Assembly (NCBI GenBank): GCA_002719955.1
Contig: PBFW01000009.1
Location: 299,057 to 363,056, forward strand
Reading direction: 5' to 3'
Source: Deltaproteobacteria bacterium
GTDB taxonomy: Bacteria; Myxococcota_A; UBA9160; UBA4427
Length of the DNA stretch: 64,000 nucleotides
Numbering within the stretch: position 1 is the stretch's first letter; the number at the start of each line of letters is the position of its first letter. Positions 1-64,000 of this stretch are shown here, one piece after another. Both the position numbers and the translations under genes were made by a program. Below the pieces are notes generated by a model. That model saw nothing but the letters and a program-made list of their open reading frames with translations, had not been told where the DNA came from and did not search any database.

Positions 1-549
1 AAACTCGATTGTCGTCCCGGCCATCTCCCGCTCTTCCGCCGAACGCCTGATCTCGAAGCGTGGATGTTGGGTCAGGACATCCTATTCGTTGGCGGCGGCA
101 ATACGAAGAGCATGCTCGCGGTGTGGCGGGGCTGGGGATTGCCGGAGATCCTGCGACGTGCGGCCGAGGCAGGGACGATCCTGTCGGGGGTCAGTGCGGG
201 TGCGGTCTGCTGGTTCGAGTGGGGTGTGACGGATTCGGCGTCGGATAGGCTCAGGCCGCTCGCTTGCCTCGGATTCGTCAGCGGGAGCTGCTGTCCGCAT
301 TATTCGGGGGAACGCGATCGCCGACCGAGCTACGAGCACATGGTCGCGGGGAGCGAGATCGTTCCGGGCTATGCGATCGACGATGGCGCGGCGCTTCACA
401 TGATCGACGGTGCTGCGAAGCGGGTCGTCTCGGGCCGTGCGGACGCGTCGGTCTATCGCGTCGAGCGAAATGGGGCTCGGGCCGAGTCGCGCCCCTGTAC
501 GGATCTCGAGCGAGTCGATGTGGCTGGGCCCGACGAGCGGGGACAATGA
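1..549 (+). CDS. Peptidase E / S51 family dipeptidase, 5' end outside the window
   Basis: Frame 1 is open from base 1. The translation ...ILFVGGGNT...ILSGVSAGAVCW...CCPHYSGE... carries the S51 GGGNT and GxSAG serine-nucleophile motifs. Stop at 547-549. Confidence 0.8.
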   Translation, partial: KLDCRPGHLPLFRRTPDLEAWMLGQDILFVGGGNTKSMLAVWRGWGLPEILRRAAEAGTILSGVSAGAVCWFEWGVTDSASDRLRPLACLGFVSGSCCPHYSGERDRRPSYEHMVAGSEIVPGYAIDDGAALHMIDGAAKRVVSGRADASVYRVERNGARAESRPCTDLERVDVAGPDERGQ

Positions 550-627
550 GCGCCGATTCAAGCGGGAGACGGTGATGGGGCTGGGTCCGAAGGGCATCGA
601 GAGGATCGGGCCGAAGGGGGGGGGCGC

Positions 628-897
628 GTGAACGAGGAGATCCTGAATCCGATCGCCTTCTCGATTCTGCTGACCTCACTCTACCTGTTGCGCTATCGAG
701 GCTGGCGACGTCCGGTCATGGTGGTGTTCTACTTCGCGTTCTTCGTGGTCCTCGAAATCATCGCCTCTCTGTATTTCCTTCCGTCCGGCGCCTTCGGGCC
801 GGGTTTGGGGTATCTCTGCCTGGCGCTCACAGTGCCGATCGCGGTGGCGGTTTATCTGATCTGGCGTCACGAGCACAAGCAGGCCGAACTCGACTGA
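628..897 (+). CDS. Small hypothetical membrane protein (89 aa, about 3 TM helices)
   Basis: GTG-start ORF. The hydrophobic segments (IAFSILLTSLYLL, VMVVFYFAFFVVLEIIASLYF, LCLALTVPIAVAVYLIW) look like real TM helices. No family recognised. Confidence 0.5.
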   Translation: MNEEILNPIAFSILLTSLYLLRYRGWRRPVMVVFYFAFFVVLEIIASLYFLPSGAFGPGLGYLCLALTVPIAVAVYLIWRHEHKQAELD

Positions 898-904
898 CTC
901 AGAG

Positions 905-1260
905 GTGTGTCTCTGTAGGGCGCACAGTTGTCATTGTGGCGCCGTGCGGTTTCGCGTTCGGGCACGCGGCCGGCGTCCTCTTTGGTGCAATTGTTCGATC
1001 TGCCTGAAGAAAGCTTTTCTCGGACTGATCGTTCCCGCGCGGGATTTCGAGCTCATCGCGGGCGAACCCTGCCTCGAAACCCACCGCTTCAATACGGGGA
1101 CCGCGCAACACCCCTTCAGCCGTCCCCCCGCTCCCACCCCGACGTTTTCGACGTCAACGTGCGCTATCTCGACGCGTGAGCGGGAGAGGAGGGGGGTGGT
1201 TGGGAAATCGAGGATTTCGACGGCTGGAACTGGGAGCGGAGCGTGGATCGGGTTCGTTAG
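905..1260 (+). pseudogene. Decayed GFA (glutathione-dependent formaldehyde-activating / CENP-V-like) family gene
   Basis: The N-terminal part in the 905 frame (SCHCGAVRFRV...CNCSICLKKAFLGLIVPARDFELIAG...HRFNTGTAQHPF) is GFA-like. The third Cys pair (FCxxCG) is missing. The frame shifts at the C6 run 1124-1129 into RSHPDVFDVNVRYLDA. An in-frame TGA lies at 1177-1179, and the typical C-terminus WEIEDFDGWNWE continues in the same frame to TAG 1258-1260. Confidence 0.5.
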
Positions 1261-1724
1261 TCCGACTTGGGGTCGGAGGAGGCCGCACCTGGGAGCGTTT
1301 CGAAGCTCGGGATATCGTCCGAAAATTCACTGATGGCGAGCCTGCTCTCGGTAAAGATGCGGATCTGGATCTTCTGGTCGAAATCCGAATCGAGACAACC
1401 GAGTCGCAGCCGCACGAAATCCGGACTGGCCGCGCTCCGCTTGAGGATCGATGAACCACACTGGCCGCAGAAGATGCGCTTCTCACCCGGCGAGCTCTCG
1501 AAATCCCGGAGCAGGGCCTCACCCTCTAGCAATTCGAAACGATCGTTTTCGAGTGAAGCATTCGTCGCGAATTCCGCGCCCGACTGCTTCCGGCATTGCA
1601 GGCAATGGCATCTCGTCACGAGAGTGAGCGGTCCCTCGGCGCGATAGCGAACGCCTCCGCAGAGGCAGCTTCCCATCAGGAGTTTCGCGTCCACCGGGTC
1701 ATCACCCGCTCTCGAATCACTCAT
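1257..1724 (-). CDS. GFA family protein (Zn-binding, CENP-V/GFA domain)
   Basis: Contains GSCLCGGVRYRAEG...RCHCLQCRKQSGAEF...IFCGQCGSSI, the three Cys clusters of GFA proteins. I chose the ATG at 1724 (MSDSRAGDD...) because a GGAGAG SD lies 7 nt upstream. The ORF extends to 1817. Confidence 0.8.
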   Translation of the reverse strand: MSDSRAGDDPVDAKLLMGSCLCGGVRYRAEGPLTLVTRCHCLQCRKQSGAEFATNASLENDRFELLEGEALLRDFESSPGEKRIFCGQCGSSILKRSAASPDFVRLRLGCLDSDFDQKIQIRIFTESRLAISEFSDDIPSFETLPGAASSDPKSD

Positions 1725-1849
1725 GTCGATCTCTCCACGAGCGGGCCTCCACCTGAATTCGCTCTTGTTTCCGGGCGTTTTGCAATGCACCTTCGCAGTG
1801 GTCCCTCGTCGCGTCAAGCGGGGTCGGGGCGACCGAATGAGGAGGCGAG

Positions 1850-2320
1850 ATGAGCGAAAAGAATCAGCAGAGCGGGGCGGCCGAGGCGCTCGTCACCAGT
1901 CATCTGATCCTGCATTGCGGGGATACAGAGGCCACGATCGACTTCTGGTGCAAGGGGCTCGGGGCGGAACTCGAACAGGACGAAGAACTCGAGTCTCCGG
2001 CGCTGGATGCGATCTTCGGCCGCAAGGGCGTTCGCATCAGAGACACGTTCATCCGAATCGGTGGAACACGGATTCACACGATCGAAACGCTCGACGAGAA
2101 GCGGACTCGGAAGCAGACTGCGGCCTTCGAAAAACCCCTTGGTCTCTCGGGGCTTTCTTTTCATGTGCCCGATCTCGATGAAGCACATGCGCGCGCGACA
2201 TCCGAGGGACGCTCGCCGACGGAGATCTACTCCTTCTCGGAGCTCGAGGCGCCCGTCCGCATGTTCTTCCTGGAGGATCCTGACGGATTGCGGGTCGAGA
2301 TGATCGGGAGCGAGACCTAG
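1850..2320 (+). CDS. VOC family protein (glyoxalase / bleomycin-resistance fold)
   Basis: 156 aa. HLILHCGDTEATIDFWCKGLGAE...LSGLSFHVPDLDEAHARA...VRMFFLEDPDGLRVEMI is a typical paired beta-alpha-beta-beta-beta VOC pattern. Confidence 0.8.
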   Translation: MSEKNQQSGAAEALVTSHLILHCGDTEATIDFWCKGLGAELEQDEELESPALDAIFGRKGVRIRDTFIRIGGTRIHTIETLDEKRTRKQTAAFEKPLGLSGLSFHVPDLDEAHARATSEGRSPTEIYSFSELEAPVRMFFLEDPDGLRVEMIGSET

Positions 2321-2517
2321 CATTTCGTACGGGGCGTCAGATTCGCCTAGCACGGCCCAGATCCATCTCGTGATTTGATGAAGCATCAGTTGGTCTTCCG
2401 GGACGAATTCTCTCGACGTCCGAGACGACCCATCTGATATTCTGGCCGTGTGGTGTCGACTCTCGTGGGGCACAAGTCTGTACCCTGGCGGCGATTGCAG
2501 TCAGCGCGAGGTCTCTC

Positions 2518-2823
2518 ATGCGCTTTCGACTGATCACTTTTCTTCCACCGGCCGCCTTGATCACGCTCGCCCTACTCTTCTCGGCGTCTTCTTTCGTGCC
2601 TGGTGTCGAGCGGTCGCTGATCGGCGAGTGGGATCGAGTTCCCACGCCGATTCGGGTTCAGCGTTTCGAGGCGGAATGCGATCTCCTCCAGCGCGAGATC
2701 GACGAGCTTTCGCGTAGCGTGACCTATTGTGATGCGGAGCCTGGGGCGGGCCCTTCGGAGAGGCCTCGACCTGTGAGGCCTCCCATGACTGGCAGGAGGA
2801 GGTGGTCACGGGCGGGGGGGTGA
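2518..2823 (+). CDS. Hypothetical small secreted protein
   Basis: The N-terminus MRFRLITFLPPAALITLALLFSASS looks like a signal peptide. The C-terminal third is Pro/Arg-rich low complexity. No homology recognised. Confidence 0.35.
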   Translation: MRFRLITFLPPAALITLALLFSASSFVPGVERSLIGEWDRVPTPIRVQRFEAECDLLQREIDELSRSVTYCDAEPGAGPSERPRPVRPPMTGRRRWSRAGG

Positions 2824-2869
2824 GCCTGAACCCAGTTGCTTTTTTTCCAGGGCTCGGGTTCGAATCAGC

Positions 2870-3844
2870 CTAACGAAGCGAGACGGTTCCATTCGACGTG
2901 CGCAGTCGGATGGGGGGGCCACCCTTGCCGACTCGGCCCTGTACGCGGTCGTTCGCGTCTCCTACCTCTTCTTCGAACTCGAGGTCGTTTCGGATCAGGC
3001 CGTTCTCGACGTGGATGTCGACGTCTGCGTCGGGATGATCGGGGAGTTCGAGGGCGATCCGGCCGTTACTGGTCGTGAGCGTGACGCCGGTCTCGCCGAG
3101 GGCGTCGATGGACGCCTTGATCACGCCGTTGGACGTCGACGCGTCGACGGAGCCGTGATGCCCGCCGACCTCGATCTTGCCATTGCTCGAGCGGGCGCGG
3201 AGATGGCCGTGGGTGCATCGGCAGGCGACCTTGGCATTGGCGGTCGTGACGTCGATGTCGCCGTTCACTTCGCAGATCGAGACGGAGCCGTTGCTCGAGC
3301 GGGCGCGGATCGCGCGGTCCAAACCCTCGAGGCAGATCTTCCCGTTCGTCGAGCTGAGGGCGACGCTCGTGTCTCGCGGCACGTGCAATTCGAGGTGGGC
3401 GATTCCGTGCCGGGAGCATTTGCGGGGGATCTGGACTTCGATTTCCAGCTCGTCGCCGGTCGCCAAGTTCTGTAGACGGATCGACTCGAGGAGCTTGGCG
3501 GCAGCATCGGGGCAATCGGCGCGGACGCTCTTCGTGATGCGGATCTCGATGTCCTCGCGATCTTCACCGACGACCCGTGTCTTGCCGTTAGCGTTGCGGA
3601 TGCGAATGGCGCGCCCCGGCGGCGCGTCGATGATGAGGGTCTCTTCCTCGCTCTGCATTTCGCCCCATGGAATCCGGGCGAAGAGGCTGCGTAGGAGGCC
3701 GCCGAAGCCCGGTCCGCTCGTCGTGCGGTGCGAGCCGCCCTGCGGCCGATCGCCGTGACGCTTCATCGTGATACTCGCTTCCACGGGCGCGTGGATCGTC
3801 GAGTGGGCGCTCTCATCAGTGGAAACGCTTCGGATCGTCATCAT
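2870..3844 (-). CDS. DUF4097 family beta-helix protein (putative adhesin / LiaG-like)
   Basis: Repeated SSNG/STNG/TSNG beta-strand units (RARSSNGSVSICEVNGDIDVTTANAKV..., SSNGKIEVGG, STSNGVIKASI, TTSNGRIALELP, RTSNGTVSLR) are typical of DUF4097. The start is ambiguous: ATG 3844 overlaps the rhomboid stop by 29 nt, and ATG 3766 is an alternative. The ORF extends to 3973. Confidence 0.8.
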   Translation of the reverse strand: MMTIRSVSTDESAHSTIHAPVEASITMKRHGDRPQGGSHRTTSGPGFGGLLRSLFARIPWGEMQSEEETLIIDAPPGRAIRIRNANGKTRVVGEDREDIEIRITKSVRADCPDAAAKLLESIRLQNLATGDELEIEVQIPRKCSRHGIAHLELHVPRDTSVALSSTNGKICLEGLDRAIRARSSNGSVSICEVNGDIDVTTANAKVACRCTHGHLRARSSNGKIEVGGHHGSVDASTSNGVIKASIDALGETGVTLTTSNGRIALELPDHPDADVDIHVENGLIRNDLEFEEEVGDANDRVQGRVGKGGPPIRLRTSNGTVSLR

Positions 3845-4661
3845 CGTCTCGCCAACGATTCTGATCGCGCCGCTCGTCCCGATGGACCGAGCGAATCTTC
3901 TGGCGCATGCGATAGCGGCGCCATTTGAGGAGGAGGGATTGCGGAGTGGGGGCACCGGGTGTGCGCCCCTCATTCAGCAGGTAGACCCAGCCGACGAGAA
4001 CACCGGCGAGATGGCCGGTATGGCTGATATTGCCGCTACCCGAGGACATCCACTCCATGAGGAAGAGGAGCGGGATCAGCCAGATGGCTTTGATCGGAAT
4101 CGGTGGAAAGATCAACATGATCGTTCGATCGGGCCAGGTGAAGGAGTAGGCGAGCAAGACGCCCATCACGGCGCCCGAGGCCCCGAGCGTGTGGCCGTAG
4201 ATATCCGCGCTGCTGCTGGCGATTCCGAGCAGGCCAAGCATCGACGGGATCGAGGCGATCAGGAAACCCGCTCCGGTTCCGCAGAGCAGGTAGTACTTGA
4301 GAAAACGTTCATCGCCCCAGAGCTGCGCCAGCGCGGAGCCAAACATCCAGAGCGAAAACATGTTGAAGGCGATGTGGAGGATCGAGTTCGGGCTGTGAAG
4401 CCACATATAGGTGAAGATTCGCCAGATCTCGAATCTGCCCCAGACGGCATAGGGTTCGACGACACCGAAGCGCGTGACGTCGAAGCCGACCGATGGACCC
4501 GCCAGCTGTGCGATGTAGACCACGCCGTTCGCGATCATCAGATTCTTGATGATCTCGGGAGTCTGGGGGGGACCGAAGCTCATATTTGCGCCACCACGTC
4601 CGTACAATCTCGACACTCCACCTGGTTCGAAGCGCTCGGGCCTCGACGGTCGGTTGCCCAT
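3816..4661 (-). CDS. Rhomboid family intramembrane serine protease
   Basis: Contains WRIFTYMWLHSPNSILHIAFNMFSLW...GASGAVMGVLLAY...HTGHLAGVLVG, which gives the rhomboid GxSG catalytic Ser and the downstream His. The ORF runs to 4961, but a sigma70-like promoter at 4821-4849 and non-coding-looking sequence argue for ATG 4661. ATG 4583 is also possible. Confidence 0.85.
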   Translation of the reverse strand: MGNRPSRPERFEPGGVSRLYGRGGANMSFGPPQTPEIIKNLMIANGVVYIAQLAGPSVGFDVTRFGVVEPYAVWGRFEIWRIFTYMWLHSPNSILHIAFNMFSLWMFGSALAQLWGDERFLKYYLLCGTGAGFLIASIPSMLGLLGIASSSADIYGHTLGASGAVMGVLLAYSFTWPDRTIMLIFPPIPIKAIWLIPLLFLMEWMSSGSGNISHTGHLAGVLVGWVYLLNEGRTPGAPTPQSLLLKWRRYRMRQKIRSVHRDERRDQNRWRDDDDDPKRFH

Positions 4662-4820
4662 CGCGCTGTTCCCGGGCGGGAGCAGCGGGCGGGGGCGACA
4701 TACTCTGTTTTGGATCCGCGGCGTTCCGCCTGCTGGAAATCTGGATCCTTCTGGACTGAGATTCCGTAACCTCTGGATGAGTGCCGGCGGGACGGGCGCG
4801 CGCTCCCGCGGAACCCGCAA

Positions 4821-4849
4821 AGAGTAAAGATCGTTGAATGAACGGTCAA
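4821..4849 (-). promoter_or_regulatory. Sigma70-like promoter candidate for the rhomboid-DUF4097 unit
   Basis: The minus strand reads TTGACC (4849-4844), a 17 nt spacer, then TACTCT (4826-4821), in a locally lower-GC stretch upstream of the rhomboid start. Confidence 0.4.
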
Positions 4850-4967
4850 CGAGGGGGGCGGGATATCCCCACGGGACACGATCGTGTTCCGCAGCGAGAT
4901 TCTGATTCTCGAAGCACAAGGTCCATGCGACCCCGAATCGCGCGGACGCATCGGGCCACATGGCGAA

Positions 4968-5492
4968 TCAGCCCGTGACGGTCTCGGAACGTCTCGCCGC
5001 CGCGAGCAGGAGTGCGGTTGCGGTCTTGCCGTCGACCACCGGCCCCGAGAGTTCGGCGATCGCGGTCGCGAGCTTCATCGGGACGAGCTGGATGATCTCG
5101 TCGGGTTCGAGGCGCTGCTCGGTCGGTTCGAGGTCATAGGCGGCAAAGAGATGGATGATTTCGTCGGTGAAACCCGGCGAGGTCCAGATCGCTCCCAATT
5201 TTTCGATCCGGCCCGCGCGGTGGCCCGTCTCCTCCTCGAGTTCCCGAATGGCGCAGGCCTCCGGCGCTTCGCCGGGATCGAGCTTTCCGGCCGGGATCTC
5301 GAGGATCTCGCCGCCCGTCGCGTGGCGGAATTGTCGGAGCATCAGGATTCGATCGTCCTCGATGAAGGGGATCACCGCTGCGGCACCGGGATGGCGGAGC
5401 AGGTCGAGTTCGACCCGTCGTCCGTTGGGCAGGTCGACGGGCTCCGTGATGAATTCGAATTGGGCTCCCTGATGGACCCGACGCTCAGGCAT
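4968..5492 (-). CDS. NUDIX hydrolase (ADP-ribose pyrophosphatase-like)
   Basis: Nudix box GKLDPGEAPEACAIRELEEETG (Gx5Ex7REUxEExGU). The overall layout resembles NudF/ADPRase. Confidence 0.9.
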   Translation of the reverse strand: MPERRVHQGAQFEFITEPVDLPNGRRVELDLLRHPGAAAVIPFIEDDRILMLRQFRHATGGEILEIPAGKLDPGEAPEACAIRELEEETGHRAGRIEKLGAIWTSPGFTDEIIHLFAAYDLEPTEQRLEPDEIIQLVPMKLATAIAELSGPVVDGKTATALLLAAARRSETVTG

Positions 5493-5558
5493 TGCCTTCC
5501 TCCCGGCCGCGCGAGTTGGCCCCGGCGATTGGCTGCCTGGCAGGGTAGGCTGGGCAAC

Positions 5559-6215
5559 ATGAGTCCGCGCCCCTTCGAACGCCCCGCAACCATTGGTCTG
5601 CCCGAAACGGAGGGTCTGCCGCCCGGTTCATCACTGGAGGGTCTCTGGCTGCCCGCGCGCGGAGAGGAGGGGCCGCGGGGCGGCGCGTTGGTCGCACCGC
5701 CGCATCCGCTGATGGGCGGAAGCATGGATTCACCGGTTACGACCGAGATCGCGCTGGCGGCAAGCGACGCCGGCTATGGCGCGCTGAGATTCAACTATCG
5801 CGGTGTGGGCGGGAGCGCGGGAACACCCTCGGGCGAGACCGAGGACGCGGATGTCGATTACCGCGCCGCCCTCGATTTCATGCACGAGAGCGTCGACGGC
5901 GCGATTATCGCATGCGGCTATTCCTGGGGTGCGCTCGCGGCCTCACGGATTTGTGTCGGAGCGCCACGCATTCGAAAGCTGGTCTTGATCGCGCCGCCGC
6001 CCGGGATGCTCGACGGCGCGGCGTTGGCCGCCTGGGGTCACGCGATTCTGGTGATCGCTGGCGACCGGGACGATTTCGTGCCGATCGACGAGCTGAAGGA
6101 GACACTCGCCCCGATCGAGGGCGCGGAGTTGGTCGTTCTCGAAGGCGTCGACCATTTTTTCATGGCCGGCCTCGCCGAGGTCGGACGTGATACCCGCCGC
6201 TGGCTGGACGCCTAG
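5559..6215 (+). CDS. Alpha/beta hydrolase (COG2945-like)
   Basis: Contains ALVAPPHPLMGGSMDSPV...RFNYRGVGGSAG...ACGYSWGA (GxSxG elbow)...VIAGDRDDFVP...DHFF. I placed the start at ATG 5559. The upstream 225 codons of ORF 4884-6215 are antisense to the NUDIX gene. Confidence 0.8.
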   Translation: MSPRPFERPATIGLPETEGLPPGSSLEGLWLPARGEEGPRGGALVAPPHPLMGGSMDSPVTTEIALAASDAGYGALRFNYRGVGGSAGTPSGETEDADVDYRAALDFMHESVDGAIIACGYSWGALAASRICVGAPRIRKLVLIAPPPGMLDGAALAAWGHAILVIAGDRDDFVPIDELKETLAPIEGAELVVLEGVDHFFMAGLAEVGRDTRRWLDA

Positions 6216-6268
6216 CGGCGATCGAGGGCACGTGACCTCGCGGGTCGGTCGAAGCTGGCCGTAGATCT

Positions 6269-7681
6269 TCAGCGCGGGAGCGGCAATTGGACCCGAAAAC
6301 ATGCCCCGCCAGCGCTGCGATCCTCCACCCGGATCGATCCATTGGCTTCTTCGACGATGCGCTTGCAGATCGCCAGGCCGAGGCCGCCGGGGCCCTCGTC
6401 CCGGGTCGTCCAGAAGGGTTCGAAGATTCGTTCGTGAAGCCCGGCCGCAAGGCCCGGGCCCTCGTCCTCGACGCAGAACTCGACGTGATTCGGCGTCTCG
6501 ATACACCAGTCGGCAGAAACCCGGATCCGGCCGCCACTGGGCGTCACCCGCGTCGCATTGAGCATCAGGTTCAGCAGCAGCTGGCGCAGCGCATCCTGGG
6601 AGAGGGCGAGTCTGGGGAGTTCGGCGCGGATCTCGCTTTCGAGTTCGATCTCACGTTCACGACAGCGATAGGTCAGGAGCTGTAGCGTCGTTTCGATCGC
6701 CTCGTCGATGCGTGCTTCATCGTCGACGGGCGAGGGCGTGGTCGGTCGCGCGTGTTGCAGGAGATCGTCGAGCATGCGCTCGAGCCTCGAGACCTCGTCG
6801 CCGACGACCTGGCGAAAATCGTGATGAAACTCGGGATCGTCGAGTCGCTCGGGCAGGAGTTGGAGGAAGGTCTTGACCGAGACCAACGGATTGCGGATCT
6901 CGTGGACGATTTCGGAGACGAGACCGCCGAGGCTCGCGAGTCGGTCGAGCCGCCGGACGGCCCCGTCGAGCTGTGACATGCGGTCGAGCGCCATGCTCGT
7001 CGAGAGGGTGCTCGCGAGTTTCGACGCGACCTCGCCGAGGACGGCGATCGAGCGCGGACGCAGCGGGCGACCCGGTTTGGTGGGATAGACGAGCAGAACG
7101 GCGGCGGGCATCGTGCTCAGTCCCGGGATCGGTGCCGCCGCGGTCACACCGCGCGCGCCGAGCGACATCAATTCAGCTCCCAGTCCCGAATCCGTCAGGC
7201 GTTGGACGCGCTCCAATCCGGCGAGGGCGCGATAGAACTCGGGGGTCGGTCGAATCCGGCTGGCCGAGTCCGCCGGATGGGCGGCCATCACGGTCGGGTT
7301 TCCATCGGGTTCGAGCGCCCAGGCGACGACCGCGTCGATATCCTCTTGCCGTTCGAGGCGCTGAAGCGCCCTCATGAGGAGTGTCTGCCCCTCTGCTCCA
7401 ACCGCTTCGACCGCGGGGTCGTGGGGAAGCAGCAGCGCATCGAGCAGCGCATCCTCCGCCGCCCGTCGCCGATTGGACGCGCGCTGTAGATCGTGGCGGC
7501 GATCGCCATAGAGACCGTTGCTGGTCTCCGCCCGATCTCGCGTGTTTCCGACCCTCGCGCGGGATTCGTCCTCCCGGTCTGCGGTGTCGCCATCCGGGGA
7601 CGCACAGGTCCCCGCACGCGATAGCCTATTCGCGTCTCCCCCCATGGGTGCGGAGTTACCCGTCTCGCTTCGAACTGTCAA
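6269..7681 (-). CDS. Soluble sensor histidine kinase (N-terminal sensory region, HisKA + HATPase_c)
   Basis: H-box SEIVHEIRNPL, N-box LLLNLMLNA, G1 VEDEGPGL, G2 GPGGLGLAICKRIV. No TM segments seen. The start is uncertain (TTG 7681 or ATG 7645). Confidence 0.85.
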   Translation of the reverse strand: MTVRSETGNSAPMGGDANRLSRAGTCASPDGDTADREDESRARVGNTRDRAETSNGLYGDRRHDLQRASNRRRAAEDALLDALLLPHDPAVEAVGAEGQTLLMRALQRLERQEDIDAVVAWALEPDGNPTVMAAHPADSASRIRPTPEFYRALAGLERVQRLTDSGLGAELMSLGARGVTAAAPIPGLSTMPAAVLLVYPTKPGRPLRPRSIAVLGEVASKLASTLSTSMALDRMSQLDGAVRRLDRLASLGGLVSEIVHEIRNPLVSVKTFLQLLPERLDDPEFHHDFRQVVGDEVSRLERMLDDLLQHARPTTPSPVDDEARIDEAIETTLQLLTYRCREREIELESEIRAELPRLALSQDALRQLLLNLMLNATRVTPSGGRIRVSADWCIETPNHVEFCVEDEGPGLAAGLHERIFEPFWTTRDEGPGGLGLAICKRIVEEANGSIRVEDRSAGGACFRVQLPLPR

Positions 7682-7763
7682 CGAATGCGCGCCAGAAAAT
7701 GCGCGCCATGAGAAGAGGTGTTCGCGGAGGCGGGAGAGGGTCCCAAAGTGTGGCCGATTGGCG

Positions 7764-10448
7764 CTAGAAGACGTCGTCGCGTGCGGCCCGGCGGGCCTTG
7801 CGCGTCGCGCTCTGGTCGGTGGAGCTGCGCTGGGGGGCGGTGCCCTCGAGAAAGGGCTGGAAATACGCGTCCTGGGTATCGGCCTCGGCGAGCAGACCCG
7901 AGGCGCGGTCGATGCGTTGGAATTCGATCTTCTCCGGGACCTCGAAATCGCGTTGGGGGTAGGGCGCCAGCGCGACCTTCATGAAAGCCCCCCAGATCGG
8001 CAGCGCCGCCCTGCCTCCGCTCTCCCCCCAGCCGAGAACCCGGTTGTCGTCGTGTCCCACCCAGACGCCCGTGGTCAGCTCGGGCGAGAAGCCCATGAAC
8101 CAGGCATCCGTGAAATCGTTGGTCGTGCCGGTCTTGCCCGCGAGCGTTCGCCCCAGCGATCTCAATCGTCGGCCGGTGCCCTCCCGAACCACCGTGTGAA
8201 GAAGGTCCGACATCAGATAGGCGTCGGCGGGAGTGACGATCTGCTGGGTCGGTATGATCTCGGAGTCGGGGTAACTCTCCGCGACTGGTCGATCGGGGTC
8301 GGTCAGAGGCTTCAGGATCGGCGGTGGAATCTCGCCGAGGGGCACATCGCCGAGCAGAGGGGTCCCGTTTCGATCCCGCACCTCGAGGATGAAGCGCGGG
8401 ATCACACGCGTCCCGCCTCTGGGATAGACGGCGTAGGCGCGGGTGAGTTCGAGCAGCGTCATGCTGCTGGAGCCGAGTGCGAGCGAGAGGTCAGCGGAGA
8501 GGGGAGCCTGAATGCCGAAGCGGCGCGCATAGTCGATGACATAGCGGACGCCCAGGTCGCGGAAGAGATGGACGGTCGCGTTGTTGATCGATTTCTTGAG
8601 TGCGTCGCGCATGGTCATCGGCCCGTAGAATTTGCGGCCATAATTCCTTGGCGCCCAGACGAACCCGCTGACCGGATCGGTGTAGACGACGGGTCGGTCG
8701 ATCACGGTCGAGACCGGTGTGAAGCCGCGGGTCAACGCGGCACCGTAGATGAAGGGCTTGAAGGCCGAGCCCGGTTGGCGCTGGGCCTGCACCGCGCGGT
8801 TGAATTCGCTGCGGCGGAAATCGTATCCGCCGATCATGGCAATCACGTCGCCGCTCTCGTTGTCGATCGAGAGCAATGCCCCCTCGGCGCGCGGGATCTG
8901 CCAGATATCGAGGCGCGCGAACTCCGGACCGGCCTCCTCTTCGGTCTCAGTGGGAGCGTCAGGGTCCTGCGACAGATCCGCCGAACCGATCGCCGCGGCT
9001 TCGCCGGGCAGGCGGATGAAGCGTGCGACGTCTCCGACGGCGAAGATCGACGTGATTTTCTTGACCGGCCGCGGCCGTCTCTTGGGATCGGGCTCTCGCG
9101 CCCAATTGACATCGTCGAGATGAGCCACGCCCTCGAGCCCGTATCCGAAGCCGATCCGCGCGGCCTGCGCTTCTCGATCGACCTCGAGAACGACCCCCGT
9201 GAGGGGTTCATCGAGGGGAATCGAGTAGCGAAGCGTCGGCACCGGGTCCTCGCTGCGAGTGTGCTCTGTGAGTTCGGTTGTGGCGAGGGCCTCCTTTGCG
9301 GTTGCGAAGGGGCGGCCGAGATCGTCCTCCTCCTTCGGATCGGCGGAATCCATGGCGCCCGTGGTCTCGTCGGCAATGATCGTGAGCAGCTCGGATTTGA
9401 AATCGTCCTCGTTGCTCACGGCGAGCTTCTCGAGTTCGGTGTCGATCGCGCTCGGCGCGATCTGGCGGATCGGGCCTCGATAGCCCCGGCGATGGTCGTG
9501 GGCTTCGAGCCCATCCTGGACGGCCTTGCGGGCTGCGCGCTGGAGGTCGATGTCGAGGGTCGTGTCGATCTTCAATCCAGCGTTCAGGACCGTGTCGCCC
9601 TCCAGTCGATCGAAGAGGAGCCGGCGGACCTCCTCGGTGAAATGCCCTGCGACCCCGATGTTCTCACGATCGGAGTGGCGCTCGATGAGCGGCGGGCTCG
9701 CGATCTCCGCGTCGTAGGTCGGCTGATCGATATAGTGATCGCTGAGCATGCGGCCGAGCACGTAGCGTCGCCGGGCCTCGGCGGGTTCGGGGTTCCGGGT
9801 CGGGTCGTAGGCGCTCGGGCGCTGGACGAGACCGGCGAGCAAGGCGGCTTCCGAGATCCGGAGCTCTGGCGCCTCCTTCCCGAAATAGCTGCGCGCGGCC
9901 TGGCCGATGCCCCAGGCACCATTGCCGAAATAGATCTGGTTCAGATAGAGGTAGAGGATTTCGTCTTTGCTGAATTGCTGCTCGATCTGTCGGGAGAGAA
10001 TGATTTCGCGCATCTTGCGCTTATAGGTCCGCTCGGGCGTGAGCAGCAGGCTCTTGACCATCTGCTGGGTGATCGTGCTAGCGCCCTGGGCGATTCCGCC
10101 CTCGCGCAGGTTGGCCAGTGCGGCGCGGAAGATCGCGACGAGGTCGATGCCCTTGTGCTCGAAGAAGTGGCCATCTTCGGCGGCGACGAAGGCGAGCTGG
10201 ACGTGGCGTGGGATCTGGTCGATCGCGACGAGCCTACGCTTCTGTGTGTAGAATTCGCCGATCAGCTTCCCGTTGCGGTCGTAGACTTCGCTGACGACGG
10301 GCGGGTGGTAATCATCCAGATTCTGGAAATCGGGAAGGTCTCGGATCAGGAGTACGTAGATCGCCAGCGCACCGGTGGCCGCGAGAGCGACCAGGACGGC
10401 GAGCATCACCAGGGCGATCCGGATCCCCCCGGACCGGAAAAAAGCCAT
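7764..10448 (-). CDS. mrcA: Class A penicillin-binding protein 1A (transglycosylase/transpeptidase)
   Basis: GT51 motifs (AAEDGHFFEHKGID, GASTITQQ, RKMREI). Transpeptidase motifs (SAFKPF = SxxK, SINN = SxN, KTGTT = KTG). I chose ATG 10448 (MAFFRSGGIRIALVML... TM anchor) with a TGGAG SD. The ORF extends to 10595. Confidence 0.9.
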   Translation of the reverse strand: MAFFRSGGIRIALVMLAVLVALAATGALAIYVLLIRDLPDFQNLDDYHPPVVSEVYDRNGKLIGEFYTQKRRLVAIDQIPRHVQLAFVAAEDGHFFEHKGIDLVAIFRAALANLREGGIAQGASTITQQMVKSLLLTPERTYKRKMREIILSRQIEQQFSKDEILYLYLNQIYFGNGAWGIGQAARSYFGKEAPELRISEAALLAGLVQRPSAYDPTRNPEPAEARRRYVLGRMLSDHYIDQPTYDAEIASPPLIERHSDRENIGVAGHFTEEVRRLLFDRLEGDTVLNAGLKIDTTLDIDLQRAARKAVQDGLEAHDHRRGYRGPIRQIAPSAIDTELEKLAVSNEDDFKSELLTIIADETTGAMDSADPKEEDDLGRPFATAKEALATTELTEHTRSEDPVPTLRYSIPLDEPLTGVVLEVDREAQAARIGFGYGLEGVAHLDDVNWAREPDPKRRPRPVKKITSIFAVGDVARFIRLPGEAAAIGSADLSQDPDAPTETEEEAGPEFARLDIWQIPRAEGALLSIDNESGDVIAMIGGYDFRRSEFNRAVQAQRQPGSAFKPFIYGAALTRGFTPVSTVIDRPVVYTDPVSGFVWAPRNYGRKFYGPMTMRDALKKSINNATVHLFRDLGVRYVIDYARRFGIQAPLSADLSLALGSSSMTLLELTRAYAVYPRGGTRVIPRFILEVRDRNGTPLLGDVPLGEIPPPILKPLTDPDRPVAESYPDSEIIPTQQIVTPADAYLMSDLLHTVVREGTGRRLRSLGRTLAGKTGTTNDFTDAWFMGFSPELTTGVWVGHDDNRVLGWGESGGRAALPIWGAFMKVALAPYPQRDFEVPEKIEFQRIDRASGLLAEADTQDAYFQPFLEGTAPQRSSTDQSATRKARRAARDDVF

Positions 10449-10545
10449 TTGAACTCCAACGTTTGCAGAAGCTAGCCGACGCCTCCGCCCGTGCGCTACC
10501 ACACGATCCGAATGGGGGACACCCAGCGCCCTCCTGGAGTTCTGA

Positions 10546-11520
10546 ATGCCTGCCGCAAGCACCTCCTCCCGCCCGCTCACACTCGCCTTCGTCATGGATC
10601 CGGTCGAGGCGGAGCCGATGGCGGGCTCGACGACGATCGTGATGATGCGGGAGGCGCAGGATCGCGGTCACACGGTCCTCTACGTCGACCCGGTCGATCT
10701 CGAGGTCGACGCCGGCCGGGTACGGGCCATCGCGATTCCGATCGAACTCGATCTCGAGAGCGACTCGCCCGTTCGTCGTGGTGTCAGCCGGGTCTACGAT
10801 TTCGATTCTGAAATCGATGTCGCCTTTCAGAGAAAGGACCCGCCGGTCGATCGCGATTTCATCGTCGCCACCCAGATTCTCGATGTCTGCCGGGAGACGA
10901 TCGTGCTGAATCGCCCGGCGGCGGTGATCGCCTTCAACGAGAAGCTGCTCGCCACCCAGTTCGCGGATCTGATGCCCGCCACCCGGGTCTCACGCCGGAT
11001 TTCGGAGCTGATGGGCTTCATGGCCGAGCAGGGCGGTCAGATGGTCGTGAAACCGCTCGATGGCAAGGGTGGGGAGGGCATCTTCCATCTGGTCGAGGAC
11101 GATCGAAACCTCAATTCGATCCTCGAGCAGTCCACCGAATTCGGCACCCGCGCGATCATGGCCCAGCAATATCTGCCGGCGATCCGCGAGGGCGACAAGC
11201 GGATCCTGCTGCTCGAGGGCGAGCCGATCGGGGCGGTGCTGCGGGTGCCGGGTGACGGGGAAACCCGCGCGAATCTGCATGTGGGTGGGGCCGCGGTGAA
11301 GGCGCCGCTCGATGACGCCGATCGGGAGATCATTTCGCGGGTCGGGCCCTTCCTGAAGGATCGGGGCCTCTTCTTCGTCGGGATCGACGTGATCGGCGGC
11401 AAGTTGACCGAGATCAACGTGACGAGCCCGACGGGGATTCAGGAGATCAACGAACTCGAGCAGACCCATCTCGAGAAGATCTTCATCGACCGCGTCGAGC
11501 AGCTCGTCGAAGCGCGCTAG
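10546..11520 (+). CDS. gshB: Glutathione synthetase (ATP-grasp)
   Basis: LTLAFVMDPVEAEPMAGSTTIVMMREAQDRGH...VVKPLDGKGGEGIF...LLEGEPIGAVLRVP...RANLHVGG...FVGIDVIGGKLTEINVTSPTG is a typical prokaryotic GshB. Confidence 0.9.
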   Translation: MPAASTSSRPLTLAFVMDPVEAEPMAGSTTIVMMREAQDRGHTVLYVDPVDLEVDAGRVRAIAIPIELDLESDSPVRRGVSRVYDFDSEIDVAFQRKDPPVDRDFIVATQILDVCRETIVLNRPAAVIAFNEKLLATQFADLMPATRVSRRISELMGFMAEQGGQMVVKPLDGKGGEGIFHLVEDDRNLNSILEQSTEFGTRAIMAQQYLPAIREGDKRILLLEGEPIGAVLRVPGDGETRANLHVGGAAVKAPLDDADREIISRVGPFLKDRGLFFVGIDVIGGKLTEINVTSPTGIQEINELEQTHLEKIFIDRVEQLVEAR

Positions 11521-11903
11521 CAGGGTGCGGAAAGACGCTGATGTTTGTCTTGCCAGGCGATCCGACCGCGCGCCGTGTCGTGCTCTGGTTCAGCTCGGCG
11601 CGCTGACGGTCCCGTTGGTTGTATCGGCGGCCCAGCCGTGCGCGCCCAGCATCTGACATGCGCGCGACACGACACCCGGCCGGATCGCGCGGAACGGATG
11701 AGGTTCGCGTCTGGCCGCGCCCTGCCATGGGTGAGGTGGGGGCGCCCACCAGACGGGACGCCTGGCACGGCAGACAACGGCGTCCTTCCGCGCCCTGCTA
11801 AGAAATTCTACGCCACGCTTCAGCAGGCCTTATTCGCCGAGATCGCTGGGCACGAGCCCCGAGACGCACCGGAGCCGTCCTCGAACTGATCGTCGCCTCA
11901 CCC

Positions 11904-13481
11904 ATGCGGTATTCTGCCGGTATGGCTGCCGTCGAAGGCGCACGACCGACCGGGGACGCGACTTCCCACACTGAATACGGGATCCTCCTCGTCGACGACG
12001 AGGAGGCGATCCTGGAGTCCCTCGAGCTGACGCTCGGGACCGGATACCGGATCTTCACCGCCACGAGCGCCGAGGAAGGTCTTGCCCTCCTCGACCGCGA
12101 GGACATCGCGCTGGTCCTCTCCGACCAGGTCATGCCCGGCATGAGTGGCGTCGAGTTCTTCGAAAAGGTGATCGAGCGCAATCCCCGTGCGATCCGGATG
12201 ATGCTGACCGGATACGCCGACATGCCGGCGCTGATCCGCGCGATCAACGAGGGTCGGATCTACCGCTATATCCCCAAGCCCTGGGAGCCCGACGATCTGC
12301 GAATCGCCGTGAAGCGGGGCCTCGAGGTCTACGAGTTATCGAGCGAAAACGCGCAGTTGGCGGATGCACTCGCCGAGGCGAACGAACGGCTGCGGGCGGA
12401 GAACGTCTACCTGCGGCGCGAGGTCGAGGCGCGATATTCCTTCGACGGGATCATCGGGGACGCACCCGCGATGCAGAAGATCTTCGACGTGACGGAAAAG
12501 GTCGCCCAGACCGATGCGACCGTCCTTCTGACCGGGGAGACCGGGACGGGGAAGGATCTCCTGGCGAGGGCAATTCACTACTCCGGATCACGTAAGGACA
12601 AGAAATTCGTGGCCCAGAACTGCGGGGCGCTGCCCGATACGCTGCTCGAGAGCGAACTCTTTGGGCATAAGCGCGGCTCCTTCACCGGGGCGCACGCGGA
12701 TAAGCTGGGCCTCTTCGAAGTCGCGGATGGCGGGACGATCTTTCTCGACGAGATCGGGGAGACGGAGCCCGGGATGCAGGTGCGGCTGCTGCGCGTGCTG
12801 CAGGACGGTGAGATCCGGCCACTGGGCTCCTCCGATACGCGGAAGGTCGACGTTCGCGTCGTCGCGGCCACGAACTGCGACCTGAAGAAGATGGTCGAGG
12901 ATGGGCGTTTTCGGCAGGACCTCTACTACCGCTTGCGCGTCGTCGAAATCGAGCTGCCGCCGCTGCGCGAACGCAGCTCGGATATTCCGGCGATGGCCCA
13001 CCATTTTCTCGATTCCTCCGCCGCCAAGATGAAACGAGCGTTCGTGGGTTTCTCCAATGCCGCGATGGATCGCCTGGTCGGTTATGACTGGCCGGGCAAT
13101 GTGCGCGAGCTCGCCAACGAGATCGAGCGCACCGCGGCGCTGGCCGGGCCGGATGAGACGATTGGTCTCGATGATCTCTCGGAGCATGTGCGGGGGGCGG
13201 TCGTGGGGAGCGGGACTGCGCTAGGGAACGCTGCCATCGCCCTGGCGAGCGCCCTCGATGCGCCGATCGAGGACTGGGATCTGAATCGCTCCGTCGATCG
13301 CCTCAAACGCAACATGTTGATCCGTGCGATGCGCGAGGCGGGAAGCAAGAGTGGCGCGGCGGAACGATTGGGGATTCCGCGGCAGTCGCTCCAGAAGATG
13401 GTGAAGCGACTGGAGATCACCGAGGCCGACCTCGAAGCGCCCGCAGAGTCCTCGCCCGCCGGCGGTGGGTCGAGTGCTTGA
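11904..13481 (+). CDS. Sigma54-dependent response regulator (REC + AAA+ bEBP + Fis-type HTH)
   Basis: REC domain (ILLVDDEE...LSDQVMPGMSG). Walker A GETGTGKD, GAFTGA-type loop GSFTGA, Walker B IFLDEIGE, R-finger region, and C-terminal HTH AAERLGIPRQSLQKMVKRL. Confidence 0.9.
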   Translation: MRYSAGMAAVEGARPTGDATSHTEYGILLVDDEEAILESLELTLGTGYRIFTATSAEEGLALLDREDIALVLSDQVMPGMSGVEFFEKVIERNPRAIRMMLTGYADMPALIRAINEGRIYRYIPKPWEPDDLRIAVKRGLEVYELSSENAQLADALAEANERLRAENVYLRREVEARYSFDGIIGDAPAMQKIFDVTEKVAQTDATVLLTGETGTGKDLLARAIHYSGSRKDKKFVAQNCGALPDTLLESELFGHKRGSFTGAHADKLGLFEVADGGTIFLDEIGETEPGMQVRLLRVLQDGEIRPLGSSDTRKVDVRVVAATNCDLKKMVEDGRFRQDLYYRLRVVEIELPPLRERSSDIPAMAHHFLDSSAAKMKRAFVGFSNAAMDRLVGYDWPGNVRELANEIERTAALAGPDETIGLDDLSEHVRGAVVGSGTALGNAAIALASALDAPIEDWDLNRSVDRLKRNMLIRAMREAGSKSGAAERLGIPRQSLQKMVKRLEITEADLEAPAESSPAGGGSSA

Positions 13482-13579
13482 CGTCGCTCGAAGCATGAGT
13501 CGCGCGCCCGTCGACCGCAGCCGGAAGTGGCGACGGTTCGAGAATATTTTCACGACGAATCGCAAGTGTGTTGGGTAGA

Positions 13580-14125
13580 ATGACCGCAATGGAAACGCTC
13601 TTCACTTTTCGCGTTGAAACCCCGATCGGTCCCCTTCGCATCGTGAGCAGTGAAAAGGGTCTGGTCTACATCGAATTGGCCCATGCGAACGGTCGTGGCT
13701 TCGCCGGTTGGCAAAAGACCCACGCGCCCGATGCCCAGGTCATCGAGCGACGAACCGCGTGCGACGGCACCATCGAGCAACTCCTCGCATACGCCTCGGG
13801 TGAACGTCGGATCTTCGAGATCGCACTCGATCTGCGCGCGACGGATTTCCAGAAGGCGGTCTACGAGCAGGTCGCGAAAATCGGGTATGGCGAAACGGTT
13901 TCCTATTCCGATATCGCGATCGCCATCGATAAGCCGAAGGCCGTTCGCGCGGTGGGCGCTGCGAACGGAGCCAACCCCATCCCCATCGTCGTCCCCTGCC
14001 ATCGGGTGATCGCACGCGGCGGTGCCCTGCAGGGCTACGCGGGTGGGTTGGACCTGAAGGCGCGGCTGCTCGCGATGGAATCGGCGCTGCCGGAAACACC
14101 CCCGGAGCAAGCGCGGCTTTTTTGA
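13580..14125 (+). CDS. ogt: Methylated-DNA--protein-cysteine methyltransferase
   Basis: Active-site IVVPCHRVI, plus FQKAVYEQVAKIGYGETVSYSDIA and RAVGAANGANPIPI. The ORF opens at GTG 13568. ATG 13580 (MTAMETLF...) is preferred. Confidence 0.9.
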   Translation: MTAMETLFTFRVETPIGPLRIVSSEKGLVYIELAHANGRGFAGWQKTHAPDAQVIERRTACDGTIEQLLAYASGERRIFEIALDLRATDFQKAVYEQVAKIGYGETVSYSDIAIAIDKPKAVRAVGAANGANPIPIVVPCHRVIARGGALQGYAGGLDLKARLLAMESALPETPPEQARLF

Positions 14126-14151
14126 CCAGAGCGTGCCTGGCCACGCTCTGG
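14126..14151. terminator. Hairpin between the convergent ogt and Cys/Met-PLP genes (possible bidirectional terminator)
   Basis: Perfect 10-bp inverted repeat CCAGAGCGTG (14126-14135) / CACGCTCTGG (14142-14151) with a 6-nt loop, directly after the ogt stop. No clear U-tract. Confidence 0.4.
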
Positions 14152-14164
14152 CTGAGGGCTCGTT

Positions 14165-15391
14165 TCAGACCTTTGCGAGGGCTTGCTCGATGTCGGCGAT
14201 GATGTCGTCGGCATTTTCGATGCCGCAGGCGTAGCGGACGAGGCTGTCGGTGATTCCAAGCGCGAGGCGCTCCTGCTTGGGTTTGTCCCAGAACGACATC
14301 GTGACCGGCAACTCGACCAGGCTTTCGACGCCGCCCAGGCTCGGCGCCTGGTAGGGGATCGTCGTCGAGTCGATGAAACGCATCGCCCCCTCGAGATCGG
14401 TGTCGATCTCGAAGGTCACGACTCCGCCGGCGCCACTCATGATGCGTTGGGTGACCTCGAAATCGGGATGGCTCGGCAGGCCCGGATAGAAGACCTTGCT
14501 CACCTTCGGATGCGCTTCGAGATATCGGGCGAGGGCCAGGCCGTTCGCGTTGTGGCGCTCCATGCGGATATCGAGTGTCTTGATGCCGCGCAGTAGAAGC
14601 CAGGCCGCGTGGCTGTCCATGATGCCGCCGAGGACGCCGAGTGCTTTGCGCACAGGCTCGACGAGCTTCCGCGGACCCGTGAGGGTGCCGGCGAGCAGAT
14701 CGTTATGACCCCCCAGATATTTGGTGGCGCTATGCAAGACGAGATCGGCACCATCGTCGAGCGCCCTGTGGTTCACGGGCGTGGCGAAGGTCGAATCGAT
14801 GATCATCTTCACGTCCGCGGCACGGGTCACCTCGGCGAAGGCCGGGACGTCGATCACGCGCAGATAAGGGTTGGTCGGTGACTCGGTGAAGAAGAGCTCC
14901 GTATTTGGTCGGATCGCGGCTTTGAAGGCTTCGAGGTTGCTCGGCTCGATCACCGTTGTCTCGACACCCATGCGCGACAGGTACTGTTCGATGAACTGAC
15001 GGGTTCGTCGATAGCAATCACTCGTCACGATCAGGTGGCTGCCCTCGGGCAAGAGCGCCATGAAGGTCGTGGTGGCCGCGCACATTCCGGACGCGAATAG
15101 GATGCTCTCCTCGCCGCCTTCGAGGGCGCTGAGCTTGCGCTCCACGGCGCGCCAGGTCGGATTGCCATAGCGGCCGTATTCCTCACGGTCGCTCTTGCCC
15201 TCCTGGTAGTCGGTGACCTCCTTGGAGTTGCGAAACCAGAAGGTCGATGTCTGATAGATGGGTGTGGTGATCGCGTTGGCTTCCTGCTGTCGCAGTTCGC
15301 CGGCGTGAACGGAACTCGTCGCGCTTCCGCGATCGCTGGGCTCCTCCGGAAGTTTGGGATCCGGCGGTTGAGAATCGTGATCGGACATCAT
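14165..15391 (-). CDS. PLP-dependent Cys/Met metabolism enzyme (cystathionine gamma-synthase / gamma-lyase family)
   Basis: Contains TPIYQTSTFWF..., ESPTNPYLRVIDV, and IIDSTFATPVNHRALDDGADLVLHSATKYLGGHND (PLP-Lys in SATKY). I chose ATG 15391 (MMSDHD...) with a GAGAGG SD. The ORF extends to 15532. Confidence 0.9.
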   Translation of the reverse strand: MMSDHDSQPPDPKLPEEPSDRGSATSSVHAGELRQQEANAITTPIYQTSTFWFRNSKEVTDYQEGKSDREEYGRYGNPTWRAVERKLSALEGGEESILFASGMCAATTTFMALLPEGSHLIVTSDCYRRTRQFIEQYLSRMGVETTVIEPSNLEAFKAAIRPNTELFFTESPTNPYLRVIDVPAFAEVTRAADVKMIIDSTFATPVNHRALDDGADLVLHSATKYLGGHNDLLAGTLTGPRKLVEPVRKALGVLGGIMDSHAAWLLLRGIKTLDIRMERHNANGLALARYLEAHPKVSKVFYPGLPSHPDFEVTQRIMSGAGGVVTFEIDTDLEGAMRFIDSTTIPYQAPSLGGVESLVELPVTMSFWDKPKQERLALGITDSLVRYACGIENADDIIADIEQALAKV

Positions 15392-15722
15392 GTTGCCTCT
15401 CGGCTGATCGGAGACTGCGCGACTCGGGCCCGTCCCCAATCCGCTGGGTCGAATGCGGATCGGATGCGTTTGTCTGGGCGGAGGGACGGTCAGGGGACCG
15501 GCCAGCCCACACATGGACGAGCGTCGAAACACGAAGTGACGATCATGAAGGGACGCTTAGCAACTCCATGGGAGCTCTTTCCTGCACGATTCGGTGTGGC
15601 CTCTGATGAGAAAGGCCCAACCAGATCCCACTCTATGCGGACGGACTGCTCAGATCGGCCGGCCGAGGAAAGGGTTTGCAAACGTCGGAAATCAACCCCT
15701 TGCGTTCGAACCTGAATTCGCA

Positions 15723-15751
15723 AACCTACGATCGAAGGGGGATCGCGTCAA
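15723..15751 (-). promoter_or_regulatory. Sigma70-like promoter candidate, about 325 nt upstream of the Cys/Met-PLP gene
   Basis: The minus strand reads TTGACG (15751-15746), a 17 nt spacer, then TAGGTT (15728-15723), inside the 424-bp divergent intergenic region. Confidence 0.35.
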
Positions 15752-15815
15752 CTCGTCCCCGCCGGTGAGATTCGCCGTGGCCCGAAGGGCCCGGCCGAAG
15801 GAACGAAGAGATCCC

Positions 15816-16415
15816 ATGCAGAGCGCGAATTCGACAGGTCGCCGCATCCTCGTCTTCTGCGCATCGAGCGGAAGCTGTGAGCCCCATTTTCACGATGCAG
15901 CCGAAGCCCTCGGTCGGGAGATCGCCCGCGCGGGCCATACCATCGTGTACGGCGGCGGGGCGGTCGGTTCGATGGGTGCGGTAGCGGGCGGCGCACTCAG
16001 CGAGGGCGGCGAAGTCGTCGGGATCATCCCCCGCTTCATGCGAGAACTCGAATGGGCGCATCCGGGATTGTCGGAGCTGCGACTCGTCGACGATATGCAG
16101 CAGCGCAAGCGCGATATGCTCGCGACCTCCGACGCGATCGTGACGCTGCCCGGCGGTTCTGGGACCTTCGAAGAACTCTTCGAAGCGATCACATCGAAAC
16201 GGCTCGGACTCTTCCCGAACCCGATCGTGATTCTCAACCAGCGGGGTTTCTACGACCCGCTCTTCGAGCTCCTCGAGAGCAGCGTCTCCGAGCGCTTCAT
16301 GAACGAGGCGCATCTCGAGATGTGGCACTCGGTCGAACGTGTCGCGCAGGTTCTGCCCGCGATCGACGCGGCGGCGCATTGGCCGGACGACGCCGTCGAG
16401 TTTGCGACCCTGTGA
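15816..16415 (+). CDS. LOG family protein (TIGR00730; cytokinin riboside 5'-monophosphate phosphoribohydrolase-like)
   Basis: Contains RILVFCASSG...IVYGGGAVGSMG...IVTLPGGSGTFEELFE...PIVILN, the LOG signatures GGGxGxMG and PGGxGTxEE. ATG 15816 has an AAGGAA SD. Confidence 0.85.
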   Translation: MQSANSTGRRILVFCASSGSCEPHFHDAAEALGREIARAGHTIVYGGGAVGSMGAVAGGALSEGGEVVGIIPRFMRELEWAHPGLSELRLVDDMQQRKRDMLATSDAIVTLPGGSGTFEELFEAITSKRLGLFPNPIVILNQRGFYDPLFELLESSVSERFMNEAHLEMWHSVERVAQVLPAIDAAAHWPDDAVEFATL

Positions 16416-17167
16416 GCCCGCCGCCGGATCGCAAAGCGACTCCCGCCGCGATTCTTTCGACGAGGGCGTTGGTCGACGAACTCGTGAACGCCTTTCCCTT
16501 TCCCGATCCGCGGGGCGCGGATGCTCGCGGCTTGCTCGCCCACGGGGGCGACCTCGCACCCGAACGACTGCTCTCGGCCTACGCCCAGGGCATCTTTCCC
16601 TGGTACGACGAGGATCCGATCCTGTGGTTCTCGCCAGATCCGCGCATGGTTCTGCGGCCGGCAGAACTGCACGTCGGTCGTTCGCTCGCAAAGCGGGAAC
16701 GCGCCGCTCCCTACGCAATCAAGATGGATGCGGCTTTTCGCGACGTGATCCGAGCGTGTCGAGACGTTCCAAGACCGGGTCAGGACGGAACCTGGATCAA
16801 CGAGGACATGATCGAGGCCTATTGTGAATTGCATCGGCTGGGTTTTGCCCATTCGGTCGAGGCGTGGCTCGCGGACGAGCATAGCGGCGGTGAGGAGAGG
16901 CTGGTCGGTGGGCTCTACGGAATCTCGTTAGGCCGAGCCTTTTTTGGTGAGTCGATGTTCGCGCACGCCCCGGATGCCTCGAAGATCGCCTTCACCACCC
17001 TGGTCGGGATGCTCGATGGATGGAATTTCGAATTCGTGGACTGTCAGGTCTGGACGGAGCATCTGGCGCGCTTCGGCGCGACGGAATGGGATCGCGACAA
17101 ATTCCTGGATGCACTCGATCAAGCGATCGAGGGAGAGACGCGCCGGGGTCCCTGGGCTCTCGATTGA
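16412..17167 (+). CDS. aat: Leucyl/phenylalanyl-tRNA--protein transferase
   Basis: Contains LLSAYAQGIFPWYDEDPILWFSPDPRMVL...GTWINEDMIEAYCELHRLGFAHSVE...LVGGLYGISLGRAFFGESMF. GTG 16412 overlaps the LOG stop (GTGA). Confidence 0.9.
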   Translation: MSPPPDRKATPAAILSTRALVDELVNAFPFPDPRGADARGLLAHGGDLAPERLLSAYAQGIFPWYDEDPILWFSPDPRMVLRPAELHVGRSLAKRERAAPYAIKMDAAFRDVIRACRDVPRPGQDGTWINEDMIEAYCELHRLGFAHSVEAWLADEHSGGEERLVGGLYGISLGRAFFGESMFAHAPDASKIAFTTLVGMLDGWNFEFVDCQVWTEHLARFGATEWDRDKFLDALDQAIEGETRRGPWALD

Positions 17168-17267
17168 ATTCCGATTCCCGTCGCCGCGCAATCTCCGCCG
17201 AGGGCGACCGGAGGCCAGGTCGGGCGTCCCCGTGGTTCCAGCGCGAGACCTCCGAAAAGCGATGTGT

Positions 17268-18047
17268 TCAGAAATCCAGTGGCAATTCTAGATGCTTCTC
17301 GTAGATGAAATCCCGGTGAGTGATCAGTGCCTCGTCCAGACCGGCCGCGGTCTCCTGCGAGAGGCCGGCATAGGCCGCTCGCAAGAACTCGGGCATCGGG
17401 TTCAGCTCCGGCGGAAGCGGCCGGATCAGGGCGCAAAAAGTCGCCCAATAGACGTCGACCGCGGAGAGTGAATCGCCCACCAGATAATCGCGCCCCGCCT
17501 CTTTCTGGGCAGCGAGTTGATCCGAGAGCAGAGCGAGGACCTGCCGGACGCGTTCGTCTGCGCGCGCCGCCGCTTCGCTGCTCCAACCATAATTCTCGCC
17601 GAGCACGCGACTGCCCGCGAGCGCTGGGTTCGTGGCCGCGTCCGGGACGCTGAGCAGGGGGGAGAGCAGTTGATGGCGCCGATTCCAGGCGAGTCCGTCC
17701 TCGCTCGCGATCTCGTGGGAGAGGCCGAACATGAGCGCGCGATCGCGGGGCTCGCTCGGGATGAGTGAAGGCTCCGAGGAGAGGCGCTCGGCCAGCATCA
17801 GGATTTCTTCCCAACCGATGCGCGGGGGCTCATCGTCGTAGAGGGCCTGAGGGGCGTTGCGATGGCCGGTCCAGGCGACGAGCGCCTCGTTGGCCTCGGC
17901 CGCGGTCTGTCGGACCGGGACATATTCGATCTTCTTGACATGGAAGATCGATTTGGCGGCTTCGCTCCAGGGGCCCGGGACGCCGGTCGTGAGGGCGAGG
18001 CGGAGGCCGGGAAGCGCCCGTGCCTCTTCGGGTTCTACATAGTCCAT
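17268..18047 (-). CDS. Glutathione S-transferase-like protein
   Basis: 259 aa with a thioredoxin-like N-terminal region (LRLALTTGVPGPWSEAAKSIFHVKKIEYVPV) and a helical C-terminal domain. The family assignment rests on general resemblance only. Confidence 0.65.
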   Translation of the reverse strand: MDYVEPEEARALPGLRLALTTGVPGPWSEAAKSIFHVKKIEYVPVRQTAAEANEALVAWTGHRNAPQALYDDEPPRIGWEEILMLAERLSSEPSLIPSEPRDRALMFGLSHEIASEDGLAWNRRHQLLSPLLSVPDAATNPALAGSRVLGENYGWSSEAAARADERVRQVLALLSDQLAAQKEAGRDYLVGDSLSAVDVYWATFCALIRPLPPELNPMPEFLRAAYAGLSQETAAGLDEALITHRDFIYEKHLELPLDF

Positions 18048-18085
18048 GTCGGGTCCTCTGATCGCGTGAATCCGTCCACGCGGTG

Positions 18086-18532
18086 CTAGTGGAGTCTGTG
18101 GTCGGGGCGTCGGCTCGACAACTCGCCTTCGGCGATCAGATCGCTGGGGTCACACGCGAGGCCATCGGCGAGGAGCAGGAGCTCGTCATAGCTGATCTGC
18201 TCGGCACGTTCCTCGATCGACTGGATCAGATTCGGGGTCAGCGTCCGCCGCAGCCCACTCGCGTTGAAACAGGCCTCCTCGATCGCTGCGACGAGATCCC
18301 GCGGCGACCAACCCCGATCGTGTCGCAGACGGCGAACGGCGAGGCCGTCGAGTCGGATCAGGCGCCGGGCCTCGGAATCCGGCGCGCCCTTGCGGCGTGC
18401 TTCGGCAGTATTTTTTCGAGAGGCCCGGGGAGGCGGCGGCAATGAGTTCTCCTTGAGGACCCTCGAGTGTAGACAGCCTGCCCGGCGCGCGTCGACTTCC
18501 TTCGCGGAGCGGCGGCGGCGCGTTGGTTGCAA
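18086..18532 (-). CDS. Putative HTH (XRE-like) DNA-binding protein
   Basis: The C-terminal 90 aa (LDGLAVRRLRHDRGWSPRDLVAAIEEA...LIQSIEERAEQISYDELLLLADGLACDPSDLI) resembles an XRE-type HTH. The N-terminus is Arg-rich and the true start is unclear. Confidence 0.45.
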   Translation of the reverse strand: MQPTRRRRSAKEVDARRAGCLHSRVLKENSLPPPPRASRKNTAEARRKGAPDSEARRLIRLDGLAVRRLRHDRGWSPRDLVAAIEEACFNASGLRRTLTPNLIQSIEERAEQISYDELLLLADGLACDPSDLIAEGELSSRRPDHRLH

Positions 18533-18837
18533 GAGAGGGATCGGTCATGGCCAGCCGGAGTGGCCCGCGGACGGGACCGGTGTCCTGGGTATCCGACCGG
18601 AAGGCGTCGTAGGCGTCGGGGACGATTCGCTTGCTCGAAGGCCCGAGCAGCGTCCTCATCGCCCAGAGCTCGACCCGGATGCGAATTTCGAGCGGCGTTT
18701 ACAGCCCCAGCCTGAGATGCCATTCTGACGACCCACCTCGAAAGGAGCCGCTGATCGGTCGTTTCGAGACTCAGTGGCCGGGGACGGCCGCCTCGTCGCA
18801 GATTTGCAGACGTGAAGTGCCGAAAAGAGGATCCGAG

Positions 18838-19224
18838 ATGGATTGTCCGAAATGCAACGCTGCCATGGATGAGCAGGACCTGCGCACGCTCGAGGGGCTC
18901 GTCACCTATGACCAATGCTCGTCCTGCAAGGGCTTTTGGTTCGATACGGGCGAGGCGGAGAAATTGAAAGCTACCTGGCGGCCGGATTTCATCGACGATG
19001 GCGATCCGGAGGTGGGCAAGCAGCTCAACGCGCTCAGGGACGTGGACTGCCCCCGCTGCGGCAAGCAGATGGAGAAGATCACCGATCCCAAGCAGCGCCA
19101 TATCCAACTCGAGACCTGTAGCGAGCACGGCGTCTTCATGGACGCCGGCGAGTTCAAGGATTACAAGAACGAGACCCTGATGGATGTCTTCCGCGGTGTG
19201 GTGGCGGTGATCCGCGGAGAGTGA
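18838..19224 (+). CDS. Zinc-ribbon protein (zf-TFIIB-like, two tandem ribbons)
   Basis: Contains MDCPKCNAAM...CSSCKGFWFDTGEAEKL and a second unit, DCPRCGKQM...CSEHGVFMDAGEFKDY. ATG 18838 has a GAGGA SD. Confidence 0.75.
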   Translation: MDCPKCNAAMDEQDLRTLEGLVTYDQCSSCKGFWFDTGEAEKLKATWRPDFIDDGDPEVGKQLNALRDVDCPRCGKQMEKITDPKQRHIQLETCSEHGVFMDAGEFKDYKNETLMDVFRGVVAVIRGE

Positions 19225-19337
19225 GTCGAACGCTCGAGGCAAAGTGGATCTTCGGTGTCCCCTGGGCCGCGAGCGGATCGCCCGGTTCCGATGGGGCGCA
19301 AGACTGTAGTCTCTGATCTTACGAGAAGGGGCGTGGA

Positions 19338-21818
19338 TTGGGATCGGAGCCTTCGAGTTCGACGGGTGCGCTCGAGGGCGTCCGAGTGGTCGACGCGACC
19401 TGCGGCCGGGGGGAGCGGGCGGGTCGCCTCCTGGCGGATCTCGGTGCCGAGGTGATCCAGATCGAGCCGCCTGGCGGCGTGCCCGCGCGTCGCCTTCCGC
19501 CATTCGAGATCGGAGAGGATGGTGAGCCCGGGGGGTCGCTCTATTGGGCGGCTCATGGACTGGGCAAGCGCAGTGTCGTACTGGACGTGTTCGACGCTTC
19601 CGAAAACGGAGGGGCGGACCGCCTCCGGGCGTTCCTGCGCAGCGCCGATGTCTTCATCGAGTCCTTTGACCCCGGTGCCCTGGCGGCTGTGGGGCTCGAT
19701 CCCGCGACGGCATGCGCCGAGCATCCCGCGCTGATCTACACCTCGGTGACGCCCTTCGGCCAGGACGGACCCCTCGCCGGTGCGCCCGCCAACGACCTCT
19801 GCGTCGAGGCCGCTGGCGGTCTGCTCGGACTTCAGGGCGACGGAGACCGACCTCCGCTGCCTAACGGCTTTCCCCAGGCGTTCCTGCACGCCGGAGCCCA
19901 GGCGGCTGCTGATATCGTCGTCGCCCTCAACGAACGTCTGCGCAGCGGCAGGGGGCAACACCTCGACGTGTCCGCCCAGGCGGCCGTCGTGTGGACGCTC
20001 ATGGACGCGACGGGCTACCCACCGGTCGTCGGATGCAATCCCCCGAGTACCAGTGAGTTTCGGGCGGAGCCGAGGGCCGAAATCCTGCCCGGACTCATTT
20101 TTCGCCACCTGGTCCCGATCGCGGATGGTCACGCGCTCGTCGCCTTCGGTTTGGCCGGGCAGGGGGAGCGGACGGTTCATGCGCTGATGGGTTGGGCGCG
20201 GAGCTGCGGAGAGTTGCCCGAGGATCTCCGTCGCACCGATTGGAGCACGTGTCTGCGCGACGCCGCTTCCGGAGAGCTGCCCATCGACGAGCTGCGCCGC
20301 GCTGCCGAGGCGCTGTACGTCTTTCTGGAAAAGCGCACCGGGCGAGAGCTGCAGGCCTTCGCCGTGAAGGAGCGCATCCTCCTGGCCCCCCTCTTCGACT
20401 TGCGCGACGTCTACGAGGACGTTCAATTGGCAGCGCGCGACTATTGGACGCCGGTGGCGGGCCGCGTCCACCCGGGTCCCTTCGCGCGCTTGTCGGGGAC
20501 ACCCCTCCAAATGAACCGGGGCGCGCCGGCCTTGGGGGAGGGGCAATCCCTGCTCGACGAGCCCTGTGAGCCGCGCCCGCTTCGCCGCGCGGAGCCGACC
20601 CGCTCGACGGAGGACGGCGCGTTCGCTGGCCTCCGGGTCGCCGATTTCTCCTGGGTGGGGGTCGGCCCGATCATCGCCAAAGCGCTCGGGGATCACGGGG
20701 CAACCGTCGTGCGCGTCGAATCTCAGGCGCGCGTCGACATCACCCGTCAACTGCCCCCCTTCGTCGACGGCGTACCGAATATCGACAGGGCCCAGTTCTT
20801 CGCGAATTTCAACACTTCGAAGCTGGGGCTCGCGCTCGACCTGACGACGAGCGGAGGCCAGGAGCTGGGTCTCGAGTTGGCGAATTGGGCGGACGTGGTG
20901 CTCGAGAGTTTTACGCCCGGAACGATGAAGCGGTTTGGGCTCGATTGGGAGAGCCTCTCGGCGGAGCGCCCCGAGCTGATCATGCTCTCGACGTCTCTGC
21001 GCGGACAGGACGGACCCGAAGCGTCCTATACCGGCTTCGGCATGATGGGCTCCGCGATCGCGGGTCTGACGGGCATCACCGGCTGGCCCGATCGCCCGCC
21101 CGTCGGCCCCTGGAGCGCGTATACGGATGGTATCGCGCCGCGCTTCGGGCTGGCGGCGATGGCCTCGGCGCTCTATCACCGCACGCGAACCGGGCAGGGC
21201 CAGTTCATCGACCTTTCCCAGATCGAGGCGGCCATCCATTTTCTGGAGCCCCTGGCCCTCGACTACAGCGTCAACGGCCAAATCGCTGCGGGCCGGGGAC
21301 AGGCCTCGCCCTACGCCTGCCCACATGGCACCTACGCGACCGCGGGCCACGAACGCTATATCGCCCTCGCGGTCACTTCCGCCGAGCAATGGGACGCCCT
21401 GGAAGCCAGCACCCTTTTCGAGCCCTTTGGCGATGTCGCGCTACGCCAGCTCGGCGCGCGCATCGAGCAGCGAGCGGCGATCGAGGCCCGGCTGGCCCAG
21501 GGGTGTGCGGAGCGCGACGCTTTCGAGTTGGCCCAGGCGTTGCGCGATGCGGGCGTGCCCGCCTACGCGGTCCTGCGCCCCAGTGATCTCTATGCGGATC
21601 CCCAGCTCCTGCACCGCGAGTTCTTCGTCGTACTCGACCACACCGCGATGGGTCCCAGACCCTGCAACGGGCCGGCGACGAAATTCTCTCGCACTCCGGC
21701 GCGCCTTCGCCGCCCCGGGCCCATCCTGGGAGAGCACACCCAGCTCGTTCTCAGGGAGATCCTCGGCTTGAGCGACGAACGGATCAGCGAGTACGCGATC
21801 GCCGGCGCGCTGACCTAG
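19338..21818 (+). CDS. Family III CoA-transferase (CaiB/BaiF), tandem double-domain protein, 826 aa
   Basis: Two CoA-transferase III modules. The N-terminal half starts LEGVRVVDATCGRGERAGRLLADLGAEVIQIEPPGG. The C-terminal half starts FAGLRVADFSWVGVGPIIAKALGDHGATVVRVES. The start is TTG, so it is uncertain. Confidence 0.85.
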   Translation: MGSEPSSSTGALEGVRVVDATCGRGERAGRLLADLGAEVIQIEPPGGVPARRLPPFEIGEDGEPGGSLYWAAHGLGKRSVVLDVFDASENGGADRLRAFLRSADVFIESFDPGALAAVGLDPATACAEHPALIYTSVTPFGQDGPLAGAPANDLCVEAAGGLLGLQGDGDRPPLPNGFPQAFLHAGAQAAADIVVALNERLRSGRGQHLDVSAQAAVVWTLMDATGYPPVVGCNPPSTSEFRAEPRAEILPGLIFRHLVPIADGHALVAFGLAGQGERTVHALMGWARSCGELPEDLRRTDWSTCLRDAASGELPIDELRRAAEALYVFLEKRTGRELQAFAVKERILLAPLFDLRDVYEDVQLAARDYWTPVAGRVHPGPFARLSGTPLQMNRGAPALGEGQSLLDEPCEPRPLRRAEPTRSTEDGAFAGLRVADFSWVGVGPIIAKALGDHGATVVRVESQARVDITRQLPPFVDGVPNIDRAQFFANFNTSKLGLALDLTTSGGQELGLELANWADVVLESFTPGTMKRFGLDWESLSAERPELIMLSTSLRGQDGPEASYTGFGMMGSAIAGLTGITGWPDRPPVGPWSAYTDGIAPRFGLAAMASALYHRTRTGQGQFIDLSQIEAAIHFLEPLALDYSVNGQIAAGRGQASPYACPHGTYATAGHERYIALAVTSAEQWDALEASTLFEPFGDVALRQLGARIEQRAAIEARLAQGCAERDAFELAQALRDAGVPAYAVLRPSDLYADPQLLHREFFVVLDHTAMGPRPCNGPATKFSRTPARLRRPGPILGEHTQLVLREILGLSDERISEYAIAGALT

Positions 21819-22054
21819 GCCGAAGACTCTCGATGCTCGAGTCATTGGGGTCCCAATGGGTCGACCGGTGGATACGAAACCCGCCCGGTCGGAGGGGAGC
21901 CGCAATCTCGGGGTCGAGTCCGAGCCGCGGGTCCAGCAGAGTCCGGGCGACGAGGGGGGGTGTTGCCGCCCGCGCCACACCGCCAGCGATCGCCTCGTCT
22001 GGCCTACACTGAATGGCGGCCTCGCGCGCGGCCGACCAGGAAGGAGGAGGCCCC

Positions 22055-22927
22055 ATGAAGTTCGGAATGATCGAGTCGATGTGCGATCCCAAACACTACG
22101 TTCCGATGGTGCAGCGGCTCGAGGAACGGGGTTGGGACTTCTTCTACGTGCCCGACAGCATCTGCTATCCGAAGGAAGCCGGGTCGAAGCAATACCCCTA
22201 TCACGGGGGTCGAGAGTTTCTCGATGGCAAGCCCTTCCTCGAGCCCTTCTCGCTCGTTCCGGTGCTGGCTGCGGCCACCGAGCGTCTCGAGTTCGCAACG
22301 GATGTTCTCAAGCTCCCGATTCGTCACCCCACCTTGCTTGCGAAGCAGGTCAACACGGTGGCGGTCATGACCGAGGGTCGTTTTCGGCTGGGCGCGGGGC
22401 TCAGTCCGTGGCTCGAGGATTTCCAGGTGACGGATACGGACTGGGACACTCGTGGGCCGCGCATGGACGAGATGATCGAGATTCTGCGCGGACTCATGAG
22501 CGGAGAATATTTCGAGTACCACGGCGAGCACTACGACCTGCCGGCCATCAAGATGGCGCCGGTTCACGAGACACCGGTTCCCGTGCTGATCGGCGGGCAG
22601 TCGCACCCGGCGCTCCGACGTGCGGCACGCATCGGTGACGGTTGGATCTCCGCGGGCGGGAGCCTCGAGGATCTCGAGAGCATGCTCGGCGGGCTGCGGG
22701 GCTTCCTGAAAGAAGAAGGGCGAAGCGAGGAGGGCTACGAGATCCACGTGATGGCGCCATTCGACGCCTATACGATCGAGGGGATCCGAAGCATTCGCGA
22801 TCTCGGCGCGACCCACGTGATCCTTTCGCCGCGCAATCCATACCTCGAGCCCGATTGTCCCCTCGCCAAGAAGCTCGGTTTCATCGACGCCATGACGGAC
22901 GAACTCGTCGCGAAGGTCGGCGGATGA
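22055..22927 (+). CDS. LLM class (luciferase-like) F420-dependent oxidoreductase
   Basis: Contains MKFGMIE...LATDVLKLPIRHPTLLAKQVNTVAVMTEGRFRLGAGLSPW...PVPVLIGGQSHPALRRAARIGDGW. A GGAGGAGG SD lies before ATG 22055. Confidence 0.85.
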   Translation: MKFGMIESMCDPKHYVPMVQRLEERGWDFFYVPDSICYPKEAGSKQYPYHGGREFLDGKPFLEPFSLVPVLAAATERLEFATDVLKLPIRHPTLLAKQVNTVAVMTEGRFRLGAGLSPWLEDFQVTDTDWDTRGPRMDEMIEILRGLMSGEYFEYHGEHYDLPAIKMAPVHETPVPVLIGGQSHPALRRAARIGDGWISAGGSLEDLESMLGGLRGFLKEEGRSEEGYEIHVMAPFDAYTIEGIRSIRDLGATHVILSPRNPYLEPDCPLAKKLGFIDAMTDELVAKVGG

Positions 22928-23085
22928 GCCCCACCTCGCGAAGCTGAGCCCGGTGCGCGCGGCCGCGGCGGCGGCGAGGTCTACGAGGGCGGAGAAGCGC
23001 ACCCCTCCCCCCGCCGCGGGAGAGGCCGACGAGCGTGTCGGCCTCGAAATGAGTGCGCGTGAGGAAGGGGTTGTAGACTACGCGC

Positions 23086-23502
23086 ATGTCGATGCAGGCG
23101 GATCTGGCGATTCTGGAACGCGCGGCGGAATCGCGCGGAAAAATTCTTCGGGCCGAGGGCGATCGTGCGGGCGAGCGGCTCGGCGCGCTGGTGCTGACCT
23201 TCGATGTCGGGCGGGTTCTCGTCGTGTCCTCCGAGGAGGGGCTCGTGATCGAGCACATTTCCGACCCGGCCGGGATGCCCGATGGGCTCGCGGTGCTCGA
23301 CGACGAGGAGCCGTGGTGGCGATTGCTGGGCCAGCCGCTGACGGCGGCTTGGCCAGGGGGCGTCGAAGAGGGTGTCGGCGCGCGGGGGCTCGGTTCCCTG
23401 ATGGTGCTCAAGCTGCGTTTCCGGGAGGAATCCGAGAATCCTCGGGTGGTTCAGCTCGAGGCGACGGGCGCTTCGATCCGAGTCTCTCTCGAGGGGGTCT
23501 GA
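23086..23502 (+). CDS. Hypothetical protein (138 aa)
   Basis: The amino-acid composition is balanced and protein-like ([32 protein letters not shown]...[23 protein letters not shown]). No family recognised. Confidence 0.5.
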
Positions 23503-23551
23503 AGCGACCGGATCCCGGGTCCGAAATCGAATCGATCGAGGAGATAATGAA

Positions 23552-23959
23552 ATGCCGAGTGAAGACAAGGTCACGCGAACCGATGAGCAATGGCGCGCGA
23601 AGCTCTCCGAGGAAGAGTTTCAGGTCGCGCGCTGTTCGGCGACCGAGCCGGCCTTCAGCGGACGCTACTGGGACGAGAAGGCTCCGGGGACCTATCATTG
23701 TGTCTGCTGCGATGCGCCGCTCTTCCGCTCCGAAGGCAAATACGATTCGGGCACGGGCTGGCCGAGTTTCTTCCAGCCGATCGACGAGGATGCGGTCGCG
23801 GAGAAGGTCGACCAGGGCCACGGAATGACTCGAACGGAATCGGTCTGTGCAAGATGTGACGCACATCTGGGTCATGTCTTTCCGGACGGACCCGCGCCCA
23901 CGGGTCTGCGCTATTGCATGAATTCCGCGTCGTTGAATCTGAAAAAAGATGATGACTAA
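23552..23959 (+). CDS. msrB: Peptide-methionine (R)-S-oxide reductase
   Basis: SelR domain: [31 protein letters not shown], and GLRYCMNS (catalytic Cys). Confidence 0.95.
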
Positions 23960-23983
23960 CGGCTTTCTACATCCGCGAGCGAG

Positions 23984-24289
23984 TTGAATGGGCGAGATCC
24001 ACGCCAGACCGGTCTCGTCCGTCATTTCGAGTTCGTCCTGGCCGAGGGTGATTATGTGCGACATAAGCCCCACCCCGAGTCCTATCAGAAGGCCGCGGCC
24101 CGCCTGGGCATCGATCCCGCGCGTTGTCTCGTGGCCGAGGACACCCAGCGTGGACTCGTCTCCGCGCGGGTGGCTGGGATGGAATGCGTTGTGATCCCGA
24201 ACGCGCTCTCGAACAGGGCGACTTCTCGGGGTCGCGCACGAGACTCGAGCGCGATGCGCGAATTGCCGGGGCTATTGGGGATTGCCTGA
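23984..24289 (+). pseudogene. HAD-IA hydrolase remnant (C-terminal part only)
   Basis: Contains HFEFVLAEGDYVRHKPHPESYQKAAARLGIDPARCLVAEDTQRGLVSARVAGMECVVIPNAL, which is HAD motifs III/IV. The N-terminal DxD core, about 120 aa, is absent. The expected DFSG segment appears only in another frame (ALEQGDFSGS), which suggests internal frameshifts. Confidence 0.55.
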
Positions 24290-24326
24290 TGCGGGCTCGC
24301 GACTGTGCGCTGATTCGCCTTTTGGC

Positions 24327-27300
24327 CTACTGAAGATGAGAGCAGTCGTCGACGTATCCGAGCGCCTTGAGTCGCTGACAGGTTTCGAGATCCATCTCGA
24401 CGTCATCGCCCTCGACCGCCTGGCCTGCAGCCGCGAGTCGTTGGAGCTCGGCTAGTTCCTCGAGCTGCGCTTCGGCCTCGGGGTCGGAATAGGGATCCCT
24501 TTCACCCGGATCGCTCGAGACATCGAAATATTCCCGCTCCGCCAGGCCGCGTGGATTATTCGGGTTGGCGACGATCAGTTTTTCGTTCTCGGTGCGCAAT
24601 GACCAGAGGATATTGCCCTCGTGGTCCTCCTCGGAATAGACCTGCTGGTCCTTCTCGAGGCGGGACGCGAAGGGCGCCCGCAGGTCGACGCCCTGCATCG
24701 TGTCGGGAAGATCGACACCGGCGACCCCGAGCAGGGTCGGGCCGACGTCGATCAGTCGCGCGATTCCCGAGTTCGCGCCGCGGGCGGGGCGTTCTCCTCC
24801 CTTTGCCCATTTGATGACGAGGGGCACGTGGATCTGCTCGTCGTAGAGCGTCAGCCCATGCCAGAAACCTCCGTGTTCCGCGAACTCCTCGCCATGATCG
24901 GCGGTGAGCACGATCACGGTGTCGTCGTAGAGCCCCTCGGCGTCGAGCTTCGCGAGCAGCTTTCCGAAATTCTCATCGAGATAGTCGATCTCTCCGCGAT
25001 AGAGCTCCTGCAGACGTTCGGCCATTTCGGGCTCGGGCTCGGGCATCGAGACCCGCGCGATCCCCACGCCGTTATAGGGGTGTTCGAAATAGGGGTCGTG
25101 GGCATCCATATAGTGGAGAAAGAGGAAGAATCGCTCATCCTTGCGATCGTCGAGCCAGTCGAAGGCGACCTCGTTCACCACTTCCGAATCCTGATAGAAA
25201 TCGTTGAAGAAGGTCTCATCACCGCCGAAGAGCCCCAGTGCGAGTTGGCGTCCCAATTGGTAGACGATGAGTTTCGAACTCGACTCGGCGGCGCCGAAGA
25301 GATAGTCGGGTCCCAGGTAGTAGTAGTCGTCGTAGCCCTGGGCGAAGCCGAAGCTCTCGGCCAGGTTGACGTTCGAGACGATGCCACCGGTCGAATAGCC
25401 GGCGCTCTTCATGGCCTCGGGGATCAGGACGAGATCCTGGGAGAGCGAGGAGGGCTTGGACATGGCGTTATGCGTCGAAGGAAGGGTCGAGCTGATCAGC
25501 GAGGCGGTCGCCGGCTTCGTCCACGAGGCATGGGAGAAGCCCTGATAGATCGTGCCTCCCTCCGCCAGACGGCAGAGGTTGGGCGTCGGGGTCTCGCCGC
25601 CATAGCAGGAAAGATGATCCGCGCGCAGGGTGTCGACCATCACGAGCAGGATATTCGGTTTGGCTTCGAGGTCGGCCGAGAGGGCCCCGCCCCCCTTTCG
25701 CTCGGCGGCGGCGGGGGCCAGGGCGAGCGAGAGGAGTCCGCCGATGCCGAAGACGCCCACGACGAGCAGCGCGATCGGCGCCAGCGGCGTCGTGAGCTTT
25801 TCTGCGATCGGTTCGAGAAGCTTCTTCATGGGGCCGAGAATCACGAGCAGCAGGATCGCCGCGACGATGAGCACCCCGGCGATCACGCCGATCGGCGGCA
25901 TCTGTTCGAGATAGACGTCGCGGCGCAACCGGAAGAGCACGACGAAGAGGCCGAAGGGAATCAGACAGGCGCCGAGGCCCAGACGCGGCACCCAATGCCC
26001 GATCTCCCTCTTGTCCATCGGGAGAACGGCCAGGAAGAGTCCGCCGAGAATCGAGAGTCCGCCGAGGACGCTGGCCCACATCAACGGTCCGAACCAGAAG
26101 ATCTGGCTCTCGGTGCCCAGACCGCCGCGGTAGACGACGAACGCTTCGCCCAGACCCAGGACGATGCCCGCGGCGATGCCCGCGAGAGCGCCAGCGGAAG
26201 GCGTGCGCCAGAGCCGTTCGGCCAGCGGTGTTGCGACATCTTTGCCCGCCGTCGCATCGACATCCTCTTCCAGAGAGGCGGCCGCGCGGGCCGCTTCTTC
26301 CCAATCAACCTGAGTGCCGTCGACCCGGGAGAAGGCCGGCGTGTAGTCGTCGTTGCGGCTCCACCAGAAGACGAAGCCCAACATGGTCGGCGCTTCGGCG
26401 GCCCAGAAACCGAGGGCTGCGGAGACGATGGCCGCGGCGGGGCCGATCAACTCTCCGAGGAGCAGGTATTGCGCGGCTTCCCGGATGCCTTCGCCGGCGA
26501 TCGTGAAGGGACTGATGACGGTCGCGAAGATCTGGATCGCGGAGCCGAAGGTGATCTTCCAGAAATCAGCGCCCTCGGCACCGATCGCGAGCGCCGTGTA
26601 GTAGTACATGACGGCGGTGGTGAAATGGACGAGGAAGGAGAGGAAGAGAATCTGGAGCACGAGCGCCGGGTGGCCGCGATAGGCAGCGGCGGAGGTCGAG
26701 ATGCGCGTGACGATGCCGGTGATTCGGTCCTTGGCGGGGAGCGGGATATTCTCGAGGACCCACTGAATGAAACCCGGGAAGAGCAGCACGACCACGAGGC
26801 CAGCGATGACGCCGGCTGCGATCGGAATCGAGACCATGGCGAAGAGCATCGCGTTGTCGCCGAAGATGCCGATGCCGAAGGGCAGGGCGACCAGGAAGGT
26901 CATGAAGACGCCCGAGAAGCCGCAGACCTTCTCGACGAATTTTGCAGCGGTGACTTCGACCGTCTTGCCGCTGAATCGCGCGGCGTCGAAGAGGGTGTAG
27001 CCGTCGAGGCCGGCGGTGCTGGGGAGGAAGGTGCCGATCGCGCGTCCGATCAGGAAGGATCCGAAGATGTGCTTGAAGGGCAGCTCGATTCCCTGCCCCC
27101 GCAGCATCAGCTGCCAGCGGTACATCGAGGAGACCATGCCGATCGCCTTGATTCCGGTCGCCATGCCGACGAAGAGCCAGAATGTGGCGGCGTCGATTCC
27201 CGCGAGCTGATCTCGGATCAGCTGAAGAGCGATCACGCTCTCGCCGGGCTCGACCTCGATCGGATGGGTGAGCAGCGCCCAGAAGCAGAGCACCGTGAAC

Positions 27301-27407
27301 CACGCCTTGAGGACGGCGAGGAGGCGACTTCGCGTCTGGCCCTTCGGCATGCGCAGGCCAAGGATGGCGAGTATCGCGATCGCCAGGGCTTGAATCAGGG
27401 TCGTCAT
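24327..27407 (-). CDS. Large polytopic fusion protein: flippase-like (UPF0104 / MprF-TM-like) domain + multi-TM linker + sulfatase-like (alkaline-phosphatase superfamily) domain
   Basis: The N-terminal third has UPF0104-like motifs (FLPSTAGLDGY, PFTIAGEGIREAA). Further TM helices span about aa 420-585. The C-terminal part is NILLVMVDTLRADHLSCYGG...SHASWTKPATASL...TADHGEEFAEHGGFWHG, a sulfatase-fold metal site. I preferred ATG 27407 (GGAGA SD). The ORF extends to 27455. Confidence 0.85.
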   Translation of the reverse strand: MTTLIQALAIAILAILGLRMPKGQTRSRLLAVLKAWFTVLCFWALLTHPIEVEPGESVIALQLIRDQLAGIDAATFWLFVGMATGIKAIGMVSSMYRWQLMLRGQGIELPFKHIFGSFLIGRAIGTFLPSTAGLDGYTLFDAARFSGKTVEVTAAKFVEKVCGFSGVFMTFLVALPFGIGIFGDNAMLFAMVSIPIAAGVIAGLVVVLLFPGFIQWVLENIPLPAKDRITGIVTRISTSAAAYRGHPALVLQILFLSFLVHFTTAVMYYYTALAIGAEGADFWKITFGSAIQIFATVISPFTIAGEGIREAAQYLLLGELIGPAAAIVSAALGFWAAEAPTMLGFVFWWSRNDDYTPAFSRVDGTQVDWEEAARAAASLEEDVDATAGKDVATPLAERLWRTPSAGALAGIAAGIVLGLGEAFVVYRGGLGTESQIFWFGPLMWASVLGGLSILGGLFLAVLPMDKREIGHWVPRLGLGACLIPFGLFVVLFRLRRDVYLEQMPPIGVIAGVLIVAAILLLVILGPMKKLLEPIAEKLTTPLAPIALLVVGVFGIGGLLSLALAPAAAERKGGGALSADLEAKPNILLVMVDTLRADHLSCYGGETPTPNLCRLAEGGTIYQGFSHASWTKPATASLISSTLPSTHNAMSKPSSLSQDLVLIPEAMKSAGYSTGGIVSNVNLAESFGFAQGYDDYYYLGPDYLFGAAESSSKLIVYQLGRQLALGLFGGDETFFNDFYQDSEVVNEVAFDWLDDRKDERFFLFLHYMDAHDPYFEHPYNGVGIARVSMPEPEPEMAERLQELYRGEIDYLDENFGKLLAKLDAEGLYDDTVIVLTADHGEEFAEHGGFWHGLTLYDEQIHVPLVIKWAKGGERPARGANSGIARLIDVGPTLLGVAGVDLPDTMQGVDLRAPFASRLEKDQQVYSEEDHEGNILWSLRTENEKLIVANPNNPRGLAEREYFDVSSDPGERDPYSDPEAEAQLEELAELQRLAAAGQAVEGDDVEMDLETCQRLKALGYVDDCSHLQ

Positions 27408-27619
27408 CGGGCGCGGTCTCCTCTCGGATGCAGCGGGCGCAGGGGTGCCGTGCATTCAGCGGGTGAGTGGTAGGAGGGCGCCGGAAGGTAGCGGCGAAAA
27501 TCCGATGTCGGCTCTTTGCTGCGCGCTCGATCACGCGAATGCGCAAGCGTTCGGCAGTCTCGGGGTGATCCACGGGAAGAGTGGATGCAGTGAGGGCCTG
27601 GGCACGTGGGCGTAGCGCC

Positions 27620-28519
27620 TCAGCGCTTTCGCATGATCTGCCGCCGGGCGCGCTGGTATGCGGTTTCAGTGATGCGCCCCTCGCGCCTCTCCTCGGTGAG
27701 GTCAGCGAGCGCGCGCAGCTGTTCGGGTGTCAGTTGCTCGAGGCTGACGCCGTCCTTCTGGCTGGCCTCGATTTCGCTCTTGGGGACGGGCGACGTCGAG
27801 ATGACCTCGCGTTGCCTTTTCTTGCCCGATGTGGTGCCGGGAAGGCGGAACGCGGATCGGAAGACGTCGTTTTGCCAATCGATCTCGAGATCCTGAACGC
27901 CGGCAAAATAGATCGGGCCTCCGCTCAGGACCCGGAAATCCATCGCCCTGCGATTTCGGATCGGCTCCGGGAGTTTTTTCGTCTCATCGGATTCCTTGAT
28001 GGGCCAGTCCACGCGTCGGAGCAGCAGGTAGAGATGTCCATCGTCCACATAGGCGATGAAGGTCGTCAGAAATTTCTTGTTGAAGATGCCGAGTCGCGCT
28101 TCCTGGCGGGTGACCTTGATGCCGATCTCTTGGTTGGGGTTCGCCTCGGCCAGGCCCTTGGCGAGCAATTCGGCGGTGCGCGGGACCAGGGTCGGGTGAA
28201 AGGCGGGCTGACGAAGCGTGCCCCTGCCCTTTCGAACCGTCTCGACTTCGATCGCGGTCAGGATATGTCGCAGTCTTTGCTGTGAGATGATCGTCGGATG
28301 TTCGTAGCCGCGTTTTTCGACCGAGAAGCCGGTCACCTCTCGCACGAGGTCGACTTCGATCATCTTTCTGTCGACGAGCGAATGGCGCACCGTGCGCGTC
28401 ACACAACCGGGGAGCGAGGCGATCAGAAAGAATCCGATGAGCAGAATGAGGCTGGATCGCCCCTGCATAGGCAGCGGAGTCCAGCCGAAACGAGCCGAAC
28501 GGGTCGGAGTCAGAGGCAT
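27620..28519 (-). CDS. Hypothetical lipoprotein with a C-terminal SHOCT-like helix
   Basis: Lipobox LIASLPGC after a signal sequence. The C-terminus LTPEQLRALADLTEERREGRITETAYQRARRQI is SHOCT-like. The gene starts 4 nt after the feoB stop. Confidence 0.7.
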   Translation of the reverse strand: MPLTPTRSARFGWTPLPMQGRSSLILLIGFFLIASLPGCVTRTVRHSLVDRKMIEVDLVREVTGFSVEKRGYEHPTIISQQRLRHILTAIEVETVRKGRGTLRQPAFHPTLVPRTAELLAKGLAEANPNQEIGIKVTRQEARLGIFNKKFLTTFIAYVDDGHLYLLLRRVDWPIKESDETKKLPEPIRNRRAMDFRVLSGGPIYFAGVQDLEIDWQNDVFRSAFRLPGTTSGKKRQREVISTSPVPKSEIEASQKDGVSLEQLTPEQLRALADLTEERREGRITETAYQRARRQIMRKR

Positions 28520-28523
28520 CGCA

Positions 28524-30452
28524 TCAGGATAGCCAATCGCTGCCGCCCAGAGCGGTCAGGACACGATGGGTCGCGAAGCTCGCCCCGTAGGCGAGCACAG
28601 AGAGATACGCGAAGGCGAAGGCGGGCCAGCGCCAGGAATTGGTCTCGCGCCGCATGATCGCCAGCGTCGAGGTGCATTGGAGGGCGAACACGAAGAAGAC
28701 CAGCAGCGCGCCCACCGTTGCGGGGGTGAAGATCGGGCGTCCGGTTTCGGGATGGAGATCCGATCGCAGCGCCTCCCGAAGCGACCCCGTCTCGTCGTCG
28801 CCCGTCGCGTAGATCTGCGCGAGGGTCGCGACCAGGACCTCGCGTGCGGCCAGGCTCGCGATCAGCCCGACACCGATCTTCCAGTCGAAGCCCAGGGGTT
28901 CGAAGACCGGTTCGATCGCATGCCCGAGTGTTCCGGCTGCGCTGTGTTCGAGGGCGTGGGCGGCGGCTTCCGTGGCGTCGAGCCCAGCCGGTGTCTCGAC
29001 CTGCGGGTAGTTCAGCAGAACCCAGAGCAGGACCGAGGCGGCCAGGATGATCGTGCCCGCGCGTCGCAGGAAAGCCGAGGCGCTCGCCCAGACCTGCGCG
29101 ATCCAGACCCGGAAGGTGGGCCAGCGATAGGTGGGCAGCTCCATCGTGAAGGGCAGCCCGTCGCCGCGCACCAGCGTGCGCTTGAGGATCCCAGCGACGA
29201 TCAACGCGGCGGCGCCGCCGCCTACGTAGAGCCCGAGGAGCACCAGGCCCTGGAGGCCGATGGGGCCCCAGACCTTTCTTTCCGGAACGAAGGCGCTGAT
29301 CAGGAGGGCATAGACCGGCAGTCGCGCGGAGCAGGTCATGAGTGGTGCGACGAGGATCGTCACCAGCCGATCGCGAGGCGAGGGGATCGTGCGGGTGGCC
29401 ATGATTCCGGGGACCGCGCAGGCGTAGGAGGAGAGCAGCGCGACGAAGGCTCGCCCCTCGAGCCCGATGCGACCCATCACGCGATCGATCACGAAGGCCG
29501 CGCGCGCCATATAGCCCAGGTCTTCGAGCAGATAGAGCAGCGAAAAGAGGATCACGATCTGGGGTAGGAAGATCACGACGGAGCCGACCCCCGCGATCAA
29601 CCCGTCCGCCACCAGGTTCGCCGGCCAGCCCGCTGGTAGCTGGGCGCGGGCGAGCCCCGCCAGATCCCCGACCGCGCCGTCGATCAGGTCCATCGCTGGG
29701 CCCGCGGCGCTGAAGATCAGCTGGAAGAACGTGATCATCACGGCCGCAAAGAGCAGGCTGCCCCAGAGCGGGTGCAACACGACCCGATCGACGCGCTCAG
29801 TGAGGGTGTGACGATTCGGGGGTTGTTGGATCACCGCGTTCGCCACCGAATCCGCCCAGCCCGCGCGTTCGGTGCGGTCCTCGGGCGGCAGGATCGCGGG
29901 CCTCGACCAGGCTTCCGGCGCGTCGAGCAGCGCGCGCAGACGCTCGAGCCCGCGCCCGCGATGGCCGACGACGCCGACCACGGGGATGCCGAGGGAGGCC
30001 TCCAGGCGCTCGAGGTCGACATTTCCGCCGCGCGCCACCAACTCGTCGAGCATCGTCAGGACGAGCAGGGTCGGGCGGCCGAGATGGAGCGATTCGCCGA
30101 TGAAAGGAATTGTGCGCGGAAGCGAGCAGGCGTCCACCACCATGAGGATCGCGTCGGGCGTCGCGATGCCTTCGATGCGTCCCGCCAGGACATCGCCCAC
30201 GACCGCTTCGTCGGCCGAGAGGGGCTGGAGCCCGTAGGTCCCGGGCAGATCGATCAGCAGCGCACGCGAGTTTTCGAGGACGAGTTCCGCTTCGCGCCGC
30301 TCGACCGTCACACCGGGATAGTTGCCGACCCGCGCGTGCAGACCGGTGAGCGCATTGAAAAGGGTGGTCTTGCCAGCATTCGGGCTCCCGAGGAGGCCGA
30401 AGACGCGGGGTTCTTCCCGGCCGGGATCGGAATCGAGGGCCGCGGCTGTCAT
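28524..30452 (-). CDS. feoB: Ferrous iron transporter FeoB
   Basis: N-terminal GTPase (GSPNAGKTTLFNALTG, VGNYPGVTVE, DLPGTYGL) followed by the polytopic gate domain. Confidence 0.95.
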   Translation of the reverse strand: MTAAALDSDPGREEPRVFGLLGSPNAGKTTLFNALTGLHARVGNYPGVTVERREAELVLENSRALLIDLPGTYGLQPLSADEAVVGDVLAGRIEGIATPDAILMVVDACSLPRTIPFIGESLHLGRPTLLVLTMLDELVARGGNVDLERLEASLGIPVVGVVGHRGRGLERLRALLDAPEAWSRPAILPPEDRTERAGWADSVANAVIQQPPNRHTLTERVDRVVLHPLWGSLLFAAVMITFFQLIFSAAGPAMDLIDGAVGDLAGLARAQLPAGWPANLVADGLIAGVGSVVIFLPQIVILFSLLYLLEDLGYMARAAFVIDRVMGRIGLEGRAFVALLSSYACAVPGIMATRTIPSPRDRLVTILVAPLMTCSARLPVYALLISAFVPERKVWGPIGLQGLVLLGLYVGGGAAALIVAGILKRTLVRGDGLPFTMELPTYRWPTFRVWIAQVWASASAFLRRAGTIILAASVLLWVLLNYPQVETPAGLDATEAAAHALEHSAAGTLGHAIEPVFEPLGFDWKIGVGLIASLAAREVLVATLAQIYATGDDETGSLREALRSDLHPETGRPIFTPATVGALLVFFVFALQCTSTLAIMRRETNSWRWPAFAFAYLSVLAYGASFATHRVLTALGGSDWLS

Positions 30453-30760
30453 GTGCGCGCCGGCTTCGCCCGATCGATTGCGACGCGCACGCGAGCACTC
30501 TCGCTTCGGCGCAGGCAGAGCTGATAGCCGTGGAGCTCGAAGACGGTCGGATCGCCGAGCGGGGCGCGGCGGATCACCTCGATCGCCACGCCTTCGCGGA
30601 TTCCGAGATCGCCGAGGCGTCGCGCGATCGGATCGCCGCCGACGCTTCCCTCGATGTCGAGCACGCGGACGAGTCCGCCACGGGGAATGCGATCGAGGGT
30701 TTCAGGCTGGGGCATCGGCGGGGGGCTCGGCGGGGCGCTGGCGGGTTGGGGGCTGGTCAT
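30449..30760 (-). CDS. feoA: FeoA family protein
   Basis: SH3-like FeoA core: LVRVLDIEG...IARRLGDLGIREGVAIEVIRRAPLGDPTVFELHGYQLCLRRSESARVRV. Overlaps the feoB start by ATGA. Confidence 0.85.
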   Translation of the reverse strand: MTSPQPASAPPSPPPMPQPETLDRIPRGGLVRVLDIEGSVGGDPIARRLGDLGIREGVAIEVIRRAPLGDPTVFELHGYQLCLRRSESARVRVAIDRAKPART

Positions 30761-30792
30761 TCGGGGTGGGCCCTCGCTTCGGAGGCGAGGGC

Positions 30793-30815
30793 ATGAAAAC
30801 GAAAATGGTTTTCAT
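30793..30815. promoter_or_regulatory. Fur-box-like operator upstream of feoAB
   Basis: Perfect inverted repeat ATGAAAAC-gaaaatg-GTTTTCAT in an AT-rich island 32 nt upstream of the feoA ATG. It resembles the GATAATGATAATCATTATC consensus. Confidence 0.55.
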
Positions 30816-30869
30816 TACGGGCGAAAGCTAGCGATTCCGAGGAGTTTCGCTCGCATCCGAGGGCGAATT

Positions 30870-31928
30870 TTATTTGCGAACACGTTCGTCTTGATTTCCG
30901 CGGCCATTTCCGCGCTTCCACACGGAATCTCGCTCGCTTCGCAGCTGGCGGGTCATGAGAGTGTGTCCCGCATCCTGGGGGGTCTTTTCTCCATCGATGA
31001 CCAGGCGTACCTGAGTCGAGATCGGCGCCTCGACGCCCAGCCGATCCGCCAGCCGAACGGCGGCGCGGGTCGTCTGGATGCCCTCGGCGACCTCGCCGAG
31101 TTCGGCCACGATCTCGCCGAGTTTCCGTCCACGCCCGAGCCCGAGCCCGACGCGGCGATTTCGGGAGAGGTCACCGGTGCAGGTCAGCAGCAGATCACCC
31201 ATCCCGGAGAGTCCGAGGAAGGTTTCGGGCTCGGCACCCTGGGCGACGCCGATGCGCGTGATCTCGGCGAGGCCGCGCGTCATCAGGGCGGCCCTCGCGT
31301 TGAGGCCGCTGTCCAGGCCGTCGGACATGCCGACCGCGATCGCGATGACGTTCTTGAGCGCCCCCGCGGTCTCGACGCCGACGATATCGTTGTGCGTGTA
31401 ACAGCGGAACCAGGGGCAGGAGAGCGTGGCCTGAACCGAGATCGCATAGGCCTCTTCGTGGCAGGCCAGGGTCACGACCGTCGGTTGGTGGCGCGCGATT
31501 TCCGCCGCGAAGGAGGGGCCGGATAGCGCGACGAGCCGGGGGTGGTGTTCGGGATCGAGGACCTCCTGGAGAACCCCGTGCATCGTGTACCCCGTCTCGA
31601 ATTCGATTCCCTTGACCGCGGAGACGATGATGGCCCCCGGTTCGATATAGGGGCCGGCCTGGCTCATGACCTCGCGCAGCGAGTGGCTGGGGACGGCGAT
31701 GATGACGAGTTCGCGCCCGGCCAACGCATCGCGCAGGTTCGAGGTCGCCTCGATGCGCGCGGGCAACTCGTATTCGGTCAGGTATCGCGGGTTGTGGCGA
31801 TCGCGGTTGATCGTCTCCGCCACCTCTTCGCGGCGGGACCAGATCTTCACGTCGTTCTCTCTTGCGCAGACCATCGCAAGACAGGTTCCGAAGCTGCCAG
31901 CACCCAGGACGGCGGTCGGTGTATTCAC
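30870..31928 (-). CDS. gpsA: NAD(P)H-dependent glycerol-3-phosphate dehydrogenase
   Basis: Contains AVLGAGSFGTCLA (Rossmann), NPRYL, IIAVPSH, KGIE, GALKNVIAIAVG, and LSRNRRVGLGLGRG. Confidence 0.9.
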   Translation of the reverse strand: MNTPTAVLGAGSFGTCLAMVCARENDVKIWSRREEVAETINRDRHNPRYLTEYELPARIEATSNLRDALAGRELVIIAVPSHSLREVMSQAGPYIEPGAIIVSAVKGIEFETGYTMHGVLQEVLDPEHHPRLVALSGPSFAAEIARHQPTVVTLACHEEAYAISVQATLSCPWFRCYTHNDIVGVETAGALKNVIAIAVGMSDGLDSGLNARAALMTRGLAEITRIGVAQGAEPETFLGLSGMGDLLLTCTGDLSRNRRVGLGLGRGRKLGEIVAELGEVAEGIQTTRAAVRLADRLGVEAPISTQVRLVIDGEKTPQDAGHTLMTRQLRSERDSVWKRGNGRGNQDERVRK

Positions 31929-32007
31929 GCCCTCTACTCTACCACTGCCCTCGCGAGAGCGAGGTCTCGGGTCGACGATCCCGACGCCGGCTAGATGGCT
32001 ATTTTCG

Positions 32008-32036
32008 TTGACGTTCTGGGGGGCTACGGCTATTTT
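32008..32036 (+). promoter_or_regulatory. Sigma70-like promoter candidate for the nuo-like operon
   Basis: TTGACG (32008-32013), a 17 nt spacer, then TATTTT (32031-32036), in the gpsA / nuoA-like divergent intergenic region. Confidence 0.4.
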
Positions 32037-32183
32037 GCGGTTTCCTCCGGGATCGGTTCGGCCGCCCGGTCATCAACCCCCCGCTGCCCTTCGGACGGAT
32101 CTCCACGCGATCGTTGCGGCCCTCTTGACGGGTCCAGCGCGTGCGCGCACAGGATCTCGGTGTCCGGCTTCGAGGCGACGGCG

Positions 32184-32567
32184 TTGAGCGTCCCCGGGTT
32201 CGAAACCGAGCTTGATCTGGTGCGGTCGATCCTCTTCGTCGGGTTGACCGTCGTCGCCGTGACGCTGGTGCCCTGCCTCGCCGCGACCCTTCGTCGCGCT
32301 CTCCCGGTCAGGCCGCGCGAGACCCGGCCGCTCGAGCCGGCCTCGTTCGGCCATTCCCAGAAAGCTCGCCGCTCGCCGCGTCACGCGATCCTCCTCCATC
32401 GCGGTCTCGTCGGCGCCCTTTTCGTGGCGCTCGCGGCCCTCTTCTTGATCCCGGCGGCCGCTGCCCTCTCTGCGATCGGTGTCGCGGCGATCCCGTCCGC
32501 GATGGCCTTCGTCCTGCCGACCCTCCTGGTGACGCTCCACGCCCGTCATCGGACGGCCCGCGAATGA
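32184..32567 (+). CDS. Highly divergent NuoA-like membrane protein
   Basis: It has NuoA size and topology (3 TM) if started at TTG 32184. The loop PLEPASFG corresponds to PFESG, and RRSPRHAILLHRGLVGALFVALAALFLIPAA to [26 protein letters not shown]. The stop overlaps the nuoH-like ATG (ATGA). The start is uncertain, and the ORF opens at 31995. Confidence 0.5.
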   Translation: MSVPGFETELDLVRSILFVGLTVVAVTLVPCLAATLRRALPVRPRETRPLEPASFGHSQKARRSPRHAILLHRGLVGALFVALAALFLIPAAAALSAIGVAAIPSAMAFVLPTLLVTLHARHRTARE

Positions 32568-33739
32568 GTGCGCTCACCCTCATGATCGCCTGGCTGGCCA
32601 GCGTTTCGGTGACGCTGATCGGGTGCGCTCTTTTTGAGCGAAATGCGCGATTGGTCGCGCGACCCGGCCGTCCGGAGTTGAATCCGCCCCGGGCGCTCTG
32701 GGGCGGCCAGCCCGAGCGCCCGCCCGCGCATGCGATGAGCGCTCGCGCGCTCGCCGGATTCGCGCGAATCGTTCGCCGTCCGCTCCGCGTCGCTGACCAT
32801 CGTCCCGGGCTTCGACTGCTGGGGCGACTCGGCACCTGTTTCTCGCTCGCGTTCGTTCTGGCGATGTTGCCCTTCTTCGGGACCTGGGGCGGGGGGCCCA
32901 TGGACGCGCCCCTGCTCCTGCTGGACCTTCGACATGGTCTCTCGGCAATCGGTTTTCTGCTCTTGTTGACCTCGTTCGCCCGCATCGCGGTGGGTCTCTC
33001 GGAACGAAATGCCTGGTCGCGCATCGGAAGCGCGGGTCAGGCGAGTCGATCGATCGCCGCGCTCGCGCTGCTGATATTGGTTCTTGCGCCCCTCGTGGTG
33101 GCTTCGGGCTCGCTCCGGCTCCACGATATCGTATTAGGTCAGCAACTCCCGATCGCGCCGATCGGATGGCTGCTCGAGACCTTCGACGGGCCATTCTTCC
33201 AAATCTTGCGAGCATGGCCGATCCCCGCCTGGAACGTCTTCACGCAGCCGCTGACGGCGATCCTCTTCGTTCCGGCGATGGCGCTGCTTCTCGGGAGCCC
33301 GCGCATCGATGATCCGACGAGGGGGTCGCTCGCGGCGGCGGGTGTCGGCCTCGACGCGGCGCCGATGGATCTCTATTGGTCGCGACTCGACGCAAGGCTC
33401 TCGTTCGCACTTGCGGCTGGACTCTTCGTGACACTCTTTCTGGGGGCGGGCTCGATTCCCTTTCTCGAGCCGGAAGAATTCGTGTCGGGGCTCGCGCCCT
33501 TCCTGGGGGAGGTGCTGCCGAAATTGATGGTCCTCGGGCTGCATCTCGTCACCTTCCTGGCGAAATCACTATGCGTGCTCGCGGCGGTTGCGCGGCTGAA
33601 GCGGGTGGCTGCGGTGGGCCGGGTGGATCGAGCGCTTCGCCTGGCAACGCGACGACTGCTTCCGCTGGCCTGGGCGAACCTTCTCCTCGTCGCCGCTTCG
33701 ACGCTCTGGTTTGCTGAATTCATCGGGAGTTCGGGTTGA
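32564..33739 (+). CDS. nuoH: Divergent NADH-quinone oxidoreductase subunit H-like protein
   Basis: Collinear with NuoH. FERNARLVARPGRPELN corresponds to FGERRLLGLFQNRYGPN, DLRHGLSAIGFLLL to DLNIGILFFLM, GSLRLHDIVLGQQ to GSFNMTDIVNSQ, and WNVFTQP to WNVIPQF. The C-terminal LAKSLCVLAAVARLKR corresponds to LKTAFFMMMFILIRASLPR. Confidence 0.8.
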   Translation: MSALTLMIAWLASVSVTLIGCALFERNARLVARPGRPELNPPRALWGGQPERPPAHAMSARALAGFARIVRRPLRVADHRPGLRLLGRLGTCFSLAFVLAMLPFFGTWGGGPMDAPLLLLDLRHGLSAIGFLLLLTSFARIAVGLSERNAWSRIGSAGQASRSIAALALLILVLAPLVVASGSLRLHDIVLGQQLPIAPIGWLLETFDGPFFQILRAWPIPAWNVFTQPLTAILFVPAMALLLGSPRIDDPTRGSLAAAGVGLDAAPMDLYWSRLDARLSFALAAGLFVTLFLGAGSIPFLEPEEFVSGLAPFLGEVLPKLMVLGLHLVTFLAKSLCVLAAVARLKRVAAVGRVDRALRLATRRLLPLAWANLLLVAASTLWFAEFIGSSG

Positions 33740-34245
33740 TGGGTGGTGTGGAACTCGGACTCGGTGTCGCGCTCCTTGCGGCGTTCGCCTCGATCGTGAC
33801 GGGTCGTCATCTGACGCGCTCGATCGTTGCGGGCGCGATCTCCTTGGCTGGACTCGCGCTCGCCCTGACCTCATCCGGCGCGGGTTTCGTCGGCTTCTTC
33901 GTTCTGACCGTCGGGGCATCCGTTCTGGCGACGATCCAGCTTTTCGGATGGATGCTCGTCGATGTCGATCGAGACCATCTCCCTCCCACGGATCGGGTGA
34001 CCGCGATCGCGCGCGGGATCGCGTTCCTCCTGCTGGGCGCGGGGCTCGTTCTGCTCGTCGCGCTCGGACTCGAAGGCGGCGTTTCGAAGCCGATCTCTGG
34101 ATCGGCGCCGATGGCCTCGCCGCGCGAGATTGGTGAACGTTTCTTCGGGGTCTGGCGGGACCTCGCGACGATCTGTGGGATCGCGCTCTCGGCGGGCCTG
34201 CTTGCCACGCTGATGACGCTTCGCGACGATGGGGAGAATCGTTAG
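33739..34245 (+). CDS. nuoJ: NuoJ-like membrane protein
   Basis: About 168 aa with the NuoJ helix pattern. GAGFVGFFVLTVGASVLATIQLFGWMLV corresponds to GAYFAGALEIIVYAGAIMVLFVFVVMML. ATG 33739 overlaps the nuoH-like TGA (TGATG). TTG 33736 is an alternative. Confidence 0.75.
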   Translation: MGGVELGLGVALLAAFASIVTGRHLTRSIVAGAISLAGLALALTSSGAGFVGFFVLTVGASVLATIQLFGWMLVDVDRDHLPPTDRVTAIARGIAFLLLGAGLVLLVALGLEGGVSKPISGSAPMASPREIGERFFGVWRDLATICGIALSAGLLATLMTLRDDGENR

Positions 34246-34248
34246 GCG

Positions 34249-34575
34249 ATGGAAAGCCTGAACGAATCCGCGAGATTTCTGGCCATTGGCGCGACGGCGC
34301 TTTTCTGGATTGGCCTGCTGGGATTGCTCTGGCGTCGGAGTCTGATCGGGATGCTCGTCGGCGTGCTCTTCGGTTGGCTCTCGGTCGCAGTCGCTGGAAT
34401 TGCTTTTGTCGGCTTTCAACGCGACGCGGAGGGAGTCGTCGGAGGCGGGATCTTCGTTCTGTGTGCTGCCCTCGTCTGCGCGCTTCAAGTTGCCTTGGGA
34501 CTTTCTCTCGTCGTCGCGCGCATCGCCCGCCGAGGTACGCTCGACGCGCAAAACGCGTGCCTGCTGGAAGGCTAG
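34249..34575 (+). CDS. nuoK: NuoK-like membrane protein
   Basis: 108 aa, 3 TM. GLLGLLWRRSLIGMLVGV corresponds to GLTGLVIRRNLLFMLIGL, and CALQVALGLSLVVARIARR to AAAEASIGLALLLQLHRR. Confidence 0.8.
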   Translation: MESLNESARFLAIGATALFWIGLLGLLWRRSLIGMLVGVLFGWLSVAVAGIAFVGFQRDAEGVVGGGIFVLCAALVCALQVALGLSLVVARIARRGTLDAQNACLLEG

Positions 34576-34585
34576 GGAGCCGTTC

Positions 34586-36634
34586 TTGACCAATCTGGAG
34601 GAAAGCATCGGTGTTTCGCTGATTCGTTGGATCGCGATTCTGCCCTTTGTGGCCGCGATCACTCATGGTCTCCTGATCGGTCTGGTCCGGGCCAAGATTT
34701 CGGACCGTTCGGTCTGGGCGATTTCGCTCTCCGCGCTCGGCGCCGCCTTCGGGATTTCGGCGCTCTCGATCTTCGACCTCTTCGCCGCGGGTGGATTCGA
34801 GCCGATCCTCGATTCGGTCGGGCCGTGGATCGGTGGGGGAGTCGGGCAGCGCAGCTTCAGTGCAGAGATGACTTTTCAATTCGATCCCCTCTCCGCAGTT
34901 TTCTGCCTGGTGATCACGAGCGTCGCACTCGCCGTCTACCTGCATACGATCGGACTGATAGCGGGTGGACATCTCGACGGCGAAGGCGGCCATCGCAGCT
35001 TTGCCATGCTCGACCTGCTCGTCGGCTCGACGCTCGTTCTCGTGTTGGCGGATAATCTCCTTCTCTTCTTTCTGGGTTGGGCGGGCGTTGGGATCGCGTC
35101 ACAACTCTTCGCTTCTTTCGACTTCGGTGAGCGCGAGGCTTCGCGTGCTGGCGCGACGACATTCGTCATCGGCCGCATCGGCGACCTCGGACTCCTCGCC
35201 GCGATGCTCCTTCTCTTCGACGGTTTGTCCCGGGCGGGTGCGCCGGCGCTGACCTTTCGGGGAATCGAGGCGGCCTTCCGCCTGCTCGAAGGGCAGGGCG
35301 TGCTCTGGCTCTCGTGGACCACGGGCGACGCGCCGCCGCTGCTCGAGGTCGTGGGCTTTGGTCTGGTTCTCGCCGCGCTGACCAAATGCGCTCAGCTCCC
35401 GCTTCATTTCTGGCTTCCGGCGGCGGCCTCGGGGCCGATCTCGGCGAATGCGCTGATGCAGTCCTCGACGACGGTGATCGCGGGGATCTATGTATTGTTG
35501 CGCTTCTCTTTTCTGCTCGAGACCGTCCCGGACTCGATGAGGATGTTGATCGTGGCGGGTAGCACCACGATGTTGCTGGCGAGTTTCGCGGCGACGACCC
35601 AACTCCACCTGCCTCGACTGGTCGCGTTCACCACCTCGAGTCTGCTCGGACTCGTGATCGTCGGAATTGGGATCGGCGCCTACTCGGCCGCCACATTCCT
35701 GATCCTGACCCACGCCTTCGTGAAGGCCCACCTGATTCTAGCGATGGGGCTCGTCATCACGACGCTGAAGGGCGAGACGGATCTTCGCCGAATGGGTGGG
35801 CTGGCTCAGCGATTGCGGTGGACTCAGGGAATCTTTGGCCTCGGCTGTTTGGCTCTGATCGGCCTCCCCCCCTTCGCGAATTTCTTTCCGATCGAAGAGC
35901 TGCTCGCGTTTCTGTGGATCTCCGGGCGACCGGAGAGCAGTCTGGTCGCGGCGACGATCCTGGTGAGTCTGGGCCTGCTCGCTTTCGCCGTCGGCCGCGC
36001 GTTCTTCCTGATCTTCTGGGGCAATCTGCGCCCGAGCGGCCCGGTGGAAGATCGGCTTCGGGATCCAACGGGTTGGCGACAGCACAGCCTGACCGGGCTG
36101 GCGGTCATGACTCTTGCGGCGGGCGGGCTCTCGGCGTCACAGTTCTGGGGGGATCGGTTAGGCATCCCCACATCCGAGATGGATTCGATCGGCCATTTCC
36201 TGGTGGCGTCGATCCCGGGCTCTCCGGACCCCGAAGTCTCGGGCATCGAACGCTGGACCCTGATCGGCGCCCTGGTCGTGAGCTTGCTCTGCGGTCTGCT
36301 CGTCGCCGGATTGCGTTATGCGCGTCGAGGCTATCGCGGGGAATCGAAGCAGGAGGTGATTCGTTTCTCCATGAACGCGATGCGGGAGATGTTCTTCATC
36401 GAGCAGGCCTATACGATCCTCTTGGTTCGGCCGCTGCGGCGTCTCTCCCAGTTCGCACTCGTCGGTGGAATCGAATATCGACTGATCGATCGAGTGGTGG
36501 TCTCCGGCGGATCGGGGCTCATTCGTCGCATGGTGTGGAGCGTGCTGCGTCGCCTTCAGAACGGGCAATTGCAGAGCTATGCGTTGCTCGGAATGCTCAC
36601 GGTGCTTGTCATCGTGACGTGGATGGTCGTCTGA
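34586..36634 (+). CDS. nuoL: NuoL-like antiporter-type subunit (682 aa)
   Basis: VLVLADNLLLFFLGWAGVG, TKCAQLPLHFWLP, and THAFVKAHLIL are all collinear with NuoL. TTG 34586 lies 7 nt after a GGGAG SD. The ORF opens at 34400 but overlaps nuoK. Confidence 0.9.
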   Translation: MTNLEESIGVSLIRWIAILPFVAAITHGLLIGLVRAKISDRSVWAISLSALGAAFGISALSIFDLFAAGGFEPILDSVGPWIGGGVGQRSFSAEMTFQFDPLSAVFCLVITSVALAVYLHTIGLIAGGHLDGEGGHRSFAMLDLLVGSTLVLVLADNLLLFFLGWAGVGIASQLFASFDFGEREASRAGATTFVIGRIGDLGLLAAMLLLFDGLSRAGAPALTFRGIEAAFRLLEGQGVLWLSWTTGDAPPLLEVVGFGLVLAALTKCAQLPLHFWLPAAASGPISANALMQSSTTVIAGIYVLLRFSFLLETVPDSMRMLIVAGSTTMLLASFAATTQLHLPRLVAFTTSSLLGLVIVGIGIGAYSAATFLILTHAFVKAHLILAMGLVITTLKGETDLRRMGGLAQRLRWTQGIFGLGCLALIGLPPFANFFPIEELLAFLWISGRPESSLVAATILVSLGLLAFAVGRAFFLIFWGNLRPSGPVEDRLRDPTGWRQHSLTGLAVMTLAAGGLSASQFWGDRLGIPTSEMDSIGHFLVASIPGSPDPEVSGIERWTLIGALVVSLLCGLLVAGLRYARRGYRGESKQEVIRFSMNAMREMFFIEQAYTILLVRPLRRLSQFALVGGIEYRLIDRVVVSGGSGLIRRMVWSVLRRLQNGQLQSYALLGMLTVLVIVTWMVV

Positions 36635-36635
36635 C

Positions 36636-38279
36636 GTGGCGTTCAGTCCGGCGGAGCATCTGATCCTGATCGTTGTGGCGCTGCCGGCACTCACGGCCTT
36701 CGGGCTGATGGGGACCGGACTCGTGCTCGGGCAGGTCGGAATTCCCACGCTTCCGGAGGCGCTCTGGCGGGCGATCGGTCTCACCGCCGCGTTCATCACC
36801 TTTGCCGTGATGCTCTTCATCGCCACGTCTGAATTCGATCCCGAGGTGTTGGGTCTGCAACAGATCGCCTCCTATGCCTGGTCGGAATCTTTCGGTGCGA
36901 AATTCCTGCTCGGAGTCGATGGAATCGGTCTGTGTTTCATGTTATCGACGACGGGAATCGTGCCGCTGGCGATGTTGTCTGCGAAAGGCGAACCGCATAA
37001 CTCCACACGTTCGTGTGTGCTCGTTTGCCTGCTGCTCGAAACGGCGCTGCTCGGGGCCTTGGCCTCTGCGAATCTGCTTTCGTTCATCTTCTTCTGGGCG
37101 GCGAGCTTGATTCCGATCCTGCTCTGGATGGGGCGCTGGGGCGGACTCGGCCGAGGTCGAGCGGCTTCGCGTATCTGGACGATCGAATCGATCGGTCTGG
37201 CCGCTCTGCTCTTCGTCGCCTTCGTTCTCCACGACTCGACCGCGGTTCAGCTCGGGATTCCGACCCTGGACCTGATCGAAGTGGGTGCTGACGCGGGGCG
37301 CAGTCTTCTGGATGTCGAGATCGCCGAGGCGGATCAATGGATCCTCTTCCTGGCGATGGTCTTCGCGTTCTCGACGCGATTGCCCATCGTGCCGCTTCAT
37401 TTCTGGCTCCCGGCAGCACACGCGTCCGCGCCGACCGGATTGTCCGCGCTCCTGGCCACGGGATTCGTCCAGACTGCGGCGATCGGCCTGCTGCGTTTCG
37501 CGCTGCCACTCTTCCCGGACGCTGCGGTGGCGGCTGGACCGGTACTCTCGGTGTTGGGGATCACCGCACTGGTCTACGCGTCGCTGATCGCCCTCGTGCA
37601 GAAGGAGCTCAAGCACCTCGTTGCGTATTCGTCGGTGGGCTATGCGGGCTTTGCCCTGTTTGGGATCTCGACGCTGAACGTCCAGGGGGTGACCGGTGCG
37701 GTCCTTCAGCTCTTGGTCCACGGTCTGGCCACCGCGGGACTCTTCATGTTGATCGGCTTCCTTTCGATCCGGCGGAATACGACGGAAGTCGTCGCCTTCG
37801 GCGGCCTCGCCAAGCCGATGCCGGTCTGTGCGTTCTTCTTTGGATTGATGGTGCTGTCGCTGATGGGATTGCCCTTGCTGGGTGGCTTCGTGGGTGATCT
37901 CTTCGTTCTCCTGGGCAGTCTCGAAACGAGACGCGAACTCTCGGTCATCGCGCTAATCGCGATGGTCGTTTCCGCATCCTATCTGCTCTGGGTCCAGCGT
38001 CGGCTCTTTCTCGGGCCCGTCGATGAGCCCGCGAATCGGGGGCTCATCGATCTCGACCGGATCGAGCGGGCCATTCTGCTCACGCTGGCCATCCCGATCG
38101 TCGCGATCGGCGTTTATCCGAATCCGGTCCTGCGGCGAGTCGAACCGACGGTGCTCGAACTTCTCTATCAGATGGAGCGCAGGTCGATCCGGACCGACGA
38201 GGAGAAACTCGAATCGGAGACGGAGAGCGAGCTCGTTCGACTCGACTCCGCAGGACTCGAGCCGGGAGGGCGGCCATGA
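36636..38279 (+). CDS. nuoM: NuoM-like antiporter-type subunit (547 aa)
   Basis: LPIVPLHFWLPAAHASAPT, AAIGLLRFALPLFP, LVAYSSVGYAGF, and LVHGLATAGLFML are collinear with NuoM. GTG start 1 nt after the nuoL stop. Confidence 0.9.
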   Translation: MAFSPAEHLILIVVALPALTAFGLMGTGLVLGQVGIPTLPEALWRAIGLTAAFITFAVMLFIATSEFDPEVLGLQQIASYAWSESFGAKFLLGVDGIGLCFMLSTTGIVPLAMLSAKGEPHNSTRSCVLVCLLLETALLGALASANLLSFIFFWAASLIPILLWMGRWGGLGRGRAASRIWTIESIGLAALLFVAFVLHDSTAVQLGIPTLDLIEVGADAGRSLLDVEIAEADQWILFLAMVFAFSTRLPIVPLHFWLPAAHASAPTGLSALLATGFVQTAAIGLLRFALPLFPDAAVAAGPVLSVLGITALVYASLIALVQKELKHLVAYSSVGYAGFALFGISTLNVQGVTGAVLQLLVHGLATAGLFMLIGFLSIRRNTTEVVAFGGLAKPMPVCAFFFGLMVLSLMGLPLLGGFVGDLFVLLGSLETRRELSVIALIAMVVSASYLLWVQRRLFLGPVDEPANRGLIDLDRIERAILLTLAIPIVAIGVYPNPVLRRVEPTVLELLYQMERRSIRTDEEKLESETESELVRLDSAGLEPGGRP

Positions 38280-39754
38280 ATCCGGTCTTCTATCCGGCGG
38301 TCGGGGCGCTCTTCGTGCTCGCGCTCGATCTGATGGGCAGCGCGGGGAGGCCCGATGAGCATGGACCGCGCAGGGCGGCGCTCTCGGGGATTCGGCTCGG
38401 GGCGGTGGCGCTCTTTTCGTTGGCTGCGGTGGTCTTCTCGTTGCGGGGCGGAGATCGTCGCTCTGGCGACGAACTCCTGAGCCTCGATTCATTCGGTGTA
38501 TTCGGCCTGGGCTATATCGTTTTCGCCGGCCTCTTGGTTCTGAGTCTCTCCCTCACACATTTTGGGATGGCGCGCTCGCGTCCGACCGAACCGATCGCCC
38601 TCCTGCTCTTCGCCTGGGCGGGCTCGATGATCGCGATAGCGACCGATCACCTGCTGGTGCTGCTCGTGGCGATCGAGTTGGCGTGGCTACCCATGATCGC
38701 GCTGATCGCGATCGATTCGCGTCGGCTCTCATCGAGCGAGTCGAGTCTCAAGGCCTTCTTCGCGCATGTTTTCGCGAGTCTGATCTTCGCGCACGGGATC
38801 GCCTTCGTGTTCGCGGAGAGCGGGCGTCTGGATCTCGCTGCGCTGTCGGGGAGGGGTGTCGAGGGGAATCTCCTTTTCGAGGTCGGGTTCACGCTGGTGC
38901 TGCTGGGATTGATCGCTCGCGCAGCGATCGCGCCCTTCCATCCCTGGTCACCCGACGTTCACGAGGGCGCACCGAGCTTCGTCACCACGCATATCGCGAC
39001 AGTGGCTCAGGCGACGACCTTCTTCGTTCTGTTGCGGATCCTTCACGCCATTCCCGTCGTCGAACTCACCGACGCTGAGTCGTTAGGTGTTCGGGTTCCT
39101 CAGCTGCTCTCCCTGCTCGGCCTGTTGGGTCTGCTCTGGGGGCACGCGATGGCCCTGGTTCAGGTCGGTCTGCGTCGGCTGGTGGGGTGGCTCGGAGTGG
39201 GGCAGATCAGCTTTCTCACGCTCGCATTGGTGGAAGCCCGTGGAGAGGGCGCCGAGGGGCTGCTGCTCGGTTTGATCGCATCGGGTGTCGCGATCACCGG
39301 CATCATGGCCACATTCAGTTCACTCAGTCATCACGAGCGCGCCTGTGAACACGTGGGTGACCTGGCGGGAATGATGCGCAGGAGTCCGATCCGCGCTGTG
39401 CTGCTCGGGATCTTCTTTCTCTCGCTCGCTGGCTTTCCGGGGACCTTCGGCTTCGTCGCACGTTTCAAGATCCTCGCCGCGCTCGAACACGGAGGGCATC
39501 GCTGGGAGCTCGTCGCGGGACTGGCTGCGACGGTGCTCGCGCTGACAGCGGTGGGTCGCCCCTTGCTCGAGATGTCGCGATCGACCCGGGACGGCCGCGA
39601 GGGCAGCCGTGCGCTTTCGAACGAGCAATTTGTATTGGCGATCTGTGGTGCGATCATCGTCTACTTCGGGGCTATGCCCGTGATGGGTGAAACAGCGCTC
39701 GCGGGCCAGCTCATGATCTGGATCGAGCGGGCGGTCGCGTCGCTGCGCTTCTGA
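38276..39754 (+). CDS. nuoN: NuoN-like antiporter-type subunit (492 aa)
   Basis: LLVAIELAWLPMI, AIAPFHPWSPDVHEGAPSFVT, and LSLAGFPGTFGFVARFKIL are collinear with NuoN. The ATG overlaps the nuoM stop (ATGA). Confidence 0.9.
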   Translation: MNPVFYPAVGALFVLALDLMGSAGRPDEHGPRRAALSGIRLGAVALFSLAAVVFSLRGGDRRSGDELLSLDSFGVFGLGYIVFAGLLVLSLSLTHFGMARSRPTEPIALLLFAWAGSMIAIATDHLLVLLVAIELAWLPMIALIAIDSRRLSSSESSLKAFFAHVFASLIFAHGIAFVFAESGRLDLAALSGRGVEGNLLFEVGFTLVLLGLIARAAIAPFHPWSPDVHEGAPSFVTTHIATVAQATTFFVLLRILHAIPVVELTDAESLGVRVPQLLSLLGLLGLLWGHAMALVQVGLRRLVGWLGVGQISFLTLALVEARGEGAEGLLLGLIASGVAITGIMATFSSLSHHERACEHVGDLAGMMRRSPIRAVLLGIFFLSLAGFPGTFGFVARFKILAALEHGGHRWELVAGLAATVLALTAVGRPLLEMSRSTRDGREGSRALSNEQFVLAICGAIIVYFGAMPVMGETALAGQLMIWIERAVASLRF

Positions 39755-39852
39755 TCGGGTCCTCGCAGCCCTTCCGGCCCACAGGTCGGGTATCCTCGGC
39801 GGCGTAGCCGGCCGCTTCCATCCCCGGTCGCATCCAGGGGAGGGCAATTCAC

Positions 39853-40268
39853 ATGCTCGGTCTGATTGGCCTCGCGATCGTGGGTACGAGCATTTTTCTG
39901 TGGTTTTGGCTGATTCAGCAGGTCGCGGTGCCCCGCAGCCGTGCACCCTATATGGTCGGCTTCGTCGGGGGGGCCTGATCGGCCTCGTCGCCGTTTTCCA
40001 GGGGGGGGCGGTGTCGATGATCAGCGGTGGCCTCGCTGCTTTCGCAGGCTTCATGTTCGCTGCGCTGCGACTGCAGAGTGCGCAAAAGCCGAATCAGCCG
40101 GCCATCGGTGTGGGCGCGTTGATGCTCGCGGTGTCGGCACCGGACGAGAATGGTGTCGACTTCGACCTGTCGACGCGGGGGGAACTGTTCGATGGGTCGA
40201 TCAAACGGATGATTATATGCTTCGGAGCCAGCCGGGCCGGGTGCTCTCGGCGATCAACGAAAATCTGA
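39853..40268 (+). pseudogene. Disrupted membrane-anchored peroxiredoxin/BCP-like gene (frameshifted and truncated)
   Basis: ATG 39853 gives MLGLIGLAIVGTSIFLWFWLIQ...MVGFVGG and then stops. Adding one G to the G7 run 39967-39973 would join it to GLIGLVAVFQGG...AFAGFMFAAL...IGVGALMLAVSAPDENGVDFDLS...KRMIICFGASRAGCS, which is the N-terminus of a redoxin fold. That frame ends prematurely at 40268. Confidence 0.35.
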
Positions 40269-40326
40269 CGAGCACGGGGTAGGAAGAAGCGGGGCTGCAC
40301 GGCTATGGAAGGATGGATCCGCGGAA

Positions 40327-42273
40327 CTACCAACGCGGTTCCGGACTGATCAGCCGACGGATGCTGCCGTCCCGGCGCGTGATCTGAAGGTCGTCCAGCA
40401 GCGCCATCAGGGGCATGGCCGTGCGTCGACTCGTTCCGATCAGCGCCTTGAGCGTCTGCGTGTCGAGTTCGTCACTCGAATCGAAATGGGCGACGACGCG
40501 ATCGATCAGATCGAGCACGTTCGTGCGGTCGAAGAAGAGATCGTCCGGCGCCGCGACGAGAGTGCCCTCACGTTCGAGGTAATGGGCAATTTCGCGAAGG
40601 CTACGCTCGCTGCGCCCCGAGTCCTCGGCGACCGTGCGCAGGGCGGGCGCGTCGAGGCCGGTCCCGCCGAATCGGTCCCGCAGCAGTTCGGCCAGCTCGG
40701 ATTGCTCTTCGTCCAGGGTCGATTCGAAACCGACACGGGTGACGATTTCGCCCCGGATGGTGATCTCATTGCTCGAGGCGAGACGCTTCAAGAGCAGCGC
40801 TCCGGCGTCGCTCGAGACGTTCCCGGGGAGCGTTCCCGTCAACGCTGCGCGGGGCATGCCCGCTTGAAGCGGTTCGCGCGAATGGAAGGATTCGAGGGCC
40901 CGGACGAGATCGGCCATCAGGCGTTCCGCGGCGGATTTGGCCAGACATAACGAAGCATCGACGCGCAGGATCGTCTCGGTCTCGACGAGTATCGCGAGTG
41001 CCCGCTCGAGTTCGCCAGAATCGAGTCCGGTCTCGAGGCCGAGCGCTTTCGTCGTCATGCCGCGCAGCCCCGCGCGCTCGATCCGCAATTCGATCCCCTC
41101 CGCTGGGTCGCCTCGGGACATGCGCGTGAGCTCTGCGGCGAGTTCGGGATCGCCTCGGCGGCGATGGGGCGGGGCGATATCGAGGACGATTCCACCGCCG
41201 AGGGTCGAGCCGACGCCGGCGTCGCGCGCGAAGCCGCGCAGGACGAAGCGGTCACCGGGGAGAAGGGGCAGCGGCAGGCCATCGACGTGGATCCGCCCGA
41301 GACCGCGCTCGCCGGGACCGATCGGCTTCTCCCCGATCAGGGCGACGCGCGCGCGGCGCTCTGCCGTGCCCGCGAGGAGTTCGACCGAAGCAGCGTCCTC
41401 GAGCGCTGTCTTGCGCGCGATCCAGTGCAGGCTCGTATCGAAGGAAGCGGTCGCCGGAACCGCATCGGGTTCGGTGAGCAGATCCCCGCGACCGATCTCG
41501 TCGCTGCCGACCCCTTGGAGATTGACCGCGATGCGTGCGCCGGATGTGGTTTCTGCGACCGCGTCACCGTGGCGTTCGAGGCCGCGGATCTTCGCCTTTC
41601 GCGCGCCGGGTTCGAGAACGATCGCGTCGCCCACACGTCGGGGTCGGCCGGACCAGGTGCCCGTGACGACCGCTCCGAATCCGTGCTTGGTGAACGTCCT
41701 GTCTATGAAGAGCCGTGAGGGTCGACCATCGTCGTCGCGAGTGGGGGCGGAACGGATCAGCGCTTCGAGTGTCTTGCGAACCCCTTCGATTCCGTCGCCG
41801 GTCTCGGCGCTCGCGGCGATGATCGGCGCGTCGGCGAGAGGCCCTTCGGCGAGGAGATCGTGGACCTCTTCCGTCGCGAGTTCGATCATTTCCTCGTCCA
41901 CGAGGTCTGATTTGGTGAGCACGACGAGTCCGCGATCGACCCCGAGCAATTCGCAGATCGCGAGATGTTCGCGGGTCTGCGGCATCACGCCCTCGTCCGC
42001 AGCGACGACGAGCATGACGAGATCGAGGCCGCTGGCCCCGGCCACCATCGTTCGCACGAAGCGTTCGTGCCCGGGGACGTCGATGAGGGCAACGCGCAAG
42101 CCCTTGCTCAACTCGAGCGGTGCGAAGCCGAGTTCGATCGTGATGCCGCGGGCCTTTTCCTCCGGGAGTCGATCGAGATCGTGACCCGTCAGCGCTCGGA
42201 CGAGCGAGGTCTTGCCGTGATCGATGTGGCCAGCGGTGCCGAGGACGAGGCTTTGCGGTTCGTCGTCAGCCAT
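40327..42273 (-). CDS. selB: Selenocysteine-specific translation elongation factor
   Basis: G-domain [30 protein letters not shown], and TKSD. This is followed by EF-Tu-like domains II/III and a long winged-helix C-terminus typical of bacterial SelB. I chose ATG 42273 (MADDEPQS...). The ORF extends to 42396, into serS. Confidence 0.9.
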
Positions 42274-42283
42274 GCGCGCGGCC

Positions 42284-43561
42284 TCAGCGGGGTCCGATGC
42301 GGTCCATGCCCATATAGGGCACGAGCGCTTTCGGGATCGTGATGCTGCCGTCGGCCTGCTGATGGTTCTCGAGGAGTGCCACGATCGCACGGGCATTCGA
42401 GATGGCCGTTCCGTTCAGCGTATGGACGAGTTCGTTCTTCTTTTCTCCGGCGCGGCGGAAGCGGATCTTCAGGCGTCGCGCCTGGAAGTCGGTGCAATTC
42501 GAGGTGCTCGTGACCTCGCCGTACTCGCCGGCTTCGCCGCGTCCCGGCATCCAGGCCTCGAGATCGAATTTTCGATAGGCGGGGGCGCCGAGGTCGGCGC
42601 TCGCGATGTCGATCACGCGATAGGGGATCTCGAGGGCATCGAAAATCTGCTTCTCGAGTCGCAGCAATTCGACGTGTTGGGCGTCGGAATCCTCTGGACG
42701 ACAGAAGACGAACATCTCGACTTTCGTGAATTGATGGACGCGATAGAGGCCCTTGCTCTCACGTCCGTGGGCACCCGCCTCGGTGCGGAAACAATGGGAC
42801 ACGCCGGCGAGCTTGAGCGGGAGTTCTTCCTCGGAAAAGATCGTGTCCGCGTACATGCCTCCGAGCGTGATCTCGGCGGTTCCGATCAGGCAGAGTTCGT
42901 GGTCTGCGACGGAGTAGATCTGGGTTTCCTCGCCGCGCGGACTGAAGCCGAGGCCCTCGATCACATCCGGGCGCGCCAGATCGGGAGTGACGATGGGGAT
43001 GAAGCCCTCGGGCAGGAGCCGGTCGAGCGCGAAGCGCTGCAGAGCGATCTCGAGAAGTGCGACTTCACGTTTCAGGTAATAGAATTTCTGCCCCGACACC
43101 CTGGCGGCGCGCTCGAAGTCCACGAGGTCGAGGGCGGTCGCGAGTTCCAGGTGGTCCTTGGCGTCGAAACCCAGTGCGCGGGGCTCACCGATCGTCGCCA
43201 GAAGATTGAAATCCTCCTCGCGGCCCCTGGGCGAATCGGGATGGAGAAAATTTGGCAGACAGCGAAGGGCCCGTTCGAGCTCCTGCTCGGCGACGCGAAG
43301 TTCGTTTTCATGGGCTCCGACTTCGTCCTTCAGCCGGCGTCCCTCGATCGTGTGGGCTTCTCGTGCGCGCTCATCGAGGCGCTTTTTGCCGGCCTTCTGG
43401 TGCTCGTTTCGAAGTCGATTCGCTTCGTTCAGCTTCGTGCGCAGCGCGTTCGTTCGCTCGTGCAGAGCGATCGTGGCATCGATGTCCACATTGATGAAGC
43501 GCGCCCGGCAGCTCTCGACGATCTCGTCGCGACGGTCTTGAAGAATGCGCGCATCCAGCAT
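42284..43561 (-). CDS. serS: Serine--tRNA ligase
   Basis: MLDARILQDRRDEIV..., an N-terminal coiled coil, and class II motifs (FRTEAGAHGRESKGLYRVHQFTKVE, GEVTSTSNCTDFQARRL, TLNGTA). 425 aa from ATG 43561. The ORF extends to 43795. Confidence 0.95.
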   Translation of the reverse strand: MLDARILQDRRDEIVESCRARFINVDIDATIALHERTNALRTKLNEANRLRNEHQKAGKKRLDERAREAHTIEGRRLKDEVGAHENELRVAEQELERALRCLPNFLHPDSPRGREEDFNLLATIGEPRALGFDAKDHLELATALDLVDFERAARVSGQKFYYLKREVALLEIALQRFALDRLLPEGFIPIVTPDLARPDVIEGLGFSPRGEETQIYSVADHELCLIGTAEITLGGMYADTIFSEEELPLKLAGVSHCFRTEAGAHGRESKGLYRVHQFTKVEMFVFCRPEDSDAQHVELLRLEKQIFDALEIPYRVIDIASADLGAPAYRKFDLEAWMPGRGEAGEYGEVTSTSNCTDFQARRLKIRFRRAGEKKNELVHTLNGTAISNARAIVALLENHQQADGSITIPKALVPYMGMDRIGPR

Positions 43562-43848
43562 GGGGGCGTAGGGAAGCACACGCCCCCAGCCCTTGCCATG
43601 AATCGCGTTGCCGGCTCCCGGCATCCCCTGATTCGACCCGATCCGTTGGCTGAAAGAGGCGAGGCGCCTAGATTTCACCTCGAAAGCCGGATCGAGACCT
43701 TTTCGTCGGATTCCGGCGGGCAAGGGGCTGGCCTTTTCGACGATCGTGCGCGGATGGCGGAAGGGGACGAGCGAGCGGAGATGGGGGATCGACAACCGAA
43801 GCGGGTATTCGGCGCACTGCGCTCGATCGCTCGAAGGGTTCCGGCGCG

Positions 43849-44742
43849 ATGAGCGCGCATACCCGCGCTCTGGTTCAGGGACTCGTCGTCGTGATCGCCG
43901 CCCAGTGGATGGGGGTTCTCGCGAAGCTCGCGCTCTTCGAGGTGCCGGCTTTCACCTTCGTCTGGCTTCAGCTCGCAGCGGCCGGCCTCTTCATGCTTCT
44001 TTACACCCTCGTGTTTGCGCGGGAAAGATGGCCGTCGGGTCTCGCCCCGGCGGACTGGCTGGCCATCGCCTTCATCGGTGTCGTCAACTTCGGGCTCTGT
44101 CGCGTCCTGATGATGATGTCGATCGAGCGGCTTCCGATGAACACCTTCGTGTTCGTACTGAGTTTCGTGAGCCTCGTGACGATGGGTCTGAGCGTTGTCT
44201 TCCTGGGTGAGCATCCGGGGCGACGGCAGATGCTGGGCGTCGTCCTCGCGATCGTTGGGGTATGGCTCTTCTTTCCCGACGTCCCACCGCCGGCGGAGCT
44301 CAGAGGGGTCGTCTACGCGCTGCTGATCGTGTTCGGGCTCGGCGCGACCAATAATGTGACGCGCTGGTTGTTGACGCGTCAGGGGGACGGACTCACGAGT
44401 TCATTGCTCTCGACGCTGGCCCTCCCGATCGGCGCGATCCCCATCATCCTCGCCGGGCTGACACTGGATTGGCCCCCGCCCGTCGGTGGCGCGCGAAACG
44501 CCTGGATCATCGTGGCCAACGGTGTCGTCGGGATCGCGCTCACGCAGACCGTTTTCAACGCTGTCCTCAGGACGCTTCGCTCCTACGAGGCGAGCGTGCT
44601 TGCGGGATCCGGCCTGATCTGGACGGCGCTCCTCGCGATTCCGATTCTCGGTGAATGGCTCGAATGGAGGCAGATCGCGGCGATCGGGGTCGTGTTGTCC
44701 GGCGTCGTCATGACGCAGAGACGACCGGCCGAGGGGCGCTGA
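43849..44742 (+). CDS. DMT family transporter (EamA-like, 10 TM)
   Basis: Two EamA-type repeats of 5 TM helices each. Typical hydrophobic pattern, about 297 aa. Confidence 0.85.
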   Translation: MSAHTRALVQGLVVVIAAQWMGVLAKLALFEVPAFTFVWLQLAAAGLFMLLYTLVFARERWPSGLAPADWLAIAFIGVVNFGLCRVLMMMSIERLPMNTFVFVLSFVSLVTMGLSVVFLGEHPGRRQMLGVVLAIVGVWLFFPDVPPPAELRGVVYALLIVFGLGATNNVTRWLLTRQGDGLTSSLLSTLALPIGAIPIILAGLTLDWPPPVGGARNAWIIVANGVVGIALTQTVFNAVLRTLRSYEASVLAGSGLIWTALLAIPILGEWLEWRQIAAIGVVLSGVVMTQRRPAEGR

Positions 44743-44809
44743 ATACGGTCCCCCGATTGGGCGCCTGCGCGATGCGGGGGCTCGACGCGATCATCAAAAG
44801 AAAAGGGGG

Positions 44810-44848
44810 TTGACGAACGATCGTTCGTTCAGCCATGATTGAACGATC
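44810..44848 (+). promoter_or_regulatory. Promoter-like -35 overlapped by a perfect 16-bp palindrome plus a repeated half-site, upstream of the P450 gene
   Basis: TTGACG at 44810-44815. Palindrome ACGAACGATCGTTCGT at 44813-44828. The core GAACGATC recurs at 44841-44848. A possible -10 CATGAT lies at 44834-44839. Confidence 0.45.
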
Positions 44849-44923
44849 ATGACGCGTCCGTCGTGACCCCGACCGAGTCGCACCCGATCGCCTGGAATCA
44901 CTTTTCACTCGAGTGCTCCGTGA

Positions 44924-46261
44924 ATGAAAGCACTGGGTGAGTTCGAACCGGAGGGCACCGCCCTTCTGGATTCGCGAGGAACCCCCGAGATGGCCGCCAG
45001 CCCCGAACTCCAGACCACCCCCGATCCCGGACCCGAAGATTTTCGCATCCTGCATCCCGAGGACTACGCCGCCCATGGCTATCCCCACCACATCTGGGCG
45101 AAATTGCGGGCGGAGGAACCGGTCTCCTGGCAAACCCAGCCCGGAAAGGCGATCGATTACTGGGCGATCACGAAACACGCCGACATTACGGCGATCGGCA
45201 AGCGCCCCGATCTCTTCCTGTCCGAGCCGCGCCTGGTGATTCAGCATCTCGAAGAAGAGGTGCGGGACATGCCGCCGACGCTGATCCAGATGGACCCGCC
45301 GATCCACGGCGATTTCCGACAGATGATCAGTCGCCGATTCACGCCGCGGGCGCTGAAGAAGATCCACAAGCCGATCGAGAAGATCGCCCGCGACATCGTC
45401 GAGAAGCTCTACCAGCAATCCGACGAAGGCGAGTGCGATTTCGTCACCGAGATCTCGGCGCCGCTGCCGATCGCGGTCATCGGCTGGCTGCTCGGTGTGC
45501 CGGAAGAAGATTGGGAGATGCTCTTCGACTGGACCAACCGCACCCTGGGCGCGGGAGATCCCGAGTACCAGGAAGAGGGGAAAGACGCGGGTCAAACCGC
45601 GCAGGCCGCCCAGATCGAGCTCTATCAATATTTCACGCAGCTGGTCGCGGAGCGCCGAAAGAACCCGCAGGACGATCTCGTCACCGCTTTCATCCAGAGC
45701 GAATACCAGGGTCGGCCGCTGAACGATATGGAGGTCCTCTCCTGGTGCTTCATCATCACGGTGGCCGGGAACGAGACGACTCGCAACGGCACGACCGGTG
45801 GCATGCTCACGTTCATCCAGCATCAGCACGAACTTCGTCGTCTTCAGCAGGACATGTCGATGCTCGACGACGCGATCGAGGAGATCGTGCGCTGGATTTC
45901 ACCGATCATCCATTTTTGTCGGACCGCGACGGAGGACTACCCGCTGCGGGACAAAGTCATCAAGAAGGGAGATCCGGTCGCGCTCTTCTACCCTTCTGCG
46001 AATCGGGACGAGGAGATCTTCGAGGATCCCTGGACCTTCAGGGTCAACCGCAAACCGAATCGACATATCGGGTTCGGTGTCGGTGAGCATTTCTGTCTGG
46101 GCGCCCATCTGGCCCGGCTCGAAATGGAGGTCGCCTACCGCCATCTGCTGCCGCGCATCGCCGAGATCGAGCTGGCGGGGCCGGTCGATCGGCTCCAGTC
46201 GAGCCTGGTGGGTGGTCTGAAGCGATTGCCGATCCGGTACAAGCTGCATCCCCTGAAGTAG
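44924..46261 (+). CDS. Cytochrome P450
   Basis: Haem-binding loop FGVGEHFCLGAHLA (FxxGxHxCxG), the I-helix AGNETT, and an ExxR region (EEIVRW). Confidence 0.9.
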   Translation: MKALGEFEPEGTALLDSRGTPEMAASPELQTTPDPGPEDFRILHPEDYAAHGYPHHIWAKLRAEEPVSWQTQPGKAIDYWAITKHADITAIGKRPDLFLSEPRLVIQHLEEEVRDMPPTLIQMDPPIHGDFRQMISRRFTPRALKKIHKPIEKIARDIVEKLYQQSDEGECDFVTEISAPLPIAVIGWLLGVPEEDWEMLFDWTNRTLGAGDPEYQEEGKDAGQTAQAAQIELYQYFTQLVAERRKNPQDDLVTAFIQSEYQGRPLNDMEVLSWCFIITVAGNETTRNGTTGGMLTFIQHQHELRRLQQDMSMLDDAIEEIVRWISPIIHFCRTATEDYPLRDKVIKKGDPVALFYPSANRDEEIFEDPWTFRVNRKPNRHIGFGVGEHFCLGAHLARLEMEVAYRHLLPRIAEIELAGPVDRLQSSLVGGLKRLPIRYKLHPLK

Positions 46262-46267
46262 CGCTGC

Positions 46268-46306
46268 GGAGATCGATTCCGGCCGAGGGGGCTGGAATCG
46301 ATCCCC
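46268..46306 (+). terminator. Stem-loop immediately after the P450 stop (possible intrinsic terminator)
   Basis: GGAGATCGATTCC (46268-46280) pairs with GGAATCGATCCCC (46294-46306) at 12 of 13 positions, with a 13-nt loop. There is no U-tract. Confidence 0.4.
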
Positions 46307-46414
46307 TGGCGATGGCGTGACGTCCATACTGACACGTATCGATTCGGGCATACTCTTTCGATCGGTCTCGTGGGCATTCGAATGGTTGCGACGGAGCGGG
46401 CGAGGGGGTGATCC

Positions 46415-47998
46415 ATGGCGATCGATCGGCGCGGCTTTCTCAAGACGAGTGCGGCACAGGCCGCGGTTCTCGGGCTAGGCGCAGCGGGGCCTAATACGCG
46501 CCATCCTGGGGCCGCTCCGGTTCTACGAGGTGCGAATCCCTTCCTGCACGGAGTGGCGAGTGGGGATCCCCTCGCCGATCGCGTGATCCTTTGGACGCGG
46601 GTTTCGCCTTACGACGATCGGATCGGTGAGCCGATCGAGACGCATTGGTGGATTGCCCGAGATTCGCTCGGTCTCGAGGTCGTGGCGGACGGGTCGGTCG
46701 TGGCGTCTCCCGCGACGGACTACACGGTCAAGGTCGATGCGTCGGGGCTCGAGCCCGGCAGCGACTACTACTACGGTTTTCTCACCCAGACGGGCCTCTC
46801 GCCGATCGGGCGAACGCGGACCTTGCCGCGCGACGATGTCGAGCACGTTCGCATGGCCTTCGCTTCGTGCGCGAATCTTCCGGCGGGTTTCTTCAACGGC
46901 TACGCATGTATGGCCGAGCGAGACGATATCGATGTCGTGCTTCATCTCGGTGACTATCTCTATGAATACGGCAATGGCGAATACGGGGACGGGACCTCAC
47001 TCGGTCGTATTCCAGATCCAATTCACGAGACGCTGACCCTCGAGGATTATCGTCGTCGCCACGCCTCCTACAAGGCGGATCCCGATCTCCAGGCCGCCCA
47101 CGCGCGTCATCCCTGGATCACGATCTGGGATGACCATGAGACCGCGAATAATTCTCATCCGGGGGGCGCCGAAAATCATGATCCCTCTCTCGAAGGGGAT
47201 TGGCAGATCCGAAAGCTCGCCGGGATCCGCGCCTACCACGAATGGATGCCGATCCGAGAGTTGCCGACGGGGCTCTACCGGAGTTTTCGGTTTGGCGAAC
47301 TGGTCGATCTGGTCATGCTCGATACGCGACTTCATGGGCGTGATCCGGAAGTGGTTCCCATGGACAACGTGGCGGCCTCAGATCCCTCGAGGACATTATT
47401 GGGCGAGGACCAGAAGGATTGGCTCTTCGACGAGCTCTCGAATTCACAGCGCGCGGGTTCGGCCTGGCGAGTCATCGGACAGCAGATCATGGTCTCCCCG
47501 GTTTCCTTCGGCGGTGTCGGTTTCAATCCCGATAGCTGGAATGGATATCGAGCCACGCGCATGCGGGTACTCGACCATCTCGAGAACGAGGGAATCGACA
47601 ATGTCGTCTTCCTGACCGGCGACGTGCATAGCAGCTGGGTCTTCGACGTCCCCGCTCCGTCGGGCTCGGAGAAGGATTACGATCGAACGACGGGTGCGGG
47701 GTCTCGTGCCGTCGAGTTCGTCACGCCCGCCGTCAGTTCTCCGCCGCTCGCGGCTGCGGAATCCTGGAGGACGCGTGAGCAGGAGATACTGGATCGTACA
47801 CCCCACCTGAAATACGCGAATTTCAGCGAGCAGGGCTTTGCGATCCTCGACCTCAGACGCGAGCGGGTACGGGCGGAGTATATCTTCACCGGCTCGGCGA
47901 AGACGAAGTCGCGCCGGTCGCGCTGTGCAGCGGTCTTCGAAGCACGGTCGGGGACGAATTGCGCCGAACGGGTCGAGTCAGATCTCTGCCAGGGCTGA
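46415..47998 (+). CDS. phoD: Alkaline phosphatase D, Tat-exported
   Basis: Twin-arginine signal MAIDRRGFLKTSAAQAAVLGLG. PhoD motifs include FLHGVASGDP, LHLGDYLYEY, WDDHE, GDVHSSW, and EFVTPAVSS. Confidence 0.9.
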   Translation: MAIDRRGFLKTSAAQAAVLGLGAAGPNTRHPGAAPVLRGANPFLHGVASGDPLADRVILWTRVSPYDDRIGEPIETHWWIARDSLGLEVVADGSVVASPATDYTVKVDASGLEPGSDYYYGFLTQTGLSPIGRTRTLPRDDVEHVRMAFASCANLPAGFFNGYACMAERDDIDVVLHLGDYLYEYGNGEYGDGTSLGRIPDPIHETLTLEDYRRRHASYKADPDLQAAHARHPWITIWDDHETANNSHPGGAENHDPSLEGDWQIRKLAGIRAYHEWMPIRELPTGLYRSFRFGELVDLVMLDTRLHGRDPEVVPMDNVAASDPSRTLLGEDQKDWLFDELSNSQRAGSAWRVIGQQIMVSPVSFGGVGFNPDSWNGYRATRMRVLDHLENEGIDNVVFLTGDVHSSWVFDVPAPSGSEKDYDRTTGAGSRAVEFVTPAVSSPPLAAAESWRTREQEILDRTPHLKYANFSEQGFAILDLRRERVRAEYIFTGSAKTKSRRSRCAAVFEARSGTNCAERVESDLCQG

Positions 47999-48033
47999 GA
48001 GGCCCCGCTGCCTTTCCCGGAGAGCGCCGAACT

Positions 48034-48882
48034 CTAGAGCGGTTCGGGCGTCGCGCGCTCCACGAGCAGGGTCGCGACCGTCAGCAGGACATCTTCGCGG
48101 CCCTCGTCGAAGAGCGAGACCCGTAAGAGCAGGCCCGATTCGGTTCGCCCGAGGCGACTCACCTCCGCCCGAACGGGTCCGACGCGGGCGAGTTTGAGGT
48201 AATGGATCTCGAGGCTTCGAACGCGCACCGGCCCGTCCAGCGCATGGGCACCGAAATGATCCGCTGCAGCGTCCAGCAGGATCGCGACGACCCCGCCATT
48301 CATGGCGCCCAGCGTGTTGAGGACGTAGGGCTCGACCGCCAGCCGCGCGATGGCGGGGTCGACGGAATCGAATTCGAGCCCGAGGCGGTCGAGTAGGGGT
48401 TTTTCGAAGCCCGAGGTCGCGTTGGAGAACTCGCTGCGAGGCTCAGCTTCTTCGGCCCAGCGGACGCGTGCCTGGAGTTCGTTGCGTCTGGGCAGGATCG
48501 AGAAGCCGACGGTCGACAGACCGCAATCGGTGTCGCTCTCCAGATGGTCGAGAGCGACCTCCATCACCAGCGTCGTTCGGCCCTTGCGGATCACGCGCGG
48601 TCGCACACGCAGCGTTCCTTCGCCCGGCAGGTGAGCGACCTGGAGGCTCAGGCTCGATGTGGCGATCCATTCGGGAAGAACCTCGCGAATCGCGGTCTCG
48701 CCCGCGACGACATCGACGACGGCTGCGAGTACCCCCACGCGGGGGCGCCCGCCGTGATCGAGAATCTCCGGCACGATCGGCAGGAAGAGGGTCGAGCCCT
48801 GGCCGTCCCGCTCAACGACGGGGGCGAGATCTCGCAGGATATGCACTTCGGGCGGGTAGGAGGGCGCTTCGGGATCGCTCAT
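48034..48882 (-). CDS. Double hotdog-fold thioesterase (PaaI/4HBT-like)
   Basis: Two tandem hotdog halves, each with the pattern G..HGG/NGG...(A)D...VR.GR....V (HGGRPRVGVLAAVVD..., LGAMNGGVVAILLDAAAD...). Confidence 0.8.
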   Translation of the reverse strand: MSDPEAPSYPPEVHILRDLAPVVERDGQGSTLFLPIVPEILDHGGRPRVGVLAAVVDVVAGETAIREVLPEWIATSSLSLQVAHLPGEGTLRVRPRVIRKGRTTLVMEVALDHLESDTDCGLSTVGFSILPRRNELQARVRWAEEAEPRSEFSNATSGFEKPLLDRLGLEFDSVDPAIARLAVEPYVLNTLGAMNGGVVAILLDAAADHFGAHALDGPVRVRSLEIHYLKLARVGPVRAEVSRLGRTESGLLLRVSLFDEGREDVLLTVATLLVERATPEPL

Positions 48883-48953
48883 GGCGGGCGCGAGGCTATC
48901 GCCCCTGAATGCATTTCGCCGCTGTGTGATCTGAGCGTGTGTCTTCGCGCGGA

Positions 48954-49424
48954 CTACTCTTCTTTCTTCCGAGCGGCGCGATCGGCCCGCTGGTCGGCCT
49001 TGTGTTGCGCGCGGTCCCCGGCCCTGTCGAGCTTGCGATTCTGGCGTTTGCCCCGGAGATCGAGCTTGCGGTCGATCTTGTCGCCCTTGCGTTCGAGATC
49101 GCGGACTCGTCGTTTAGCGCGGTCTTCGATCTTGTCGGCTTTGGCGGGCTTGCCCGCTTCGCGCGCTCGTTCGGCTGCGTGTTCGGCTTTGTGTTCGATG
49201 TGCTCGGCCTTGCGATCGAGTCTTCGCTCGATCTTGTCCCCTTTGCGATCGAGCTTGCGTTCGCGCCGGTCCCCCTTGCGGTCGAGCTGCTCCTCGATGC
49301 GGTCACCCCTCTCGCGCAGTCGTCGGGCGCGATCGGGGTCGTCGTTCGCCCAGGGGGCGGTCGCGTTGACCCAAACCAGGCCGAGGATCGTGATTGGAAT
49401 CAGGAGTCGCTTGAAGTCTGGCAT
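48954..49424 (-). CDS. Secreted charged 11-residue-repeat protein
   Basis: ATG 49424 has an AAGGAAGAG SD. Signal peptide MPDFKRLLIPITILGLVWVNATA. About nine 11-aa repeats of the type LDRKGDKIERR follow. The ORF extends to 49490. Confidence 0.7.
   Translation of the reverse strand: MPDFKRLLIPITILGLVWVNATAPWANDDPDRARRLRERGDRIEEQLDRKGDRRERKLDRKGDKIERRLDRKAEHIEHKAEHAAERAREAGKPAKADKIEDRAKRRVRDLERKGDKIDRKLDLRGKRQNRKLDRAGDRAQHKADQRADRAARKKEE
49025..49290 (-). repeat. Intragenic 33-nt periodic coding repeats
   Basis: Units such as cgagcttgcggtcgatcttgtcgcccttgcg and cgagcttgcgttcgcgccggtcccccttgcggtcgag recur. They encode the LDRKGDxIExx repeats. This is not a CRISPR array, because there are no spacers and it is in frame. 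Confidence 0.5.
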
Positions 49425-49486
49425 GGGCTCTTCCTTTTCGTCCGTTCCTGAAGCGGTTCGCGCGGCGCTCTGATCGGGTGAGGACA

Positions 49487-50134
49487 TCACTTCGCGACGA
49501 GTTCCCGGAGGGCTTCCATCAGATCATCGAGTTCGCGCGCGAGGCGGGCGGGAATTGCGGGGCGGCAGATCTCGGCGAGGGATTCGAAATACCAGATCTG
49601 CTGCGCGGCCCCGGCATTGAATCGCTCGAGTGTGGCTGGGCCCTCGTGACGCAGATCGCTCACGAGATCGGCCAGATTCTGCCGCTTGTCGCAGGCGGCG
49701 ACGAGTCGGCTCGGCTCGGCGGCGGCGCGGAGCTGGGCGAGGTAGCGCTCCTTGCGCTCGCGCCAGGGTCCCTTCGAGTGCGCGGATTCCTCGCGGGTGG
49801 TGTCGCTGCAGTCGAGCACGATCGTGAGAACGGCCCGCCCGAACCGGGTCTCGATCGTGTGCTCTCGCGCGGTGCGGTCGTCGGGGCTGGCCGCGTCCTC
49901 GAGCGCGTCGTGCAGGAGTGCGGCGATGACCTCGTCCGGTCCCCCGCCGGCGTCGATCACGATTCCCTGGACCTGCGCGAGATGACTCATGTAGGACGTC
50001 GTCCGGCCCTTGCGCGTCTGCAGGCCATGCCAGCGCCAGGCGAACTCGGTTGCCTCGACGATCCGTTCCCCTGCTGCGGCCAGGACGGGGGCCTCAGTGG
50101 CTTTCCGGTTGCTGGAACGATCCTCTTCCGACAC
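49487..50134 (-). CDS. HD domain protein, (p)ppGpp-hydrolase (SpoT/Mesh1)-like
   Basis: FAWRWHGLQTRKGRTTSYMSHLAQVQGIV...IAALLHDALEDA matches the HD hydrolase signature of small alarmone hydrolases. Confidence 0.75.
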   Translation of the reverse strand: MSEEDRSSNRKATEAPVLAAAGERIVEATEFAWRWHGLQTRKGRTTSYMSHLAQVQGIVIDAGGGPDEVIAALLHDALEDAASPDDRTAREHTIETRFGRAVLTIVLDCSDTTREESAHSKGPWRERKERYLAQLRAAAEPSRLVAACDKRQNLADLVSDLRHEGPATLERFNAGAAQQIWYFESLAEICRPAIPARLARELDDLMEALRELVAK

Positions 50135-50443
50135 ACCGTTTCCCTCTCGAAGATTCTTGATTTTACTCTAGAAATCAGAGCCTCGCAGTGATGCTCTCGA
50201 GGTCTGGGAGCCCGGGCCTGTTGGAATCGATCGGACGCGAGGGGAAAACCCTCGTTCAGGAGGCGCGCTGTGCGTTCCGGCTGTACTCCGAAACGCGACC
50301 GTCCCAGTTCCTGATTTTTCGGGACATCGTTTGCCCGATTCGCCCTCGGTTTTACGTCCTCATGAGTATCGGCCAATGAATTTTCGGTGACGCACGGAGC
50401 GCGCCCCGAAAACCGCGTCCACCGCCGAGGGGAGCAAGAGCAA

Positions 50444-52291
50444 ATGTCGAAATCTCGTGTGAGCGGTCCATGTGTTCGAGTACGGAGTTGGGGCTTCGTG
50501 GTCTCTGCGATCATGGCCTGGGCCCTGCTCATGACCACTTCCTCCGAGGCCGAGCAGGTCCAGGCTCTGGGCTTCGTTCTGGCCCGGGTGCTGGGCACCG
50601 TCGAGGCGCTGGATGAAGAGCCTGGCGCGAGTCCCGCGGTGAATCTCGCCGCGCGTCGGATGCGCCAGGATTTCGAGGATCAGTTGGTGGCGGGCGTCCG
50701 TCCGCCGAGCATCGAGCTCGAGGTCCATTTCGATTCGGAGGAGATTCGCCTCGAAAATGCCCCCGCGATCGAGGCGGCTGCAGAGGTTCTCAAGCAGCAT
50801 TTTCCGGAGTTGCGCTTCCTCGTCGCGGGCTATCGCGATGCCGCCGGGTCGGTCGTCGTGGGGTGGGATCGGCAGACCGCGGGATCTCGTCTAGCATTCG
50901 GCATGACGCAAGAATCCGACTCGACCGATCGATCCCGGGGTGCGGTGCAGTCCCGAGCCGAGCTCGACGCCGAATGGCAGCGCGCCTTCGAGTGGGTCGA
51001 GAATGCGCTTTCTGCCGAGATCATCAGCTTCGAACGGCAGCCACGATGGCGCCCGGCCTTCTTCGTCGAGGCGCTGCGCGATGGCGCGACGCTGCCGCTC
51101 TATCTGCGTGGCGAACGCGGCGAGCTCGATCACGGGGCCTATCCCTTCGAGCACGAGGCGAAGGTCCTGCAGGTGATGGAATCCGAGGGGCTGCCGGTTC
51201 CACATATCTATGGGATCAGTCCGGACCCCAAGATGATCGTGATGGACAAGATGCCCGGGCGCGCGGATCTCTCGACCGCGGAGAACGAGCAGGAACGTGT
51301 GTCGGCGTTGAACGACTACATGGATCTCCTGGCGGATCTTCATGCGATCGACCCCAAGCGCTTCGAGGAGATCGGCGTCGAGAAACCCCAGGATGCCGAG
51401 GCCGCCGGACTTGCGGATATGCATCGTTGGGAGAAGAATTTTCGGGCCGCCAAGAATCGGCCCGAGCCGCTCATCGAGTTCGTCTACGGATGGCTCAAGC
51501 GCAATGTGCCGAGGGATCGTTACGAGGTCTCGTGTCTGCAGGTGGATTCCGCTCAGTTCCTTTTCGACAAGGGACGTGTCACCTCCTTCCTCGACCTCGA
51601 ACTCGCCTGCTTGGGAGATCCGGCGGCGGATCTGGCCGGCATGCGCGGGCGGGATCTGGCGGAGCCGATCGGCGACCTGAAGCCCGCCTTCGAACGCTAT
51701 TTCGAGAAGACCGGCAAGCCGATCCCGAAAGAGGTGATCGACTATCACACGGTTCGCTTCGCCCTGGCGACGCCGACCACCTGTGCCCCGATCGTCCACG
51801 CGCCGCCGGACAGCGTGGACTATGTCCAGTATCTCGGCTGGTATTGGGTCTGGTCCCGTTCGTGCATCGAGGTCATGGCGAATATGGCCGCGATCGCTCT
51901 TCCGACCCCGGCGATCGCGGAACCGACGAGCACCGCCTTCGCTTCCGCACACGACCTGCTGGTCGACAAACTCGCCACCCTGCGCAGCGCGAGCGATGAT
52001 TTCCTTCGATACGAACTCGATACGACGTGGCGCAATGCGAGCTATTTGCGGCGAGTCGAATCGATGTGGCCCGCGATGGAGGCGGAGGAGACGGCGGAGA
52101 TCGACGCGCTGATCGGGCGCGTCACGAAGCCCCTCGACCGGGAGGCCGAGTTCGAAGCGTTCGTTCTCGAGCACGGGGCATCGAAGGAAGAGGAACTCCT
52201 GCAGTTCTTCCAGAAGCGCTGTCTCCGGAACGAGGCCCTCTATCAGCCGGTCGCGAGGGAACTCGAGGGCGTGAAGACGCAACTGCTCTAA
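50444..52291 (+). CDS. APH-fold phosphotransferase-like protein with an unusual N-terminal extension
   Basis: From about 50903 (MTQESD...) the translation is a phosphotransferase (APH/ChoK) fold: PLYLRGERG, VPHIYG, MDKMPG, LADLHAID, FLDLELACLGDPAADLA. The in-frame 153 upstream codons encode a signal-like segment and an OmpA_C-like fragment. The true start may be 50444, 50387 or 50903. Confidence 0.65.
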   Translation: MSKSRVSGPCVRVRSWGFVVSAIMAWALLMTTSSEAEQVQALGFVLARVLGTVEALDEEPGASPAVNLAARRMRQDFEDQLVAGVRPPSIELEVHFDSEEIRLENAPAIEAAAEVLKQHFPELRFLVAGYRDAAGSVVVGWDRQTAGSRLAFGMTQESDSTDRSRGAVQSRAELDAEWQRAFEWVENALSAEIISFERQPRWRPAFFVEALRDGATLPLYLRGERGELDHGAYPFEHEAKVLQVMESEGLPVPHIYGISPDPKMIVMDKMPGRADLSTAENEQERVSALNDYMDLLADLHAIDPKRFEEIGVEKPQDAEAAGLADMHRWEKNFRAAKNRPEPLIEFVYGWLKRNVPRDRYEVSCLQVDSAQFLFDKGRVTSFLDLELACLGDPAADLAGMRGRDLAEPIGDLKPAFERYFEKTGKPIPKEVIDYHTVRFALATPTTCAPIVHAPPDSVDYVQYLGWYWVWSRSCIEVMANMAAIALPTPAIAEPTSTAFASAHDLLVDKLATLRSASDDFLRYELDTTWRNASYLRRVESMWPAMEAEETAEIDALIGRVTKPLDREAEFEAFVLEHGASKEEELLQFFQKRCLRNEALYQPVARELEGVKTQLL

Positions 52292-52353
52292 ACGATTTCG
52301 AGCGTCCGCCCCGGGGATCCGGACGCCGCCGGGGTGGCGCTACCTTGGTCCCC

Positions 52354-55300
52354 ATGGAAGGTCTGCCCGATCATTTCGATGTGGCGACGTGCGCCTGGCT
52401 CGATCGGCAATTCGATGCGCCGACCCCCGTGCAGGAACGGGGTTGGCCCCTGCTCGCCGAGCATTCGAACGCGCTGCTGGTCGCGCCGACGGGCAGCGGC
52501 AAGACGCTGGCCGCCTTCCTCGCGTCGATCGATCGCCTGGGTCGTCTGCCCGAGGACAGCGGGCCCGGCGTCCGGGTGCTCTACATTTCTCCGCTGAAGG
52601 CGCTCGTCTACGACATCGAAAGGAACCTGCGCGCGCCGCTCGCGGGAATCGCTGAATGCGCGACGGTTCTCGCGGAGAAATCGGGCGATCCCGTTCGCTT
52701 CCGACCGCCGCGTGTCGCGATTCGCACCGGAGACAGCACGGCCGGGGAACGCCGTCTGCAGGGACGAGATCCCGCCGAGATTCTCGTGACGACGCCCGAG
52801 TCCCTTTATCTGATCCTGGGCTCGCAGCAGCGCGAGACCCTCCGCAGCGTCGAGACGATCATCGTCGACGAGATTCATGCCCTCGCGCCGACCAAGCGCG
52901 GGGTCCACCTGATGCTCTCGCTCGAACGCCTGGCCCGTCGCTGCGAGGCGGGGGATCCGCAGCGAATCGGTCTGTCCGCAACGGCGCGTCCCGCCGACGC
53001 GATCGCGCGCTTTCTCGGCGGCGATCGCGAGATCGAGATCGTCGATACCAGTCGCGCCCCCTCGATCGATCTCACGGTCTCGGTTCCGGTTCCGGACATG
53101 ACGCGGCCGGAAGTCGGCGGACGTCGTGATCCCGAACAACCGGATCGCCCGTTGCGCGCCGTGGGCGAGGGCGAATCCGAGACGAGTCTGTGGCCCGCTC
53201 TCTATCCGGAACTGCTCGAACGTATCCGTGCCCACCGGAGCTCGATCCTCTTCGTGAACAGCCGTGCGCTCTGCGAACGTCTCGCCCATCGCCTGAACGA
53301 ACTCGCGGACGAGCCCCTCGTGCGCGCCCACCACGGCAGTCTCGCCCACGCCAAACGCAAGGAGATCGAGGAGGCGCTCGCCGCCGGTGAGCTTCGCGCG
53401 ATCGTCGCCACGAGTTCTCTCGAACTCGGGATCGACATGTCTTCGGTCGAGCTCGTCCTGCTCGTCGAGAGCCCCGGGGCGGTCGGGCGCGGGTTGCAGC
53501 GTATCGGTCGAGCGGGCCACGCGGTGGGTGAAACGAGCTTCGGCATCGTCTTTCCGAAGCATCGCGGCGATCTTCTCGAGGCGGCGGTCGTTGCGAAGGG
53601 CATGCGTGAGGGGGCGGTCGAAGCGATCGAGATCCCGCGCAACCCGCTCGATGTACTCGCCCAACAGATCGTGGCGATCGTCGCGGAAGAGGTGATCACG
53701 ATCGACGAGATCGCGGTGCTGCTCGCGCGCACGGAGAGTTATGCGTCGCTCGGGCGCGGTCTGCTGGAATCGGTGCTCGACATGCTGGCGGGGCGCTACC
53801 CGTCGACGGAATTTGCCGAGTTGCGGCCGCGCTTGCATTGGGATCGCGAAACGGATCTTCTCGAAATAAGGGAGGGAGCGGGGCGGATCGCCCTGCTCTC
53901 CGGCGGGACGATTCCCGATCGCGGTCAATACGCGGTGCACCTCGGCGCAGACGGGCCCCGCATCGGCGAACTCGACGAAGAGATGGTGCACGAGTCGAAG
54001 CCGGGTGATGTCGTCACGCTGGGCGCTTCGAGTTGGCGCGCGCTCGAGATCACGCGCGACCGCGTGATCGTCGCGCCCGCACCCGGCGAGGTCGGGCGAC
54101 TGCCCTTCTGGCACGGGGATGGGCCCGGTCGGCCGATCGAACTCGGTCGCGCGTTGGGTCGCTTCACTCGGAAATTGCTCGAACACGACGAAGCGGCGAA
54201 ATGGTTGCGCGAGGAGCACGACCTCGACGAATTCGCCGCGAAGAATCTGCTCGATCATGTCGAGACCCAACGCGAATGGACGGGGAGCTGCCCCACGGAT
54301 CGTCGGATCACGATCGAGCGCTTTCGCGACGAACTCGGGGATTGGCGGCTCTGCATCCTCTCGCCCTTCGGTTCACGGATTCACGCGCCCTGGGCCCTTG
54401 CGATCTCCGCCCGACTTTCCGAGTACGGCGATCTCGATGCCCATCCGCTCTGGACCGATGACGGCCTCATGTTTCGGTTCGCGGACGCGGATCGTCTGCC
54501 CCCGACGGATCTCTTCCTGCCCCCGCCCGACGAGATCGAAGACCTCGTCACGGCGCAACTCGACGGCTCGGCGCTTTTCGCGTCGCAATTTCGCGAGAAC
54601 GCAGCGCGGGCGCTGCTGCTGCCGCGCCAGCGACCCGGCGCGCGCACGCCCCTCTGGGTTCAGCGATTGAGATCGCAGAGCCTGCATGCGGTCGCCCGGG
54701 GCTATCCGGATTTTCCGATCATGCTCGAGACCTATCGATCGTGCATGCAGGACGTTTTCGATCTGCCCGGGCTCGTCGAATTGATGACGGGGATTCGTTC
54801 GCGGGAAATCGGAATCGACGATGTCGAGACACCCTCCGCTTCCCCCTTCGCCCGCTCGCTCGTCTTCTCGTATGCGGCCACCTATCTCTATCAGCTCGAT
54901 ATGCCCGCGGCCGAACGTCGCACGCAGGCGCTCTCCCTCGACCGCCATATGTTGCGCGAATTGCTCGGCGCGGAGGCGCTGCGGGAGCTGCTCGATGAGG
55001 AGGTGATCGATCGGGCCGAAGCGCGACGTCAGGGTCTCGATCCGGAGCTGCGCGCGCGCCACGCGGATGGGCTCCACGATACGTTGCGGCAGGTGGGTGA
55101 TCTCGGCGACGAAGAGCTGATCGCGCGTTTCGAGGGTGATCCGATTCGGGCCCGCGCTGCGATCGATGATTTATCTGTCGCGCGGCGGATCGTCGAGGTC
55201 GAGGTGGCCGGGGTGAAGCGTTGGATTGCGGCGGAGGAGGCCGGGATTTATCGAGATGCGTTAGGTGTGTCTCTTCCGAGCGGTCTGCCGGCGGCCTTCC

Positions 55301-56952
55301 TCGAGCGAACGGATGCCCCTCTCGAACAGATCCTGATGCGTTATGCGAGGACACATGGTCCTTTCGAGACAGAAAGGATCGCGGCTCGCTTTGGGATCGT
55401 GCCCGGTCAGATCGAACCCGTTCTGCGAACACTCGCGACCCAGGGCAGGCTCGTATCCGGCGAATTCGATCCACGCGGTCGGGGTCGTGAGTGGGTGGAG
55501 GTCGAGATTCTTCGCCGTATCAAGCGGGGAACCCTCGAGAGATTGCGTAGCGAGATCTCGCCTGTTGAGGGGGACGTATTGGGTCGCTTCCTGGTCGATT
55601 GGCACGGCATCGAATCCGGCCGCAAGGGGGACACGCGGCTCGACGAAGTGATCGATCTGATCGAGGGACTCCCCCTCTCTTTTGCCGAACTCGAACGGTC
55701 GATCCTGCCCGCGCGCTTGCCGGGCTACGAACCGCGCATGCTCGACGAGCGCGGTGCCGAGGGAGGGCTCGTCTGGGTCGGATGCCGGGCGATCGGCGAG
55801 CGGGATGGGCGCGTGGCGCTCTATCGCCGCGAGCAGATTGCCGCGCTGATGGATCGGCCCGAGCGAGACGAGAAGGAACTCGGTCGGGTTCATCGAGAAA
55901 TTCTCGATCGACTCGAAGCGCGCGGAGCCTCCTTCTTCGCGGAACTCGCCCACGGCGTCGAGGTCGAGTCCCACGATGAGGTCTTCGGCGCGTTATGGGA
56001 ACTCGTCTGGCGGGGGTTCGTCACCAACGACACCTTCGCGCCCCTGCGCGCGCTCGCTCAGCGACCGACGCCGGGTCGCCGCCGCGGACGTCGCGCGAAG
56101 CCGATCGCCACCGCGGGGCGCTGGTCACTGGTGGCTCCACTGGTTGCCTCCCCACCGAGCGAGACGGAGCGTCTTCACGCGCGAACGCTCCTCTATCTGC
56201 GTCGGCACGGAATCGTTTCCCGTGAGGCGATGGGGGTCGAGGCTCAGGCCGGCGGTTTCGGAGCGATCTACCCGGTGTTGCGTGAGATGGAAGAGACGGG
56301 GCGGATCCGGCGCGGACATTTCGTCGAGGGCATGACCAGCGCCCAACTCGCCGTTCCAGGCGCCGTCGATCGCTTGAGATCGCTTCGCGAACGACCGCCC
56401 CAGCCCAACGCGGTGCTGCTCTCGGCGACCGACCCTGCGCAGCCCTATGGGATTCAGCTTCCCTGGCCCCCGGCGCGCAGCCCCGCACAGGGGAAGCAGG
56501 GCAAGGCGCGGCGAGGGATCGGAGCGCAGGTCGTGTTGGTCGACGGGCGCCCCAGCCTATTCATCGACAGGGGTGGGACGCGTGTCCTCTGCTTCGAAGA
56601 CGAATCGCGAGCGAGCCAAGCGCAACGGCTCGATCGCGCGCTGCAGGCGTTGGCGCGCGGTGTGGCTCGAATCGGCCGCAAGCGTCTCTCGGTCGAAGAG
56701 ATTGATGGGCAGAAGGCGCGCAGATCGGCGCTCGCCGAGGCTTTCGTGCGGGCCGGTTTTCGTGCGGGCTATCGTGGCTTCGAGATCGATCGACTCCCGA
56801 CGAGCGCGGGGGACTCCGATGGGCTGCGGATCAGCGGCTTCGGGCCCGGTGATCGGGGGCTCGAGTCGAGCCCTCGTTTCGGTTCCTTGGGGGGCGCGCC
56901 CGAGGATGCACGGGCGGGCATTGCGAGGGGGAGGGGAATGAAACGCACATGA
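52354..56952 (+). CDS. lhr: Lhr-type ATP-dependent helicase (1532 aa)
   Basis: Superfamily-2 motifs: TPVQERGW, APTGSGKT, VDEIHAL, SAT, and HHGSLA...RIGRAGH. The long Lhr-specific C-terminal extension is present. I chose ATG 52354. The ORF opens at 52027, overlapping the upstream gene. Confidence 0.9.
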   Translation: MEGLPDHFDVATCAWLDRQFDAPTPVQERGWPLLAEHSNALLVAPTGSGKTLAAFLASIDRLGRLPEDSGPGVRVLYISPLKALVYDIERNLRAPLAGIAECATVLAEKSGDPVRFRPPRVAIRTGDSTAGERRLQGRDPAEILVTTPESLYLILGSQQRETLRSVETIIVDEIHALAPTKRGVHLMLSLERLARRCEAGDPQRIGLSATARPADAIARFLGGDREIEIVDTSRAPSIDLTVSVPVPDMTRPEVGGRRDPEQPDRPLRAVGEGESETSLWPALYPELLERIRAHRSSILFVNSRALCERLAHRLNELADEPLVRAHHGSLAHAKRKEIEEALAAGELRAIVATSSLELGIDMSSVELVLLVESPGAVGRGLQRIGRAGHAVGETSFGIVFPKHRGDLLEAAVVAKGMREGAVEAIEIPRNPLDVLAQQIVAIVAEEVITIDEIAVLLARTESYASLGRGLLESVLDMLAGRYPSTEFAELRPRLHWDRETDLLEIREGAGRIALLSGGTIPDRGQYAVHLGADGPRIGELDEEMVHESKPGDVVTLGASSWRALEITRDRVIVAPAPGEVGRLPFWHGDGPGRPIELGRALGRFTRKLLEHDEAAKWLREEHDLDEFAAKNLLDHVETQREWTGSCPTDRRITIERFRDELGDWRLCILSPFGSRIHAPWALAISARLSEYGDLDAHPLWTDDGLMFRFADADRLPPTDLFLPPPDEIEDLVTAQLDGSALFASQFRENAARALLLPRQRPGARTPLWVQRLRSQSLHAVARGYPDFPIMLETYRSCMQDVFDLPGLVELMTGIRSREIGIDDVETPSASPFARSLVFSYAATYLYQLDMPAAERRTQALSLDRHMLRELLGAEALRELLDEEVIDRAEARRQGLDPELRARHADGLHDTLRQVGDLGDEELIARFEGDPIRARAAIDDLSVARRIVEVEVAGVKRWIAAEEAGIYRDALGVSLPSGLPAAFLERTDAPLEQILMRYARTHGPFETERIAARFGIVPGQIEPVLRTLATQGRLVSGEFDPRGRGREWVEVEILRRIKRGTLERLRSEISPVEGDVLGRFLVDWHGIESGRKGDTRLDEVIDLIEGLPLSFAELERSILPARLPGYEPRMLDERGAEGGLVWVGCRAIGERDGRVALYRREQIAALMDRPERDEKELGRVHREILDRLEARGASFFAELAHGVEVESHDEVFGALWELVWRGFVTNDTFAPLRALAQRPTPGRRRGRRAKPIATAGRWSLVAPLVASPPSETERLHARTLLYLRRHGIVSREAMGVEAQAGGFGAIYPVLREMEETGRIRRGHFVEGMTSAQLAVPGAVDRLRSLRERPPQPNAVLLSATDPAQPYGIQLPWPPARSPAQGKQGKARRGIGAQVVLVDGRPSLFIDRGGTRVLCFEDESRASQAQRLDRALQALARGVARIGRKRLSVEEIDGQKARRSALAEAFVRAGFRAGYRGFEIDRLPTSAGDSDGLRISGFGPGDRGLESSPRFGSLGGAPEDARAGIARGRGMKRT

Positions 56953-57992
56953 GTGGAGCGGTGAGCAAGGAGGTCGAGGGGGTCGACCTCGTGATTCTCG
57001 ATGTCTGGATGGACGAGCAGGGACTGCCGAAGGGTGAGATTGGACCCGTCGATCGCCTGATGGGCGGCACCCAGAATATCCTGTTGCGCTTCGAGCGCGG
57101 CGGTCGCCACTACGTGCTCCGTCGTCCCCCGGTCCACAAGCGACCCAATAGTGATGAGACGATGCGGCGCGAAGCGCGCGTGCTCGCCGCGCTCGAGGGA
57201 ACGGATGTTCCGCATCCGGGACTGATCTCGGCGTGTCCCGACGAGGCCCTGATTGGTGCGGCCTTCTATCTGATGGAACCGGTCGACGGATTCAATGCCG
57301 GCACCGGACTTCCCGAGCTGCACGGGAGCGATCGGGATCTTCGAAGGGCGATGGGACTCTCCATGGCCGAGGGCATCGCGAAGCTCGGCGCGGTCGACTA
57401 CCTCGCGGTTGGGCTCGAGGGATTCGGTCGGCCCGAGGGTTATCTGGAGCGGCAGGTGACGCGCTGGCGTCATCAGCTCGAGGGATACCGCGAGATGGAG
57501 AACTACCCCGGGCCCGAGATTCCCGGGGTGGAGGCGATCGCAGAATGGCTCGAGGCCCATCGCCCGAGCCATTCCCGGCCGGGCATTCTGCACGGCGATT
57601 ACCATATCGGAAACGTCATGTTCTCGTACTCGGGTCCCGAGCTTGCGGCCATCGTCGATTGGGAATTGGCCACTGTCGGGGATCCGCTTCTCGATCTGGG
57701 CGCGCTGATCGCGAGTTGGCCGGACGCTGAAGGGAAATCTCCGCTTGGCCCCCCGGACGGCCTGCTCGAGGGATTGCCGAGCGCCGCTGAGATGATCGAT
57801 CACTATGCTGACCGCTCCGAGCGGGATCTCGACGCGATCGACTGGTACATCGTCCTAGCCTGCTATCGGCTCGGAATCATTCTGGAGGGCACCCACGCGC
57901 GGGCCTTCGCCGGCCGCGCGGATCGCGATCTCGGTGACCTGTTCCACGCGACGACCCTGGCGCTCTTCGAGCGCGCTCTTTTGTATCTCTGA
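56949..57992 (+). CDS. Phosphotransferase family protein (APH-fold kinase)
   Basis: Contains GGTQNILLRFERGGRHYVLRRPP, MEPVDG, catalytic loop ILHGDYHIGNVMF, and IVDWELATVGDPLLDLG. The ATG overlaps the lhr stop (ATGA). Confidence 0.85.
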   Translation: MSGAVSKEVEGVDLVILDVWMDEQGLPKGEIGPVDRLMGGTQNILLRFERGGRHYVLRRPPVHKRPNSDETMRREARVLAALEGTDVPHPGLISACPDEALIGAAFYLMEPVDGFNAGTGLPELHGSDRDLRRAMGLSMAEGIAKLGAVDYLAVGLEGFGRPEGYLERQVTRWRHQLEGYREMENYPGPEIPGVEAIAEWLEAHRPSHSRPGILHGDYHIGNVMFSYSGPELAAIVDWELATVGDPLLDLGALIASWPDAEGKSPLGPPDGLLEGLPSAAEMIDHYADRSERDLDAIDWYIVLACYRLGIILEGTHARAFAGRADRDLGDLFHATTLALFERALLYL

Positions 57993-58060
57993 GGGAAGTC
58001 CCGGGCGCTGCGCCGCGTGTCGTTGCTCGCATCCGGGCCGCTGCTAAGGTCCTGCCAATC

Positions 58061-58504
58061 ATGGACTTTTCCGTTCTACCTCCGATCAACGCGGCGCTGA
58101 ACGCGACGGCGATCGCACTCCTGGTCGCGGGGCGTCGCTTTGCGAGACGCGGCGAGATCGACCGTCATCGATCGACCATGTTGTCCGCGTTCGGTGTCTC
58201 GAGCCTCTTTCTCATTCTCTATCTGGGACACAAGGTCTCACGAAATTTTGAAAACACGACCTTCAACGTCGAGGGTTGGGCGAAGACGGCCTATCTGGTG
58301 TTGCTCGGATCCCACGTTCTTCTCGCGATGAGCGTTCCAGTTCTTGCGTTCCTCCTGGTCAGACTCGGGCTGAAGGACGAGCGCGAACGGCATCGGCGGA
58401 TCGCTCGGGTCGGCTGGCTGATCTGGATCTACGTCTCCGTGACCGGGGTGCTGATCTACCTCCTCCTATACCCCTTCAACCCCGCTCCGATCGTCGCTCG
58501 CTAG
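58061..58504 (+). CDS. DUF420 domain membrane protein (CtaM-like, oxidase-associated)
   Basis: 4 TM. LPPINAALNATAIALLVAG...HRSTMLSAFGVSSLFLILYL...AYLVLLGSHVLLAM...WLIWIYVSVTGVLIYLLLY is typical DUF420. Confidence 0.85.
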   Translation: MDFSVLPPINAALNATAIALLVAGRRFARRGEIDRHRSTMLSAFGVSSLFLILYLGHKVSRNFENTTFNVEGWAKTAYLVLLGSHVLLAMSVPVLAFLLVRLGLKDERERHRRIARVGWLIWIYVSVTGVLIYLLLYPFNPAPIVAR

Positions 58505-59267
58505 CGGTCGGGCTCCCGGTGAGCGGGGGCTTCGGCGGTGTTCTGCAGCGAAACGTTGCGGTTGTTGTCTCGACTTCCATCCGCTGATTGACCCATGCGT
58601 GGAAGACCCCGCTATGCTTGGTCCATCTCGAGCAGACCCTTCCGGATTCGTCCGGGCTCGGGATTCTTTGACGAGCCCCACTCGGGTGAAGACCGGGTTC
58701 GAGTCGGGGTCGGGGTCGGAAAATGCGGGTCGAGTCGGCTATGAATGGAAACCGGCTGGAAACGGGTCTTTACGCCCTGGGGGCGGCCGGTCGATGGATC
58801 GCACGAATGACGCCGATGCGATCGGTGGGATGGACTTGAAAGGGCCCGGCGACTTGACTAATTGGAGATCGATGGGCTACCTCGCGGGCGGTTTTCTAAA
58901 CCAGAACGCCCCCCTAAGAGGCGCTCCCCGGTTCAATCTGGCGTCGACTGGAATGGTTGCGAGATCTGCCATGGCCTCGCGGCCAGGATTCGTGTCGGCC
59001 CCGGCAATCTGTGCAGGTCGTCCGGGTGTCGGTCGGATGATGGGTTCGTTGGCTGGCGGGTGGGTCGGTGGATCGAACCAGTGATCGCTGAGCCAGCCGT
59101 TATGTGGATGGATGGATGACGCGTCGAAGTTGGGTGGAGGCGGCGGCGAAGGGATTGAGCGGGATGGCTCGGATCCATGAGTCCGCAGCGGGTCCGACGC
59201 GATGAAAATGGGAACGATGGATTCTTGCCCGTGCGTGATCGAGCGAATCATCAAACGAATCGATCAG

Positions 59268-59975
59268 ATGCCGGGTGTACGCAAAGAGGGACGACCTTTG
59301 TTCGGCAATTCTTTCTGTAGAGGGCTCCGGCCGATCGCGCTCCTGGCGATCACGCTGGCAATTGGTTTCGCAGCGCTTCCGGGTCGTGTGGTGGCGGAAG
59401 AGGGGGATGTGGATCTCGTGCGGGGTGAAGAGCTCTTCGCGCTCTGCACCCAATGTCACTCGAGCGATGGTGGAGGCAATCGTAAGGTGCTCGCCCCGGC
59501 CATCGCCGGGCTTCCCGCGTGGTATCTCGAGATGCAGCTGAAGAATTTCAAGGAGGGGGTCCGAGGCCTCCACGCAGAGGATACGGGCGGGCTCCGCATG
59601 TACCCGATGTCGCTCTGGCTGCGAGACGAGGCGGACCAGAAATCAGTGGCCGCCTACGTGGCGAGTCTGCCCTCGGTCGAGTTGGCGGGTGAGCTCGAAG
59701 AGCACGGCAATGCCGCCAAGGGCGCAGGCTACTACGCGGTCTGCTCGGCCTGTCATGGCCCCGACGCTGCGGGCAACCAGGCCATGGGCGCCCCACCGCT
59801 GACAGGTCAGAACGATTGGTATCTCTTTTCCTCGATTCAGAAATACAAGCACTCGGTTCGAGGCGGTGGCAAGGGGGACATGTTCGGGGCGGCCATGATC
59901 GGCATGGTCAAGACGCTTCCGGACGACAACGCAATCCTCGATGTGATCGCGCATATTCAAAGTCTGGAGAAATAA
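59268..59975 (+). CDS. Dihaem class I cytochrome c (c4-like)
   Basis: Signal/anchor LRPIALLAITLAIGFAALPG. Two CxxCH sites (CTQCHS, CSACHG), each followed by a distal Met region (RMYPM, AAMIGM). The ORF opens at 59202. Confidence 0.85.
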   Translation: MPGVRKEGRPLFGNSFCRGLRPIALLAITLAIGFAALPGRVVAEEGDVDLVRGEELFALCTQCHSSDGGGNRKVLAPAIAGLPAWYLEMQLKNFKEGVRGLHAEDTGGLRMYPMSLWLRDEADQKSVAAYVASLPSVELAGELEEHGNAAKGAGYYAVCSACHGPDAAGNQAMGAPPLTGQNDWYLFSSIQKYKHSVRGGGKGDMFGAAMIGMVKTLPDDNAILDVIAHIQSLEK

Positions 59976-59978
59976 ACG

Positions 59979-60107
59979 ATGTCCGATGAAGAACCTCATG
60001 TCGAACCGACACCGCCCGGCTGGGAAGAAGTTTCGTTTCGCATCTTCACGATGAGCATGGCGGGTATTTGCAGCTTCATCGCTGCCGTGTTCATTTTTGT
60101 CATCTAG
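59979..60107 (+). CDS. Small single-TM protein (42 aa) between the cytochrome c and subunit II genes
   Basis: The ATG lies 3 nt after the cytochrome c stop. The translation is MSDEEPHVEPTPPGWEEVSFRIFTMSMAGICSFIAAVFIFVI. It is not in the ORF track because it is shorter than 60 aa. The call rests on position and the TM helix only. Confidence 0.4.
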   Translation: MSDEEPHVEPTPPGWEEVSFRIFTMSMAGICSFIAAVFIFVI

Positions 60108-60162
60108 CGGCTCGCCCGACGCTTGGCTGATCGCCTCGTTTTCCAGGTAGAAAGCAGAAATA

Positions 60163-60855
60163 ATGATTCTCGACTCACTGCTTCAGGCTTCCGCCTCCAC
60201 CTACGCGGGGGACATCGATCGGCTCTTCGATGTCATCACGCTTCTGGTGGGCGTCCCCATGCTCATCTGCATGCTTCTCTTCTTCACGTACATCTTTCGC
60301 TTCCGGGCGAAAGAAGGCACGAAGGCCCTCTATATCTCGGGCACCGAGCACAAGTACATGAAGTGGATCCACCGGGCGCATTTCCCGATCCTTGTTTTCG
60401 ACGTGATCATTGTCGTGATGGCTGTTCAGGTTTGGTACGACGTAAAGCAGGACCTGCCGGAGCCGGAGTCGACGGTTCGCATCATCGCTCAGCAATGGGC
60501 TTGGACCTTTGTGCACCCCGGTCCGGATAATGTCCTGGACACGGCAGACGACATCACGACGATCAACGATCTCCATGTCGCTAAAGGCACCCTCTACCAT
60601 TTCAAGCTCGAAGCCAAGGACGTCATCCACAACTTCTCCGTTCCGGTCTTCCGGTTGAAGCAGGACGCGATCCCCGGTCGGGTCATCACGGGCTGGTTCG
60701 AGGCGACCGTGGCGGGCGAGTTCGACATCCAATGCGCAGAGATCTGCGGGATCGGCCACGGGTTGATGCCCGGCCGGATCCACATCGAGAGTCCCGGGCA
60801 GCATGCGGCCTGGGTCGAAGAGAATTCGCCGATCGAACATCTGGCGGCTCGCTAG
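60163..60855 (+). CDS. ctaC: Cytochrome c oxidase subunit II
   Basis: Two N-terminal TM helices and a cupredoxin domain with CuA ligands (HNFSVP...CAEICGIGHGLM). Confidence 0.9.
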   Translation: MILDSLLQASASTYAGDIDRLFDVITLLVGVPMLICMLLFFTYIFRFRAKEGTKALYISGTEHKYMKWIHRAHFPILVFDVIIVVMAVQVWYDVKQDLPEPESTVRIIAQQWAWTFVHPGPDNVLDTADDITTINDLHVAKGTLYHFKLEAKDVIHNFSVPVFRLKQDAIPGRVITGWFEATVAGEFDIQCAEICGIGHGLMPGRIHIESPGQHAAWVEENSPIEHLAAR

Positions 60856-61008
60856 TACGAGCGTGGAGCCAATCGGATCACCCTGAGCATGAGGCTGGAC
60901 CGAGCCGGAGAACACGAGAACCGGCCGGATCGAGCCAAGTCAGCCACCGAGAGTACAGCCGAAGCGAGCCTCTAGAAGACGCGCTCCGGATCCCGAGGAG
61001 AACGAGAC

Positions 61009-62721
61009 ATGGCCGAGTCGATTCCCGTCGAGCACGCCGATGATCACGCGGGTCACGACCACCACGAGATGAGCTTCAGCGAGAAGTATATCTTCCCGGT
61101 GGATCACAAGATGATTGCCATGCAATACATGTTTACGGGCATGTTCATGGCGCTGATCGGCGGCTTCATGGCCTACGCCTTTCGGATGCAGCTGGCCTTT
61201 CCGGGGATGGACGTTCCCGGTTGGGGGGTGGTCTCGCCCGTCGACTACAACTCGCTGGTCACGAACCACGGCACGATCATGATCTTCTGGGTCGCGATGC
61301 CCGTGCTGATCGCGGCCTTCGGCAATTTTCTGATTCCGCTCATGATCGGCGCGGACGACATGGTCTTCCCGAGGATCAATCGTCTCAGCTACCAGATCTT
61401 CTTGCTCTCGGCGATCGTGATCCTCTCGTCGTTCTTCGTCGAAGGCGGCGGGTTCGGTGGGGCGTGGACGGCTTATCCGCCGCTCGCGACCAAGGCGGAG
61501 TACAGCCTGACGGGGCTCGGATCGACGATCTGGATCGTCGCCGTCGCCCTGGAATTCGTGGCCTTCCTGCTCGGTGGGATCAACTTCATCACGACCGCCA
61601 TGAATAGCCGCGCTCCCGGCATGAAGATGTGGGATATCCCGATGGTCGTCTGGATGATCGTGATCGCTTCGATCCTCTTCATGCTCTCGGTCGGCCCGCT
61701 GCTCGCCGGCGGCATCATGATGATCTTCGACCAGCAGCTCGGAACCGCTTTCTTCGACCCTGACAAGGGCGGAGACCCGATTCTCTGGCAGCACCTCTTC
61801 TGGTTCTTCGGCCATCCCGAGGTCTACGTGGTACTCCTGCCCGCGGTCGGCATCACCGCCGAAGTGATCACGGTCTTCGGTCGCAAGAAGCTCTTCGGAT
61901 ACAAGACGATTCTCTATACCGCGATCGGTACGGGCATCCTCTCCTTTACGGTCTGGGCGCATCATCAATTTGTCGCCGGCATCGACCCGCGTATGGCCAA
62001 CGTCTTCACCGTGACGACGCTGCTCATCTCGGTCCCGCTCGCAGAGATGATGTTCGTGTATATCGCGACGCTCTATGGTGGCTCGATCCGCTTGACGACC
62101 CCCATGCTGTGGGGCCTCGCCTTCATCTTCGAGTTCCTGATCGGCGGTGTCACCGGCATCTTCCTGGGTGCTTCGGGCAACGACATCTACATGCACGACA
62201 CCTACTTCGTGCTCACCCATTTCCACTTCACCTTCTATCCGATTGCGATGATCGGGACCTACGCCGGATTCACCTTCTGGTTCCCGAAGATGTTCGGCAA
62301 GATGATGAACGATTCGCTGGGCAAGCTGCATTTCTGGCTGACGATCCTCTCCTTCAATGGGATCTTCCTGCCGCTCTTCGCGCTCGGGGCGGCCGGTCAG
62401 CATCGGCGTATCTACGACTATTCGAATTTTCCGGAACTGGCCCTGCCCTGGATGCAGGATATCCGGCAGTTCTCGACGATTTGTCTGTGCGTGATGATCG
62501 GTGCGCAGCTGATCTTCTTCTACAACGTCTTCAAGAGCCTGATGTCCGGTCCGGCTGCGGGCAAGAATCCCTGGAATTCGAATACCCTCGAGTGGACGAC
62601 GACCTCACCGGCGCCTCATGGCAACTGGCCAGAGGGGCTGCCGACCGTCTACCGCGGACCTTATGAATACAGCCATCCGGATCACGACAAGGATTATTGG
62701 CCGCAGAACGAGCCGGCCTGA
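61009..62721 (+). CDS. ctaD: Cytochrome c oxidase subunit I
   Basis: Haem-copper oxidase signatures: HGTIMIFW, WTAYPPL, WFFGHPEVYVVLLP, HHQF, and HDTYFVLTHFHF. Confidence 0.95.
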   Translation: MAESIPVEHADDHAGHDHHEMSFSEKYIFPVDHKMIAMQYMFTGMFMALIGGFMAYAFRMQLAFPGMDVPGWGVVSPVDYNSLVTNHGTIMIFWVAMPVLIAAFGNFLIPLMIGADDMVFPRINRLSYQIFLLSAIVILSSFFVEGGGFGGAWTAYPPLATKAEYSLTGLGSTIWIVAVALEFVAFLLGGINFITTAMNSRAPGMKMWDIPMVVWMIVIASILFMLSVGPLLAGGIMMIFDQQLGTAFFDPDKGGDPILWQHLFWFFGHPEVYVVLLPAVGITAEVITVFGRKKLFGYKTILYTAIGTGILSFTVWAHHQFVAGIDPRMANVFTVTTLLISVPLAEMMFVYIATLYGGSIRLTTPMLWGLAFIFEFLIGGVTGIFLGASGNDIYMHDTYFVLTHFHFTFYPIAMIGTYAGFTFWFPKMFGKMMNDSLGKLHFWLTILSFNGIFLPLFALGAAGQHRRIYDYSNFPELALPWMQDIRQFSTICLCVMIGAQLIFFYNVFKSLMSGPAAGKNPWNSNTLEWTTTSPAPHGNWPEGLPTVYRGPYEYSHPDHDKDYWPQNEPA

Positions 62722-62879
62722 TCATGTTCGGCCTGCGCGCTCCCCTGGCTGGAGGCGCGCATGGCCTTGATGGGGCCGCATCGGAGGCGGATCCCGAAGA
62801 GCCTGCACGCACGACGCGCGCTGCAAATAGACCGGGACAACCGAATGGGGAGTCCCGAGAGACGAGACGGAGAAAACTC

Positions 62880-63455
62880 ATGTCCGCGAGACCGATAGCT
62901 ACGACGCGAAGCGCCAGCGGGATGCCGACTGCTCGGCTGGCCGTATGGTGGGTGATCGCATCGGAAATCGTGATTTTTGGCGGCCTGCTCGGGTCGTATA
63001 TCATGCACCGCCTCGCCCACGGGATCTGGGCAGATTATGCGGCGAATACGAACCCGTGGATCGGCCTCTTCAATACCTTTGTGTTGCTGACCTCGAGTCT
63101 GTCCGCCGTTCTGGCACACCAGGCCGCCGAGCGGGGTGATGGCCAGCGTGCGGCGAAGCTGCTCTATGCGACCACGGGTGGCGGACTGCTCTTCATCTGC
63201 GTCAAGGCCTTCGAGTGGAGCTACGAGATCAGCCACGGCATGACGATCTCATCGAATACCTTCTGGTCCTTTTACTACACGGCCGCTGGCATCCATGCCG
63301 CACATGTCATCGCGGGCTGCATCATCATGCTCTTCGTCGCCGCGACGGCCAAGAAGAACCTGGAACTCCATCGGGTCGAGGTCATTGGCATCTATTGGCA
63401 TTTCGTCGACGTCGTCTGGATCTTCCTTTTTCCGCTGCTCTATATCGCGAAATGA
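62880..63455 (+). CDS. ctaE: Cytochrome c oxidase subunit III
   Basis: Contains LAVWWVIASEIVIFGGLL..., FWSFYYTAAGIHAAHVIAG, and GIYWHFVDVVWIFLFPLLY. ATG 62880 has a GGAGAA SD. The ORF opens at 62697. Confidence 0.9.
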   Translation: MSARPIATTRSASGMPTARLAVWWVIASEIVIFGGLLGSYIMHRLAHGIWADYAANTNPWIGLFNTFVLLTSSLSAVLAHQAAERGDGQRAAKLLYATTGGGLLFICVKAFEWSYEISHGMTISSNTFWSFYYTAAGIHAAHVIAGCIIMLFVAATAKKNLELHRVEVIGIYWHFVDVVWIFLFPLLYIAK

Positions 63456-63515
63456 GAGCGTCCGTTCATCGTAATTTGGCCGCCCACCCAACGGCGAAGC
63501 ATTCGAGGCAACACA

Positions 63516-63890
63516 ATGAGTGAACACGAAGAACACGGCGATTCCCACTACATCAAGATCTGGGCGATCCTACTGGCCCTGCTGGCCGTTTCATTCGTCG
63601 GTCCGATGGTGGGCATTCAGTGGCTGACCCTGTTGACGGCGTTTGGAATCGCCGTCGTGAAGGCGTATCTCGTCGCCGTCAACTTCATGCATATCAATCT
63701 GACACCACGTTTCGTGATCTATACGGTCGCGACGACCCTCGTCTTCATGCTTCTCTTCTTCGCGGGGGCTGCGCCCGATGTCATGAAGGCCAGCGGCCAG
63801 CATTGGCAGAAGCCTGCCTGGATCGAGGCCGAGCGCGTCTGGGCGGCCGGTGAAGTCAGCGGAGAAAATGCCCACGGCGAGCATCACTGA
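63516..63890 (+). CDS. Cytochrome c oxidase subunit IV (prokaryotic COX4 family)
   Basis: YIKIWAILLALLAVSFVG...IAVVKAYLVAVNFMHI is typical of the small bacterial subunit IV. It is last in the oxidase gene order. Confidence 0.85.
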   Translation: MSEHEEHGDSHYIKIWAILLALLAVSFVGPMVGIQWLTLLTAFGIAVVKAYLVAVNFMHINLTPRFVIYTVATTLVFMLLFFAGAAPDVMKASGQHWQKPAWIEAERVWAAGEVSGENAHGEHH

Positions 63891-64000
63891 TCGCGGTCGC
63901 TTGCTTTTCGGCGACTGGTATCGATAAACCCGACGCGCTCGACCAAGCCCGGCTGAACCCGACCAGAGGAATGAGCTTGGACAGCACTGCCCCCATCCAT

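Follow-up and report, generated by a model that had tools for sequence, protein, structure and literature searches.

How does a bacterial genome come to carry a compact operon of complex I membrane subunits, apart from the genes of the Q- and N-modules? The question is raised by a window of 64 kb (the whole stretch of DNA that was analysed, 64,000 nucleotides), from an uncultured marine myxobacterial lineage, in which seven same-strand genes, tightly coupled and descended from nuoA, H, J, K, L, M and N, occupy positions 32160-39754 (+). The main oddity of this cassette is a wholesale loss of catalytic residues under continued purifying selection. We consider it probable, if far from certain, that the cassette descends, by reduction and remodelling, from the complex I locus of its own lineage, that it is maintained by selection, and that it no longer carries out canonical pumping and has a different role. 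Its features are as follows.

32001..32056, + strand: conserved non-coding block with a promoter-like site (consensus scan, family alignment)
32160..32567, + strand: NuoA-derived, 135 aa, GTG start (start from independent gene callers and contigs; hhalign)
32564..33739, + strand: NuoH/ND1-derived, 391 aa (PF00146, 64 bits)
33736..34245, + strand: NuoJ/ND6-derived, 168-169 aa, from TTG 33736 or ATG 33739 (hhalign E=5.6e-5)
34249..34575, + strand: NuoK/ND4L-derived, 108 aa (PF00420; hhalign 96% probability)
34586..36634, + strand: NuoL/ND5-derived, 682 aa, TTG start at 34586 (PF00361; TIGR01974, 346 bits)
36636..38279, + strand: NuoM/ND4-derived, 547 aa, GTG start at 36636 (PF00361; TIGR01972, 344 bits)
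38276..39754, + strand: NuoN/ND2-derived, 492 aa (PF00361; TIGR01770, 200 bits)

Read from the sequence, the genes and their junctions are those of the preliminary description. nuoA and nuoH overlap in ATGA (32564-32567), nuoH and nuoJ in TGATG (33737-33741) and nuoM and nuoN in ATGA (38276-38279), with spacings of 3 nt between J and K, 10 nt between K and L and 1 nt between L and M. The cluster does not begin at 32008, as had been given; what begins there is the -35 hexamer, and the NuoA-like gene starts at GTG 32160. As noticed before, gpsA lies divergent upstream and selB, together with serS, convergent downstream, while the ORF at 39900-40282, taken for a decayed redoxin gene, has no family match. 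Homologues of NuoB, C, D, E, F and G were found by tblastn neither in the 64-kb window nor in the flanks (about 10 kb) of the cassette at any family locus, in agreement with the earlier view that no Q- or N-module genes are nearby. The identical arrangement recurs on 10 or more independent contigs, assembled by different programs from different samples, and in 23 GTDB species representatives (species-level Myxococcota MAGs), so that chance and mis-assembly are excluded. Tara Oceans contigs are among the carriers, indicating a marine source, and non-marine relatives come from a Danish soil survey and activated-sludge MAGs. The source organism has an aa3-type oxidase. The family NuoH profile matches only 583 of 1.84 billion representative proteins, and about 60 representative clusters are without any canonical ND1 motif.

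All seven ORFs had been called recognisable Nuo homologues. This holds by HMM for H, K, L, M and N; NuoJ scores 29 bits against PF00499, under the gathering score of 33.2, and the first ORF has no Pfam or NCBIfam match. The NuoA ancestry of this ORF, which encodes three hydrophobic segments, follows from its profile-profile alignment with canonical NuoA of the related loci L038, L039 and L034 (hhalign E=1.5e-5 over 98 columns), from its operon position and from intermediate relatives whose first gene does match PF00507. The NuoL-derived protein is full length including the C-terminal extension (TIGR01974 model positions 2-630 of 630), and the TIGR01770 score of the NuoN-derived protein lies below the cut-off of 332 bits. 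For the NuoH-derived protein, phmmer against PDB reaches only E=0.008, and the family profile finds NdhA at 2e-13. Its AlphaFold model (pLDDT 83, pTM 0.85) has NdhA, NuoH and ND1 as top PDB matches, with TM scores of 0.6-0.8; the best sequence and structure matches are NdhA and NuoH, at 13-21% identity, and among the structural matches listed 50 of 50 are complex I or NDH-1 chains and none is a hydrogenase chain. According to the model, this subunit retains the ND1 fold.

The history of the locus can be followed at a shared slot, in which an LPG-synthase/sulfatase gene, a hypothetical gene and feoBA are followed by gpsA, divergent from nuoA. At this slot L038 (GCA_029261835.1) and L039 (GCA_050618075.1) carry A-E-F-G-H-J-K-L-M-N, L037 carries A-G-H-J-K-L-M-N, and L036, L040, L041 and the window family carry A-H-J-K-L-M-N. 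Since the canonical L038 and L039 are without B, C, D and I here, the absence of these genes is ancestral to the clade, and the comparison of gene orders indicates that nuoB/C/D/I were never at the locus and that what remains in the cassette is part of a split nuo cluster. The lack of room for nuoB/C/D/I, which had been offered as diagnostic, is therefore a property of canonical relatives too, and Planctomycetota operons (L034, L035) are likewise without nuoI between H and J. The cassette had also been held not to be a slice of a nuo operon; in historical terms it appears to be part of a split nuo cluster from which E, F and G were later lost. With L038 and L039 in this order at the same locus, the usual arrangement in related genomes is a split one, an outcome that the preliminary description had itself named as telling against its reading.

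Divergence is concentrated in the cassette, which is 21-44% identical to canonical relatives, against 58-70% for the flanking genes. Between the window and L038/L039, identity is 67-70% for FeoB, 68% for GpsA and 58-63% for the LPG synthase, and 23-24% for NuoH, 35% for NuoL, 41-44% for NuoM and 30-32% for NuoN. Such fast evolution relative to the flanks runs counter to the usual behaviour of ND1. With 36-48% identity, canonical L038 resembles a Planctomycetota operon more than it does the window. A neighbour-joining tree, which is crude and has the family on a long branch, gives the family a derived placement.

Nearly all residues of complex I chemistry have been replaced. By alignment, NuoA no longer has ECG in its loop or FDVE in TM2 (E. 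coli D79/E81), and NuoJ has lost the VYAGA motif of TM3. NuoH has lost ERK..QDR.GPN, LQ..AD..K, SYEV and AE..R.PFD.PE.E.EL..GY.TEYSG, which belong to the quinone loop and E-channel. TM2 of NuoK is without an acidic residue (Leu, Gly, Val or Phe at the E36 position), and Gln has replaced E72 in 23 of the 25 sequences. NuoL has Ala, Thr or Val instead of the TM5 Glu in all 22 sequences and Ile, Leu, Val or Gln instead of the TM12 Lys; the TM7 Lys, the HAFFK Lys and the TM12 acid are retained. In NuoM the TM5 Glu (E144 equivalent) is Ala, E407 corresponds to Asp, and K234 and K265 are Arg and Gln, respectively, each in 20 of 21 sequences. NuoN keeps its TM5 Glu (E133 equivalent) and has Arg for K217, Gln for K247 and Arg for K395, each in 20/20. 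Overall, the TM7, TM8 and TM12 lysines of NuoM and NuoN are now Arg or Gln. The sequence contexts in E. coli NuoN were compared with the primer sequences given in PMC13073174, where K247A or K395A alone leaves complex I with about 10% activity and the same E/K pairs are reported as conserved in MrpA and MrpD. The lysine loss is not a GC artefact, because L038 (64% GC, equal to the window) and L039 (70% GC) retain these lysines. Canonical motifs are intact in L034, L035, L038 and L039 and partly lost in L037, L036, L041 and L040; in the window family the loss is most complete and the replacements are fixed. That this is not an ordinary membrane arm, as had been proposed, agrees with the residue evidence.

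New constraints are seen in the same proteins. Many polar residues are newly invariant in the family, and the cytoplasmic loops of NuoH and NuoA are strongly conserved within it, among them a family-specific NuoA loop (FG.S..A.RSPRH, 32346-32384) and an Arg-rich TM1-TM2 loop of NuoH (32636-32779). NuoJ has the invariant motif QLFGWMLVDVDRDHLP (33937-33996), and NuoN the new invariant motifs SLSHHERACEHVGDLAGM (39320-39373) and SLTHFGMARSRP.EPIALLLF (38549-38611). Within the family dN/dS is 0.09-0.5 overall, with 0.16-0.5 for H, J, K and A. The antiporter-like (PF00361) L, M and N are the most strongly constrained, at 0.09-0.25 in most pairs; the frameshift-prone L027/L031 pair reaches 0.44. 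The seven ORFs are intact, with conserved start/stop overlaps, in at least 20 species at dS of about 0.5 to more than 1.5.

The upstream region is conserved as well. A consensus scan found the sigma70-like promoter proposed earlier, TTGACG-17-TATTTT, at 32008-32036 (-35 at 32008-32013, -10 at 32031-32036; one site against 0.0 expected), and a pattern search found the element TTGAC(G/C)..GGGG.CTACGGCTA.T.T in 14 of 14 family loci. Conservation continues through the leader in 13 aligned loci, and the predicted transcript carries a small hairpin, TCC-UCCG-GGA (32043-32052), at its 5' end. The element is absent upstream of nuoA in L034-L041, and the block has no Rfam match.

Could the cassette simply be decaying after loss of the peripheral arm, on its way to deletion? 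The stepwise loss of catalytic residues from L038/L039 through L041, L037 and L036 to the window family would fit a non-functional relic, as would the frameshifted copies in two assemblies (L003 and L027). However, L003 has an intact, near-identical twin (L004) and the frameshifted copies otherwise come from long-read assembly, while the intact ORFs and overlaps at such dS, the low dN/dS, replacements that are fixed and not random, the new invariant motifs and the conserved promoter all speak against decay. This explanation is already largely refuted and we regard it as very improbable. A stand-alone secondary ion transporter, either a Mrp-like Na+(K+)/H+ antiporter or a pmf-linked pump made from a complex I arm, has more to recommend it and is still improbable. 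It has a precedent in the proposal made for partial NDH-1 operons of marine actinomycetes (PMC3314556, PMC6676996), and it accords with the marine source, with the strong constraint on the three PF00361 subunits and with the TM7 and TM11 lysines and TM12 Glu kept by NuoL and the TM5 Glu kept by NuoN. Yet the Glu/Lys pairs common to MrpA/MrpD and NuoL/M/N are now non-titratable Arg, Gln or Ala, MrpB/E/F/G-type genes are lacking, Mrp itself has no NuoH or NuoA homologue, and relatives also live in soil and sludge.

An ordinary split complex I deserves more weight, although we think it unlikely. Here the cassette would be the sole membrane arm, on which nuoB/C/D/I products, and perhaps E/F/G or another input module, dock from elsewhere, still reducing quinone and moving ions with diverged residues. 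A split layout is normal at this locus, the Planctomycetota operons share the lack of nuoI between H and J, and the aa3-type oxidase calls for an electron entry point. L037, whose NuoG keeps all Fe-S cysteine ligands beside partly degenerate membrane subunits, indicates that residue loss and a peripheral-arm subunit can coexist, and the conserved NuoH/NuoA loops would also fit a co-evolved Q-module. These points, and the prospect that nuoB/C/D/I elsewhere in the genome may still dock on the cassette arm, count against our own reading. Against the split enzyme stand the quinone-cavity and E-channel motifs gone from NuoH, NuoA and NuoK, the replaced NuoM/NuoN lysines, of which a single mutation cripples E. 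coli complex I and which relatives of similar GC retain, and a cassette evolving much faster than its flanks.

We therefore return to a remodelled descendant of complex I. The nuo genes of these Myxococcota had been split earlier, with nuoA-E-F-G-H-J-K-L-M-N next to gpsA and feoAB and nuoB/C/D/I presumably elsewhere. On the branch leading to the window, the locus lost its N-module genes, E and F before G. Then or later, the seven membrane subunits changed very rapidly, and few residues of complex I chemistry are left in them. Gone are the quinone-cavity loops of NuoH/NuoA, the carboxylates of the E-channel in NuoH/A/J/K and the proton relay formed by Lys and Glu in NuoL/M/N; lysines gave way to Arg or Gln and glutamates to Ala. 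Coupling, conserved promoter, purifying selection and the folds and gene order kept suggest that the proteins are made and used. They may assemble into a membrane-arm-shaped complex that is neither a canonical redox-driven proton pump nor a Mrp-type antiporter. As the genes stay under selection despite the lost residues, the complex probably does something new. Ancestry, stepwise reduction, residue losses, acceleration and selection can be read from the comparisons, whereas assembly of the subunits, loss of pumping and the new role are inferred. It is tempting to propose a static scaffold or docking platform for another partner, rather than an ion pump, since the charge network is fixed (Arg-Glu pairs, Gln in place of titratable Lys) and the newly invariant Arg-rich loops of NuoH and NuoA lie at the former Q-module dock. 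Some ion transfer by NuoL, NuoM or NuoN is possible, given the Lys and acid retained in NuoL, the TM5 Glu of NuoN and the Asp of NuoM.

Several known systems resemble the cassette in part. As far as is known, eleven-subunit enzymes without NuoEFG retain the canonical membrane residues. Like the cassette, these enzymes (cyanobacterial NDH-1, Campylobacter, Desulfitobacterium; PMC11238625, PMC4453560) lost the NADH-oxidising module from a complex I ancestor; unlike it, they keep nuoB/C/D/I in the operon and are still redox-driven pumps. The group-4 [NiFe] hydrogenase relatives (Mbh, Mbs, FHL, Ech) share NuoH-like and antiporter-like subunits. To our knowledge, their membrane modules are always encoded with NuoB/D-like hydrogenase subunits, whereas tblastn finds no NuoB/D-like genes near the cassette. 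The Mrp antiporter is also membrane-only, with PF00361 antiporter-like subunits, a NuoK-like subunit and no redox module, but it includes MrpB/E/F/G and lacks homologues of NuoH and NuoA, and the Glu-Lys pairs that are conserved and required in MrpA/MrpD (numbering of PMC13073174) correspond to Ala, Arg or Gln in the cassette. The system is not undescribed in gene content, as had been supposed: partial nuoA-(hyp)-H-J-K-L-M-N operons are known as 'marine adaptation genes' in Salinispora, Streptomyces and Kocuria (PMC3314556, PMC6676996), and a nuoAHJKLMN cluster in Bdellovibrionota (PMC13147790). Likened by gene content, they have the same seven-gene membrane-only set and order, apart from Q-/N-module genes; the actinomycete clusters differ in that a further hypothetical gene separates nuoA from nuoH, and a complete 14-gene operon is present besides them. 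Those papers take a working H+/Na+ pump for granted, without considering the residues. The nearest form of complex I (NDH-1, Nuo) is the split nuoA-E-F-G-H-J-K-L-M-N of Myxococcota L038/L039, which shares with the cassette the slot, the order and orientation of A/H/J/K/L/M/N, tight coupling, homology of the seven subunits and the ND1 fold of NuoH; the cassette differs from it in being without E, F and G and in having replaced the Q-site, E-channel and proton-relay residues.

The cassette at 32160-39754 on the forward strand consists of seven packed genes, and the sequence bears out the junctions reported in the preliminary description. The start given there, 32008, is really the -35 hexamer of a promoter-like TTGACG-17-TATTTT, which was located as described. 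According to independent contigs, the first gene begins at GTG 32160 and encodes 135 aa.

Features of the window
27620-28519 (-), hypothetical protein of ~280-300 aa
32001-32056, conserved non-coding block of ~55 nt
32008-32036, promoter-like hexamers
32160-39754 (+), NuoA/H/J/K/L/M/N-like cassette
39320-39373, NuoN-like residues 349-366
39755-40326, nuoN-selB spacer of 570 nt
60163-63455 (+), COX2, COX1 and COX3 of an aa3-type haem-copper oxidase

Junctions within the cassette
A/H, ATGA overlap
H/J, TGATG overlap
J-K, gap of 3 nt
K-L, gap of 10 nt
L-M, gap of 1 nt
M/N, ATGA overlap

Profile searches assigned the NuoH-like protein to NADHdh (PF00146, 64 bits), the NuoK-like protein to Oxidored_q2 and the NuoL/M/N-like proteins to Proton_antipo_M, the top NCBIfam models of the last three being NuoL, NuoM and NuoN, respectively. 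The NuoJ-like protein scored 29 bits on Oxidored_q3, below the Pfam cut-off, and the first ORF (NuoA-like) had no match in the Pfam and NCBIfam profile searches; profile-profile comparison with hhalign backs the descent of the three small subunits from NuoA, NuoJ and NuoK. From these searches, the ND1 fold of NuoH and a position orthologous to nuo in two Myxococcota MAGs, L038 (GCA_029261835.1) and L039 (GCA_050618075.1), it follows that homologues of all seven membrane-arm subunits of complex I stand here together and in order. At the sequence level, NuoL includes the C-terminal lateral-helix extension: its 682 aa cover positions 2-630 of the 630 of TIGR01974 and align through the C-terminus. 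The NuoH-like protein was barely recognisable by phmmer against all PDB chains (E=0.008), and the family profile reached NdhA at 2e-13. Its model adopts a predicted ND1 fold (pLDDT 83, pTM 0.85) with TM 0.6-0.8 to NdhA/NuoH at 13-21% identity, and each of the 50 structural matches listed was a chain of complex I or NDH-1. In this prediction the former quinone loop between TM5 and TM6 comes out as disordered (pLDDT <50 at residues 254-263).

The flanks are as previously described, with gpsA divergent on one side and selB, then serS, convergent on the other. A decayed redoxin gene said to lie downstream is unsupported, since no Pfam match was found. In the nuoN-selB spacer, the ORFs are all short (41 and 83 aa by the gene calls of other contigs) and gave no family match; most relatives lack this spacer, and their selB starts within ~20-100 nt of nuoN. 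The hypothetical protein on the reverse strand, without a Pfam hit, always lies between feoB and the LPG-synthase/sulfatase gene, in all loci, and its copy in the window is 29-38% identical to those of canonical or intermediate relatives, far below its neighbours. The remainder of the window is composed of housekeeping genes. The aa3-type oxidase implies an aerobic respiratory chain, so that some quinone-reducing entry enzyme is needed; none was found within the 64-kb window.

Ten contigs, which stem from different marine samples and assemblers, encode the NuoH-like protein, and its context is identical on all of them. Mis-assembly, raised in the preliminary description, is thereby excluded. 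Scanning one genome per species, we found the family in at least 23 uncultured Myxococcota species MAGs, and every locus long enough for all seven positions has the complete set in unchanged order. The NuoH family profile gave only 583 matches among 1.84 billion representative proteins, and a second homology search with this profile returned at least ~104 close relatives, the same ones without additions; the breadth of the family amounts to ~60 sequence clusters at 50% identity. MAGs labelled 'Spirochaetaceae bacterium' (L019, L020, L026, L030) and 'Enterobacteriaceae bacterium' (L032) carry the same cassette. Where their flanks can be read (L003/L004, L020 assembly), they share the feoAB-gpsA neighbourhood, and the isolate name of one such MAG is HK-STAS-MYXO-51. 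These labels are almost certainly erroneous. Frameshifts interrupt NuoM/NuoN at L003:14255-17636 and L027:14189-17083, probably as sequencing errors and not as pseudogenes: L004, almost identical to L003, has no such break, and the L027 assembly is a long-read one ('tig').

The origin of the cassette can be read from its neighbourhood. The upstream order LPG-synthase/sulfatase, hypothetical gene, feoB, feoA and gpsA is common to the family and to more distant relatives, which were found by profile search of the 1.84 billion representative proteins, and the slot that follows it holds a graded series of gene contents.

Gene content of the same slot in more distant relatives
L038 and L039 (two MAGs), nuoA-E-F-G-H-J-K-L-M-N
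L037, nuoA-G-H-J-K-L-M-N
L036, L040 and L041, nuoA-H-J-K-L(-M-N)

Genes nuoB, C, D and I are present at this locus in none of the L036-L041 series. The nearest complete operon found is that of Planctomycetota L034, A-B-C-D-E-F-G-H-J-K-L-M-N, and it has no nuoI between H and J. At L034:1238-14472 and in L035 (both Planctomycetota MAGs) the stop codon of H overlaps the start of J, NuoG is only 531 aa long, and nuoI must lie elsewhere in these two. Since B, C, D and I are missing from the slot in relatives, their absence between A and H, and that of I between H and J, is ancestral in the clade, and by itself it is uninformative on whether a Q-module exists. The earlier argument that the cassette leaves no room for nuoB/C/D/I is thus not diagnostic, as the L038/L039 slot lacks them too, and the usual split arrangement, named there among the results that would refute the reading, is what occurs at the same slot of relatives. 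What sets the branch of the window apart is that E, F and G disappeared step by step.

The intermediate L037:8012-17110 (JGI 3300023202 Ga0255825_1000085) is missing NuoE and NuoF. Its NuoG, of 526 aa, keeps every Fe-S cysteine/histidine ligand; NuoA FDVE, NuoK E36, the TM5 Glu of NuoL and NuoM, and NuoM K234 and K265 are already gone. A tblastn search with the L034 NuoB/C/D/E/F/G proteins gave no match in the 64-kb window or in ~10 kb of family flanks, and a search from L037 NuoG for peripheral-arm genes in cassette MAGs returned only the NuoG of canonical A-EFG-H..N loci in other assemblies. The feoAB genes adjoin the cassette in all relatives and equally adjoin the canonical nuo locus. A functional tie to selB/serS or feoAB was rejected: these genes also accompany canonical nuo in relatives, and L008, L038 and L039 have other genes downstream.

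Alignment of the window family with the canonical (L034, L038, L039) and intermediate (L037, L036, L041, L040) sequences revealed a graded loss of complex I residues (E. coli numbering). The NuoH motifs ERK..QDR.GPN, LQ..AD..K, SYEV, AE..R.PFD.PE.E.EL..GY.TEYSG and SEF/AEY each occur in L038/L039; the window family has none of them and has also lost ECG and FDVE (the D79/E81 site) in NuoA and VYAGA in NuoJ. When the whole TM2 of NuoK was tabulated in 25 sequences, none had an acidic residue, and E72 had become Gln in 23. The E-channel carboxylates (NuoK E36/E72, NuoA D79/E81, NuoH TM Glu) and the TM5-6 and TM1-2 quinone-cavity loops of NuoH are all replaced. In NuoL, the TM5 Glu (E144) is Ala, Thr or Val in 22/22, the TM12 Lys (K399) is Ile, Leu, Val or Gln, and the TM8 His is Gln in 19/22; NuoL retains the TM7 Lys (K229 equivalent) and the HAFFK Lys. 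In NuoM, E144 is replaced by Ala and E407 by Asp (21/21 for the latter), and K234 has become Arg and K265 Gln (20/21 each). NuoN retains E133, and K217, K247 and K395 are replaced by Arg, Gln and Arg, respectively, in all 20 sequences. Hence the set expected of antiporter subunits, TM5 Glu, TM7 Lys, TM8 Lys/His and TM12 Lys/Glu, is not conserved in the three.

These replaced columns are not alignment artefacts, as the flanking motif residues are identical (GWEGVG vs GWAGVG; GFVGEF vs GFVGDL), and the E. coli sequence contexts agree with primer sequences printed in PMC13073174. GC-driven drift from Lys to Arg was rejected, since the canonical relatives have 64% and 70% GC against 64% for the window. 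In E. coli NuoN, K247A or K395A singly is reported to reduce complex I activity to about 10%, and MrpA and MrpD are noted to share these conserved Glu/Lys pairs (PMC13073174).

The losses are accompanied by a strong acceleration. Between the window and L038/L039, flanking proteins (FeoB, GpsA, LPG synthase) share 58-70% identity, whereas the cassette proteins share 21-44%, with NuoH at 23-24%; for L038, the Planctomycetota operon (36-48%) is a closer match than the window. Inside the family, dN/dS of L, M and N is 0.09-0.25 in most pairs, reaching 0.44 in the frameshift-prone L027/L031 pair, and that of H, J, K and A is 0.16-0.5, so that purifying selection acts on every one of the seven. The replacements are fixed, and dozens of polar residues have become newly invariant, for example in the motifs SLSHHERACEHVGDLAGM and SLTHFGMARSRP in NuoN, QLFGWMLVDVDRDHLP in NuoJ, and Arg-rich loops at NuoH residues 25-72 and NuoA residues 63-75. 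The His/Cys/acid-rich SLSHHERACEHVGDLAGM, at NuoN-like residues 349-366, is family-invariant and stands where canonical NuoN has an unremarkable loop; it could possibly be a metal-binding or redox-sensitive site.

Upstream of the first gene, the ~55-nt block is conserved at every family locus, far better than the adjacent NuoA-like coding sequence. A pattern search found it in 14/14 family loci, and 13 loci were aligned; the block occurs in the window, L008, L010-L013, L015, L017, L019, L021, L024, L028 and L031, with the consensus ATTTCGTTGAC(G/C)..GGGG.CTACGGCTA.T.TTGCG..T.CCCT(T/C)CGGGA. The promoter hexamers lie within it, as does a G-rich spacer that is also conserved; a hairpin of the UUCG/UCCG type occupies the predicted 5' end of the transcript. 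The leader had no Rfam match. Conservation of the spacer suggests that, besides the promoter, the block includes a putative regulator site.

Our results show that the cassette descends from the lineage's own complex I locus by stepwise loss of the N-module genes, and that canonical Q-site, E-channel and proton-relay residues were lost with strong acceleration and are followed by present-day purifying selection. What selection maintains here is a derivative of the complex I membrane arm stripped of these residues, and intermediate forms of it are still extant. The earlier suspicion of an abnormal module was therefore justified, on other grounds than the diagnostic argument and the supposedly undescribed gene set then offered; the interesting finding is residue stripping under selection, not the gene set. 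We infer that the seven proteins would still assemble as a membrane-arm-like complex, which would no longer pump protons by the complex I/Mrp mechanism and would have another role instead. A bolder reading, to our mind slightly less likely than not, is a widespread 'pseudo-complex I' in a whole lineage of uncultured Myxococcota (at least 23 species), an autonomous, seven-subunit, non-pumping arm freed of redox arm, quinone site and proton relay and kept by selection for a new function. It might serve as a scaffold, offer its Arg-rich NuoH/NuoA loops as a dock to some partner, or act as a transporter by way of the newly fixed Arg/His/Cys residues. It is tempting to speculate that a static scaffold or platform for a new partner fits better than an ion pump, given the change of titratable Lys to Arg/Gln and of Glu to Ala and the new basic loops at the former Q-module dock.

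A divergent split complex I that still works seems rather unlikely to us. Nevertheless, the membrane subunits of L037 are partly degenerate and yet its NuoG has every Fe-S ligand, so a degenerate membrane arm might conceivably carry a peripheral one; if a Q-module is still used, the canonical Lys/Glu relay would be dispensable, which would be mechanistically even more surprising. An Mrp-like transporter is improbable, as there are no MrpB/E/F/G-type genes and the Glu/Lys positions are replaced. That the cassette is a dying relic is very improbable indeed: pseudogenisation was rejected on dN/dS.

The complex I membrane arm is normally among the most conserved machines in biology, and its coupling to the redox arm is still debated. 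The family is a natural experiment, in which the arm survives without residues thought indispensable and graded intermediates persist in close relatives. If true, the series A-EFG-H..N, A-G-H..N, A-H..N would document a respiratory enzyme turning into something else. An autonomous cassette would represent a new use for the complex I/Mrp architecture, and annotations of 'nuoAHJKLMN', including the partial operons ascribed to 'marine adaptation', could then not be taken to mean a proton or sodium pump, a point that bears on MAG metabolic reconstructions that score complex I by nuo gene counts.

The cassette differs from several known systems built on this architecture. The 11-subunit complex I-like enzyme, which has no NuoEFG, is encoded as nuoA-B-C-D-H-I-J-K-L-M-N in one cluster, whereas B, C, D and I are missing from the cassette and its flanks. 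Group-4 [NiFe]-hydrogenase complexes (Mbh, Mbs, FHL, Ech) do not match either, since the window has no NuoD/B-like ORF. The Mrp antiporter consists of the MrpA-G set, including MrpB/E/F/G, without a NuoH or NuoA homologue; in contrast, the cassette has NuoH and NuoA derivatives, no further small subunits, and replacements at the Glu/Lys positions. In the literature on bacterial membrane arms that lack the peripheral arm or have degenerate residues, we found reports of partial operons only. Partial nuoAHJKLMN operons have been described in marine actinomycetes (PMC3314556, PMC6676996) and Bdellovibrionota (PMC13147790), so the preliminary view that this is not a described system does not hold for the gene set. 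By their published descriptions, these partial NDH-1 operons resemble the cassette in having the same seven-gene, membrane-only content in the same order.

Follow-up and report, generated by a model that had tools for sequence, protein, structure and literature searches.

The operon on the plus strand at positions 32184 to 39754 of the 64,000-nucleotide stretch of DNA analyzed here (the window) probably encodes a headless, relay-deficient complex I membrane arm that is kept for a role other than redox-driven proton pumping, a reading to which we assign a probability of about 0.6. Its seven tightly packed ORFs, which overlap or almost touch at their junctions, encode homologues of NuoA/H/J/K/L/M/N, and all seven membrane core subunits of complex I are thereby represented (Pfam, NCBIfam, and family profiles compared with PDB chains). 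The host is an aerobe, with an aa3-type cox operon within the window, and it is marine, the contig coming from Tara Oceans. We infer that the marine, mostly uncultured Myxococcota clade sharing the degenerate cluster corresponds to the GTDB Myxococcota_A class UBA9160.

Six of the subunits were identified with Pfam and NCBIfam, and the NuoA-like one was identified with a family profile (NuoA/NdhC/Nqo7). The NuoL-like protein (34586..36634, plus strand, as are all seven genes; 682 aa; TIGR01974, E = 7e-103) is full length, matching model positions 2 to 630 of 630 with the C-terminal lateral-helix region included, and its TTG start is preceded by GGAG. The NuoM-like protein (36636..38279; 547 aa) matched TIGR01972 (E = 1.6e-102), and the best PDB matches of its AF2 model (pTM of 0.85) were NuoM, ND4, and NdhD chains, with TM-scores of 0.8 to 0.9. 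TIGR01770 was matched by the NuoN-like protein (38276..39754; 492 aa; E = 6e-59), Pfam NADHdh by the NuoH-like protein (32564..33739; 391 aa; 1.3e-17), and Oxidored_q2 by the NuoK-like protein (34249..34575; 108 aa; 3.9e-10). The Oxidored_q3 match of the NuoJ-like protein (33736..34245; 169 aa) was under the gathering score (1e-6), and its family profile matched Paracoccus NuoJ (8qby_J; E = 1.6e-11). Profiles of the NuoH-like and NuoK-like families were aligned residue by residue with E. coli NuoH (7nyh_H; E = 2.4e-30) and mycobacterial NuoK (8e9g_K; E = 5.8e-20). For the NuoA-like protein (32184..32567; approximately 127 aa, three TM helices), the profile matched NdhC (E = 3e-9), Nqo7 (2.6e-8), and E. 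coli NuoA (8e-4), and its orthologues at L021 and on the P0168 contig matched Pfam Oxidored_q4, as did, weakly, that at L025.

By position, the cluster is orthologous to a genuine complex I operon, minus nuoEFG. Two genes or gene pairs identified with Pfam mark the edges of the locus: the divergent neighbor gpsA (30870..31928, minus strand), which lies outside the complex and adjoins the operon at every locus examined, degenerate and canonical alike, and the convergent downstream neighbors selB and serS (40327..43795, minus strand). Two related myxobacterial contigs (L031 and L032) carry feoB-feoA-gpsA, nuoA-E-F-G-H-J-K-L-M-N, and selB-serS, and the selB-serS pair is found 3′ of nuoN in L032 and at most degenerate loci. 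The myxobacterial operons agree with the window in the identity and order of the seven membrane subunits, in the flanks, and in the folds, as judged from the NuoM-like model and the full-length NuoL match. Compared with the window, their flanks have diverged (gpsA, 59 to 62% identical; feoB, 61 to 65%; serS, 64%; selB, 50%) to the same extent as the flanks of the degenerate deep orthologues. The L031 and L032 operons differ in having nuoE, nuoF, and nuoG exactly between nuoA and nuoH and in being canonical at the key residues throughout, whereas the window has other residues in place of the E-channel acids and of most Lys, Glu, and His residues of the relay.

No nuoE, nuoF, or nuoG was found between the nuoA-like and nuoH-like genes in the window or at at least 21 related loci, and searches of the operon and the 10 kb around it at those loci, and of 37 other window ORFs scanned with Pfam, turned up no peripheral-arm gene, nuoB, nuoC, nuoD, and nuoI included. 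The L031 and L032 operons likewise lack nuoB, nuoC, nuoD, and nuoI, which are encoded elsewhere, and their absence here is therefore uninformative about a Q module elsewhere in the genome. Both loci with nuoEFG (2/2) are canonical, and the EFG-less loci (at least 21) have all lost the NuoK and NuoA acids, each lineage having its own mosaic of changes in the L-, M-, and N-like subunits. The loss of nuoEFG from a canonical operon explains how the relay could be lost. The degenerate clade is probably monophyletic, as judged from synteny and an unsupported neighbor-joining tree. Its membrane subunits have evolved approximately twofold faster than the flanking genes; those in the window are 18 to 30% identical to the E. 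coli subunits, compared with 37 to 45% in a canonical relative.

Residues were called by phmmer against E. coli, by MAFFT alignment with 16 to 19 orthologues, and by comparison of family profiles with PDB chains. All members of the acidic E-channel set (NuoK E36/E72, NuoA D79/E81, NuoJ Y59, NuoH E157, and the NuoH TM5-6 acids) are replaced in the window. The NuoK-like protein has Leu for E36 (codon 34366-34368) and Gln for E72 (34486-34488), the latter site being Gln in 15/17 and Glu in 2/17 close orthologues. Both equivalents of NuoA D79 and E81 are Ala (32427-32429 and 32433-32435), and the NuoJ-like TM3 carries E55V and Y59G (33901-33915). In the NuoH-like protein, E157 is Leu (33062-33064) and the TM5-6 loop has lost its acids (E216T, E218G, and E220L; 33317-33331). 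An earlier note on this DNA, aligned by eye, had claimed the loss of both NuoK membrane Glu residues and substitutions in proton-pathway segments of NuoH, NuoJ, and NuoA, and the profile alignments agree; its register held overall, save at two residues described below. Among the deep orthologues examined, each has lost the NuoK and NuoA acids.

Replacements extend through the three antiporter-like subunits (for the canonical relay pattern and the roles of its residues, see PMC9271201). The NuoL-like protein carries E144A (35081), H254Q (35459), H334L, and K399I (35891) and retains D178, K229, H338, and K342, with D400 present as Glu. Although E144A, H254Q, and the retention of K229 had been read correctly before, the Lys of THAFVKA, previously taken for the retained TM12 Lys, is the TM11 Lys342, and the TM12 Lys399 (GFFSKDE in E. 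coli) aligns with Ile (FFPIEE). In the NuoM-like protein, the proposed E144A (37098), K234R (37377), and K265Q (37470) stand, together with H322Y, but Glu407 is not lost outright: the earlier register was wrong, and NFVGEFM aligns with GFVGDLF, giving E407D (37896). H348 and the TM4 Glu are retained. Across 120 family members, the new NuoM residues are Arg in 119/119, Gln in 117/120, and Asp in 120/120. The NuoN-like protein retains E133 and has K217R (38918), K247Q (39008), and K395R (39461), as claimed before, with H305Q (39203) in addition; all six key positions are invariant in 19/19 orthologues. The residues at TM5, TM7, TM8, and TM12 are thus A, K, Q, and I in the L-like subunit, A, R, Q, and D in the M-like subunit, and E, R, Q, and R in the N-like subunit, and the Lys-Lys-Lys/Glu relay of TM7, TM8, and TM12 reads Arg-Gln-Arg/Asp in M and N. 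Individual conservative changes need not inactivate, as a single NuoM K234R is also present in a complete complex I operon (L026).

The genes are under purifying selection. Pairwise dN/dS of the H- to N-like genes is 0.08 to 0.33, even for the closest pair (dS of 0.13 to 0.22), which is within the range of the neighboring selB and 2 to 3 times that of gpsA and feoB; for the NuoA-like gene it is 0.3 to 0.6. All seven ORFs are intact in 16 to 19 species-level genomes, two draft MAGs excepted, and the 7.5 kb is free of stops in the window and in approximately 20 other species across deep divergence. The same substitutions are fixed in 120 family members, and 17 of the 22 axis positions are invariant, compared with 30% of all columns (P = 8e-6). 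Considering also that canonical relatives at the same locus keep all the residues, the substitution pattern exceeds chance. Codons at the substituted sites, including the new Arg, Gln, and Asp codons, have turned over synonymously, and the start/stop overlaps are preserved. That the new Arg, Gln, and Asp residues are so strongly invariant across the family may mean that they take part in chemistry as well as in packing. The proposal of the earlier note that the operon is selected for a noncanonical role, rather than simply decaying, is thus supported by the dN/dS values, which give no sign of neutral drift, by the intact ORFs and codon turnover, and by the recurrence of the substitutions across the family. 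Over deeper distances the arm evolves fast: the L-, M-, and N-like subunits are 28 to 38% identical across deep orthologues whose neighboring genes are 60 to 67% identical, the H-like subunit is 27 to 31% identical, and the A- and J-like subunits are undetectable by tblastn.

The history suggested by these results would begin in the ancestor of the marine Myxococcota clade, in which the N-module genes nuoEFG would have been deleted from nuoA-EFG-H-JKLMN, leaving an operon of seven translationally coupled genes that covers the entire membrane arm; the sequences show both this origin and the relay's loss. The seven subunits would still assemble as an L-M-N-K-J-A-H membrane complex, because purifying selection has preserved the folds, a NuoL of full length, and the helix-packing motifs. 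Since Arg does not release protons at physiological pH and Gln does not carry them, a redox-driven lateral proton relay is presumably absent. The selected function would then rest on the architecture and the fixed buried polar residues, and we infer that the likeliest present-day roles are a structural or organizing one in the aerobic respiratory membrane and, alternatively, a residual noncanonical ion path confined to the L-like subunit, the best preserved. To our knowledge, there is no precedent for a purely structural role of a complex of approximately 55 helices. Some proton or ion movement is possible in view of the residues retained in the NuoL-like subunit and of the deep orthologue L021, in which N is fully canonical and M and the H loop are near canonical. 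More tentatively, and with rather less than even odds, the cluster may encode a new stand-alone membrane machine with no redox head, in which the relay has been rewritten to Arg-Gln-Arg/Asp and the axis is kept by site-specific purifying selection for a new activity. Among the possibilities for such an activity are non-proton ion conduction or sensing, a charge-locked organizer of the respiratory membrane, or the docking of a partner at the Arg-rich NuoH/NuoA heel, where the TM1-2 loop of the NuoH-like protein is rich in Arg and Pro.

A nonfunctional remnant of complex I that is being lost would also have its N-module genes deleted, its catalytic residues gone, and an evolutionary rate above that of its neighbors, and reading frames are disrupted in two draft MAGs, by two +1 insertions in the N-like gene of L003 and by one break in the M-like gene of L019. 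Both cases may be assembly errors, L003 being a long-read MAG and the L019 break lying beside a run of N. Set against ORFs intact across species, dN/dS well away from 1, amino acid invariance despite synonymous turnover, and preserved overlaps, decay is very improbable. An unlikely but weightier alternative is a split-operon complex I, in which nuoB, nuoC, nuoD, and nuoI encoded elsewhere would supply subunits that dock onto the arm, yielding an 11-subunit-type quinone reductase with a non-NADH donor and weak or no coupling, that is, a nonpumping or low-stoichiometry redox valve. The split arrangement is ancestral, given the L031 and L032 operons; NuoH and NuoA homologues, sensible mainly as a docking heel, have been kept; within the shallow family, conservation of the heel loops is strong; and L021 retains near-canonical NuoH TM1-2 and TM5-6 loops. 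The known 11-subunit enzymes (cyanobacterial and chloroplast NDH-1, Fpo, and the Campylobacterota Nuo) likewise keep the membrane arm without NuoE, NuoF, or NuoG, but they have NuoB/C/D/I beside the membrane genes, and, as enzymes that still pump, they have preserved the canonical E-channel and the Lys/Glu relay, whereas here the E-channel and relay are lost in all lineages and no Q-module gene was found in the operon, in the 10 kb around it at related loci, or among the 37 other window ORFs scanned. The heel loops, moreover, are not conserved between deep orthologues, and the H-like protein of L022 (306 aa) lacks TM1 and the first loop. Few complex I subunits are as conserved as NuoB and NuoD, and the faster evolution of H, A, and J than of L, M, and N is unexpected for subunits touching them.

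Less likely still is a stand-alone secondary ion transporter, an Mrp-type antiporter or a uniporter working through the remaining residues (D178/K229, H338, K342, and Glu400 of the L-like subunit, the TM4 Glu and Asp407 of M, and E133 of N) or through a new Arg/Gln-lined path. Mrp antiporters (MrpA-G) are also stand-alone membrane complexes with NuoL/M/N-, NuoK-, and NuoJ-like subunits and no redox module; the host is marine; the substituted polar residues are constrained beyond average sites; and each lineage keeps some relay residues in one of the three subunits L, M, and N. However, Mrp antiporters require in MrpA and MrpD the same Lys/Glu pattern that is absent here, and they have MrpB/E/F/G and no NuoH or NuoA homologue, whereas the cluster has NuoH and NuoA and no MrpB/E/F/G; with best matches to Nuo models as well, an Mrp identity was rejected. 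The best-preserved subunit also varies by lineage (L in the window, N and M in L021, M in L025, and none clearly in L022), and the hydrophobic residues (Leu, Pro, Val, and Ile) found at axis positions in some lineages argue against one clade-wide ion path. The TM12-TM5 charge pairs between subunits are gone (N R396 faces M A155, and M D421 faces L A166). The altered ion chemistry offered as one option in the earlier note is weakened because the substitutions in the deeper orthologues are of quite another kind, some of them hydrophobic.

Membrane-only operons of similar content are known from marine actinomycetes (Salinispora, Streptomyces SM17/SM18, and Kocuria), in which partial NDH-1 operons, nuoA-hyp-H-J-K-L-M-N, have been proposed as marine adaptation genes and taken as H+ or Na+ pumps (PMC3314556, PMC6676996), which favors the transporter reading. 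Compared by published description, they share with the cluster its gene content (A, H, J, K, L, M, and N without B to G and I) and the marine link. They differ in being extra copies beside a complete nuo operon, apparently acquired horizontally, whereas synteny shows the cluster here to be a vertically inherited orthologue of the main operon and no added copy.

Studies of complex I use point mutants to sort the buried Lys, Glu, and His residues that serve pumping from those that serve folding. The clade is a natural series at one locus, canonical with nuoEFG and degenerate in differing mosaics without it, which separates architecture from catalysis over deep evolutionary time. Purifying selection on the arm in every state suggests, from sequence, that it continues to fold and assemble, and the series points to a selectable function of the membrane arm that does not depend on redox-driven pumping. 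When the metabolism of marine MAGs is reconstructed, annotating NuoAHJKLMN clusters as pumps for protons or sodium calls for caution. The cluster also offers a well-defined object for expression, cryo-EM, and ion-flux studies.

The start of the operon was placed at the TTG at 32184, which has GAGG 8 nt 5′ of it; a GTG at 32220 is an alternative. In the NuoA-like protein, conservation is confined to the C-terminal ~110 aa, and the mechanical ORF start at 31995 falls upstream of this conserved region. A consensus scan placed a candidate sigma-70-like promoter (TTGACG-17-TATTTT; 32008..32036, plus strand) in the divergent intergenic region between gpsA and the nuoA-like gene, and the start at 31995 is disfavored because this candidate sits downstream of it.

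The seven ORFs of the nuo-like operon (32184-39754, + strand; the window has a G+C content of ∼64%) overlap or almost touch. The A/H, H/J, and M/N junctions have 4-nt overlaps, and the J/K, L/M, and K/L junctions have gaps of 3, 1, and 10 nt, the last with GGAG ahead of a TTG start. Homologs of NuoH, J, K, L, M, and N were recognized by Pfam and NCBIfam, with the TIGR01974 match spanning the full length of the NuoL-like protein. The same libraries gave no match for the first ORF; its family profile, on the other hand, matches NdhC, Nqo7, and E. coli NuoA, and Pfam Oxidored_q4 is matched by its orthologs at the distant locus L021 and on the contig of a homologous protein, P0168, and weakly by that of L025, a second distant locus. 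Since conservation of the A-like protein is confined to the C-terminal ∼110 residues, the predicted start is TTG at 32184 (GAGG 8 nt upstream) or GTG at 32220, and ATG at 31995 was rejected. Family profiles were required to compare the H-like protein with PDB chains, as a single-sequence phmmer search returned a marginal match to NdhA only. An AlphaFold2 model of the M-like protein (pTM, 0.85) best matches NuoM/ND4/NdhD chains (TM-scores, 0.8 to 0.9). Pfam identifies feoB and gpsA in the upstream flank and selB and serS in the downstream flank, all on the - strand, and a Pfam scan of the 37 other ORFs in the window found no homologs of NuoB, C, D, E, F, G, or I.

The earlier note had reported, from alignment by eye, that the proton-pathway residues are replaced in nearly every subunit. 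The residues were checked against the E. coli K-12 subunits of the RefSeq record by pairwise phmmer, by MAFFT with 16 to 19 orthologs, and by family profiles against PDB chains with printed alignments; the canonical pattern and numbering are described in PMC9271201. Nearly all of the calls were correct. The phmmer and MAFFT alignments bear out E144A, H254Q, and a retained K229 in NuoL; E144A, K234R, and K265Q in NuoM; and K217R, K247Q, K395R, and a retained E133 in NuoN, to which H305Q is added here. MAFFT and PDB profile alignments agree on E36L and E72Q in NuoK, E55V and Y59G in NuoJ, and D79A and E81A in NuoA, and the profiles place the acidic TM5-6 loop of NuoH, PFDQPEAEQELADG, against PRIDDPTRGSLAAAG, with the acids lost as proposed. 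The register failed at two places. The NuoL motif THAFVKA, read as a retained TM12 Lys, contains the TM11 Lys342; the actual TM12 Lys399 (GFFSKDE) is replaced by Ile (FFPIEE), with its neighbor D400 kept as Glu. NuoM Glu407, described as lost, aligns with an Asp (NFVGEFM versus GFVGDLF) outside the segment chosen by eye. The NuoL-like protein also retains the D178/K229 pair and H338. Between subunits, the TM12-TM5 charge pairs are broken: R396 of N faces A155 of M, and D421 of M faces A166 of L. A search for compensating new buried charges found none that was convincing; a TM4 Glu in the M-like protein (E135) was dismissed because most canonical NuoM proteins have Glu there, although E. coli does not.

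More than 100 homologs of the M-like protein (62 to 80% identity) were found in metagenomes and in MAGs labeled Myxococcota or Deltaproteobacteria, and a genome scan yielded 19 species-level loci, all with the order orf-feoB-gpsA, A-H-J-K-L-M-N, and selB-serS. The ORFs are intact except in two draft MAGs. In one, L003, a Microflora Danica MAG (a set that we take to be long-read), two +1 insertions of one base each interrupt the 5′ portion of the nuoN-like gene (L003:11652-12036); in the other, L019, the nuoM-like gene has a single frame break adjoining a run of N (L019:1200-1530). These are either assembly errors or the first pseudogenization in single lineages. By the Nei-Gojobori method, dN/dS for the H to N genes is 0.08 to 0.33. 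In the closest pair (dS, 0.13 to 0.22), it is 0.105 for L, 0.152 for M, 0.115 for N, 0.16 for H, 0.19 for K, and 0.31 for J, compared with 0.06 for gpsA, 0.05 for feoB, and 0.16 for selB. In the family alignments, 17/22 relay-axis positions are invariant, versus 30% of all columns (binomial P = 8e-6). The substitutions themselves recur: across a set of 120 M-like proteins, position 234 is Arg in 119/119, position 265 is Gln in 117/120, and positions 407 and 348 are Asp and His, respectively, in 120/120, and none has an acidic residue at position 144. The codons for these residues vary between species (CGA, CGG, CGT, CGC, and AGA for Arg; CAG and CAA for Gln; GAT and GAC for Asp), and such synonymous turnover is direct evidence that the substituted state is kept by purifying selection. 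The suggestion in the earlier note that the operon is under selection rather than decaying is upheld by these data.

An exhaustive HMMER search of 1.84 billion representatives collapsed the window family to one 50% cluster, and the next-best matches fall into two groups. The first comprises ∼19 clusters of NuoM-like proteins with noncanonical patterns (e.g., ERKQHE, QLPQHE, ERAQLE, and EKKHHT), which group together in a neighbor-joining tree without support values. Four of these clusters could be placed on contigs, and each proved to belong to a membrane-only A-H-J-K-L-M-N operon beside gpsA, at the locus shared with the window. Their flanking genes are 60 to 67% identical to those of the window, and L, M, and N just 28 to 38%. 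Each of the three deep orthologs with DNA has its own mosaic: at L021, N is fully canonical and M departs only at K234R and H322Q; at L025, M is kept apart from E407T; and at L022, Leu, Pro, and Val occupy the axis, and the H-like protein lacks TM1. The NuoK and NuoA acids are lost in all three. K234R alone also occurs in the NuoM of a complete complex I operon (L026); weight should therefore be placed on the combination of changes, and no single conservative one should be overread. In L026, a gene of the sigma-70 family and a 589-aa gene without a domain match are inserted between nuoG and nuoH (L026:3177-5415).

The second group contains the closest relatives with the canonical pattern (42% identity, EKKHHE), which come from a large family whose NCBI names are Myxococcota or Myxococcales. 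At the two members on long contigs, L031 and L032, feoB-feoA-gpsA is followed by nuoA-nuoE-nuoF-nuoG-nuoH-nuoJ-nuoK-nuoL-nuoM-nuoN and, in L032, by selB-serS. All key residues are canonical in all seven membrane subunits, which are 37 to 45% identical to those of E. coli (18 to 30% for the window). The flanking genes (gpsA, 59 to 62%; feoB, 61 to 65%; serS, 64%; and selB, 50% identical to the window) are neither closer nor farther than those of the degenerate deep orthologs. The shared locus, the canonical residues, and the equal flank distance indicate that the window operon is positionally orthologous to a real complex I operon and has lost nuoEFG by deletion. In our sample the association is complete, with both nuoEFG-containing loci canonical and all of the at least 21 loci without nuoEFG degenerate, and the relay loss is now explained by loss of the N-module (nuoEFG) at the orthologous locus. 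In the neighbor-joining tree, the canonical syntenic group does not fall beside the degenerate clade, which was taken as long-branch noise, and synteny was preferred. The arrangement in L031 and L032 is itself unusual, as N-module genes lie among membrane-subunit genes (nuoA-EFG-H-JKLMN). L031 also carries, between nuoM and nuoN and overlapping both, a 188-aa ORF without a Pfam match (L031:11631-12197) that is absent from L032 and the window.

At the level of sequence, the operon is a complete, translationally coupled membrane-arm gene set with its folds kept and its N-module genes deleted, in which the E-channel and most relay residues have been replaced. The proteins would still assemble as an L-M-N-K-J-A-H arm. 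This arm would be unable to run the redox-driven lateral proton relay, because the acids that connect the quinone site with the antiporter-like subunits have been lost, because Arg gives up no proton at physiological pH and Gln carries none, and because the TM12-TM5 charge pairs are broken. We favor, with a probability of roughly 0.6, a headless, nonpumping membrane arm with a structural or noncanonical role. The deep orthologs accept hydrophobic residues on the axis, and the subunits preserved differ from lineage to lineage; what the clade has in common therefore seems to be a function that rests on architecture rather than a single conserved path for ions. In the family of the window itself, the Arg-Gln-Arg/Asp axis that replaced the relay is tightly constrained site by site, either because buried polar groups must pack there or because these residues perform new chemistry. 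A decaying relic might be suspected from the two broken MAG copies and from the faster evolution of the operon, yet that evolution is clearly under purifying selection, and we consider decay highly improbable. A surviving Q-module (nuoB/C/D/I) might instead dock on the arm to give an uncoupled quinone reductase. The canonical operons of L031 and L032 also lack nuoB/C/D/I, so their Q-module must be encoded at a second locus and the absence of these genes from the window operon is uninformative; for the same reason, the lack of a nuoI gene separating H from J was withdrawn as a sign of loss of the whole peripheral arm. A comparison of two homolog lists for co-occurrence with a canonical operon, which has low power, gave no match. 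The known 11-subunit complex I relatives without an N-module retain both Q-module and relay. The docked reductase seems to us possible but the weaker candidate by far.

Less probable again is a stand-alone secondary ion transporter. We know of no functional test of the membrane-only operons of marine actinomycetes. Those operons differ from the window operon in being extra, apparently transferred copies, the latter being the ortholog of the main operon. The actinomycete nuoAHJKLMN operons have been proposed to act as H+/Na+ pumps aiding marine adaptation (PMC3314556, PMC6676996), which lends the transporter some precedent, but Mrp antiporters are built from a different set of subunits and depend on the same Lys/Glu pattern. 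In the searchable literature we found no report, although one may exist, of a headless arm that is both vertically inherited and relay-deficient; a search for earlier accounts of membrane-only Nuo clusters lacking the relay turned up nothing beyond the actinomycete "partial NDH-1" papers and a survey treating incomplete complex I in general. A plasmid collection searched for annotated membrane-only nuo clusters held only the complete second nuo operons of rhizobia.

Other arrangements were encountered in related loci. On the Logan contig L027 (5721-12982), a CitMHS_2-family transporter gene directly precedes NuoJ-, K-, L-, M-, and N-like genes, a different headless arrangement in which NuoA and NuoH are absent; the six key positions of its M-like protein, P0205, read E-Q-K-Q-H-D. 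The complex I operon of L028 (8399-11584) has two adjacent NuoM-like genes (D-E-F-G-H-I-J-K-L-M-M-N) and resembles the "2M" variant of complex I.

Near the operon, a - strand gene at 24327-27455 encodes a 1,042-aa fusion of LPG_synthase_TM and sulfatase/phosphodiesterase domains, conserved upstream of feoAB-gpsA in the four deep-ortholog loci with gene calls reaching there (L021, L022, L023, and L025); together with gpsA, it makes a lipid-related neighborhood around the operon. Between this fusion and feoB lies a 299-aa ORF without a Pfam match (27620-28519, - strand), whose position is kept in most related loci examined (27 to 77% identity) and in the deep orthologs. A very long + strand ORF at 52027-56952 (∼1,530 to 1,640 aa) encodes an Lhr-type DEAD-box helicase between two APH-family kinase genes; the overlapping - strand ORFs (234 to 660 aa, no domain match) are probably not genes. 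The host respires oxygen, as judged from an aa3-type cytochrome c oxidase cluster at 58061-63890 (DUF420, dihaem cytochrome c, COX2, COX1, COX3, and COX4_pro), which continues with a second COX3-like ORF just beyond the window end on contig L029. The window sequence is present on Tara Oceans contig ERZ908336, and an identical COX1 was found on a contig from another sample. One related MAG is named UBA4427, a genus that we take to belong to class UBA9160 of Myxococcota_A in GTDB, and the window probably comes from that clade as well. A 2026 preprint likewise places genus UBA4427 in class UBA9160 and proposes the name Vahlivitia.
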